32,000 bases of DNA, from positions 150,001 through 182,000 of the forward strand of contig NQJD01000002.1 of the NCBI GenBank assembly GCA_004284765.1, given 5' to 3'. Positions 1 to 32,000 of the stretch are shown piece after piece. The position numbers were made by a program, and so were the translations under genes. Under the pieces are notes generated by a model. That model did no database searches, was not told where the DNA came from, and saw only the letters and a list, made by a program, of their open reading frames with translations. The stretch comes from Candidatus Electronema aureum. GTDB taxonomy: Bacteria > Desulfobacterota > Desulfobulbia > Desulfobulbales > Desulfobulbaceae. The number at the start of each line of letters is the position of its first letter. Within the stretch, counting starts at the first letter, position 1.

Positions 1-231
1 GGTATTTCTGCCAAAGGTTTTGACGGTAGCGGAAATTTTTCGATGGGTGTCAAAGAGCATATCATTTTTCCTGAGATCGATTATGATAAGATCGATAAAA
101 TCAGAGGAATGAATATCACCATCGTCACCAGTGCTAAGACAGATGACGAAAGCCGTGCCTTGCTGGCCATGTTGGGTATGCCATTCAGACAGCAGAAAAC
201 GGAAGAAAGCAAGAGTGGCATCAGCCAGTAA
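1..231 (+). CDS. rplE: 50S ribosomal protein L5 (uL5), C-terminal part; 5' end outside window
   Basis: Frame 1 is open from base 1 ([55 protein letters not shown]...), the conserved uL5 C-terminal half. It sits directly upstream of rpsN-rpsH, as in spc operons. Confidence 0.95.
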
Positions 232-261
232 CGGTGTGAAAACTACAGCAGGAGATTTTCA

Positions 262-447
262 ATGGCAAAAAAATCATTAATTGCCAAGGCAGGACGAAAG
301 CAGAAATTTGAAGTACGCGCCTATAATCGGTGCAAGCTCTGCGGGCGGCCAAGAGGATATCTGAGAAAATTCGGCTGCTGCAGGCTCTGCTTCCGTAAAC
401 TTGCGTCGGAAGGCAAAGTTACGGGCGTGACCAAGTCAAGCTGGTAG
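262..447 (+). CDS. rpsN: 30S ribosomal protein S14, short zinc-binding type Z (61 aa)
   Basis: [48 protein letters not shown]...W is canonical type-Z S14 with CxxC...CxxC. GGAG lies upstream and the spc-operon position fits. Confidence 0.96.
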
Positions 448-507
448 TATAGTCTGCCGGGGCCGGGTGTCAGGCAATTAACGCATATTTTTTAGAGGTA
501 AATTCGG

Positions 508-906
508 ATGTCTATGAGTGATCCGCTGGCGGATTTTCTGACCAGAATACGAAATGCTGTACGGGCAAATTTTGACACGGTAGAAATCCCGCAGTCAATG
601 CTGAAGGTGAGGGTAGCTGAAGTTCTGAAACAAGAAGGCTATATCACTGATTATCAGCTTGGCGACGAGGGTGTTCAAGGTACCATCAAAATTGAACTGA
701 AGTACGGCCCAAACAGAGAGCAGGTCATCACCGGCATCCGCCGGGTTTCTAAGCCAGGACTGCGGCAGTACAAAAAAAGTGAAGCTATCCCTAAAGTGAT
801 GAGCGGACTCGGCGTGGGCATACTGACTACCTCCAAGGGAGTGATTTCTGACCGCGAGGCAAGAAGGTTGCATGTCGGCGGGGAACTCCTCTGTGAAGTA
901 TGGTAG
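508..906 (+). CDS. rpsH: 30S ribosomal protein S8
   Basis: SDPLADFLTRIRNA... N-terminus and ...GGELLCEVW C-terminus are typical uS8. The start could be the ATG at 508 or at 514. Confidence 0.96.
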   Translation: MSMSDPLADFLTRIRNAVRANFDTVEIPQSMLKVRVAEVLKQEGYITDYQLGDEGVQGTIKIELKYGPNREQVITGIRRVSKPGLRQYKKSEAIPKVMSGLGVGILTTSKGVISDREARRLHVGGELLCEVW

Positions 907-934
907 CCGTTCGGCCAAAGAGGAGATATAAAAA

Positions 935-1483
935 ATGTCACGAATCGGAAAATCGCCTGTGGAGCTGCCAGGCGGAATCAAGGTAGAAATCCAAGGCACC
1001 CGGATTAAAGTTACCGGTAAAAAGGGAACTTTAGAGCGGACTGTGCGTCCAGAAATTGAAATCGAGCAGCAAGACAACCAACTGGTTTTTAAGCCCAAAG
1101 GCGGCGGTCGGCAGGTTTCAGCTTACTGGGGTCTGACTCGCACGTTGGTTAGAAATATGGTTGCCGGGGTGGATAAGGGTTTCGAGAAAGTGTTGGCAGT
1201 GGAAGGTGTAGGTTATCGCGCTGCGGTGGAAGGTTCCAAGTTAACATTGAATGTCGGCTATTCAGTTCCGGTTGAGTTCATGCTACCTGCTGGAATTGCT
1301 GCCGCTGTTGATAAGGCCAACAACATTACCGTTTCCGGCATCGACAAAGAGCAGGTTGGGCAGATCGCTGCAACAATTAGGGATATACGGAAACCTGAGC
1401 CATATAAAGGTAAGGGTATTCGCTATTCTGACGAACATATTGTGCGCAAAGCGGGTAAATCCGGCGGAAAGGGCAAAAAGTAA
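935..1483 (+). CDS. rplF: 50S ribosomal protein L6
   Basis: MSRIGKSPVELPGGIKV... and YKGKGIRYSDE motifs. GAGGAG RBS upstream. Operon order fits. Confidence 0.96.
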   Translation: MSRIGKSPVELPGGIKVEIQGTRIKVTGKKGTLERTVRPEIEIEQQDNQLVFKPKGGGRQVSAYWGLTRTLVRNMVAGVDKGFEKVLAVEGVGYRAAVEGSKLTLNVGYSVPVEFMLPAGIAAAVDKANNITVSGIDKEQVGQIAATIRDIRKPEPYKGKGIRYSDEHIVRKAGKSGGKGKK

Positions 1484-1526
1484 GTCTCCGGCTTTCAGGA
1501 TAACTCTAGGATGAAGTGAAGGCATC

Positions 1527-1892
1527 ATGGCAAAGCAAAGCATCAAACTGACAGCGCGGAACAAGCGGATCAAAAGAATACGCAAAAAGATCACCGGTAC
1601 ACCGGAGCGTCCGAGAATGCGTGTTTTTCGTAGTAATCGTCATATTTATGTACAGATTATCGACGACACTAAGCAGGCGACTCTTGTTTCAATGTCGACC
1701 GAAGATAAAGAATTCGATGCTTCCGACCTAAAGGGCAAGGTTGCTCAGGCCGGCAAAGTAGGCGAGATGGCAGCAAAACGTGCTCTCGCCGCCGGGATAG
1801 ACAAAGTCGTGTTCGACCGAGGTGGAAATTTGTTTCACGGTCGGATTAAGGCTCTTGCAGAAGGTGCCCGCCACGGCGGTTTAAATCTGTAA
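1527..1892 (+). CDS. rplR: 50S ribosomal protein L18
   Basis: [20 protein letters not shown] and [20 protein letters not shown] are uL18 signatures. Confidence 0.96.
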
Positions 1893-1925
1893 TCAGGAAT
1901 AAATTCAGTTGATCGGAGGTGTTTC

Positions 1926-2438
1926 TTGGCTGATTTCAAGCGTGCCAAAGAAGGCAATCAGGACGAGCTGATCGAAAAGATCGTCTATATCAACCGTGTT
2001 GCCAAAGTTGTAAAGGGCGGTCGTCGCTTTAGTTTTAGTGCGATAGTGGTTGTCGGCGACGGTAAGGGCAGAGTGGGACAAGGTCTCGGCAAAGCCAACC
2101 AAGTTCCTGAGGCTATACGGAAAGGCGTGGAGCGTGCTCGCAAGGACATGAAAAAGATTGCGTTGACCGAGGCATCCATTCCGCATTATATTGATGGCAA
2201 ATTCAAGTCCGGCAAGGTAATGTTGCGGCCTGCGTCCGATGGTACTGGCGTAATTGCTGGCGGACCTGTTCGTGCTGTGTTAGAAGCTGCCGGAGTGCAG
2301 AATATTCTAACCAAGTGTCAGGGATCCAACAATCCGCACAACATGGTCAAAGCGACTATGGACGGTCTGCGAAGACTGCGCTCTGTAGAGGATATCGCCA
2401 GACTGAGGGGTTTAGCTGCGGAAGAAATGGTGGCCTGA
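1926..2438 (+). CDS. rpsE: 30S ribosomal protein S5
   Basis: [36 protein letters not shown] is the uS5 core. TTG start at 1926 follows GGAGG at 1914-1918. Confidence 0.95.
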
Positions 2439-2496
2439 GAGACCACCGGGCATCGGCTGCTGTAAGATGTTCTTTTTTACAACAACAGGTTGAATC

Positions 2497-2685
2497 ATGA
2501 GCGACACAGTGACGATAACCCAGGTCAAGAGCGGCATCGGCAGCACGGAGAAAATCCGCGCCACCCTGATCGGTCTGGGTTTGACCAAGATGCAAAAGAC
2601 GATCACCAGGAAAAATACTCCTGAGATTAGAGGAATGATAAGAAAAGTGCAACATCTGGTGCGGGTGGAGGAACAACAATGCTGA
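2497..2685 (+). CDS. rpmD: 50S ribosomal protein L30
   Basis: 62 aa, ITQVKSGIGSTEKIRATLIGLGL is uL30-like. Located between rpsE and rplO. Confidence 0.93.
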   Translation: MSDTVTITQVKSGIGSTEKIRATLIGLGLTKMQKTITRKNTPEIRGMIRKVQHLVRVEEQQC

Positions 2686-3122
2686 AGCTGAATAATCTTT
2701 CTCCGACCGAAGGTTCGCGTAGACAGAAAAAACGGATCGGTCGCGGCCAAGGCACAGGACACGGTAAAACCGCTGGTAAAGGCCATAAGGGTGCCAAAGC
2801 CCGCACGGGTTATTCTATGAAGGCAGGTTTCGAGGGTGGCCAAATGCCGCTGCACCGTCGTTTGCCTAAAGTGGGGTTCACCAACAAATTCAAGAAAGAA
2901 TATTTGATTGTCACCTTGTCTGACTTAGATCGTTTTGCGGCAGGCGCAGTAGTCAACCGTGACGCTCTATTGGCAGCGGGTTTGCTGAGTGACAAGGACA
3001 GCAGGCTGATCAAAGTGCTCGCCAATGGTGAAATCAGCAGAAGTGTAACTGTGGAAGCGGATAAAGTTAGCCAAGGGGCCAGAGAGAAGATTCTTGCTGC
3101 CGGAGGCTCTGTCAAGGAGTAG
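2679..3122 (+). CDS. rplO: 50S ribosomal protein L15
   Basis: MLKLNNLSP..GSRRQKKRIGRGQGTGHGKTAGKGHKG is canonical uL15. Overlaps the rpmD end by 7 nt. Confidence 0.96.
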   Translation: MLKLNNLSPTEGSRRQKKRIGRGQGTGHGKTAGKGHKGAKARTGYSMKAGFEGGQMPLHRRLPKVGFTNKFKKEYLIVTLSDLDRFAAGAVVNRDALLAAGLLSDKDSRLIKVLANGEISRSVTVEADKVSQGAREKILAAGGSVKE

Positions 3123-3126
3123 GTTT

Positions 3127-4434
3127 ATGAGTGGACTTGCCAGCGCAGCAAATATGCCCGAACTCCGCAAAAGAGCTATTTTTACTCTTTTGATGTTGTT
3201 GGTTTACCGAATGGGGGTGCAAATTCCCACGCCAGGTATTAACGGCGAGGCTCTGGCTGCGTTTTTTGCCCAAAATTCGGGTACGCTGTTCGGCATGTTC
3301 AACATGTTTTCCGGCGGTGCCTTAGAGAATTTTTCCATTTTCGCCCTTGGCATAATGCCTTACATCTCAGCTTCCATTATTATCCAGCTGCTGACAGTGG
3401 TTATTCCGCAGCTGGAAAGCTTGAAAAAAGAGGGGGCGGTTGGGCAGCGAAAAATAACCAAATATACTCGGTTAGGTACAGTCGGTTTGGCTTTGGTGCA
3501 GGGCTTTTTTATTGCTTCTGGGCTGGAAAACATGACTTCACCTACGGGTGTCCCTATTGTGCTACATCCGGGGCTAGAGTTTAAGCTGATGACTGTGCTA
3601 ACTTTAACCTCCGGCACTTCCTTCATCATGTGGCTGGGCGAGCAGATGACAGAACGGGGTATCGGCAACGGTATCTCCATGATCATTTATGCGGGTATTA
3701 TCGCCAGAATGCCGGCAGCCGTGGTGAATTCAATTCAGATTATTAAATCAGGTGAAATTCCGTTTATCGTTATTCCGTTGCTTCTGCTTATGATGTTTGC
3801 CGTAATCGCTTTGGTGGTATATTTTGAAACGGCGCAGCGAAGAATTCCGGTACAGTATGCTAAACGAGTGGTGGGTAGGCGAGTTTATGGTGGACAGGCA
3901 TCACATTTACCGCTGAAAATTAACATCGCTGGTGTTATTCCGCCTATTTTTGCTTCATCAATAATGATGTTCCCGGCCACTATCGGTAATTTCATTCAAA
4001 TTGATTGGGTGCAACGGGCTTCTGCGGCAATGTCACCAGGAACTATTTATTATTATCTTCTTGATGTTGGGATGATTGTTTTCTTCTGCTTTTTTTACAC
4101 GGCGGTTACATTCAATCCTGATGAAGTTGCAGAAAATCTGAAGAAAAATGGTGGATTCATTCCTGGTATTCGACCTGGGAAAAAATCGGCTGAGTTTATT
4201 GACAAGGTGCTGATTCGATTAACTGTGGTCGGTGCAGTATATTTGGCCGCTGTTTGTGTACTCCCGACCATTTTGGTCAGCAAATTTAACGTGCCGTTTC
4301 ACTTTGGCGGAACCGCTCTTCTGATCGTGGTGGGCGTGGCCATTGACACAATATCCAAAGTGCAGTCCCATCTCGTCATGCGCAACTATGAAGGCTTCAT
4401 GAAAAACGCCAAATTTAATAAAAGCGGGCGTTGA
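3127..4434 (+). CDS. secY: Preprotein translocase subunit SecY
   Basis: Multi-pass membrane protein with ELRKRAIFTLLMLLVYRMGVQIPTPGI and LGIMPYISASIIIQLL motifs. I prefer the ATG at 3127 (AAGGAG at 3113-3118) over the track's 3094 start. Confidence 0.95.
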   Translation: MSGLASAANMPELRKRAIFTLLMLLVYRMGVQIPTPGINGEALAAFFAQNSGTLFGMFNMFSGGALENFSIFALGIMPYISASIIIQLLTVVIPQLESLKKEGAVGQRKITKYTRLGTVGLALVQGFFIASGLENMTSPTGVPIVLHPGLEFKLMTVLTLTSGTSFIMWLGEQMTERGIGNGISMIIYAGIIARMPAAVVNSIQIIKSGEIPFIVIPLLLLMMFAVIALVVYFETAQRRIPVQYAKRVVGRRVYGGQASHLPLKINIAGVIPPIFASSIMMFPATIGNFIQIDWVQRASAAMSPGTIYYYLLDVGMIVFFCFFYTAVTFNPDEVAENLKKNGGFIPGIRPGKKSAEFIDKVLIRLTVVGAVYLAAVCVLPTILVSKFNVPFHFGGTALLIVVGVAIDTISKVQSHLVMRNYEGFMKNAKFNKSGR

Positions 4435-5223
4435 TTGGGCGGCGAGAAAGGAATCATTGTCAAGACTCCTGTCCAGATTGAGATCATGCGCCAAGCAAAT
4501 AGAATTGCCGCTGGTGCATTGAAGATGCTGGAGGAAAATATGTGTCCTGGCCTTACCACCATGCAAATGGATCGGTGGGCAGAAGAATATTGCCGGGATC
4601 ATGGAGCAGAACCAGCCTTTCGAGGATATAGGGGTTTTCCGGGCAATCTTTGTGTTTCGGTCAACGAGGTGGTAGTACACGGCATTGCCTCTAAAAAAAA
4701 TCGAGTGCGCGAAGGAGACATTGTCTCGATTGATTTTGGCACCTTATTTAAAGGTTTTTACGGTGATTCGGCAATAACCGTCCCAGTTGGGAATATCTCG
4801 GCAAAACACAAGCATCTATTGGACGTAACTCGGCAGGCATTAGAGCTGGGTATTCAACAAGTGCGGGTTGGTAATCGAATCGCCGATATTTCTAAGGCAA
4901 TTCAGAATCATGCAGAAAGCCACGGTTATTCGGTAGTACGAGAATTTGTTGGTCACGGCATTGGTTCTAATCTACATGAGGGACCAGAAGTTCCTAATTA
5001 TATTCAAAACGACAAACCTTCACCTCGGATTGTTGAGGGAATGGTGTTGGCCATTGAGCCAATGGTGAATGCCGGAACGCACAAGGTTAAAGTTCTAAAA
5101 GATGGCTGGACCGTGGTCACGGCTGATCGTAGGCTTTCGGCCCATTTTGAGCATTCGGTGGCAGCGACAGCAGCCGGACCACTTGTCTTGAGCAGGCGAG
5201 AAGGAGAAACTGTAGCAGCTTGA
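4435..5223 (+). CDS. map: Type I methionine aminopeptidase
   Basis: VVHGI, DIVSIDFG, EFVGHGIG, LAIEPM and HFEHSV metal-ligand blocks of MetAP-I. TTG start immediately follows the secY stop. Confidence 0.93.
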   Translation: MGGEKGIIVKTPVQIEIMRQANRIAAGALKMLEENMCPGLTTMQMDRWAEEYCRDHGAEPAFRGYRGFPGNLCVSVNEVVVHGIASKKNRVREGDIVSIDFGTLFKGFYGDSAITVPVGNISAKHKHLLDVTRQALELGIQQVRVGNRIADISKAIQNHAESHGYSVVREFVGHGIGSNLHEGPEVPNYIQNDKPSPRIVEGMVLAIEPMVNAGTHKVKVLKDGWTVVTADRRLSAHFEHSVAATAAGPLVLSRREGETVAA

Positions 5224-5265
5224 ACATTTTTTCGCTTGCAACTATTAATCTTGGATGGAAAAAAT

Positions 5266-5502
5266 ATGGCGAAAGAAGAAGCCATTGAAGTCGAAGGAAC
5301 AATCATTGAGCCATTGCCCAATGCAATGTTTCGGGTGGAGCTGGACAACGGACACAAAGTCTTGGCGCATATATCCGGCAAAATGCGGATGCATTATATC
5401 AAGATACTACCCGGTGACCGGGTGACGGTGGAGCTTTCTCCCTATGATTTGACTAGGGGCCGCGTGACCTTCCGCTCGAAGGGAGGCGGAAAAGGAAAAT
5501 GA
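5266..5502 (+). CDS. infA: Translation initiation factor IF-1 (short Gly/Lys C-terminal extension)
   Basis: [70 protein letters not shown] is canonical IF-1. The ATG at 5266 is preferred over the track's TTG at 5236. Confidence 0.95.
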
Positions 5503-5534
5503 CAATCCTGTCAGAACGATAAGGAAACAAGGTT

Positions 5535-5648
5535 ATGAAAGTACGATCATCTGTCAAAAAAATATGCAGTGAGTGCAAGATTCATAAACGCAAAGGCGTT
5601 GTTCGGGTCACCTGCAAGAATGCAAAACACAAGCAGCGGCAGGGATAA
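5535..5648 (+). CDS. rpmJ: 50S ribosomal protein L36 (37 aa, zinc-ribbon form)
   Basis: Not in the ORF track (too short). My translation is [37 protein letters not shown], with stop TAA at 5646-5648. AAGGAAA lies upstream. It sits between infA and rpsM. Confidence 0.93.
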
Positions 5649-5690
5649 TTTTCTGCATAAGCAGCAATAGCGACGAAGAGGAGCAGGGTT

Positions 5691-6038
5691 TTGGCACGTA
5701 TATCAGGTGTGGACTTACCACGGAATAAGCATATGGACAGGGCGCTCACCTATATCTACGGTATAGGTTTGACTTCCGCCCGGAAAATTCTGGAAAAGGC
5801 TGATCTGCCGTACCAGATGAATTCTGACGATCTGAGCGGTGATGACGTGAATCGCATCAGATTGATAATTGAAGCCGAGTATGTCGTGGAAGGCGACAAG
5901 CGGCGTGAAGTAGCCATGGACATTAAACGTCTGGTCGATCTCGGTACCTATCGAGGCCGCCGTCATCGTCAAGGGCTTCCCTGTCGTGGGCAGCGGACCA
6001 AGACCAATGCTAGGACACGCAAGGGTCCCAAGCGCTGA
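5691..6038 (+). CDS. rpsM: 30S ribosomal protein S13
   Basis: [13 protein letters not shown]...[29 protein letters not shown] start follows GAGGAG at 5678-5683. Confidence 0.95.
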
Positions 6039-6104
6039 ACAGCAGGTTGACAAACATAAGAAAACACTTTTGCGAACAGCGGAAGTGCTTGACACGGAGC
6101 AGAA

Positions 6105-6521
6105 ATGGCAAAGGAGAAAAAAGGCACTGCCGACAGCAAGGGTAAAGGCAAAGTCGCCCGGCGTGAACGGAAGAATGTGCAGGAAGGAATAGTGTTTATT
6201 TATTCCACCTTTAACAACACGCTGGTGACGATTGCCGATAAGCTGGGCAATGTACTGTCTTGGTCTAGCGCGGGCGTTATCGGTTTCAAGGGGTCACGCA
6301 AATCAACTCCTTTTGCTGCCCAAAACGCGTTGAGCGATGCAGTTGCTAAGGCCAAGGAAACTGGGCTGCGCAAAGTTGAGATTCGGGTTAAAGGCCCTGG
6401 GCCGGGACGCGAATCTGCTCTGCGGGCTTTGAGTGGTACGGATTTAGAGATCAGCAAAATTGTTGATGTCACTCCGGTTCCGCACAACGGTTGCAAGCCG
6501 CCCAAACGTCGGCGCGTGTAG
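6105..6521 (+). CDS. rpsK: 30S ribosomal protein S11
   Basis: [42 protein letters not shown] and [13 protein letters not shown] are uS11 signatures. Confidence 0.96.
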
Positions 6522-6524
6522 CAC

Positions 6525-6547
6525 AAAGCTGGAAAGCAGCTTTTTTT
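6525..6547 (+). terminator. Weak terminator-like or attenuator hairpin between rpsK and rpsD
   Basis: AAAGCTG (6525-6531) / loop GAAAG / CAGCTTT (6537-6543) running into a T-run to 6547. The stem is only 7 bp and A/T-rich. Confidence 0.35.
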
Positions 6548-6617
6548 GTACGGTCACTGCCAGCGCAGAGCTGATCGCAGCATAAAACCGATACCGATTA
6601 ATTTTTGGAGGAAATAA

Positions 6618-7250
6618 GTGGCCAGATACACCGGAGCTTCCTGTAGAATGTGCAGGCGCGAAAACCTAAAATTGTATTTAAAAGGCGAACGCTGCCATTC
6701 TGACAAATGCTCATTTGAACGCCGGGCTTTTGCGCCAGGTCAGCACGGACAGAACCAGTTTCGTAAAACTTCTGATTATGCTGTGCAGCTCCGCGAGAAG
6801 CAAAAGGTTAAGCACATGTATGGAATGCTGGAAAAACAATTCCGCAGATATTTTCATGAGGCTGACCGAGCTAAGGGCGTTACAGGCTACAATTTGCTGG
6901 CCATGTTGGAATTTCGTCTTGATAACGTAATTTACCGGCTCGGTTTTGCCAGTTCTCGAGATCAAGCGAGGCAACTGATTCGCCATAATCATTTTCAGGT
7001 CAGCGGCAGAAAAGCAGACATTCCTTCGTTCCAAGTGAAACTGGGCGATGTCGTTTCTCTCAAGGAAAAAAGCCGCAAAAACGCCATGATTCAGGAAAAC
7101 CTCGAAGATGCCTCTCGTAGAGGTGGGATACCGGCTTGGCTGGAATTGGACAAGACGAATTTTCAGGGTAAGGTTATGAGAGCACCTGTTCGGGATGAGA
7201 TTACCATGCCGATCAATGAGCATCTTATCGTCGAACTGTACTCCAAGTAA
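6618..7250 (+). CDS. rpsD: 30S ribosomal protein S4 (Cys-cluster form)
   Basis: MARYTGASCRMCRRENLKLYLKGERCHSDKCSFERR plus an S4 RNA-binding domain (LEFRLDNVIYRLGFA.SR.QARQLI.H). GTG start follows GGAGG. Confidence 0.95.
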   Translation: MARYTGASCRMCRRENLKLYLKGERCHSDKCSFERRAFAPGQHGQNQFRKTSDYAVQLREKQKVKHMYGMLEKQFRRYFHEADRAKGVTGYNLLAMLEFRLDNVIYRLGFASSRDQARQLIRHNHFQVSGRKADIPSFQVKLGDVVSLKEKSRKNAMIQENLEDASRRGGIPAWLELDKTNFQGKVMRAPVRDEITMPINEHLIVELYSK

Positions 7251-7268
7251 ACCAAGGGTAGGTGTCGC

Positions 7269-8324
7269 ATGGTGCAGGAAATCCGGGACGACAATCCCTT
7301 TTACAAGAATTGGCATAATTTGGTTATGCCGGAGCGGCTGGAAGTCGCCAAAAATAGCCATACGTCCAGATACGGCAAATTTGTTTGCCAGCCTTTGGAG
7401 CGTGGTTTTGCGGCGACCATCGGCAATTCCCTGCGCAGGATACTGCTGTCATCCATTCGGGGCGCGGCTATCACTTCGGTAAAAGTTGAAGGAGCGCAGC
7501 ACGAGTTCACGACTATTGATGGCGTGCATGAGGATGTTGCTGACATTATCCTGAATCTGAAGTTAGTCAGACCTAGGCTGCATTCCTCCGAGACTCGGAT
7601 TGCCTTCATCAAAAAGGTTGGGCCAGGTAGGGTAACAGCAGCGGACATCGATGGCGGTCCGGGTGTGGAAATTATGAACCCGGAGCAGCATATCTGCACC
7701 GTGACCGGAGAAAATGCCTCGTTTCAGGCCGAATTAGAGATTCAGTGGGGCAAGGGCTATGTAACGGCGGAGTGGAATAAAAAAGAGGATCAGCCGATTG
7801 GCATGATTCCTTTGGATGCTGCTTTTTCGCCGGTGCGCAGAATTCAGTACGTGGTGAGTCAAGCCCGTGTCGGTCAGCACACCGATTATGACCGTTTGAC
7901 CATAGAAATTGAGACAGATGGTTCTGTTCTGCCGGAGAACGCGCTTGCTTATGCAGCCAAAATCCTCAAGGAGCAGATGACAGTCTTCATCAACTTCAAC
8001 GAGCAAGAGGCTTCTGCTCCTGAACGACTGAAGGGTGATGGCGATGGCGCGGACGGCTTCCCGGCTTTCTTGGACAAAAATGTCGAGGACTTGGAACTGT
8101 CAGTGCGTTCGGCTAACTGCCTGAAGAATGCCGATATTCAGTACATCGGCCAGTTAGTGCAGAAAACTGATGCTGAGATGCTGAAAACCAAGAACTTTGG
8201 CCGCAAGTCGCTCAATGAAATCAAGGCATTGCTTTCTCAGCATAATTTAACCCTTAATATGAATCTTGAGGGTTGGATTCCGCCTGACGAGCGTGAACGG
8301 GAAAGAAGCTACGAGGAAGAATAG
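7269..8324 (+). CDS. rpoA: DNA-directed RNA polymerase subunit alpha
   Basis: [37 protein letters not shown] in the N-terminal domain, and [21 protein letters not shown]...[15 protein letters not shown] in the C-terminal domain. Confidence 0.96.
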
Positions 8325-8388
8325 CCTTTTTCGCTGCATCTTGCCGTTGCATTGACATTTTGCTTTTTCGACAGATAAGGACAGAAGA

Positions 8389-8790
8389 ATGAGACATAGA
8401 AACGCGGGCAGAAAACTAAACAGAACTAGTGCGCACCGCTTGGCCATGCTGCGCAATATTGTGACTTCTCTGCTCGAACATGAGCGCATCGTCACCACCT
8501 TGCCCAAGGCCAAGGAAGTCCGCCGAGAGGCAGAAAAAATGATAACTCTCGGTAAACGTGGCGATCTTCATGCCCGGCGGCAGGCTTTGGCTTACGTGCG
8601 TTCACGAGATATCGTGGCCAAGCTCTTTGATAAGCTCAGTCCACAGTATGCAGATCGTCAGGGTGGCTATACCCGTATCATCCGTACCGGTGTTCGTCCA
8701 GGTGATGCAGCCCCGATGGCTTTGATCGAGCTGGTGGATTATGAGCTGCCAACCCAACAGCAAGCGGAAGAGAGCAAAGACGGAGAGTAA
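8389..8790 (+). CDS. rplQ: 50S ribosomal protein L17
   Basis: [23 protein letters not shown]...[13 protein letters not shown]...EKMITLGK is canonical bL17. Confidence 0.96.
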
Positions 8791-8821
8791 AACGTCAGTC
8801 TTTTTTGTTGTAAAAATAAAT

Positions 8822-8870
8822 GGTTAGGCCGGCTTGATGATTATTCTTTCATCTAACCGGCCTTTTCTTT
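8822..8870 (+). terminator. Possible rho-independent terminator after rplQ
   Basis: AGGCCGG (8826-8832) pairs with CCGGCCT (8857-8863). An inner GATGA/TCATC helix is also possible. A T-rich tail TTTTCTTT follows. The structure is imperfect and the loop is large. Confidence 0.4.
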
Positions 8871-8873
8871 GCC

Positions 8874-9641
8874 ATGATTGAAGATCTTCAGCAGTTATCC
8901 CTTTCTGGGCCAGAAATCGAAACAAAGCCTTTTCGCTTTCGCTGTCATACCGGGGTAAGCTGTTTTCTTACGTGCTGTCGCCAAGTTGAATTGCGGCTTT
9001 TTCCCTATGACGTGCTGCGGCTGAAAGAACATCTTTTGCTCGGCTCAACAGAATTTTTAGAGCAGCACACCCGGCTGGGTGTGGGGGCGCATCCTTTTTT
9101 TCCAGCGGTGATGCTTAACATGAAGGCCAGTGAAGGGCATCCCTGTCCCTTTCTGGCTGCCAGCGGTTGCTCGGTTTATCATGCTCGGCCATCTGCTTGC
9201 CGTACCTATCCTTTAGAAAGGGCAGTGGAAAAGACTTCTAATAATGGCAATCTTCAAAGTCGTTACTTCCTGACCCAGCATTCCTATTGCCAAGGACATC
9301 AAGAAGAGCATTTTTACACGGTCAAGCTATGGGAGCGCGAGCAACGGCTGACCGAGCATAATCTCTTTAATGATCTTTGGGCCGAGGTCGATGCATTTTT
9401 CGCTACCAATCCTTGGCAAAGTGAAGGAAAAGCCGGTCCGCTTCAGCAGCTAGCCTTCATGGTTTGCTACAATATCGATGTCTTCCGAGCTTACACCCGC
9501 CAGCACAATTTGCTTGCCGGTTTTCGGTTGGAGCGCGACCGCCGTAGAAGGATTGAGCAGGATGACAGTGAGTTGCTCAAATTTGGTTTTGATTGGCTGC
9601 TGCATGTGTTGGGCAATCGGCGTACATTGAATCCTCGTTAA
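8874..9641 (+). CDS. YkgJ-family (UPF0153, CxxCxxCC-type) cysteine-cluster protein
   Basis: FRFRCHTGVSCFLTCC near the N-terminus and HPCPFLAASGCSVYHARPSACRTYP match the YkgJ-family Zn/Fe-chelating pattern as I remember it. No Shine-Dalgarno precedes the ATG at 8874, so the start is uncertain. Confidence 0.7.
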   Translation: MIEDLQQLSLSGPEIETKPFRFRCHTGVSCFLTCCRQVELRLFPYDVLRLKEHLLLGSTEFLEQHTRLGVGAHPFFPAVMLNMKASEGHPCPFLAASGCSVYHARPSACRTYPLERAVEKTSNNGNLQSRYFLTQHSYCQGHQEEHFYTVKLWEREQRLTEHNLFNDLWAEVDAFFATNPWQSEGKAGPLQQLAFMVCYNIDVFRAYTRQHNLLAGFRLERDRRRRIEQDDSELLKFGFDWLLHVLGNRRTLNPR

Positions 9642-9846
9642 AAACTAAACCATCGCTTTCTTTTCCGCACTTTAACAGGATATGCTTGCTGTTCTGTATT
9701 GTTTGTGGTAAGTAACAAAGTTTTACCAATAGCCCTGAGCTTGATTTAGGGGGCATTTCATCACACACACTCTGTCATCGTCCCTTGGTGTTCCTTAACA
9801 GGAATCGGACATTGGAGTGGAGGAAACAACCATAAAAGGAGCACAA

Positions 9847-10617
9847 ATGGCAGTACAAGTCACTATGCGGCAGATGCTTGAGGCCGGTCTGCATTTCGGA
9901 CATCAGACCAGACGTTGGAACCCCAAGATGAAGCCGTATATTTACGGGCCGCGCAACGGCATCTACATCATCAACTTGGATGCCACCATGCGGATGTTCC
10001 GCAAAGCCTGTGCCTACATGACTGATGTAGCAGCCAATGGGGGCAGTATTCTTTTTGTTGGCACCAAGCGCCAGTCGCAGGCGGTCATTAAGGAAGAGGC
10101 TGCACGCTGCGGCATGTATTACGTCAATCACCGCTGGCTCGGCGGTATGATGACCAATTTCCAGACCATCAAGAATTCGGTAGATCGGCTGAAGAAGATT
10201 GAGGCCATGCAGAAGGATGGCAGCATCAACCGTTTTCCGAAGCATGAAATTTTGCAGATGGAAAAAGAGCGGATTAAGTTAGAACGTAATGTCGGCGGCA
10301 TCAAAGACATGCGCAAGCTGCCTGATGTGCTGTTCATCATCGATCCCCGCAAAGAGGAAATCGCGGTAGATGAGGCCAGAAAGTTGGGCATTCCGGTCGT
10401 TGCTTTGACCGATACTAACTGTAACCCCGACGGCATCGACTACCTGATTCCTGGTAACGATGATGCAATTCGAGCAGTACGACTGATTGCTGGCCAGATG
10501 GCAGATGCCATTCTTGAAGGCAGAGGTGTGTCTGGCGAGGAGACTCCGGCGAACATCGAGGAGCTGGAAGCCGCTATGACTGCCACCGCGTTTGAGGAGC
10601 CAACCACAGCCGCCTGA
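9847..10617 (+). CDS. rpsB: 30S ribosomal protein S2
   Basis: [35 protein letters not shown] is canonical uS2. The ATG at 9847 follows AAGGAG and is preferred over the track's 9817 start. Confidence 0.96.
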
Positions 10618-10644
10618 TCAACAAACAGGCGCAAGGCGGCAAGA

Positions 10645-10676
10645 GAGAAGGAGGGGCTGCCAAGCCCCTTCTTTTT
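10645..10676 (+). terminator. Rho-independent terminator/attenuator hairpin between rpsB and tsf
   Basis: GGGGCT (10653-10658) / loop GCCA / AGCCCC (10663-10668), extendable by flanking GAAGGA/TTCTT pairs, followed by TTCTTTTT. Confidence 0.6.
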
Positions 10677-10741
10677 GTAATGAGATTGCATTCGGAAATT
10701 TCCCGGATGATCATATATAGTTGCAGAAAAAGGAGATAATA

Positions 10742-11353
10742 ATGGAAATTACCAGCCAAATGGTCAAAGAGCTGCGCGAGAAGACCAATGCGGGCATGAT
10801 GGACTGCAAGAAGGCTTTGGCCGAAACCCAAGGCGATATGGAGAAGGCGGTTGACTATTTGCGCCAGAAGGGTTTGGCCGTGGCCGCTAAACGTTCAGGT
10901 CGTGTCACCTCTGAAGGTGTGGTCGAGTGCTACATTCATGGTGTGGGAAAATTAGGCGTGATGGTTGAAGTAGGCTGCGAGACCGACTTTGTTGCCAAGA
11001 CCGACGAGTTCAAAGCCTTTGCCAAAGATGTAGCCATGCACATTGCTGCTGCCAATCCGGTGTCTATCCGCCGTGAAGACATGCCGCAGGAAATGATTGC
11101 CCGTGAACGTGAGGTTTACATCAGCCAGATTAAGGAAGAAGAGGCAAAGACTGGAAAAGCGAAGCCAGAGAACATCGTTGGCAAGATTGTCGATGGCAAA
11201 ATTGACAAGTTTGTTGCTGAAAACTGCCTGCTGGAGCAAAAGTTTGTCAAGAATCCTGATGTGTCGATTCAAGACTTGCTCACCGGCCTGATTGCTAAGA
11301 TGGGCGAGAATATCTCGATCAAACGTTTTGCCCGCTTCCAGCTCGGCGCGTAA
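10742..11353 (+). CDS. tsf: Elongation factor Ts (short, ~203 aa form)
   Basis: ITSQMVKELREKTNAGMMDCKKAL.E..GD.EKA.D.LR.KG is the EF-Ts UBA-like N-terminus. The ATG at 10742 follows AAGGAG. Confidence 0.95.
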   Translation: MEITSQMVKELREKTNAGMMDCKKALAETQGDMEKAVDYLRQKGLAVAAKRSGRVTSEGVVECYIHGVGKLGVMVEVGCETDFVAKTDEFKAFAKDVAMHIAAANPVSIRREDMPQEMIAREREVYISQIKEEEAKTGKAKPENIVGKIVDGKIDKFVAENCLLEQKFVKNPDVSIQDLLTGLIAKMGENISIKRFARFQLGA

Positions 11354-11440
11354 CAACAAAAATCCCCGGCCTGCGGCAGCCGGGGTAAAATACACTGCTG
11401 CGTCTTTTCCAGTTCCCTCATTCGACGGAGACCTCAGTCC

Positions 11441-12148
11441 ATGCGATATCAGCGTATCCTTCTCAAACTCAGCGGTGAAGCCCTGATGGGCGACGGTGCT
11501 TACGGCATTAGCCCGTCCATGATTCAGTTTGTCGCTCAAGAAATCAAGACCGTGCATCAGCAGGGGGTGCAGATGGGGCTGGTCATCGGCGCGGGCAACA
11601 TTTTCCGGGGCGTGGCTGGTGCCGCAGGCGGCATGAATCGGGCGGTTGCCGACAACATGGGGATGCTGGCTACGGTGCTGAACGCCTTGGCCATGCAGGA
11701 CGGGCTGGAGCGGGCCGGGGTTCCGTGCCGAGTGTTGTCGGCGATTGCGATGCAGAATGTCTGCGAATCATACACCCGTGCTGCCGCGCTGGAGCATCTG
11801 GAGCAGGGCAGGGTGGTGATTTTCGCCGCAGGCACGGGCAATCCCTATTTCACCACCGACACCGGCGGGGTGCTGCGAGCCTTGGAGATTGGCGCGGATG
11901 TGATGATGAAGGCCACGCGGGTGGACGGCGTGTACGACCGCGACCCGGAGAAGGACAGAAATGCGGTGCGCTTTGACCGTCTCTCCTATACCAAAGTGCT
12001 GCACGATCAGCTGCGGGTGATGGATGCGGCTGGCATCTCTCTTGCTCGTGACAACAACCTGCCGGTGCTGGTCTTCAACATGAAGAAGGAAGGCAACATC
12101 GCCCGCGCTGCGGCTGGGGAGCAGGTGGGGACGTTGATTGTGGCGTGA
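11441..12148 (+). CDS. pyrH: UMP kinase
   Basis: YQRILLKLSGEAL, VIGAGNIFRG, VIFAAGTGNPYFTTDT and KATRVDGVYD.DP are PyrH signatures. Confidence 0.95.
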   Translation: MRYQRILLKLSGEALMGDGAYGISPSMIQFVAQEIKTVHQQGVQMGLVIGAGNIFRGVAGAAGGMNRAVADNMGMLATVLNALAMQDGLERAGVPCRVLSAIAMQNVCESYTRAAALEHLEQGRVVIFAAGTGNPYFTTDTGGVLRALEIGADVMMKATRVDGVYDRDPEKDRNAVRFDRLSYTKVLHDQLRVMDAAGISLARDNNLPVLVFNMKKEGNIARAAAGEQVGTLIVA

Positions 12149-12168
12149 GTCGGTCGCCTGTTATCGCG

Positions 12169-12594
12169 ATGCGAACGCTCTTTAGGTTTCTTGGCATTTT
12201 TTTTATTTTTAGCACGAATGTTTTTGCAGTTTGTCCAGAATGGCCAGCAACTCTTTGCGAAATGGTTCAAAAAAGTGACTGGGTCGTACGAGGTAGGGTT
12301 GAATCTATTCAGTTAGTGAAGGACAGCGATGATCCAGAAGGCATAGCTGGATGGCTTTATCATTTGAACGTCATCACCACATATCGCGGTACTGCAAAGC
12401 CATCCCTGATAGTGTTCAGCTCAAACACCACTTCTAGGATAGTTCTTAATCAGGATGGTGACTATTTTGTGTTTATCTCAAAAGCATCTGGTGAATTATT
12501 AGAAACTGGCAACGAATGCGATAACTATTCTGAGTCTAAATACAACTTGACACTTGAGAATCAAATACTCAAGTGTGTGTCGAACTCAAAATAA
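12169..12594 (+). CDS. Hypothetical small secreted protein (signal peptide), A+T-rich
   Basis: MRTLFRFLGIFFIFSTNVFA|VCPEW... looks like a signal peptide followed by about 120 aa with 4 Cys. I recognise no family. An alternative GTG start at 12145 overlaps the pyrH stop. Confidence 0.6.
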   Translation: MRTLFRFLGIFFIFSTNVFAVCPEWPATLCEMVQKSDWVVRGRVESIQLVKDSDDPEGIAGWLYHLNVITTYRGTAKPSLIVFSSNTTSRIVLNQDGDYFVFISKASGELLETGNECDNYSESKYNLTLENQILKCVSNSK

Positions 12595-12660
12595 TAACAG
12601 TTACATCAGGTAACTCAGTTCACCTGTCTGATACCTCATGTCATATAATGGAGAAACATC

Positions 12661-13218
12661 ATGGGAAATCCTGTTGTTGACGATGCCAAATCAAAAATGG
12701 TGGCCCGGATTGACGCGCTGAAGCGTGATTTGACCAAAATCCGCACAGGCCGTGCTTCAATCGCTCTGCTTGACGGTATCCGCGTGGATGCTTACGGCTC
12801 CAAGATGCCGCTCAATCAGGTTGCGGCCCTGACTGTGCCCGAAAGCCGAATGATCGTGGTGCAGCCTTGGGATCCGCAGATGCTGCCGATGATTGAGAAG
12901 GCGATTCTCGCTTCAGACATTGGCCTGACACCTTCTAGCGACGGCAAGGTGATTCGCCTGCCCATCCCGCAGCTCACTGAGGAGCGGCGCAAGGATTTGG
13001 TCAAGCAGGTGAAGAAAATCGCCGAGGAATTCAAGGTCGGAGTTCGTGGCGACCGCCACAAGGCGAATGATGTCTTCAAAAAGCAGAAAGCTGACAAAGA
13101 AATCTCTGAAGATGACATGACCCGGTATCAGGACGAGGTACAGAAGTTGACCGACGATTTCATCAAGCAGATTGATGCCATCGCCGCTGGCAAAGAAAAA
13201 GAGGTCATGGAAGTATGA
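12661..13218 (+). CDS. frr: Ribosome recycling factor
   Basis: L..IRTGRAS.ALLD.I.V.AYGS.MPLNQVA...VPE.R...VQPWD and RLPIP.LTEERRK.LVK are RRF signatures. Confidence 0.95.
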   Translation: MGNPVVDDAKSKMVARIDALKRDLTKIRTGRASIALLDGIRVDAYGSKMPLNQVAALTVPESRMIVVQPWDPQMLPMIEKAILASDIGLTPSSDGKVIRLPIPQLTEERRKDLVKQVKKIAEEFKVGVRGDRHKANDVFKKQKADKEISEDDMTRYQDEVQKLTDDFIKQIDAIAAGKEKEVMEV

Positions 13219-13955
13219 CCGTCCTGCCGGTCATTCAGCCGCTGCCCGTTCATGTCGCGATTATCATGGACGGCAATGGCCGCTGGGCCAAAGACCGGCA
13301 TCAGCCCCGGCTTTTCGGCCACAAGGCGGGGGTTGATTCGGTGCGGGAAATTGTTGAAGCCGCACGCGAGATTGGCATTCGCCATCTGACGCTCTACGCT
13401 TTTTCCACCGAAAATTGGCAGCGGCCCGGTCTTGAAGTCAAAGGGCTGATGATGCTGCTCAAGACGTTTTTGCAGGCCGAGCTGGATGCGATGAAGAAAA
13501 ACGGCATCCGCTTGGACTGCTTTGGGCAAAAGGAGCGGCTGCCTGACGATGCGCGGGCGGTGTTGGAGCGGGTCATTGCTGAGACCGCCGATTGTCCGGG
13601 CCTGCGGCTGAACTTGGCGTTAAGCTACGGTTCCCGTACCGAAATGCTGCGGGCAGTGCGCGAGGTCGGCAGCCGCTGCGCCGCAGGCCAGCTCAGGCCG
13701 GAGGAGATTGACGAGCAGCTCTTCAGCGGCTGCCTCTATTCCGCCGGGCAGCCCGATCCCGACCTGCTCATCCGCACCAGCGGCGAGCAGCGGCTCTCCA
13801 ATTTTCTCCTCTGGCAGCTCTCCTACGCCGAATTATATTTCACTGAAACCCGCTGGCCAGATTTCCGTCGCGAGCAGTTCTTTGAGGCATTGCAGATTTA
13901 CGCCAGCAGACAGCGGCGTTTTGGCAAGACTGGGGAACAGGTCGAGAAAAAATAA
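13215..13955 (+). CDS. uppS: Di-trans,poly-cis-undecaprenyl-diphosphate synthase
   Basis: HVAIIMDGNGRWAK, LTLYAFSTENW.RP, IRTSGEQRLSNFLLWQLSYAELYF. ATGA overlap with the frr stop. Confidence 0.95.
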   Translation: MTVLPVIQPLPVHVAIIMDGNGRWAKDRHQPRLFGHKAGVDSVREIVEAAREIGIRHLTLYAFSTENWQRPGLEVKGLMMLLKTFLQAELDAMKKNGIRLDCFGQKERLPDDARAVLERVIAETADCPGLRLNLALSYGSRTEMLRAVREVGSRCAAGQLRPEEIDEQLFSGCLYSAGQPDPDLLIRTSGEQRLSNFLLWQLSYAELYFTETRWPDFRREQFFEALQIYASRQRRFGKTGEQVEKK

Positions 13956-13977
13956 CATTCCGTACAATATTTATCCA

Positions 13978-14442
13978 ATGTCTATATCAGATGCTGAAAA
14001 CAAAACGGTCGTAAAAGGAAAAGTAACGAAGCATCTAATACGGGCAATGTTACGATCTATCCCGTTGCTGCCCGGCCCGGAGCTGTACGATATATTTGAT
14101 GAATTAAGAAAGTCAAGAAGTTCATTAGATAGAAAGGTGGAGCAAGCCGCAACTTCTCTTCGAGAGACATCTGATTTGATATCGGAATTAGAGAACGATC
14201 TTTTAGATCGTTCTGAGAAAATAAAAATATTGCGAGATAAAATTGATCGATATTCAAAGATGGCAGAAATAGAGGAAGACAAGGCAAGGGTTATCTTGAA
14301 AGAGATTCAGTGTACCTTAGACAGGGGAAAGAATATTGAAAGATTGTATTCGTTAGGCATTAATTTAATTACTGGAACGATATTTTTTATATTAGGCATT
14401 GTTGCAGGGCCAATGCTGTCGAAGTGGTTAAACATAAACTGA
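13978..14442 (+). CDS. Hypothetical coiled-coil protein with a C-terminal transmembrane anchor, A+T-rich
   Basis: In-frame ATG at 13978 inside track ORF 13708-14442. The upstream 90 codons overlap uppS out of frame and are discarded. The sequence has heptad-like charged helices (SLRETSDLISELENDLLDRSEKIKILRDKIDRYSKMAEIEEDKARVILKEI) and then LITGTIFFILGIVAGPMLSKW. No family recognised. Confidence 0.6.
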   Translation: MSISDAENKTVVKGKVTKHLIRAMLRSIPLLPGPELYDIFDELRKSRSSLDRKVEQAATSLRETSDLISELENDLLDRSEKIKILRDKIDRYSKMAEIEEDKARVILKEIQCTLDRGKNIERLYSLGINLITGTIFFILGIVAGPMLSKWLNIN

Positions 14443-14453
14443 AAATTTAGCTC

Positions 14454-15254
14454 ATGAACCGCCTTATCCCCGGTCTGCTCATGGCCGCGCTGTGGGTGCT
14501 GCTGCTCTACGTTGCCCCGCCGCTGATTTTCTGGTTTGTCATGACAGTCGGCGCGGCGGCGGCTCTGCACGAGTTCTTCCGCATGGCGGTGAAAACTCCC
14601 GGCTCCGGGGTGCGGGTGCTGGCTATCGCCGCGAGCCTTAGCCCGGTGCTGGCCGCTTACGCAGGCACTCCGGCGGCGGTGCTGACCGGCAGCTATCTCG
14701 CCCTGCTCGGCCTCGCCCTCTTGGTCATCTTCTTCTACACCGCCTTTGCCGACCCGCTGGCCTTCCTGCTCAACGCCGGCTTTTCCGTCTTCTACGTCTC
14801 GCTCTGCTGCGGCTTCATCGTCCTGCTGCGCGGCCTGTCCGACGACGGCAGCCACTGGCTGCTGATTCTCACCGCCATCACTGCCGGTTCTGACACCGGG
14901 GCCTATTACGCAGGCCGGGCCTTTGGCAAACGCAAGCTCTGCCCGCCGGTCAGCCCGAAAAAGACCGTAAACGGGGCCATTGGCGGTCTGCTCGCGGCAG
15001 TTGCGTCGGCAGTGCTGCTCTGCTGCGTTTTGCTGCCGGAAGTGAGCTGCTTGAAAATGGCCGTCGCCGCGCTCCTGCTCGCCGCTGTCGGCATTGTCGG
15101 CGATCTGCTCGAATCGGTGATCAAACGCGGCACTGGCTGCAAGGATTCCGGCACCATGCTGAAAGGTCACGGTGGTCTGCTCGACCGCGCCGACAGCCTG
15201 CTGTTCGCTGCGCCGTTACTCTACGTCCTGCTTTTGTGGAAATTTTTCGTGTGA
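14454..15254 (+). CDS. cdsA: Phosphatidate cytidylyltransferase
   Basis: Multi-pass membrane protein with [24 protein letters not shown] and SVIKR..G.KDSG..L.GHGG.LDR.DS, the CdsA signature. Confidence 0.93.
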
Positions 15255-15262
15255 AAATTCCC

Positions 15263-16429
15263 ATGAAAACGCTCGCCCTGCTCGGCTCCACTGGCTCCAT
15301 TGGCAAAAATGTACTGAACGTAGTGCGAGCTTTTCCTGACCGCTTCCGCATCGCTGGATTGGCGGCAGGGAAAAATATCACCGAGCTGGCCGCGCAGGTG
15401 TTGGAGTTTCAGCCGGAAAGTATCTCCGTTGCCGACGAAGTAACAGCGGCACGATTGGCCGAGCTGTTGCCTGCCGAGTATCGGCAGAAAATTTTCTGGG
15501 GCGAAGAGGGCAATATTCAGGTTGCCACCGTGCCTGCCGCGCAGATGGTCATTACCGCTGTGGTCGGGGCCGCTGGTCTGCTGCCGACTTTGGCCGCAAT
15601 CAAAGCGGGCAAGGATATCGGCTTGGCTAACAAAGAAACCTTGGTCATGGCCGGGCGGATCGTCATGCAGGCGGTACGCGAGCACAAGGTTTCCCTGCTG
15701 CCGATAGACTCCGAGCATTCTGCTATTTTTCAAGCTCTTGAAGCAGGCCGCCGCGACGATGTGGCGATGCTCATCCTCACCGCATCAGGCGGGCCGTTCC
15801 GCACCTTCTCGCCGGAGCAGCTAGCCTGTGTCACGCCTGCGCAAGCCCTTGCACACCCTAACTGGTCAATGGGCCGCAAGATTTCCATTGATTCCGCCAC
15901 GCTGATGAACAAAGGGCTGGAGGTGATCGAGGCCCGCTGGCTTTTCGATATCCCGGCGGAAAAAATCCGGGTGGTGGTGCATCCAGAGTCCATCGTCCAT
16001 TCCTTGGTCGAGTACATTGACGGCTCGGTGATGGCCCAGCTCGGCATTCCCGACATGCGCATTCCTATCGCCTATGCTCTGTCCTATCCTGAGCGGCTTA
16101 ATCTCGGCCTGTCACGGCTCAGTCTCTCCGCCTGCGGCAGCCTCAATTTCGAGAAGCCGGACTACGCACGCTTTCCAGCCCTTGATTTAGCTTTTGCCGC
16201 GCTGCAAGAAGGTGGGGTGAAGCCTGCGGTTTTGAATGCCGCCAACGAGGTCGCCGTAGCTGCCTTCCTTGAACAGAAAATCGGCTTCACCGACATTGCA
16301 CGAGTGGTTGAGGCAGTGCTGGCGCAGTTCGCCGCTGGTGATGATCTTGATCTTGGCGAAATACTGGCGGCAGACAGAAAGGCGCGGGAGCTGGCAGGGG
16401 AAAAAATTTTGGAGATCAACAGAGGATAA
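15263..16429 (+). CDS. dxr: 1-deoxy-D-xylulose-5-phosphate reductoisomerase
   Basis: [64 protein letters not shown]. The ATG at 15263 is preferred over the track's 15236 start. Confidence 0.95.
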
Positions 16430-16431
16430 AG

Positions 16432-18171
16432 ATGGCAAAAAACGTTTTGGCTCTGAAGCCTTTTCTCGAAACGATCAAAACCTATTGCGTCAAGCTGACT
16501 AAAAAAGAACTCATTGACTTGCTTTGCCAAGCGGCTCTCGACACGCCTGCGGAAGAACGAAGAAATTTTCTGGAAAAGCTCTCAATCGCTTCTGTGCCGA
16601 GCGATGTTCATCGATCAGCAGCGCAGGATGAAGATGTCAGTATTTTAGCCAAGACAGACAAACTGCTTGATGATGTTGCCGCGTGGCAAAAATCTATTGA
16701 AGACGGCTCCTATTACGAAAAGCATTGGGAAGACGGGTATTGCGATGAGGAAGAATTTCCCAGTATTTCAAAAGAACAACAAGAAACTTTGGAAACTTTG
16801 TTTGCCGAAGCAGACGGCCTGTTTCTTGATGGCAAACTGGAACTTGCCGGAAATGTTTATCAGCAGTTGATTGATTTGGCTCTGCACAGCGCAGGATTGG
16901 ACTATGGGATTGATCATAACGATCTGGATGTTAACTGGCGGGAAACTTTGGCCCGATATTGCCGCTGCGTTTATGAGACATCTGCTGATAAAGAACGGGT
17001 AAAACAGGTGCTTTCTGCCTTGGAAGTCGAGCGAAAAACCGAGGCGGAAAGGCAGCACTTCGGGATTTGTTATAATCCGGCAGAAGAAATCTTTCCCTCG
17101 CTCCGGGATGTGTTTGACGTACGGCCCGGCGAGCTGGCCGATTGGAACAATTTTCTCAAAAAAGCGCAGAAAAAGCTGCATGGCCTCAGCAACAGCCGGG
17201 CCGTTCTTCTGTATTTGGAAACAGTTTATTGGCTGGACGGCATTCAAGGGCTGGCAGCGGCAGTCCGCCAGAGAAACATTCCGGTCGGCTATTTGTATTG
17301 GCTGGATATGCTGCGGGACGGCGCGGCATGGAATGAGCTGGCGCAGGCGGCGCACGAGGCTTTGCATGCCATGCCTCATGATGCTCTGCGGGGCTATGCG
17401 GCAGCTCAGTTGAGCTTGGCAGGCGAGCAAACAAGCGACAACAGCCTTGTTTTGCAAGGCAAACGCGAGCAATTTTTTTCCGAACCGCAGGAAGAACACT
17501 TGGCCGCTTTGCTGCGGGAGTCGGCCAAGCAGCAGGTCAGCGAGGCGGAATTAAGCAAGACACTTGCGTATCTTGAAGCGAAACCGGACCCCAAAAAGCC
17601 GGTTTCTTCTTTCTTGCAACTCACTCAACCAGATTTGTTTTTTCTCAAGATCAAAACTATGCTGCTGTTGGGAAAGCTGCGGGAAAGCTATGCGGCAATT
17701 GATCAAAAGGCGGCAATCGGCTGGTCAGATGAGAAAAAAACAACCGGAGCCGTTTATGTCGGCATTCTGCTCGTCCTGAGCCAAGGAAATGCTCAGGCTA
17801 AGACCATTCACAGCCTTTTTGCCAAATACATGCGCGGTCGTTACGGAAATGCGTTCATCGCTGATGCAATTCAGCAGCGTCTGCTGCAATTTCCTGTCTC
17901 GGATTCGCAAAAGGATCAGTGGCTCAAGTTTGTTGAACAAATTTCCGCCGAGCGTGCCGAGCATATTATCTCCAATCAGTATCGGAAAGGATATGCCAGA
18001 GCTGCTGAAGCCTTGGGCGGATATCTGGAATGCTTGCTTCTGCATGAGCGGAGGAGCCAAGCTGCCGCATTTCTCAATCTGAAAAGAAATCAGCAGTACA
18101 AGCGGTATCCGGCATTCCGTCGGGAACTTGATGAAGTTATCAGCAGATCACCTCTGCTGACCAGACTGTAA
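16432..18171 (+). CDS. Hypothetical 579-aa soluble, apparently all-helical protein; no family recognised
   Basis: Uninterrupted 1740-nt ORF. The ATG lies 2 nt after the dxr stop and is preceded by GAGGA. No TM segment and no catalytic motif that I can name. Confidence 0.7.
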   Translation: MAKNVLALKPFLETIKTYCVKLTKKELIDLLCQAALDTPAEERRNFLEKLSIASVPSDVHRSAAQDEDVSILAKTDKLLDDVAAWQKSIEDGSYYEKHWEDGYCDEEEFPSISKEQQETLETLFAEADGLFLDGKLELAGNVYQQLIDLALHSAGLDYGIDHNDLDVNWRETLARYCRCVYETSADKERVKQVLSALEVERKTEAERQHFGICYNPAEEIFPSLRDVFDVRPGELADWNNFLKKAQKKLHGLSNSRAVLLYLETVYWLDGIQGLAAAVRQRNIPVGYLYWLDMLRDGAAWNELAQAAHEALHAMPHDALRGYAAAQLSLAGEQTSDNSLVLQGKREQFFSEPQEEHLAALLRESAKQQVSEAELSKTLAYLEAKPDPKKPVSSFLQLTQPDLFFLKIKTMLLLGKLRESYAAIDQKAAIGWSDEKKTTGAVYVGILLVLSQGNAQAKTIHSLFAKYMRGRYGNAFIADAIQQRLLQFPVSDSQKDQWLKFVEQISAERAEHIISNQYRKGYARAAEALGGYLECLLLHERRSQAAAFLNLKRNQQYKRYPAFRRELDEVISRSPLLTRL

Positions 18172-18202
18172 TGACAACTCTTTCACAAGGATATTTTTTG
18201 TT

Positions 18203-19282
18203 ATGAACGCTGTCCTTTCTTTTATTCTCGTCCTCGGCATCCTCATCTTCGTTCACGAACTCGGCCATTTCCTCTTTTCCAAGCTCTTCAAGGTGCGGGT
18301 GCTGAAATTCTCGCTCGGCTTTGGCAACAAGCTGATCGGCAAGCAGTGGGGCGAGACCGAATATCTGATCTCCGCCTTCCCGCTAGGCGGTTACGTGAAA
18401 ATGTACGGCGAGCAGCCGGGTGAGGAAGTCGCTGAAGCGGATAAGGAGGTTTCTTTTTCGCACAAAACAGTCGGGCAGCGTTTCTGGATCGTCTTCGGTG
18501 GCCCGCTCTTTAACCTGCTCTTTGCTGTGCTGGTCTTCTGGCTGATGTTCGTCTTTGCTGGGATGCCTGATCTGGTGGATACAACCAAGATTGGCGAGGT
18601 TTCAGTCGGTTCGGCGGCAGAAAAAGCAGGTCTACTAAAGGGTGACCTCATTCTGACCATCAACGACCATAAAATGACTTCTTGGGAGCAAGTTTCTTCT
18701 TCCGTCAAAGAATCTGGCGGCAAGAAGATGCAGCTTGTTGTTCAGCGAGGCAAAGAAGTGCTGACCATCGAAGCCACTCCGGTACGCGACAAAGTGAAGA
18801 ACATCTTTGGCGAGCCGACCGAGGAACGCTATCTGCTCGGCATGAGCCGCGCCGAGGATGTGGTGTACAGCAAAGTTTCCCTGCTCGAATCGGTCATGCT
18901 GGCCTTGGAGCACACATGGAGCATGATTGTCCTCACGGTCATGGGCCTAGTCAAGATGCTCCAGCGCATCATTCCTGCCTCTGAACTGGGCGGGCCAATC
19001 CGCATTGCCGAGATCGCTGGTGAGCAATTTAAGGCAGGCTGGATCAACCTGATTCATTTCACCGGTCTGCTTTCGGTTAACCTCGGCATACTCAACCTGC
19101 TGCCGATCCCAATTCTTGACGGCGGCCACCTTGTTTTCCTCAGCATTGAGGCCATTCGCCGCAAGCCGATGGGTGAAATGGCCCTGATGCGGGCGCAGCA
19201 GGTCGGCATGGCCTTGCTTGGCACTTTGATGATCTTTGTCTTCTACAACGACATCGCCCGGCTGGTGCAGCGGTGGATGTAA
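18203..19282 (+). CDS. rseP: RIP zinc metalloprotease RseP (site-2 protease, M50, one PDZ)
   Basis: HELGHF in TM1, a central PDZ-like segment (GSAAEKAGLLKGDLILTIN), and NLLPIPILDGGH near the C-terminus. Confidence 0.93.
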   Translation: MNAVLSFILVLGILIFVHELGHFLFSKLFKVRVLKFSLGFGNKLIGKQWGETEYLISAFPLGGYVKMYGEQPGEEVAEADKEVSFSHKTVGQRFWIVFGGPLFNLLFAVLVFWLMFVFAGMPDLVDTTKIGEVSVGSAAEKAGLLKGDLILTINDHKMTSWEQVSSSVKESGGKKMQLVVQRGKEVLTIEATPVRDKVKNIFGEPTEERYLLGMSRAEDVVYSKVSLLESVMLALEHTWSMIVLTVMGLVKMLQRIIPASELGGPIRIAEIAGEQFKAGWINLIHFTGLLSVNLGILNLLPIPILDGGHLVFLSIEAIRRKPMGEMALMRAQQVGMALLGTLMIFVFYNDIARLVQRWM

Positions 19283-19992
19283 GTATCCCCCGTATCCTTT
19301 CCATCGAAACCGCCGCAGGCTGTGGCAGCGTTGCCTTAACGCGTGGTGGTGTGCAGAACGGCAGGCTGATTGCCGAGGCCGCTGTTCATGCAGAGACCAG
19401 CCATTCCCGCCAGCTGCTCGGTTCAGTCGAATGGGTGATGCAGGCTGCCGGAATAAGCTGGAGCGATCTGGACGCAATCGCAGTCAGTATCGGCCCTGGC
19501 TCGTTCACCGGCCTGCGCATTGGACTGGCTGCGGCCAAGGGCATGGTCTTTGCTACTGGCAAGCCGCTGATCGCTATGCCAACCTTGGATGCTGTCGCGT
19601 TGTCCTGCCCGCTGATAGATTGCCCGCTTTGGTGCATCATGGATGCCCGCAAGCAGGAGGTGTACGCAGCCTGCTACGGCGCGGACAGGCAGCAGACGAG
19701 CTTGGCGGAAGCCATCCGCCCGGAGCTGCTGGCAGAGAAGATTGCCCCACCTGCGGTCATTGCCGGGCCAGGTCTGACCGCATATCACCACCTTTTTGCT
19801 CACATTGCGGGAGTTCGGCTCATTCCTCCAACCTTGAGCAGCCTGAGCGCGGCCAAGATCGGCCTGCTTGCCGCCGAGCGGCTGGCGCGTGGCGAGCTTG
19901 CTGATCCAGCCCTGACTGTTCCCCTCTATGTCCGGCCTTCGGAAGCCGAGGTCAATCTAAAGAAGAAAGGCGGCTGTCCGCATGGCGCATAA
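19273..19992 (+). CDS. tsaB: tRNA threonylcarbamoyladenosine biosynthesis protein TsaB
   Basis: ILSIETAAGCGSVAL...HSRQLL and IAVSIGPGSFTGLRIGLAAAKG are TsaB/YeaZ signatures. The GTG start overlaps the rseP end. Confidence 0.88.
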   Translation: MDVSIPRILSIETAAGCGSVALTRGGVQNGRLIAEAAVHAETSHSRQLLGSVEWVMQAAGISWSDLDAIAVSIGPGSFTGLRIGLAAAKGMVFATGKPLIAMPTLDAVALSCPLIDCPLWCIMDARKQEVYAACYGADRQQTSLAEAIRPELLAEKIAPPAVIAGPGLTAYHHLFAHIAGVRLIPPTLSSLSAAKIGLLAAERLARGELADPALTVPLYVRPSEAEVNLKKKGGCPHGA

Positions 19993-20177
19993 TCAATGAT
20001 GAATAGGAGAAGCGTATGGAACTTTCCGCAGTGCTGACCGCTGCCTCTGAAGTTTCGTAGGTCTGCTTGAGTGCGTGCCCACCTTCCCTGTTGACAGCGA
20101 CCGTCCCGGTGTTTACCGTGGATTCATTACGTAGGCAGCGTCTTTTGTCTTAGCAATCAACTATACGAGGTTCATCT

Positions 20178-20582
20178 ATGAAGGTTCTTCAAACACTCGG
20201 TCGAAAAGGCATCTTCAAATATCGCCGTCAGACTGATGGGGTATATATTGATAGTTTCCTCGATCAGGGTGCTCTCAATCCGCCTCAGATCACCATCACT
20301 CACGAAGAATGGCTGAACATATTAAAGGCTATCGAAAATACCGCTCAAGGAAGTTTCCGTCTAAGCGGTGAGCAACCGTTTAGTACGCCACCCAACCAGA
20401 GCTTGTACGAATTGCTGACAGATGCTGTCCCAAATCCACAGGGCGGCTGGAAATGGAATCCTTCTCGGCAAGCATACGTCTGTGCGATTCTTGAACATGA
20501 GGGAACGATTGATTTGTATCACGGCGCACTTGGGCCGGACCATCAAGCAATCATATGTTTGCGGAAAGATATTGGCAAATAG
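20178..20582 (+). CDS. Hypothetical 134-aa protein
   Basis: ATG 7 nt after GAGG. Protein-like composition. No family recognised. Confidence 0.55.
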   Translation: MKVLQTLGRKGIFKYRRQTDGVYIDSFLDQGALNPPQITITHEEWLNILKAIENTAQGSFRLSGEQPFSTPPNQSLYELLTDAVPNPQGGWKWNPSRQAYVCAILEHEGTIDLYHGALGPDHQAIICLRKDIGK

Positions 20583-20673
20583 CTCATACTTCACCCATCT
20601 CCCGCCTTGCACACCAGCACCGCAGGGCAGGCAAGCGTCTTTTTGCTTGCCCACCACCCATAGCCCCTTCCTG

Positions 20674-20858
20674 CCCAAGCACATAGACGAACCCGACATA
20701 AGCACGTATGCCGATTTCGTCTAAGTGCTTATCTGAACCTCGCCTAAGTGCTTATGTCCGATTCTCCCATGTGCTATAACCGTTCCGGTTTATAGGCTGT
20801 AGAATTTTTCCCAATAGCCTGTAACTTTTCCGGCCCATAAGCTGTCGGAGAAGAAAAA
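20674..20858. repeat. Phased iteron-like repeat array (2 inverted + 6 direct units, 22-23 bp period)
   Basis: AGCAC at 20678 and 20701. GTGCT at 20725, 20748 and 20771. ATAGGCTGT at 20792, ATAGCCTGT at 20814, ATAAGCTGT at 20837. A perfect 12-mer CTAAGTGCTTAT occurs at 20721-20732 and 20744-20755. GACATAAGCAC (20695-20705) is the exact reverse complement of GTGCTTATGTC (20748-20758). Confidence 0.75.
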
Positions 20859-20890
20859 CACCGCAGCCTGCCGCTCCTCTTCTTTTTTTA

Positions 20891-20919
20891 TTGACAGAAA
20901 GCCCGCAGCGGCATAATCT
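20891..20919 (+). promoter_or_regulatory. Candidate sigma70-type promoter for the 20977 gene
   Basis: TTGACA (20891-20896), a 17-nt spacer, then TAATCT (20914-20919). A T-rich tract (CTCTTCTTTTTTTA) lies upstream, and the element is about 55 nt upstream of the ATG. Confidence 0.4.
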
Positions 20920-20976
20920 GCCAGATTAGGTTGTTTTGATGTCATGACAAACAGTTAATCCACAAGGAGAGCAGTT

Positions 20977-22053
20977 ATGGCAACCGTGCAATGGAGACCA
21001 GAAGTCAACGCCCTGACCACACCCCAGTCCTGGCGGCCCCGCTATGTGGCGCGCAACACCAACGGCAGCGACGTTCTGGCTGCCCGAATTGCCCTGAAAC
21101 ACCCCTCTCTGGACGAAGAAACCATCAAAACAACCATCACCGCCTTGATTGAGGAGATACGCATTGACCTGATCAACGGCGACCAGTCGTCTTTGGACAA
21201 CGCCATCACCTTCCGCCTTTCCCTGACCGGACGGCTGGATTCCCCGGATGCGCCCCTGCCGCCAGCCGAGGAATCGGTGGCGTTGCGGGCCGTGTTCTCC
21301 CGCGCCATCACCGAGGATGTGCAGCGCAACGTCCGCTTCGAGCGGCTACCGTTCGAGGAAAAACTGCCGGTCATCGCTCAGGCCGAAGACACGGTTTTTG
21401 GCCTGAGCGATGTTCTCAATCCGAGCGGCGCACTGCGTCTCAACGGCAGCGATCTCTCCTTTACTCAAGGCGTTGCGGATGAAGGCTGCGTGATCGAAGG
21501 CACCCGCAGCGGACGGACGGCGCAGAGCCGCTTTGTCTCAGTCTCGGACACGGCAATCACCCTGCTGCCGGACATCCCAGCCCAGAACGACCCGTGGAAC
21601 AACGAGTATCTGCTCTTTATCGCCACGCATTACACCGAAAACGGCACCCTGCGCACCGGCATCTACCGCCGCAAGCTGCGCAGCCCGCTGACCGTGACCA
21701 AGCTCGGCCACCCCAATCCGCCGGATGTCGGCATCCTGACGGACAAGGCCGCGTCGCCGTATGTCACTGTCACCGGCGGCACGTTGAGCGCGGACGAGAC
21801 CGTGCGCATTCAGGTCATCCTCGACCTGCACGCGGGCAGCCTCGCCTTCAATTTACTCGATATGACCGAAGGCGGCAAAGCGGGCGCGGCAGTGACAGTG
21901 ACGGCGAACGGGCCGGTCACGCTGGCAGGCTTCAGCGGCTCGGCCTTGATCAGCCTGAACGTGACGGTGAACAACTTCGCTGATCTGGTGAAGATGATCA
22001 GGAGCGGGTACAGCGGCAGGCTGGTGGATGTGCTGGTGGTGAAGGTGGCGTAA
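20977..22053 (+). CDS. Putative DNA-binding protein: HU-like N-terminal domain plus DUF4469-like (Ig-like) body, with an extra C-terminal domain
   Basis: AAGGAG RBS. N-terminus: LTTPQSWRPRYVARNTNGSDVLAARIALKHPSLDEETIKTTITALIEEIRIDLINGDQSSLDNAITFRLSLTGRLDSPDAPLP. Later: ...NPSGALRLNGSDLSF...YLLFIATHYTENGTLRTGIYRRKLRSPLTV. This parallels my recollection of the HU_HIG/DUF4469 architecture. Not verified by a profile search. Confidence 0.5.
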   Translation: MATVQWRPEVNALTTPQSWRPRYVARNTNGSDVLAARIALKHPSLDEETIKTTITALIEEIRIDLINGDQSSLDNAITFRLSLTGRLDSPDAPLPPAEESVALRAVFSRAITEDVQRNVRFERLPFEEKLPVIAQAEDTVFGLSDVLNPSGALRLNGSDLSFTQGVADEGCVIEGTRSGRTAQSRFVSVSDTAITLLPDIPAQNDPWNNEYLLFIATHYTENGTLRTGIYRRKLRSPLTVTKLGHPNPPDVGILTDKAASPYVTVTGGTLSADETVRIQVILDLHAGSLAFNLLDMTEGGKAGAAVTVTANGPVTLAGFSGSALISLNVTVNNFADLVKMIRSGYSGRLVDVLVVKVA

Positions 22054-22081
22054 CTAAACTATACAGAAAAGGAGAAATGAG

Positions 22082-22372
22082 ATGAATGTGAAGGCGGCAG
22101 TGAAGTTGGCAAAGGAGTATGTTCTTGATCTTTTCAACGAGGAGAACCTCACCAATCTTGGCCTTGAAGAAGTAGATTTTGATGATAGAGCAGGAGAGTG
22201 GATAGTCACGCTAGGGTTCTCGCGTCCGTGGGATGAACCGCGCAACACGCTTGCCTCTCTCGCGCAGGCGAGTACGCCTCACCGCTCGTATAAGATTGTG
22301 CGCATTGATAATACAACAGAGGAAGTGAAGATGGTTAAAAACCGTGAGGCACCTTCTGAGGTGCCTTTTTGA
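22082..22372 (+). CDS. Hypothetical 96-aa protein, candidate partner/antitoxin of the downstream PIN-like gene
   Basis: AAGGAG upstream. The stop TGA (22370-22372) overlaps the next gene's TTG start (22369-22371). No HTH/RHH motif recognised. Confidence 0.55.
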   Translation: MNVKAAVKLAKEYVLDLFNEENLTNLGLEEVDFDDRAGEWIVTLGFSRPWDEPRNTLASLAQASTPHRSYKIVRIDNTTEEVKMVKNREAPSEVPF

Positions 22373-22836
22373 AAGGCGTTCCGCTGCTCATAGACACCAA
22401 CCTGCTGGTGCTGTTTGTTGTCGGCACGGCTTCAAAGGACTATATTGCCAAGCATAAGAAGCTGACCGAGTTCACGGTTAAGGACTACAACATGCTGGTC
22501 AAGATAGTTTCTGGTGCTTCCGAGTTGCTTGTCACGCCGAACACCTTGACCGAAACATCCAACTTGGCGGCATATATCAACGAGCCTGCGCGGAGCAAGG
22601 TGCTGGCTGTTCTGCGCACGGTGATTGTATCAGACTCGCAGGAGCGATATGTGCCCAGCAGCGTTGCGGCGGAACGCAAGGAGTTCATCCGGCTGGGCCT
22701 TGCTGATGCTGCACTGCTTGAGATAGCTGCGAAGGATGTCACCTTGCTGACAACTGACTTCGACCTGTACAACACTGCGCTGAAAAAAGGCGCGCAGGCG
22801 CTCAACTTCAACCATTTGCGTGACCAGTATTTGTAG
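22369..22836 (+). CDS. PIN-like nuclease-domain protein (VapC-like)
   Basis: Acidic residues are spaced as in PIN domains: LLIDTNLL (N-terminus), TPNTLTETSNL, GLADAALLEIA, LLTTDFDLY. Length 155 aa. 4-nt overlap with the upstream small ORF. Confidence 0.55.
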   Translation: MKGVPLLIDTNLLVLFVVGTASKDYIAKHKKLTEFTVKDYNMLVKIVSGASELLVTPNTLTETSNLAAYINEPARSKVLAVLRTVIVSDSQERYVPSSVAAERKEFIRLGLADAALLEIAAKDVTLLTTDFDLYNTALKKGAQALNFNHLRDQYL

Positions 22837-22922
22837 GCGCGGCAGGCTGGCGGAGGTGTGCTGGCACTGAAGCCGAATGACCGTTGAATACGCAGCCCTC
22901 TTTCACCGCGCAGGAGCGCAGC

Positions 22923-23792
22923 ATGAAACCACTGATGCGGAAAACCGTTCTCTCCATCGGCGGCACTCTTGTCGCTGTCCTGCTCTTCCTGTCTCCTGCC
23001 CTGCGCCTGCCGGTCTTGGATGACGCAGCGGATGCCTACTTCAAAACCGCGATCACCAAAGCCGGATTGTCCTACGCCACCTGCCGGGTGATCAACGCCT
23101 CGGTCTCGATTATCGAAGAATCCAGCCTACATCTCCAGCCAGCTGGGGTCGGCGTGTCCTTGGCCGTCGGGCAGGCTCTTGATCCTATCGATGACCTGAC
23201 CGAGCGAGTCTCTGATGTCTTAGTCACGGCAGTCACGTCGCTGGGCGTGCAGAAGATAGCCTACGAAATAGGTATTTCCCTTGCCCCGCCTGCGCTCGCT
23301 GTCTTTCTGCTTACCCTCTCGTTGTTGCTTTGGTTCGGTAATGACAGAATCAAATTAGTGCAGAAAACAATCATGCGCTTCGCCCTGCTGCTTGTTGTTG
23401 CTCGTTTCTGCCTGCCGATTTCATCATTGGTGAATGAATTTGTCAATCAGCATTTCTTCAACCCACGCATTGAGCAGGTCAACAAGAATCTCAGCACCAG
23501 CTCGGCTGGGTTTGACAAGCTGAAGGATTTTAATCTCCCTGAACACAGCATACTCGGCACGGCCTCGCTGCTTAGGCAAAAATCATCGGAACTTGGCGAA
23601 GCATTTACAGAAGTTAGTAAGAACATGGGCAGCTTGACGGAGAACCTGCTCCAGCTCGCCTTCCTCTATCTCGGCATCTTCCTGATTCAGGTAATCGTTC
23701 TACCGCTGCTGGCTTTTTTCTTTTTAGTGAAAACCGCCAATGCCCTCTTCGGTACTAATCTCCCCCTGACGGCGGCTCCTTCCTCAAATTGA
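22923..23792 (+). CDS. Hypothetical multi-pass membrane protein (289 aa)
   Basis: The ATG at 22923 follows AGGAG and is preferred over the track's TTG at 22884. Hydrophobic segments: VLSIGGTLVAVLLFL, LAPPALAVFLLTLSLLLWF, FALLLVVARFCLPI, LAFLYLGIFLIQVIVLPLLAFFFLV. No family recognised. Confidence 0.6.
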   Translation: MKPLMRKTVLSIGGTLVAVLLFLSPALRLPVLDDAADAYFKTAITKAGLSYATCRVINASVSIIEESSLHLQPAGVGVSLAVGQALDPIDDLTERVSDVLVTAVTSLGVQKIAYEIGISLAPPALAVFLLTLSLLLWFGNDRIKLVQKTIMRFALLLVVARFCLPISSLVNEFVNQHFFNPRIEQVNKNLSTSSAGFDKLKDFNLPEHSILGTASLLRQKSSELGEAFTEVSKNMGSLTENLLQLAFLYLGIFLIQVIVLPLLAFFFLVKTANALFGTNLPLTAAPSSN

Positions 23793-23886
23793 CTTATGAT
23801 TATGCAAGAGGTCTATTATTTTGCCGACTCATTTACAACACTGTCCTTGTGTCCTTGCAGCTGAGGCGATTACGCCGTATAATCGC

Positions 23887-24483
23887 TCACAGATTCAGCC
23901 CACACAGTACCCCGCCCCCGGAAGAAAATACATCTACAATGGTCAGCGAGGCAGGCTGCACATCAAAGAGTAGATAATTGCGTATCGGTACGCCAAGAGC
24001 GAGGCAAATCATTGTGCGAATCACCCCGCCGTGCGTGACTACGCCGATATTGCCGCCCATCACGGTGAACATGTGCAGTATTTCATCGGTTCTGCGGACA
24101 AAATCTGCCACAGCTTCGCCACCGGGAAAAACAAAATCCGTATATCGCTGCCAGTCCTCAATTCGGGCCGAATCACCAGTGGCAATCTCAGCAAAGGTTT
24201 TCATTTCCCAGCGACCGAAATCAATCTCCCGTAGCCGTTGATCGTAAACCGGATTGTTGATTGAACAGCCCTGCTGCCGCAATTGTTCCAAGGTCTGGCG
24301 GGTGCGGCGCAGCGGGCTGCACTGCCAGTGCTCTACCTGCTGAAAATGCGGGAGAAGGCTGGTTAGTCGTGATAAACCGTGGCCAGATAAAGGCAGGTCA
24401 GTGCTGCCAACCAAGCAGCCTTGAGCAGCTGTGGTCGCGCCGTGCCGAAGCAGATACAGGCGAGTGAATTTTTTCTGAGACAT
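23887..24483 (-). CDS. Histidine phosphatase family protein (phosphoglycerate-mutase-like; alpha-ribazole phosphatase-like)
   Basis: LYLLRHGAT......G.TDLPLS..G, SPLRRTRQT, EIDFGRWE, VVTHGGVIR. These are the RHG and H catalytic motifs of branch-1 histidine phosphatases. Confidence 0.8.
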   Translation of the reverse strand: MSQKKFTRLYLLRHGATTAAQGCLVGSTDLPLSGHGLSRLTSLLPHFQQVEHWQCSPLRRTRQTLEQLRQQGCSINNPVYDQRLREIDFGRWEMKTFAEIATGDSARIEDWQRYTDFVFPGGEAVADFVRRTDEILHMFTVMGGNIGVVTHGGVIRTMICLALGVPIRNYLLFDVQPASLTIVDVFSSGGGVLCGLNL

Positions 24484-24565
24484 GCTGAACGGGGAGAATT
24501 GGACAGAAAAAACAGATCAATACCGCTAGGATAATTCCTATCTCGACGATACCTAAGAAGAAATT

Positions 24566-25636
24566 ATGACCTCAGAACAACAAAAAACCGACCTAAAGAA
24601 TCTGACTCAAGATGAATTGGTGGAATACGCTGTCTCGCTGGACCAGCCTGCTTTCAGAGGTCGTCAACTCTTAGCTTGGCTGTATCGGCCCGACATTACC
24701 GAGTTCAGTCAGATGACTGATTTGGCCAAAGAATTCCGGGCTATACTCACGGAAAACGCTTATATGAGCAGTTTTGCTGATCCAATCACGGAAATCTCAA
24801 CAGATGGAGCGGTGAAATTCGGTTTTCGTCTGGAAGACGGCTTGATGATTGAATCCGTGCTGATCCCAGAGGAAGACCGCAACACCCTCTGCGTCTCCTC
24901 GCAGGCGGGCTGCGCGATGAAATGCCGCTTCTGCCTAACCGGACAAATGGGCTTTCGTCGCAACCTGAGCCGAGCGGAAATCGTCAATCAAATCTGCGCA
25001 ACCCAAAACTGGATGCGGGCTAACGAAGAGCGACTGCCCGGCCCGGAAAAAAATTTAACCAATCTGGTCTTCATGGGCATGGGCGAACCGTTAGCTAATT
25101 TCGACAATCTACTTGCGGCCTTGTCCATCCTCACCGAGCAGAGGGGCTTGGATTTTTCCTCTCGCCGAATTACCGTTTCAACGTGTGGTTTGGTGCCACA
25201 GATGCTGGAGCTGGGGGAAAAAACCAAGGTAAATCTGGCGGTGTCGCTCCATGCGGCGGACAACGCCACCCGCAGCAGTCTGATGCCAATCAACGACCGC
25301 TGGCCCATCGAGGAGCTTTTAGCGGCTTGCAAGGACTATCCGGGCAAAAAACGACAACGAATTATGTTTGAATACACGCTGTTCGCAGGCATCAATGATG
25401 CTGATGTTGATGCCCGCAAGCTGGCTGTACTCCTGCGCGAAGTTCCCTGTAAAATCAACTTACTTTCGATGAACGAGGGCGGCGGCCTGCCCTACACCAG
25501 TCCGCCTTTTGAGCGGTTGCTCCGCTTTCAAAAAATCCTCATGGATGCCAATTACACAGTTTTTATCCGTAAAAGCCGGGGCGCAGATATTTCTGCTGCC
25601 TGCGGTTTGCTGGCAGCAAAAACAACGGCGGTTTGA
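24566..25636 (+). CDS. rlmN: 23S rRNA/tRNA (adenine-C2)-methyltransferase RlmN (radical SAM)
   Basis: FRGRQLLAWLY, TLCVSSQAGCAMKCRFCLTG (CxxxCxxC), NLVFMGMGEPLAN, RITVSTCG, LAVSLHA and a C-terminal DISAACG. Confidence 0.93.
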   Translation: MTSEQQKTDLKNLTQDELVEYAVSLDQPAFRGRQLLAWLYRPDITEFSQMTDLAKEFRAILTENAYMSSFADPITEISTDGAVKFGFRLEDGLMIESVLIPEEDRNTLCVSSQAGCAMKCRFCLTGQMGFRRNLSRAEIVNQICATQNWMRANEERLPGPEKNLTNLVFMGMGEPLANFDNLLAALSILTEQRGLDFSSRRITVSTCGLVPQMLELGEKTKVNLAVSLHAADNATRSSLMPINDRWPIEELLAACKDYPGKKRQRIMFEYTLFAGINDADVDARKLAVLLREVPCKINLLSMNEGGGLPYTSPPFERLLRFQKILMDANYTVFIRKSRGADISAACGLLAAKTTAV

Positions 25637-26659
25637 TCAGCGTTCTACCTCAATCCCCTGCGTTCGTAAGACATCTTTGGCAGCCATTTTTTTCAGTCCA
25701 GCTCGGAATTTTTTGTGCAGTTTATGCTCTTCAACGACCATCCAGACACAATCTACAATGCCTTCCGCGCCTGCTTTGGCCGCAGCATCATCAGCAAAGG
25801 TGACGCTGCCGTTTTTGTGCAGGACGCAGGCTGTGTCGTAGGGGTCTAACACTGGGTAAATGGAAACAAAATCGATAAATTTCAGCTTCAGCTCAATCAG
25901 CGGCTCAAAATCATTTTTTGCATGAACCGTTTCGAGAAACACCGAGAGAAATTCATTGACCGCTTCATCGATTTCAGTGGCAATACGGGTTGGCACTTCC
26001 GGTGATGGAGACGGAACATCATCATCTTCCGTTGTTTTTAGCGGTTCCACCAGAGGAGCAGTAGCAACTGGGTCACTGGTAAAGTAGCCAAGACCATAGC
26101 TGCCCCCGCTTTTTTGGAGCATGGCCAATAGGGTGTTATAATCATCATCCGCAGGACTGAGGCCGCCAGTACCCCAGTAGTAGGAGCCGCCTCGCCGCTG
26201 GCCCTGATAAAAAAACAGCACAGCGCAATCATTCCGTCCTTGTACGTCAACCTCAATAAAGCCGGAGAAATTCTTTTTATTCAGCCGGAACACCAAATCA
26301 GGCAGACTGACTTTGGTTGAAGAAAGCCGCGATTTAGACCTGCGGAAGGCAGGCAACTGGCCCCAGAAAAAAATCGAATCAGGATCAAGATAATAGACGG
26401 AAACCTGAAAATTTCGTTGGGTCAGGGCAGCCAAGACATGATCGAGCTGCTCTGAAGCCAAGGCGTGTTCTCCTCGATTCTGGGTCAGGCCTCGGACAAT
26501 GTCTGCCTCGTCAAAATAGACCATCAGTTCTTGGTCTGCGCCTTTGCCGTATAAACAGCCCGTGCCGATCTCCCCTTGCAGATGCTGAATAAATTTCTCC
26601 ACATCTAAATAATAGCTATTGAGGCCGCTCAAAAAGGGCTTTTCCTTAGGCAGAAGCAT
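25637..26659 (-). CDS. Hypothetical 340-aa protein, possibly with two related N-terminal modules
   Basis: Long ORF, last gene of a minus-strand three-gene cluster. No catalytic motif recognised. The weak internal repeat is described in findings. Confidence 0.6.
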   Translation of the reverse strand: MLLPKEKPFLSGLNSYYLDVEKFIQHLQGEIGTGCLYGKGADQELMVYFDEADIVRGLTQNRGEHALASEQLDHVLAALTQRNFQVSVYYLDPDSIFFWGQLPAFRRSKSRLSSTKVSLPDLVFRLNKKNFSGFIEVDVQGRNDCAVLFFYQGQRRGGSYYWGTGGLSPADDDYNTLLAMLQKSGGSYGLGYFTSDPVATAPLVEPLKTTEDDDVPSPSPEVPTRIATEIDEAVNEFLSVFLETVHAKNDFEPLIELKLKFIDFVSIYPVLDPYDTACVLHKNGSVTFADDAAAKAGAEGIVDCVWMVVEEHKLHKKFRAGLKKMAAKDVLRTQGIEVER

Positions 26660-26684
26660 CGGTCAGTTTTCCGGCGAGATTTTT

Positions 26685-27494
26685 TTATTCGGCTAAACTG
26701 CGGACGGGATCGTAATCAGCATCGGCGGCAGCCTTGAAGCCGCTGAGTCCCAAGGCTTTGAGTGCAGGTTCGTCTTTGGTGAACTGGGTCAGCGCAGCTC
26801 GGAGGCTGTCTTTTTGCTCTTGGGGCAGCTCACGGCTCACCGACAAGGCCCAATTAGGCAGGGGCGCAGTCTTCATCACCTCGATCACTGAACCCGGCAC
26901 GATATACTTATCCGCCTTGTGCAGAGCAGATTCGCCGATGAATCCGGCATCGGCATAACCCAAACTCACCGCGATAATGACATTTTCCTCCCGATTTTCT
27001 GCCGCCTCAAACAACTGACAGTCGCGCTCAATATTTAACCCTGCCTCATGCAGCGTCTGCTTCTGGGAAAGAAAACCGTCCGCAGCGATTTTGCTAACAA
27101 ACATGATCTTTTTCCCTTTCAGATCAGCAGCCTTACTGATCTCTGCCTGAGCGCGGCTAATGACAATGCCGCGTAGCTGGTTGCCGCTCAGTCCCTGCAC
27201 CGCTGAGGCTAGCACCTCGTGCCGGTCGGAAACCTTGACATAAAGCAAAGGATTTTGATAACCGAGAGCAATCTTGCCCCGCAGCAGCTCGGCCTCGTAT
27301 TCAGCAGAATTCGCGGTCAGGATTGGACGAATGCTCATCCCTGTGACAGCACTGAGTTTTTCTGCTAACGGCGTGAGCATGGCGGTCAGCTGTTCCGGTG
27401 GAAACAGCGGTTGCATGGATAAACTATATCCTTCAGAGGCCAATACAGGTGCAGCGCACAGCAAGGTTAGCAAAACAAAAACAGTTTTCTTCAT
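26685..27494 (-). CDS. Periplasmic substrate-binding protein, PhnD-like (phosphonate/phosphite ABC-type SBP fold)
   Basis: Signal peptide MKKTVFVLLTLLCAAPVLA. LTPLAEKLSAVTG..I......NSAEYEAELLRGKIALGY.NPLLYV resembles PhnD/TIGR01098-type binding proteins. No ABC permease or ATPase genes are nearby. Confidence 0.65.
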   Translation of the reverse strand: MKKTVFVLLTLLCAAPVLASEGYSLSMQPLFPPEQLTAMLTPLAEKLSAVTGMSIRPILTANSAEYEAELLRGKIALGYQNPLLYVKVSDRHEVLASAVQGLSGNQLRGIVISRAQAEISKAADLKGKKIMFVSKIAADGFLSQKQTLHEAGLNIERDCQLFEAAENREENVIIAVSLGYADAGFIGESALHKADKYIVPGSVIEVMKTAPLPNWALSVSRELPQEQKDSLRAALTQFTKDEPALKALGLSGFKAAADADYDPVRSLAE

Positions 27495-27501
27495 GGTGGT
27501 C

Positions 27502-28515
27502 TTAATGCGGCTTGATGGTCAACCGCTCCACCGCGATGCGGACAGAATGACGCATCCGCTCTAAGGCCGTGCCGAGATCACGCATTTCCCGCGAGCCTTC
27601 CGCTGTGATAGCCAAGTCTAACTCACCAAGGCTAACCCGGTTAGCAATATTGGTCAGGGTGCGGGCGGGACGAACAATTAGCCAGTCGAATAGGACAAAA
27701 AGCAGCAGAGCGGAAAGCAAGGCCAATCCGGCAGGCACGAAAAGCAGCGGCGAGAGGAGCAACTGCCGAGCTGTTTGGTCGATTGCAGCAGCAGAGATGC
27801 CCACATGTACCTCGCTGTCCGCCTCAGTCAGTGCTAATACTCGGTCATAAATCGGCAGGTCGCCCACGTTGATTTTCGCGCTGCCTTCCTTGGCACCCGC
27901 CTTCAGTCCGTTCTGGGCCAGCACATCGACCGGAAAGCCCTTTTCCTTCATCTGTTGGATAAAGCGGCTGTCAAATCCGGCCTGAGCATTGAAAAATCCG
28001 GCCACTGCTGTGCCTTTTTCATTCACTACCGCTGCGTAGGCCACGCCTGGCAGCTGGGCGATACGCTCGGTCTCCTGATTGACCAAGAGATAGTCTTTGC
28101 GCAGCAGCGGAGTCCGTACCGTTTGCTCTAACGAAACCGCCAAAGCCAAGCTGCGTAGTTCACTTTCATAGGCCAGTAGGCTGGGAATACTACGGAAATA
28201 AAAGAAGAGAAAGGAACCACCCGCTGCGAGAAAACTAAGGAACAGCAGTGCGAGCAGATACAGCGCAAATGGTTTACCACGGCCCTTGGCTGCTGCCGCG
28301 TTGACCGCCTCCGCCGCTGTCTTGCGACCTGCTTGAGAGACAGCCTCCGCGTTGCTATCCGGTGGAGGAACAGCAATAGATACATCCTGCGACTCCGGCT
28401 TCTCGACCACAATGATGTGGCCGCAGGCTTTGCAAGAAAATTTGGCCCGCTGGCCGGGGATGCGGCTTTCATCAATATGGTACTTTTTGGCGCAGTCCTC
28501 ACAGATGACCAGCAT
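27502..28515 (-). CDS. Membrane protein: MJ0042-type zinc ribbon, TM, periplasmic domain, TM, HAMP, with no output domain
   Basis: The ATG at 28515 follows AAGGAG and is preferred over the track's 28560 start. N-terminus MLVICEDCAKKYHIDESRIPGQRAKFSCKACGHIIVV (CxxC-x19-CxxC). Two TM segments. C-terminus LIVRPARTLTNIANRVSLGELDLAITAEGSREMRDLGTALERMRHSV is HAMP-like, and the protein ends a few residues later. Confidence 0.7.
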   Translation of the reverse strand: MLVICEDCAKKYHIDESRIPGQRAKFSCKACGHIIVVEKPESQDVSIAVPPPDSNAEAVSQAGRKTAAEAVNAAAAKGRGKPFALYLLALLFLSFLAAGGSFLFFYFRSIPSLLAYESELRSLALAVSLEQTVRTPLLRKDYLLVNQETERIAQLPGVAYAAVVNEKGTAVAGFFNAQAGFDSRFIQQMKEKGFPVDVLAQNGLKAGAKEGSAKINVGDLPIYDRVLALTEADSEVHVGISAAAIDQTARQLLLSPLLFVPAGLALLSALLLFVLFDWLIVRPARTLTNIANRVSLGELDLAITAEGSREMRDLGTALERMRHSVRIAVERLTIKPH

Positions 28516-28606
28516 AAATACGCTCCTTTCCTGTCTGCTCCGCAGCAAGAGCAGAGGCAAATCTCTCCATCACATCCGGCAGCAGCAGCAGCCAGACCCT
28601 GCTTCA

Positions 28607-28636
28607 GTTATAACGGCCCGGAAAGCCTGCGGTCAA
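28607..28636 (-). promoter_or_regulatory. Candidate sigma70-type promoter for the minus-strand three-gene module
   Basis: On the minus strand: TTGACC (28636-28631), an 18-nt spacer, then TATAAC (28612-28607). An A/T-rich tract lies upstream, and the element is about 90 nt upstream of the ATG at 28515. Confidence 0.35.
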
Positions 28637-28670
28637 TTGTTATTTTGGCGGATGCGCCTATCGACCAAAG

Positions 28671-29246
28671 TTAGCTATGGAGTTTTTGCAGCAGCCACGC
28701 CATGTTCTGCCCCAGATTGCGCATAGTGGCCACACCTTCAGCATCAGCGGCGACCTCACCTTTCTCCCGGCCCATGCCAATATTCCAATAGGAGGCACCA
28801 ACGATGACCATCTGGCCGATGGTGAAAAAATGATTGATGGAGTCAAAAACATGAATTGCGCCCGCCCGCCGACAGGCCACGACGGCTGCCCCAACCTTGC
28901 GGCGGTGCATATCACCATTAGCCCGCGAAACCATGCCGCTGCGGTCGATCAGGGCCTTTAGCTCGGAACTCATATCGGCAAAATAGGTGGGTGAGGCGAG
29001 AATGATGCCATCCGCCTCATCCATCTTGGCAATGCAGTCGTTGATGCAATCGGTCGTCACCGCACAGCGGCGGTTCTTGTTGGCAAAGCACTGGTAACAG
29101 GCGATACAGCCGTGCGGGTGCAGCCCAGCCAAATTGACTAATTCGGTCTCAATGCCTTCCTTTTCCAGATCTTCAAACACATAACTGATCAGTGTCTCGG
29201 TGTTGCCGCCTTTACGTGCGCTGCCGTTGAATGCCACGACCTTCAT
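28671..29246 (-). CDS. Flavodoxin-fold FMN reductase family protein, iron-sulfur flavoprotein (Isf)-like
   Basis: MKVVAFNGSARKGGNT (FMN-binding N-terminus), a compact Cys motif CIACYQCFANKNRRC (CX2CX2CX7C) and ILASPTY. The ATG at 29246 follows GGGAGG. Confidence 0.75.
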   Translation of the reverse strand: MKVVAFNGSARKGGNTETLISYVFEDLEKEGIETELVNLAGLHPHGCIACYQCFANKNRRCAVTTDCINDCIAKMDEADGIILASPTYFADMSSELKALIDRSGMVSRANGDMHRRKVGAAVVACRRAGAIHVFDSINHFFTIGQMVIVGASYWNIGMGREKGEVAADAEGVATMRNLGQNMAWLLQKLHS

Positions 29247-29294
29247 GCCGCCTGCCTCCCCTATATCTGTTGTTGAAGAAAACACCCGGGGAAA

Positions 29295-29744
29295 CTATAC
29301 GCCAGATGGCGGCAGTGGGCAACGGGAAAGCGAACCGCGCAGTTGCTCCAGCTCTACCTTCAGGCAGCGATCCATGATCACGGTTAGCCCAGCCTCTTCC
29401 GCTAGCCGAGCTGCCGCCTCGTTGACAATACCTTGCTGTATCCAGATCATTTTCGCACCGATGGCAATTGCCTCGCGGACAATCGGTTCTACTTCCTCAG
29501 ACCGGCGGAAGATATCAACCACATCAATTTTCACCGGCACCGAGCGCAAATCAGGATAACATGGCTCATTAAGAATTTCGCTGTGACCCGGATTGACCGG
29601 AATAATCTGATAACCAGCTTCTTGTAGATATCGGGCGACCTGATGGCTGGGCCGTTCCGGGTTCGGAGAAAGGCCGACCACAGCGATAGTGCAGCTTTCA
29701 CGGAGTATGCGCCTGACAGCAGACGATAAGGGCAGTGGGATCAT
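29295..29744 (-). CDS. CoA-binding domain protein (YccU/YneT-like)
   Basis: IAVVGLSPNPERPSHQVARYLQEAGYQIIPVNP, ...VDIFRRSEEV... and IWIQQGI.NEAA form a typical single-domain CoA-binding fold. The start is assigned to the internal ATG at 29744 and is uncertain. Confidence 0.75.
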   Translation of the reverse strand: MIPLPLSSAVRRILRESCTIAVVGLSPNPERPSHQVARYLQEAGYQIIPVNPGHSEILNEPCYPDLRSVPVKIDVVDIFRRSEEVEPIVREAIAIGAKMIWIQQGIVNEAAARLAEEAGLTVIMDRCLKVELEQLRGSLSRCPLPPSGV

Positions 29745-29839
29745 AATTGACAAAGGGGGAAAAAGACCATAATACTGTGCTGCACACACAGGCACACTGT
29801 ACAGACCGTCAATTTTAACCAGCAGGAGGTTCCTCCGCC

Positions 29840-30736
29840 ATGTATTTTCAAGACATCATTGCTGCTCTGAACAAATATTGGGCATCTGTTGGCTGCGTCA
29901 TCATGCAGCCTTACGATATGGAAGTTGGCGCGGGCACGTTCCATCCCGCCACTTTGCTGAAAGCGTTAGGGCCTGAACCGTGGAAAGCGGCCTACGTGCA
30001 GCCTTCGCGTCGCCCGACTGACGGACGCTACGGGGAGAACCCTAACCGCCTCCAGCACTATTATCAATATCAGGTAGTGATCAAGCCCTCGCTGCGCAAC
30101 ATTCAGGAGCTGTATCTCGGCAGCCTGCGGGAATTCGGCCTCAACCTGCTGGAGCATGACATCCGCTTTGTCGAGGACGACTGGGAATCGCCCACGTTGG
30201 GCGCGTCTGGCCTCGGCTGGGAAGTCTGGTTAGACGGCATGGAAGTGACGCAATTTACCTATTTCCAGCAGGCTGGCTCGCTGGAGTTGTATCCGGTGAC
30301 GGTGGAAATCACCTATGGTTTAGAGCGACTGGCGATGTATCTTCAGAAAAAGGAATCAGTTTACGACATCCAATGGAATCGCGATGTGACGTATGGCCAG
30401 ATATTCCTTCAGGCGGAGCGTGAATTTTCGGCTTTCAACTTTGAAGAGGCGAATGTTGCTGATCTGATCGCCAACTTCAACAACTACGAGCGCGATGCCC
30501 TCAAGCTGGTGGAAAAAAATCTGATTCTTCCTGCTTACGATTATTGCCTCAAATGCTCGCACAGCTTTAACCTGCTCGATGCCCGCAAGGCAATCAGCGT
30601 GGCCGAGCGGACGCGCTACATCGGGCGGATTCGCAACATTGCCCGCCAAGTGGCCCAACATTATGTAGCCCAGCGCGAGGCAATGGGGTATCCGCTACTG
30701 GCCGAGCGGCAGGCAGTGATGGCGGAAGCTGCGTAA
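29840..30736 (+). CDS. glyQ: Glycine--tRNA ligase alpha subunit
   Basis: [38 protein letters not shown] and [22 protein letters not shown] are canonical GlyQ. GGAGG lies upstream. Confidence 0.96.
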
Positions 30737-30746
30737 TCCCGGCGCA

Positions 30747-30796
30747 CAGAACAGATGCCGTAGGCGACGCGGCATTTGTTCTGATTCTTGTTTTGT
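30747..30796 (+). terminator. Rho-independent terminator after glyQ
   Basis: CAGAACAGATGCCG (30747-30760) pairs with CGGCATTTGTTCTG (30770-30783): 14 bp with one G-U, 9-nt loop, followed by ATTCTTGTTTTGT. Confidence 0.7.
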
Positions 30797-30815
30797 CTCA
30801 AAGAGGGAGGACTGC

Positions 30816-32000
30816 ATGGAGTGGTGCAAACAGCTTCTTGACGGATTGAGGTCTCTGTTGACTCGTCCAGATGTGGTTTGGAGCGGCATTGGAACCAGTT
30901 TCCTTGTTGCTGCACTTACCTGGTTTTTCACTCGTCTCCGCAAACCAAACACCGCTTCCATCCAGCACGATGCCAGCGACTGGCTGGTCAAGAACCGGCG
31001 CAAATTCCTTGGTCGCTTTCAAAGAGAGCTGAAAGACCGTCGCCAGTCTTTCCTGCTTGGGCATACCGCGCTGGAGTTAGACAAAAACTTGGCTCCGAAC
31101 CAAGTGAGCCGACCTTATTCTTTTCAGGACAGGACAGATTGCATCTGGGAGCGGGACGGCGTGACCATCGCGACCACAGATCAGCCCATTGTCGATCTCT
31201 TTTGCCGTCCCGATGTGGGCGGGCAGTTAGTCATTTTGGGCAAGCCGGGCAGCGGCAAGACCGTCTGCCTGCTCACGCTGCTTGAGCATCTGCTGCAAAC
31301 AGCGCAGGACAATGACGCGGCCCCGCTGCCTGTGGTCTTTGAATGCTCGGAATGGGACGGGCGCGAGCTTTCCCTGTGGATGGCTGCGCAGCTGCATCGC
31401 AAATACCATTTCCCAGAGGACATGGCCCGCCATCTGGTGCAGGCGCATGACATCCTGCCCCTGCTCGACGGCTTGGATGAGCTGGCAACGGAAAAGCAGG
31501 GAAGTTTTGTCAGCCAGTTCAATCTCTTCGCCGACAACCGCCCCTTGGTGCTCTGCTGTCGGCTTGAAGAATACCGCCAACTTCGGGAAAGCGCAGGGCA
31601 GAAGCTGGCCCTCAGGAATGCAGCGATCCTTCAGGATATTACTCCGCAGCGGCTCAAGGGGCATCTGCTGCGGACAGGGCTGGAGGATATCTGGACCGTG
31701 CTTGAGCAGTCCCGGATTGAGGCCGGGCAGCAGCAGAGCCTGCTGGAATTGGCTCAAAGGCCCCTGTTTCTGGGCGTGATGATCGAGGTGGCCCAAGATT
31801 TGCGCCAAGGTTCAGGGCGGCAGCCGGGTGAGACTTGGGAGGACTTCCTTTGGCGGAACTATCTCGACAAGCGGCTGAATGTGTCCCCGCCCGCGCACGG
31901 CAAGAAATACAGCCAGCAGCAGTCCCTGCACTGGCTGCGCTGCTTGGCAAAGTGGATGCAGGCGGAGCAGAAAGTGGAATTGTGGATAGATGAACTTCAG
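30816..32000 (+). CDS. NACHT/STAND P-loop NTPase, N-terminal 395 codons; 3' end outside window
   Basis: Not in the ORF track. The ATG at 30816 follows GAGGGAGG (30803-30810), and the frame stays open to base 32000. My translation shows one TM-like helix (VVWSGIGTSFLVAALTWFFT), Walker A LVILGKPGSGKT (GKPGSGKT at 31239-31262) and Walker B-like ILPLLDGLDEL (31461-31484), the NACHT pattern. Confidence 0.8.
   Translation, partial: MEWCKQLLDGLRSLLTRPDVVWSGIGTSFLVAALTWFFTRLRKPNTASIQHDASDWLVKNRRKFLGRFQRELKDRRQSFLLGHTALELDKNLAPNQVSRPYSFQDRTDCIWERDGVTIATTDQPIVDLFCRPDVGGQLVILGKPGSGKTVCLLTLLEHLLQTAQDNDAAPLPVVFECSEWDGRELSLWMAAQLHRKYHFPEDMARHLVQAHDILPLLDGLDELATEKQGSFVSQFNLFADNRPLVLCCRLEEYRQLRESAGQKLALRNAAILQDITPQRLKGHLLRTGLEDIWTVLEQSRIEAGQQQSLLELAQRPLFLGVMIEVAQDLRQGSGRQPGETWEDFLWRNYLDKRLNVSPPAHGKKYSQQQSLHWLRCLAKWMQAEQKVELWIDELQ

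Follow-up and report, generated by a model that had tools for sequence, protein, structure and literature searches.

A phased 23-bp repeat array beside an HU-Ig gene of Candidatus Electronema aureum and its recurrence across a cable-bacterium gene family

The non-coding gap upstream of a 358-aa HU-like gene in Candidatus Electronema aureum holds a real phased repeat array, and arrays with the same period recur upstream of related genes in other cable bacteria. We hypothesize, with a probability of about 50%, that this is a self-contained cassette in which the dimeric product of the gene, an HU fold joined to Ig-like domains (HU-Ig), would bind its own array cooperatively and control its own promoter. 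The original prediction, made for the 32-kb window (the whole stretch of DNA analysed here), had offered four readings of the array; of these we favor the cooperative multi-operator, because the array-promoter-gene layout recurs at 63 of 73 gene copies, the site cores are lineage-specific and the array tracks the HU domain, whereas the origin, partition and recombinase-site readings are not supported.

Eight phased sites in a promoter-bearing cassette

The gap spans 394 bp (20583-20976), as originally described, and contains eight related, imperfectly dyad-symmetric sites of 11-12 bp, with centres from 20680.5 to 20841 and a pitch of 22-23.5 bp. The units fall into two classes, S1-S5 approximating ATAAGCGCTTAT and S6-S8 approximating TATAGSCTRTA. 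Class A begins with S1, CCAAGCACATAG (20675-20686, centre 20680.5), which is the inverted counterpart of S5, and S2, ATAAGCACGTAT (20698-20709, centre 20703.5), which fits the palindrome ATAAGCGCTTAT at 10 of 12 positions. S3 (20721-20732, centre 20726.5) and S4 (20744-20755, centre 20749.5) follow, both reading CTAAGTGCTTAT; in the orthologous locus L002, S4 is CTAAGCGCTTAT, which is palindromic at 11 of 12 positions. S5, CCATGTGCTATA (20767-20778, centre 20772.5), is an A/B hybrid and leads into the class B 11-mer S6, TATAGGCTGTA (20791-20801, centre 20796), whose counterpart in L002, TATAGCCTATA, is a perfect odd palindrome. The array closes with two further class B sites, S7, AATAGCCTGTA (20813-20823, centre 20818), and S8, CATAAGCTGTC (20836-20846, centre 20841), the latter 50 bp 5' of the -35 box. 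Matches to the 12-mer MTAAGYRCTTAT with at most one mismatch are confined to the array, and all three occurrences of ATARSCTGT lie within it.

Each motif on which the original prediction was built is present where it had been placed: AGCAC at 20678 and 20701, GTGCT at 20725, 20748 and 20771, ATAGGCTGT, ATAGCCTGT and ATAAGCTGT at 20792, 20814 and 20837 respectively, the direct repeat CTAAGTGCTTAT at 20721 and 20744, and GACATAAGCAC (20695-20705) as the reverse complement of GTGCTTATGTC (20748-20758). The count of eight related units also stands, but their description as two inverted and six direct units gives way to imperfect palindromes in two classes. A dyad proposed near 20715 exists in weaker form, the strongest large dyad of the array (34 nt) being centred instead on S3, at 20726.5. 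Nor do the sites strictly share one face of the DNA, as had been supposed, since a 23-bp step corresponds to about 2.2 turns of B-DNA.

The phasing exceeds chance. Autocorrelation over lags 8-60 in the 230 bp 5' of the -35 box is best at lag 23 (match 0.38), a signal equalled in none of 200 shuffles, and the most periodic stretch of the whole 32-kb window is the 138 bp starting at 20651, with a match of 0.49 at lag 23 (window-wide mean 0.349, sd 0.025). Matches at lag 23 are concentrated in 11 of 23 phases (p=0.002), a clustering that fits a unit composed of core plus spacer. Tandem Repeats Finder gives no report at the array locus, as similarity between whole units is below 70%.

Between the array and the promoter lies a linker (20847-20890) with a T-rich tract abutting the -35 box and a possible degenerate ninth site, GCAGCCTGC, centred at about 20866; an A/T-rich tract directly 5' of the -35 box is kept in the 73-locus consensus. 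The predicted TTGACA-N17-TAATCT element, a sigma-70-type promoter on the forward strand (20891-20919), has its -35 box at 20891-20896, a 17-nt spacer and its -10 box at 20914-20919, precisely as first reported. A simple promoter scan of the window does not list it, because its -10 box matches TATAAT at 3 of 6 positions; conservation across 73 loci extends to the -35 box, the 17-nt spacing and a -10 box of the form TAnnnT, about 86-88 nt 5' of the ATG. The leader (20920-20976, forward strand) carries a strong ribosome-binding site, AAGGAGAG, at 20964-20971, and the family consensus at the leader end is GGAGAAC-N4-ATG. The gene itself (20977-22053, forward strand), of the HU-HIG/DUF4469 type with an HU fold and two Ig domains, bounds the cassette on the right.

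The left edge of the conserved cassette is a REP-like GC-rich hairpin (20621-20655; stem GGCAAGC / GCTTGCC, loop GTCTTTTT), a near-identical copy of which occurs elsewhere in locus L035. Homology between the window and loci L002 and L081 begins at this hairpin, with none further upstream, and homology to L081 stops at the stop codon, which delimits a unit of about 1.43 kb (20621 to 22053). The upstream 134-aa ORF, which matches no family in Pfam and NCBIfam scans, lies outside this unit, as the genes upstream of the orthologous cassettes in L002 and L081 are unrelated.

Recurrence of the arrays and their tie to the HU half

The HU-like gene family is represented here by 96 loci in 13 cable-bacterium genomes. 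It is a lineage-specific expansion without a conserved operon partner, no neighbouring gene being conserved among 81 HU-like loci, and a single MAG yielded 20 different copies, nearly every one accompanied by its own array. Periodicity in the 230 bp 5' of the -35 box is significant at 63 of 73 gene copies, and in all 63 arrays the best lag is either 22/23 (44 loci) or 45-47 (19 loci). Of the 69 strongly periodic clusters in 526 kb of loci, 49 are immediately 5' of HU-like genes. The arrays are 4-12 units long at a fixed pitch, and the median distance from their end to the -35 box is 40 bp. Their cores are in register with this box (Rayleigh R=0.50, n=32, p about 4e-4); S8 of the window falls inside this family-wide phase cluster (50 mod 23 = 4). 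The sites thus lie 5' of and in register with their own promoter and, as shown below, their sequence co-varies with the presumed regulator, as an autoregulatory array would have it. Strict palindromes are enriched about sevenfold (76 versus 10.4 expected), but a strict-palindrome model is only partly true, at least three such sites occurring in only 12 of the 63 arrays.

The pitch is shared among the arrays and the core is not. An array's own 8-mer seed has a median of 7 matches in its own array versus a mean of 0.34 in others, and the cross-matches are mostly to orthologs in other genomes; the core sequence accordingly differs among paralog lineages and is retained among orthologs. In the window's own lineage, comparison with L002 gives identities of 58/60 in cores and 36/44 in spacers (p=0.017), and comparison with L084 gives 51/60 and 26/44 (p=0.0036); this conservation of cores above spacers indicates selection on the cores. 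A generic core-versus-spacer test over eight close ortholog pairs was not significant. Loci L082 and L004 carry a homologous array with alignable spacers in which every core reads CTATGTACATAG, differing from ATAAGCGCTTAT at the symmetric position pairs 1/12, 4/9 and 6/7. By this alignment, the sister lineage has switched all of its cores in concert through dyad-symmetric changes, which is the pattern that a dimer-bound site would show.

The arrays also follow one half of the protein. Among pairs with close Ig domains, to which this test was restricted, the median HU/Ig distance ratio is 0.77 where the arrays are similar and 1.70 where they differ (p about 9e-5); across all pairs, the partial correlation of array similarity with distance is about -0.10 for the HU and the Ig domains alike. 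The window and L081 provide an instructive case, in which the arrays are near-identical, the N-terminus and HU domain are identical and the Ig domains are 75% identical. These comparisons indicate that the array is co-inherited with the N-terminal/HU half of the gene, whereas cassettes differ in the Ig half and in their flanking genes. Part of this link could reflect physical adjacency together with gene conversion of the 3' Ig-coding part. The window array itself mixes two site classes, of which class B resembles the core of another paralog lineage, and this mixture counts against the autoregulatory reading.

The HU-Ig protein as candidate binder

The guess that the 358-aa protein is HU-like is borne out by its AlphaFold2 model (mean pLDDT 77), which has an HU fold, with strands at residues 2-11 and 18-24 preceding the HU helices and two beta-sandwich regions past residue 135. 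The best Foldseek match of this model is 4FMR (E=7e-11), and classical HU and IHF chains align to its N-terminal domain with probability 1.0 and target-normalised TM-scores of 0.7-0.83. At the sequence level, profile matches to HU, Hbb and IHF (IHF-beta among them) are weak only, the PF18291 score is 13 bits versus a cut-off of 26.2 (E=0.11), and a sequence-only PDB search did not have 4FMR among its matches; homologs 54-70% identical to the protein carry precomputed PF18291, PF14734 or PF00216 matches. As modelled, the HU fold with N-terminal strands and Ig-like domains fits the architecture of the HU-HIG clade (PF18291; DUF4469, PF14734; 4FMR, BVU_2165 of Bacteroides vulgatus), which has in common an N-terminal beta-hairpin, an HU core and one or more C-terminal Ig-like domains, and whose defining features have been set out by Burroughs et al. 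(2017; PMC5499826).

This protein is our candidate for the cognate binder of the array, and two of its properties count against that role. It is acidic, with a net charge of -7 (-4 for the HU domain; family median -9), and the tip of its beta-arm, GRLDSPDAPLPP, lacks the basic residues of classical HU. From 4FMR, the same study argued that the Ig domain of Ig-fused HU-HIG proteins narrows the clasp, making these proteins "unlikely to bind DNA", and it saw little likelihood that the clade consists of sequence-specific transcription factors (Burroughs et al., 2017; PMC5499826). In favor of the role, variability within the family is highest in the HU helices (residues 41-60).

Taken from left to right, the proposed cassette would consist of the hairpin, eight dyad sites, an A/T tract, the sigma-70 promoter, the leader and the HU-Ig gene. 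We infer from the comparative evidence that the protein binds the array, does so cooperatively and thereby exerts a regulatory effect. The HU-Ig protein would dimerise via its HU fold, and one dimer would read one imperfectly palindromic 11-12 bp site with the half-site (A/C)TAAG(C/T). Adjacent dimers would touch, probably through their Ig-like domains, and would therefore assemble a cooperative filament spanning about 185 bp, at a fixed register relative to the -35 box, setting the activity of the protein's own promoter in a switch-like manner. Each paralog lineage would use its own core, a genome would hold at least 20 largely non-cross-reacting protein/array pairs, and some pairs may in addition drive adjacent non-HU genes equipped with this type of array and promoter. 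That no array site overlaps the promoter counts against autoregulation.

Other explanations account for some of the same observations. We consider it unlikely that the array serves mainly as an architectural landmark, at which the HU-Ig protein would bind its own array to mark or tether the locus as a centromere, pairing site or nucleoid anchor, the nearby promoter merely keeping protein and site linked. The length (4-12 units) and fixed pitch of the arrays recall the centromeres parC, sopC and tubC, two Ig-like domains would be free for protein-protein contacts, gene and site move together as a cassette, and orphan arrays occur in which the gene is missing (L002 331-450; L061). Yet there is no ParA-, ParM- or TubZ-type NTPase and no conserved partner gene, and the fixed register and distance to a conserved promoter, together with the presence of the array-plus-promoter module 5' of other, non-HU genes, point to transcription control. 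The layout of a repeat array beside the gene of its candidate binder fits a partition locus of type I, II or III as such; that assignment is not supported, as no ParA, ParM or TubZ is found in the neighbours and no gene is conserved beside 81 loci.

Nor do we think it probable that the arrays are read by other factors, or act through intrinsic DNA structure (curvature or a cruciform) as upstream promoter elements, with the HU link a matter of adjacency. The acidity of the protein, its non-basic arm tip and the published occluded-clasp argument for Ig-fused HU-HIG proteins (PMC5499826) all favor such a reading, as do the phased T-tracts in promoter-proximal spacers, the capacity of either strand of the region to fold into a long, imperfect hairpin (z about -5.5 and -5.8) and the arrays that precede non-HU genes. 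Dozens of cores, however, would need dozens of factors, and the HU-Ig gene is the only consistently linked gene; intrinsic structure fails to explain a concerted dyad-symmetric switch of cores with the spacers kept, and the 23-bp pitch recurs in organisms that differ in GC content, beside relatives sharing only 24-37% identity. A cruciform, like a structured RNA, was set aside because the inverted units account for the fold z-scores, which are equal for the two strands.

It is improbable that the array is a cis site for copying, moving or converting the cassette, comparable to arm-type sites or to the 22-bp TnsB/MuA sites at transposon ends. In favor of such a site, near-identical copies of the cassette lie in three unrelated genomic contexts (the window, L002 and L081), the 3' third of the gene is mosaic, a remnant duplicate cassette is present in L077, and contigs frequently break at HU-like loci. 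No integrase or transposase is conserved alongside, however, each cassette has a single array with no matching array at its other end, its edges are the REP-like hairpin and the stop codon rather than the array, and a core that is different in every lineage would be unreadable by a shared recombinase.

Very improbable is a structured RNA in which the array is transcribed into phased hairpins. Predicted folding is well below that of shuffled controls (z -5.5 and -5.8), but equally so for either strand, as a DNA-level inverted repeat gives; moreover, the array precedes the conserved promoter, Rfam yields no match, and arrays composed of direct units only (e.g., L055 and L080) are incapable of such a hairpin. 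Hardly any credence attaches to iterons of a plasmid, phage or secondary replication origin: the eight units, their 23-bp period close to the ~22 bp of classical iterons, the adjacent gene for a protein with a DNA-binding fold and a cumulative GC skew peak near 19-20 kb would suit one, but a cumulative skew maximum would mark a terminus, Pfam/NCBIfam scans of the neighbours find no Rep-family protein, DnaA boxes occur at chance (5 versus 4.9 expected), the surroundings are chromosomal housekeeping genes (rseP, tsaB, rlmN), one genome yields 20 gene copies that nearly all have their own array, and tblastn finds no plasmid homolog. The original observation that no rep, par or integrase gene lies nearby agrees with these scans and with tblastn against plasmids. 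A CRISPR array was rejected as well, the whole unit being 23 bp with a core of 11-12 bp and the scans returning no cas genes; the 32-kb window contains no tRNA genes or Rfam families.

Relation to known systems

Phased arrays read by the protein of a neighbouring gene are known already, from plasmid iterons and parC-type centromeres. The iterons of pSC101, R6K, F, P1 and RK2 are repeats of ~17-22 bp phased at ~22-23 bp, in direct and inverted orientation, and read by Rep; they adjoin the gene of the protein that reads them, which is autoregulated. Unlike these, the present locus is chromosomal and has no Rep winged-helix protein, DnaA boxes or AT-rich unwinding element. In the parC-ParR (R1, pSK41) and tubC-TubR systems, tandem repeats lie directly 5' of the operon promoter, and small ParR or TubR dimers bind them cooperatively to form a superhelical, autoregulating filament. 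Here, in contrast, there is no cytomotive NTPase partner, the protein is predicted to adopt an HU fold and not a ribbon-helix-helix or winged HTH, each 23-bp unit is built around a dyad core of 11-12 bp, and the arrays stop 5' of the -35 box, whereas parC and tubC repeats flank or overlap the promoter.

Precedent for specific DNA reading by an HU-fold dimer comes from IHF and Borrelia Hbb. Both are basic and consist of one domain, and both introduce a sharp bend into the single asymmetric site of ~30-35 bp that they bind; the protein described here is acidic and carries Ig domains, and its proposed targets are arrays of short dyad sites. The archaeal Orc1/Cdc6 paralogs, AAA+ winged-helix proteins of replication initiation, are each encoded beside their own cluster of paralog-specific ORB repeats, which no other paralog reads. 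The cable-bacterium family resembles them in having several paralogs per genome, each with adjacent paralog-specific repeats, but it is a different protein family, Orc1/Cdc6 forms far fewer pairs per genome, and nothing here indicates replication.

Against this background, three aspects appear to be new. The first is the type of protein, an HU fold with Ig-like domains belonging to a clade for which specific DNA binding has been argued against; the second is the scale, with at least 20 copies per genome and cores that vary by lineage at an invariant 23-bp pitch and promoter; and the third is the evolutionary record, in which half-sites switch symmetrically across a whole array and the HU half stays tied to the array. 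The series of arrays points to an undescribed set of matched protein-DNA-site pairs, and in the literature searched we found no published description of arrays at HU-like genes in cable bacteria or Electronema and no paper matching DUF4469. We consider it conceivable, at somewhat less than even odds, that each cable-bacterium genome contains at least 20 non-cross-reacting HU-Ig protein/array pairs in movable cassettes of ~1.4 kb that act as cooperative switches, each independent of the others, or as address labels on the chromosome. If so, the HU fold, normally that of a non-specific nucleoid protein, would have diversified into many private specificities, and specificity would have evolved by protein and sites changing together. 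Should binding be confirmed, the family would offer a natural library of matched protein/DNA-site pairs for studying the evolution of specificity and for building orthogonal regulators, as well as a first functional handle on the HU-HIG/DUF4469 family, and it would point to a still unexplored level of gene or chromosome control in cable bacteria, of which, to our knowledge, no pure culture has been obtained so far.

The HU-HIG proteins described previously are from Bacteroidetes, whereas the present expansion is in cable bacteria (Desulfobulbaceae) and has two Ig-like domains; both have expanded in a lineage-specific manner, diverge rapidly in the HU domain and lack a conserved operon partner (PMC5499826). 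Near-universal, lineage-specific 23-bp arrays such as those found here go unmentioned in that study and run contrary to its inference of non-specificity (PMC5499826). If the proposed reading holds, 23-bp repeats may be a general property of HU-HIG genes, which would overturn the published view. A metagenome scan for distant relatives found none, and contig look-ups supplied eight loci from organisms of different GC content, encoding relatives of 24-37% identity. Three of these eight carry three upstream repeats in steps of 22-24 bp (p<=0.013 each), and because the repeats recur 5' of such distant relatives, the 23-bp pitch seems to be linked to the HU-Ig protein family itself.

A phased array that recurs with the gene family

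Eight repeat sites, S1 to S8, occupy the 394-bp gap that separates the 134-aa ORF from the gene for the 358-aa HU-like protein (20977..22053, forward strand). They are centred on 20680.5, 20703.5, 20726.5, 20749.5, 20772.5, 20796, 20818 and 20841, with steps of 23, 23, 23, 23, 23.5, 22 and 23 bp between successive centres. On re-checking, the motifs and coordinates of the original prediction, including the length of the gap, were all correct. It had described two inverted and six direct units with a dyad near 20715; eight related sites at about 23 bp are indeed present, but they form two classes of imperfect palindrome instead, S1-S5 approximating the 12-mer ATAAGCGCTTAT and S6-S8 the 11-mer TATAGSCTRTA, and the dyad, which pairs S1 with S5 and S2 with S4 as inverted counterparts, centres on 20726.5 within S3. 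Several statistics argue against chance as the source of the spacing: the best lag over the 230 bp 5' of the -35 box is 23, with a match reached by 0 of 200 shuffles; the array has the highest periodicity of any 138-bp stretch in the 32-kb window (0.49 versus a mean of 0.349, sd 0.025); and 11 of 23 phases hold concentrated lag-23 matches (p=0.002). No core motif was found in the window outside the array, and Tandem Repeats Finder did not report the array because its whole units are too divergent.

The same arrangement recurs across the family, which we surveyed with one genome per species, fetching the best 80 of 96 loci that encode relatives (L-numbered below). Periodicity is significant in 63 of 73 testable loci, each of which has its best lag at 22/23 (n=44) or 45-47 (n=19). 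The upstream layout is near-universal: the repeats end a few tens of bp 5' of a TTGACA-N17-TAnnnT promoter lying ~87 nt before the ATG, with an A/T tract 5' of the -35 box and a GGAGAAC ribosome-binding site before the start codon. Measured from the -35 box, the cores do not fall at random phases (Rayleigh R=0.50, n=32, p~4e-4), and S8 of the window keeps to that register. The arrays are specific to the HU-like genes: of 69 strongly periodic clusters in the 526 kb fetched, 49 sit immediately 5' of one. No conserved neighbour gene was found beside the HU-like loci, and gene and array therefore constitute a stand-alone unit. A single MAG contributes 20 such loci, nearly each copy with its own array. 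Cores differ between paralog lineages (for example CATGTACATG, CACCAGTG, CGATCACGTGATCG, GAGCAAGCACTTGCTC and AACATCCTAGGATGTT), an 8-mer seed having a median of 7 matches in its own array versus a mean of 0.34 in others, and by blastn arrays align only where they belong to orthologs in different genomes. Three upstream repeats in 22-24 bp steps also occur in three of eight distant relatives (24-37% identity, ~40-48% GC; p<=0.013 each), suggesting that the 23-bp pitch is a property of the protein family.

The HU-HIG-type product as putative binder

Homologs of the 358-aa protein are almost exclusively cable-bacterial (Candidatus Electronema, Candidatus Electrothrix and Desulfobulbaceae MAGs), some labelled 'DUF4469 domain-containing' or 'HU family DNA-binding', and the family is small by phmmer, with 272 clusters (50% identity) at E<=0.001 and 24 at E<=1e-30. 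In an AlphaFold2 model (mean pLDDT 77) a beta-hairpin at the N-terminus is followed by an HU-type core (~residues 25-123) and then by two beta-sandwich domains. The model's top structural match is 4FMR, the HU-plus-Ig protein BVU_2165 of Bacteroides vulgatus (E=7e-11), and its N-terminal domain can be aligned with classical HU and IHF chains as well, so the earlier label 'HU-like' holds. On the strength of this model the protein is of the HU-HIG/DUF4469 type defined by Burroughs et al. 2017 (PMC5499826).

We propose that the HU-Ig product would bind its own dyad sites as a dimer, cooperatively and at the 23-bp pitch, and that the bound dimers would set the activity of the cassette's own promoter. 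A 23-bp step amounts to ~2.2 B-DNA turns, so for a filament to be regular the DNA would have to be under-wound or wrapped, unless the filament spirals round the helix. Within the family the HU helix pair (residues 41-60) varies most, and conservation is seen in the Ig domains and in the arm tip GRLDSPDAPLPP. Against the proposal count the acidity of the protein (net charge -7, HU domain -4) and the view that 4FMR has a clasp so narrowed by the Ig domain that DNA binding is unlikely (Burroughs et al. 2017); we consider it improbable, though worth weighing, that another binder or an intrinsic DNA structure accounts for the array, and we give the same low weight to its being an architectural landmark. 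Our literature search found no description of upstream repeat arrays for the HU-HIG/DUF4469 family, nor of an HU-like gene family in cable bacteria. The array-gene pairing offers a concrete proposed function for this enigmatic clade, and the cable-bacterium cassettes are a natural set of matched, putative protein/DNA-site pairs.

Core switching and the mosaic cassette

We compared the window with graded relatives, by protein identity L002 (89%), L081 (84%), L084 (72%), L082 (74%) and L004 (68%). The first three retain the window's core types, with cores better conserved than spacers: 58/60 versus 36/44 positions are identical in L002 (p=0.017), and 51/60 versus 26/44 in L084 (p=0.0036). A generic comparison of cores with spacers over close ortholog pairs did not reach significance, which counts against binding by the product, as does the finding that strict palindromes are enriched 7-fold but not universal. 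In L082 and L004 the array is homologous to the window's and its spacers are alignable (e.g. AGATGAACCCGAC, ATCCGAACCTCAT), and every core is CTATGTACATAG, which differs from ATAAGCGCTTAT at position pairs 1/12, 4/9 and 6/7; both half-sites are thus altered alike, in at least five units at once, a pattern that would be expected of a symmetric dimer with changed specificity.

Arrays also vary in step with the HU half of the protein: where two proteins have similar Ig domains, the median HU/Ig distance ratio is 0.77 if their arrays are similar and 1.70 if they differ (p~9e-5, the pairs being non-independent). The window and L081 have near-identical arrays, an N-terminus and HU domain that are 100% identical, and Ig domains at 75%; DNA identity is 93-100% from 20680 to ~21520 (the array and first ~540 bp of the gene) and 67-90%, mostly 67-80%, over ~21520-22053, the last ~530 bp, encoding the second Ig-like domain. 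No homology between the two was found outside 20620-22053, and the three close relatives each have different flanking genes. From these limits, the differing flanks and the 3' drop, the unit is a cassette of ~1.43 kb, bounded by a REP-like hairpin and the stop codon, occupying varied genomic places and mosaic at its 3' end. The pattern is reversed between L028 and L033, whose Ig domains share 88% identity and HU domains 53%, with unrelated arrays, and such mosaics suggest recombination or gene conversion between paralogs; the array-HU linkage could in part be a by-product of adjacency and 3' gene conversion, which counts against the proposed binding. That the array is itself a recombination or mobility site we regard as improbable, more so than the landmark. 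REP-like GC-rich palindromes starting GTAGGG (e.g. CGTAGGGTGGGCAAGCGTCTTTTTGCTTGCCCACC, GTAGGGGCAATTCATGAATTGCCCCTAC) mark the upstream boundary of many arrays and also occur in other places: at 20621-20655 in the window, where the copy is slightly degenerate (CGCAGGG), at ~1170-1215 and 2700-2750 in L035, and upstream in L039, L047, L054 and L071.

A structured RNA is very unlikely, and a replication origin is least probable of all. Searches of the window for tRNA genes and Rfam families returned 0 matches. The layout resembles both origin iterons and parC-type centromere/operator repeats, two candidates of the original prediction, but the array qualifies as neither, because there is no Rep protein, NTPase or DnaA-box enrichment and one genome yielded 20 gene copies, nearly all array-bearing; multi-site control of the cassette's own promoter is the reading of the repeats that we favour.

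Variant arrays and the surrounding genes

Several loci (L008, L026, L066) have no array adjoining the gene; it lies ~1 kb upstream, separated from the HU-like gene by one or two inserted genes and another copy of the promoter. Arrays phased at 23 or 46 bp with a TTGACA-type promoter also precede non-HU genes (L026 21-337, L056 1-317 and 731-997, L058 6121-6370), which encode a 235-aa secreted protein, a 130-aa protein, a 237-aa protein and an LRR protein; both L056 arrays share the core CTACCCTAATAGGAG. This suggests wider use of the array-plus-promoter module, perhaps placing a few neighbouring genes under one paralog's control. Orphan arrays lead to no HU-like gene at L002 331-450, with the L012-type core CCTGAACNNNTTCAGG, and L061 691-1007, and L077 21-420 is a remnant cassette (duplicated array, promoter and first codons) ~3 kb 5' of an intact copy. 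S6-S8 (20791-20846, ATAGSCTRT) resemble the core of another paralog lineage, CATAGCCTATG in L022 and L028; as L028 shares a MAG with L002, the window's ortholog, cross-regulation between paralogs through such sites is possible. Four distant relatives of 27-31% identity and 41% GC (L087, L090, L092, L093) have another neighbourhood in common, with two small genes (~110-130 aa) divergently transcribed just upstream; L090 and L091 have long Lcl_C-domain proteins nearby, one with a faint HU-DNA_bdg match, and the context looks phage- or island-like.

The window's neighbouring genes are housekeeping ones (an M50 protease of RseP type, a TsaB-like protein, a histidine phosphatase and RlmN), and a Pfam and NCBIfam scan of five ORFs from 20178 to 23792 assigned no family. 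The same databases gave the 579-aa ORF at 16432-18171, 5' of the rseP-like gene, no family beyond a sub-threshold ASXH match. GC skew turns from positive to negative across 19000-21000, with a cumulative maximum near 19-20 kb of the 32-kb window, a change that may come merely from gene orientation and composition. Small overlapping ORFs at 22082-22372 (96 aa) and 22369-22836 (155 aa), 29 nt 3' of the HU-like gene, had no Pfam match and are homologous to a 108-aa and 163-aa pair in L066 (E=6e-12 and 2e-27); both there and in L008 the homologous pair separates the array and its promoter from the HU-like gene, and has the look of a two-gene module inserting into HU-like cassettes. The 155-aa protein begins LLIDTNLL, which recalls a candidate PIN domain.

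What the first reader, a model, noticed from the sequence alone, without database searches (positions are those of the whole stretch)
30816..32000. Open-ended NACHT/STAND NTPase gene that the ORF track does not show
An ATG at 30816, preceded by GAGGGAGG, opens a frame with no stop for 395 codons up to the window edge. It is therefore missing from the supplied track, which lists only two out-of-frame + ORFs and antisense ORFs over the same DNA. My translation is MEWCKQLLDGLRSLLTRPDVVWSGIGTSFLVAALTWFFTRLRK...QLVILGKPGSGKTVCLLTLLEHLL...PVVFECSEW...HDILPLLDGLDELATEKQ...RPLVLCCRLEEY... This is the Walker A / Walker B arrangement typical of NACHT-type STAND ATPases. Bacterial NACHT and other STAND NTPases (bNACHT, Avs) are established antiphage sensors. 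Here the ~140-aa region before the P-loop has no recognisable enzymatic effector, only one predicted membrane helix. That is an unusual N-terminal module for this class. The sensor part and any partner genes lie beyond the window. The gene also sits where glyS would be expected.
Basis: partly seen in the sequence, partly recalled or inferred. Interest (0 to 1): 0.72.

Follow-up and report, generated by a model that had tools for sequence, protein, structure and literature searches.

The report
Membrane-embedded NACHT (NLR-like) ATPase gene
The open frame at the window edge is the first 56% of a real 701-codon gene of the cable bacterium Candidatus Electronema aureum, encoding an NLR-like NACHT ATPase with a bundle of about eight membrane helices spliced into its winged-helix domain; this architecture is already catalogued but no member has been tested.

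Summary
ATG 30816 follows GAGGGAGG and opens 395 stop-free codons. An identical public contig completes the gene at 701 codons. The product is GenBank TAA76075.1, already named "NACHT domain-containing protein" of Ca. Electronema aureum.

The NACHT call holds: Pfam NACHT scores 44 bits against a cut-off of 26.7, the Walker B is DGLDE, and the AlphaFold model best matches NOD2, NLRP3 and NLRC4.

No repeat sensor and no partner gene lie beyond the window. The rest is a ~245-residue cassette of about eight glycine-zipper membrane helices inserted inside the winged-helix domain. The protein ends 9 residues after His692 of the conserved YxFxH motif.

This matches the "NACHT+68TM-wHTH" architecture listed for clade 5 in Table S1 of Kibby et al. 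I found no clade-5 protein marked as tested. The family is large. Relatives carry TIR, trypsin, CHAT or kinase N-termini, and one sits inside a BREX island.

A finding I did not see reported: among cable bacteria the membrane cassette is swapped between almost identical NACHT backbones at the same locus.

The glyS remark is a red herring. An antiphage role is plausible but untested.

Verdict: new member of a known, uncharacterised kind, of moderate interest.

The parts
29840..30736 (+). glyQ (glycine--tRNA ligase alpha subunit). It is the upstream neighbour and not part of the system.
   Evidence: NCBIfam TIGR00388 glyQ scores 503.7 bits against a cut-off of 361.
30747..30783 (+). Terminator-like hairpin after glyQ (15-bp stem, T-rich tail). 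It separates glyQ from the NACHT gene.
   Evidence: The terminator scan found it at L001 8347-8383, which is window 30747-30783. No sigma-70-like promoter was found.
30803..30810 (+). Shine-Dalgarno-like GAGGGAGG, 5 nt before the ATG.
   Evidence: Read directly from the sequence.
30816..32000 (+). The first 395 of 701 codons of the NACHT-TM-wHTH gene. The remaining 306 codons and the stop lie beyond the window, at L001:9601-10521.
   Evidence: The exact product is P0045 / TAA76075.1.
30873..30938 (+). N-terminal transmembrane helix (residues ~20-41). It occupies the position where relatives carry effector domains.
   Evidence: Hydropathy peak at residues 20-38. AF2 helix 26-41. K/R-rich TRLRK follows the helix. 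Relatives with soluble effectors have no N-terminal TM.
30951..31205 (+). Pre-NACHT helical region (residues 46-130), part of the NACHT module and not an effector.
   Evidence: AF2 helix 46-82 has block-mean pLDDT of about 75-92. It aligns across the family, with L80 nearly invariant. It has no Pfam hit.
31227..31502 (+). Core NACHT nucleotide-binding domain as matched by Pfam PF05729 (residues 138-229).
   Evidence: 44 bits against a gathering score of 26.7.
31239..31262 (+). Walker A motif GKPGSGKT (residues 142-149).
   Evidence: G142, G145, G147 and K148 are invariant in 60 family members.
31455..31481 (+). Walker B with the NACHT signature, LPLLDGLDE (residues 214-222; D218-G-L-D-E222).
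   Evidence: D218, G219, L220 and E222 are invariant. The D[GAS]hDE signature is as defined by Kibby et al..
31560..31562 (+). Invariant Arg249 at the end of strand 244-249 (CCR motif), probably the sensor-1 arginine.
   Evidence: Invariant in A1 and A2. AF2 strand 244-249. The sensor-1 role is inferred.
31806..32000 (+). End of helical domain 1 and the first helix and strand of the winged-helix domain (residues 331-395). The TM cassette begins 6 codons past the window edge.
   Evidence: AF2 elements H341-354, H367-383 and a strand at ~389, then TM helices from 402. The A3 profile aligns residues up to ~350 with NLRC4 HD1.

Best explanation
Shown. The frame is the 5' part of a 701-codon gene of Ca. 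Electronema aureum that encodes a membrane-integral NACHT NTPase. Its order of parts is:
- an N-terminal TM helix;
- a pre-NACHT helical region;
- the NACHT nucleotide-binding domain and helical domain 1, with intact Walker A, Walker B (DGLDE) and an invariant Arg;
- a winged-helix domain (WHD) split after its first helix and strand by a ~245-residue cassette of about eight glycine-zipper TM helices;
- the rest of the WHD, ending in the invariant Y688-x-F690-x-H692.

The protein stops there. It has no repeat sensor and no enzymatic effector.

Inferred. It works as a one-protein, NLR-type switch built into the membrane.
1. The TM cassette is the sensor. It reads a signal within or at the membrane, such as a phage or other foreign membrane protein, or envelope damage.
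2. The cassette is spliced into the WHD, the lid whose histidine holds ADP in resting NLRs. Rearrangement of the bundle would therefore move the lid directly.
3. That would allow ADP/ATP exchange and oligomerisation.
4. In relatives, oligomerisation would activate N-terminal TIR, protease, kinase or adaptor domains.
5. In this effector-less version, the output is most likely membrane permeabilisation or depolarisation by the clustered N-terminal helices and TM bundles, giving growth arrest or death of the affected cell in the filament.
For: Identity:
- Pfam NACHT scores 44 bits against a cut-off of 26.7.
- The AF2 model has pLDDT 80.2 and pTM 0.73. Its best PDB matches are NOD2, NLRP7, NLRP3 and NLRC4.
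- A profile of the family with the TM region deleted hits NLRC4 at E = 1.9e-6.

Insertion inside the WHD:
- The AF2 order is H367-383, strand ~389, TM helices 402-642, H645-660, H668-677, hairpin 681-690, H693-700. This is the H1-S1-[insert]-H2-H3-wing order of a winged helix.
- The tail lines up colinearly with NLRC4 434-451 'RLKPTYKFFHKSFQEYTA', which places H692 on NLRC4 His443.

Sensor role of the cassette:
- The protein ends about 20 residues after the WHD motif in 120 of 139 top representatives, so no other sensor exists.
- The cassette is the hypervariable, recombining part. P0002 against this protein is 95% identical in NACHT and 29% in TM. P0002 against P0006 is 66% and 90%.
- At DNA level, identity to L088 is 94% over roughly codons 41-412, absent over 413-627, and 88.6% over 628-700.
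- Different cassettes occupy the same locus in L088/L089 and in L005/L090.

Conflict-system character of the family:
- N-termini carry TIR, Trypsin_2, CHAT, kinase, BTAD, HTH, EAD7 or DUF4062, followed by the same NACHT-TM-tail.
- Homologue P0024 lies inside a BREX island (MmeI/Eco57I-type methyltransferase, EAD7, GmrSD, PglZ, BrxL, SIR2).
- P0025 precedes an nSTAND1-WD40 gene.
- Homologues occur on 44 plasmids of Nostoc, Acaryochloris and Streptomyces.
- The gene's location differs among cable bacteria.

N-terminal helix as output:
- Family members with soluble effectors have no N-terminal TM segment. Effector-less ones have 1-2.
Against: - No member of this clade has a phage phenotype that I could find. 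No clade-5 row in Kibby Table S1 carries a bNACHT test label.
- In this genome the gene sits among housekeeping genes (glyQ, nadA, rlmN and, further upstream, secY, rpoA and rpsB) and not in a defence island.
- PADLOC-DB gives only weak P-loop-level hits.
- The gene is kept across both cable-bacterium genera at 50-90% identity. That is more conserved than many defence genes.
- The H692/His443 match rests on a short piece that is not significant on its own (0.5 bits), supported only by model topology.
- The sensed signal, oligomerisation and pore formation are all inferred.
- TM counts come from a hydropathy scan and AF2 helices, not from a dedicated topology predictor.
Confidence: 0.55

Rival explanations
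1. The TM cassette is the effector, not the sensor. It would be a latent glycine-zipper channel that opens when the NACHT domain oligomerises. Sensing would be done by the cytosolic NACHT or pre-NACHT region, or by a separate protein.
For: - The TM helices are rich in small-xxx-G-xxx-small motifs. Seven lie in residues 401-645 against one elsewhere.
- This protein has no other effector.
- Periplasmic loops are very short, so there is little ligand-binding surface.
- The membrane P-loop defence protein Tmn acts through ion export, and PifA is reported to act through membrane depolarisation (paper PMC13001434).
- A conserved 202-aa fn3 protein is adjacent to the gene in four related loci and could be a partner.
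Against: - Relatives with the same cassette also carry TIR, trypsin, CHAT or kinase effectors. On this reading they would have two effectors and no sensor.
- The cassette, not the cytosolic part, is the recombining variable element. In STAND proteins that is typical of sensors, although effectors also vary.
- The fn3 gene is absent from this window and from the Electrothrix loci.
Confidence: 0.2
2. It is not an immune protein. It would be a membrane-anchored STAND signalling ATPase with a lineage-specific physiological role in cable bacteria, for example envelope or membrane homeostasis, or control of cell fate within the filament.
For: - It is conserved in both Ca. Electronema and Ca. Electrothrix.
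- Its neighbours here and in the Electrothrix loci are housekeeping genes.
- There is no PADLOC family hit.
- Many STAND clades are non-defence: only 198 of 589 were classed as defence-associated in PMC13581612.
- Some relatives carry BTAD or HTH transcription-factor N-termini.
Against: - Location varies among close relatives, and the cassette is shuffled.
- Conflict-type effector fusions (TIR, CHAT, trypsin, EAD7) occur in the family.
- One homologue lies inside a BREX island.
- Homologues are plasmid-borne in multicellular bacteria.
Confidence: 0.17
3. The frame is a pseudogene remnant or an assembly artefact rather than a functional gene.
For: Only that the window truncates it, and that no sigma-70-like promoter was detected.
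Against: - It is complete at 701 codons with a stop in two independent records (Logan and NCBI).
- All catalytic motifs are intact and invariant.
- Full-length orthologues exist in many cable-bacterium genomes.
- The structure model is confident.
Confidence: 0.02

Closest known systems
'NACHT+68TM-wHTH' proteins of NACHT clade 5 in Kibby et al., 'Bacterial NLR-related proteins protect against phage' (bioRxiv 10.1101/2022.07.19.500537, Table S1 and Supplementary Discussion)
   Same: The order of parts is the same: a NACHT module, then 6-8 TM helices tied to a winged HTH at the extreme C-terminus. The size is similar (for example Micromonospora WP_047891492.1, whose module annotation ends at residue 686). 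Streptomyces homologues found here are 686 aa. N-termini are variable in both sets: REase, HTH and cyclase there; TIR, trypsin, kinase and CHAT here.
   Different: This is a cable-bacterium (Desulfobulbales) subgroup whose N-terminus is only a TM helix. I could not align it directly to the listed accessions. The authors only catalogue the type and suggest that it senses intramembrane or periplasmic signals. I saw no clade-5 member marked as tested.
Experimentally shown antiphage bacterial NACHT proteins (bNACHT01 and others, same paper)
   Same: The NACHT module and the requirement for Walker A in those proteins. Both are single-gene systems with a rapidly diversifying region C-terminal to the NTPase.
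   Different: Those proteins are soluble. They have short C-terminal domains or repeats and usually enzymatic N-termini. This one is polytopic in the membrane, and its variable part is a TM cassette inside the WHD.
Animal NLRs NLRC4, NOD2 and NLRP3 (solved structures)
   Same: They are the best structural matches. The profile hits NLRC4 from Walker A through HD1, and the tail motif matches the NLRC4 WHD segment that contains His443.
   Different: This protein has no LRR sensor, no CARD or PYD, and a TM insertion in the WHD. Sequence identity is only about 12-20%.
KAP NTPases (PifA, Kidins220) and YobI/Tmn membrane P-loop NTPases
   Same: They are P-loop NTPases with TM helices built into one polypeptide. 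PifA and Tmn are antiphage and act at the membrane (PMC13001434; Aravind 2004, cited).
   Different: They belong to different P-loop families. In YobI the two TM helices lie inside the P-loop domain. Here nothing interrupts Walker A to Walker B, and the insert is in the WHD. There is no KAP or Tmn profile hit.
Plant CC-NLR resistosomes such as ZAR1 (from my own knowledge, not tested here)
   Same: A STAND switch whose N-terminal helix, rather than an enzyme, is the output and acts in a membrane after oligomerisation.
   Different: ZAR1 is an NB-ARC protein, is soluble until activated, and has an LRR sensor. The analogy is a mechanistic lead only.

Membership tests
NACHT clade of STAND NTPases | Profile match to the NACHT domain above the curated threshold | tested here: met
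   PF05729 scores 44 bits (window part) and 42.6 bits (full length) against a gathering score of 26.7.
NACHT clade of STAND NTPases | Walker A GxxxxGK[ST] and Walker B with the D[GAS]hDE signature | tested here: met
   GKPGSGKT at 142-149 and LLDGLDE with D218-G-L-D-E222. These residues are invariant in 60 relatives. The signature is as stated by Kibby et al..
NACHT clade of STAND NTPases | NBD-HD1-WHD fold resembling solved NLRs | tested here: met
   The top Foldseek hits are NOD2 (E = 1.2e-6), NLRP7, NLRP3 and NLRC4. TM-scores are low (~0.3) because of the TM insert.
NACHT clade of STAND NTPases | C-terminal winged-helix domain with a conserved histidine that contacts the nucleotide | tested here: inconclusive
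   The AF2 topology is H-S-[insert]-H-H-hairpin. Y688, F690 and H692 are invariant. The tail aligns colinearly with NLRC4 434-451, which contains His443, but that piece is not significant on its own. Contact with nucleotide was not modelled.
Classical tripartite STAND/Avs defence proteins (effector - NTPase - repeat sensor) | C-terminal repeat sensor (TPR, WD40, LRR, HEAT) or an FGS domain | tested here: not met
   The protein ends 9 residues after H692 of the WHD motif. There are no repeat-domain Pfam hits.
Classical tripartite STAND/Avs defence proteins (effector - NTPase - repeat sensor) | Recognisable N-terminal effector domain | tested here: not met
   Residues 1-130 give no Pfam, NCBIfam or PADLOC hit. 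They hold only a TM helix and a long helix. Relatives do carry such effectors.
Kibby et al. clade 5 'NACHT+68TM-wHTH' | NACHT followed by 6-8 TM helices joined to a terminal wHTH | tested here: met
   There are 7 hydropathy peaks and about 8 AF2 helices in residues 402-645, followed by the wHTH remainder. Related cassette types of 189 aa have 5-6 hydropathy peaks.
Kibby et al. clade 5 'NACHT+68TM-wHTH' | Phylogenetic grouping with the listed clade-5 sequences | not testable with these tools
   The listed accessions (WP_047891492.1, WP_012157841.1, WP_141977697.1, TCO55719.1) could not be fetched. None appeared among the cluster members of ten homologues.
KAP / YobI (Tmn) membrane P-loop NTPases | TM helices inserted within or next to a KAP- or YobI-type P-loop domain, with a profile match | tested here: not met
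   There is no hydrophobic segment between Walker A (142) and Walker B (222). No KAP_NTPase hit in Pfam at E <= 1. No Tmn hit in PADLOC at E <= 0.01.
Known antiphage defence systems (PADLOC-DB v2) | Significant full-length match to a defence-system model | tested here: not met
   The best hit is PDC-S60 at E = 1e-5, covering residues 138-276 only (P-loop level).
Known antiphage defence systems (PADLOC-DB v2) | Protection against phage that depends on Walker A | not testable with these tools
   This needs an experiment.

The most novel reading that the evidence does not exclude
The multi-TM cassette would be a membrane-embedded counterpart of LRR/TPR sensor arrays. It would be a tandem array of glycine-zipper TM hairpins, shuffled by recombination between NLR backbones, that recognises foreign membrane proteins or envelope damage from within the bilayer. 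Because it is spliced into the winged-helix lid, it would trigger nucleotide exchange directly. In the effector-less cable-bacterium form, the N-terminal helices would then assemble into a resistosome-like pore. That would be the first NLR-type receptor shown to sense inside a membrane.
Probability: 0.25. Interest if true: 0.7.

Novelty: new member of a known kind. Interest (0 to 1): 0.4.

Why it matters
NLR-type receptors are known as soluble cytosolic sensors. This family, with more than a thousand 50%-identity clusters, builds the sensor position out of membrane helices spliced into the domain that locks the nucleotide. It could show how STAND switches read signals inside the bilayer.

The cassette swapping between near-identical backbones seen here gives a natural set of chimeras for testing whether the membrane part sets specificity.

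The family is concentrated in multicellular bacteria: cable bacteria, filamentous cyanobacteria, actinomycetes and Chloroflexota. That fits the idea that such systems protect filaments by sacrificing single cells.

For this particular window the practical message is modest. The gene is real and complete just beyond the edge, it is already annotated as NACHT, and it has nothing to do with glyS.

Tried and rejected
I used the identical database protein P0045 instead.
- The afdb50 fold library was unavailable.
- A single-sequence phmmer search of a TM-deleted construct against PDB gave only P-loop-level Cdc6/ORC hits. A 15-sequence profile was needed to reach NLRC4.
- Cluster look-up of ten homologues gave no overlap with the accessions in Kibby Table S1, so clade-5 membership rests on architecture.
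- The genomic context of the Ktedonobacter homologue P0088 was not on record.
- There were no homologues in 50,697 phage records.
- A literature search for NACHT in cable bacteria gave nothing relevant. Kaur et al. 2020 does not describe this architecture in its main text.
- I rejected the idea that the gene displaced glyS. glyQ and glyS are already unlinked in the nearest Desulfobulbales relatives, which have no NACHT gene at glyQ.
- I rejected KAP and YobI/Tmn membership because the insert site differs and there is no profile hit.
- I considered co-transcription with glyQ unlikely because of the strong hairpin at 30747-30783. No promoter was identified either.
- The internal-repeat test of the cassette by hhalign was positive: units 487-570 and 571-645 gave probability 95% and E = 2e-8, against 0.1% for column-shuffled controls. 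I give it limited weight because TM composition and GLxxGL periodicity can inflate such scores.
Full report
OBSERVATION

The sequence shows GAGGGAGG at 30803-30810 and ATG at 30816. The ORF tool leaves out frames that run off the source.

The upstream ORF 29840-30736 is glyQ (TIGR00388, 503.7 bits). Looking up the exact GlyQ protein returned Logan contig SRR14559658_75 (L001). This contig is 100% identical to window 22401-32000 over 9600 nt and extends 4382 nt further. On it the frame closes at codon 702 (L001:8416-10521, 701 aa).

The exact product is in NCBI as TAA76075.1 / CAK8713532.1 (UniProt A0A521G4X4), named [quoted passage not shown], on a 2.94-Mb contig. The window therefore comes from a freshwater cable bacterium, and the gene is already annotated publicly.

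IDENTITY

- Pfam NACHT matches residues 138-229 at 44 bits against a gathering score of 26.7. The other hits are generic P-loop families below their thresholds.
- Walker A is GKPGSGKT (142-149).
- Walker B is LLDGLDE. It carries the D[GAS]hDE signature that Kibby et al. use to define NACHT.
- These residues, together with R249, are invariant in a 60-sequence family alignment.
- An AlphaFold2 model built on that alignment has mean pLDDT 80.2 and pTM 0.73. Its best PDB matches are NOD2, NLRP7, NLRP3 and NLRC4.

The NACHT call is right.

WHAT LIES BEYOND THE WINDOW

There is no repeat sensor.

Residues ~400-645 contain seven hydropathy peaks. In the model they form about eight helices: 402-445 (long enough for two passes), 450-469, 471-484, 504-535, 542-570, 579-614 and 625-642. 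They are rich in GLxxGLxxG motifs: seven small-xxx-G-xxx-small motifs lie inside the region against one outside it.

The loops with the most Lys/Arg (485-503 and 571-589) fall on the side that an even pass count puts in the cytoplasm. This agrees with the positive-inside rule and is my inference from the sequence.

After the last helix comes LQHYLLRLCLRWEGQLPLRFVSWLEAMQQRKVLQQVGGSYHFLHKQLQEYLAR, and then the stop codon.

In the model the elements run in this order:
1. helix 367-383;
2. a short strand at ~389;
3. the TM block;
4. helix 645-660;
5. helix 668-677;
6. a beta-hairpin at 681-690;
7. helix 693-700.

This is the order of a winged helix with the TM block inserted after its first helix and strand.

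I also built a profile of 15 family members with the TM block deleted (A3). It hits NLRC4 at E = 1.9e-6 from Walker A through helical domain 1. It also places the tail 'rvGgsYrFlHklLleyla' on NLRC4 434-451 'RLKPTYKFFHKSFQEYTA'. That segment contains His443. From my own knowledge of the NLRC4 structure, His443 is the WHD histidine that contacts ADP in the autoinhibited state. The short piece is not significant alone, so I treat H692 = His443 as likely but not proven.

THE FAMILY

The same plan recurs at 25-35% identity in Leptolyngbya, Trichocoleus, Hassallia, Ktedonobacter, Chloroflexota, Streptomyces, Nonomuraea, Kutzneria and many metagenomes.

A full scan of 1.84 billion cluster representatives gave 1333 hits at E <= 1e-30. 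Of the 139 new top representatives, 120 have a Walker A, at least three (mostly 5-8) later hydrophobic segments, and a [YFW]xFxH motif about 20 residues from the C-terminus.

Many members carry N-terminal domains that are typical of conflict systems: TIR, Trypsin_2, CHAT, protein kinase, BTAD, HTH, EAD7 and DUF4062. These are followed by the same NACHT-TM-tail. Such proteins have no N-terminal TM helix. Members without a soluble N-terminal domain often have 1-2 N-terminal TM helices, as here.

Homologues lie on 44 plasmids of Nostoc, Acaryochloris, Tolypothrix and Streptomyces, and on no phage record.

WHAT IS ALREADY KNOWN

Kibby et al. [quoted passage not shown] Their Table S1 lists, in clade 5, a domain called '68TM-wHTH' in these architectures:
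- NACHT+68TM-wHTH;
- REase+NACHT+68TM-wHTH;
- TRPR-HTH+NACHT+68TM-wHTH;
- ACYC+68TM-wHTH.

No clade-5 row carries a bNACHT test label. The architecture is therefore catalogued but uncharacterised. I could not fetch those accessions to test phylogenetic membership directly.

The nearest characterised functional analogues are the KAP and YobI membrane P-loop NTPases. Tmn is a YobI-family decamer that exports Mg2+ on sensing phage RIIB, and PifA is reported to depolarise the membrane (PMC13001434). This protein is not a member of either family. Nothing interrupts its P-loop domain, and no KAP or Tmn profile matches it.

GENOMIC CONTEXT

In this genome the gene lies between glyQ and a convergent nadA. 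A 15-bp-stem terminator-like hairpin after glyQ (window 30747-30783) separates the two genes. The window as a whole is core chromosome, with secY, map, rpoA, rpsB, pyrH, uppS, dxr, rseP and rlmN. No partner gene is evident.

The G+C content of the gene (0.55-0.61) is slightly above that of its flanks (0.49-0.56).

In two Electrothrix genomes the orthologue lies between a 2-hydroxyacid dehydrogenase gene and small ORFs, an ion-channel gene and aconitase. In Electronema-like genomes it lies either after a prepilin peptidase gene or inside a molybdate-transporter cluster. The position is therefore not conserved.

A distant homologue (P0024) sits inside a BREX island, between GmrSD and PglZ, with an EAD7 protein, BrxL and SIR2 nearby. 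Another (P0025) overlaps the start of an nSTAND1-WD40 gene.

THE glyS REMARK

glyS directly follows glyQ in 68 of the 80 glyQ loci fetched from other species. It does not in the four closest relatives (Desulfocapsaceae, Desulfofustis, Desulforhopalus and one unnamed MAG). Three of those four keep the CoA-binding gene upstream of glyQ, but none has glyS, NACHT or nadA downstream.

The glyQ/glyS split is a feature of the lineage. The NACHT gene did not displace glyS.

A FINDING I DID NOT SEE REPORTED: CASSETTE SWAPPING

Among cable-bacterium proteins, the cytosolic part and the TM cassette have conflicting relationships:

| Pair | Identity in NACHT+HD (131-400) | Identity in TM cassette (401-645) |
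|---|---|---|
| P0002 vs this protein | 95% | 29% |
| P0002 vs P0006 | 66% | 90% |
| P0051 vs this protein | 93% | 31% |
| P0051 vs P0069 | 52% | 71% |

At least three cassette types exist, of about 245, 189 and 275 residues.

At DNA level the gene is 94% identical to that of L088 over roughly codons 41-412. Nothing aligns over 413-627, and identity returns at 88.6% over 628-700. L090 behaves in the same way.

Different cassettes also occupy the same syntenic locus. L088 and L089 carry them between the A24 peptidase gene and an fn3 gene. L005 and L090 carry them in the mod cluster. The first ~40 codons, which encode the N-terminal TM helix, also fail to align at DNA level.

So the membrane-embedded parts are the variable, recombining modules on a conserved cytosolic engine.

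Profile self-comparison suggests that the cassette is itself a tandem array of related hairpin units. Units 487-570 and 571-645 gave probability 95% and E = 2e-8, against 0.1% for column-shuffled controls. TM composition bias makes this only suggestive.

MECHANISM

Shown:
- a NACHT NTPase with intact catalytic motifs;
- polytopic membrane topology;
- a TM cassette inserted in the WHD;
- no other sensor or effector in this protein;
- a cassette that is hypervariable and exchanged between backbones.

Inferred:
- The cassette is the sensor. It stands where STAND sensors attach, and it is the only variable candidate shared with relatives that carry effectors.
- Its rearrangement moves the WHD lid, frees the ADP-locked state and allows ATP-dependent oligomerisation.
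- In this effector-less form, the output is membrane damage caused by the clustered N-terminal helices and TM bundles. This is analogous to resistosome or Tmn/PifA-type action.

The main rival makes the cassette the effector. A second rival is a non-immune role specific to cable bacteria, which the conservation across both genera and the housekeeping context leave open.

VERDICT

The NACHT identification is supported. The gene is a new member of a known, catalogued but untested kind. The cassette-swapping pattern is the most useful new point and gives a direct experimental handle.

Noticed in passing
L005:6937-7545, L088:6555-7163, L089:10150-10758, L090:1911-2519 (all on the - strand): A 202-aa fn3-domain protein, 89-98% identical between loci, lies directly next to the NACHT-TM gene in four Electronema-like loci from two different genomic contexts. 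It is convergent in one context and divergent in the other. It is absent from this window and from the Electrothrix loci. It could be a partner, or a marker of rearrangement around the gene.
   Followed up: partly
window 16432-18171 (+): A 579-aa ORF between dxr (15236-16429) and rseP (18203-19282) has no Pfam hit at E <= 1e-5 and no NCBIfam hit at E <= 0.001, although it sits in a highly conserved housekeeping cluster.
   Followed up: partly
window 20977-22053 (+), 22884-23792 (+), 25637-26659 (-): Three further ORFs of 358, 302 and 340 aa have no NCBIfam hit. For the latter two, the precomputed gene calls on L001 also list no Pfam family.
   Followed up: partly
window 27502-28560 (-): A 352-aa protein has an N-terminal MJ0042-type zinc ribbon and a HAMP-like region. 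It resembles sensor kinases only weakly, around the HAMP region. It may be a signalling protein without a kinase domain.
   Followed up: no
window 29295-30736 and loci L006-L009: glyQ and glyS are unlinked in this genome and in its closest Desulfobulbales relatives, while 68 of 80 other glyQ loci keep glyS adjacent. The CoA-binding gene upstream of glyQ is conserved in L007-L009, but the downstream side is a synteny breakpoint.
   Followed up: yes
L087:1-16046: A distant family member (P0024) is embedded in a BREX locus. The gene order is MmeI/Eco57I-type methyltransferase, an EAD7-domain protein, GmrSD_N, NACHT-TM, PglZ, BrxL, SIR2_2.
   Followed up: partly
L088:5811-6485 and 11884-13768: In one relative, a DUF4160 gene and a 131-aa gene are inserted between the NACHT gene and fn3. 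A phage-type integrase gene and a DUF6602 gene lie about 6 kb downstream, which hints at a mobile element near that locus.
   Followed up: no
proteins P0142 (1723 aa), P0149 (1717 aa), P0144 (1431 aa), P0143 (1498 aa): Some family representatives are two to three times the usual length and match the query in 3-5 separate stretches. This suggests tandem NACHT-TM modules within one polypeptide.
   Followed up: no
L002:10268-11267 and L004:10105-10476: In the two Electrothrix genomes the NACHT-TM gene is followed on the same strand by one to three small ORFs (59-160 aa) without Pfam hits, and then by an ion-channel gene (Ion_trans). I did not test whether the small ORFs are partners.
   Followed up: no
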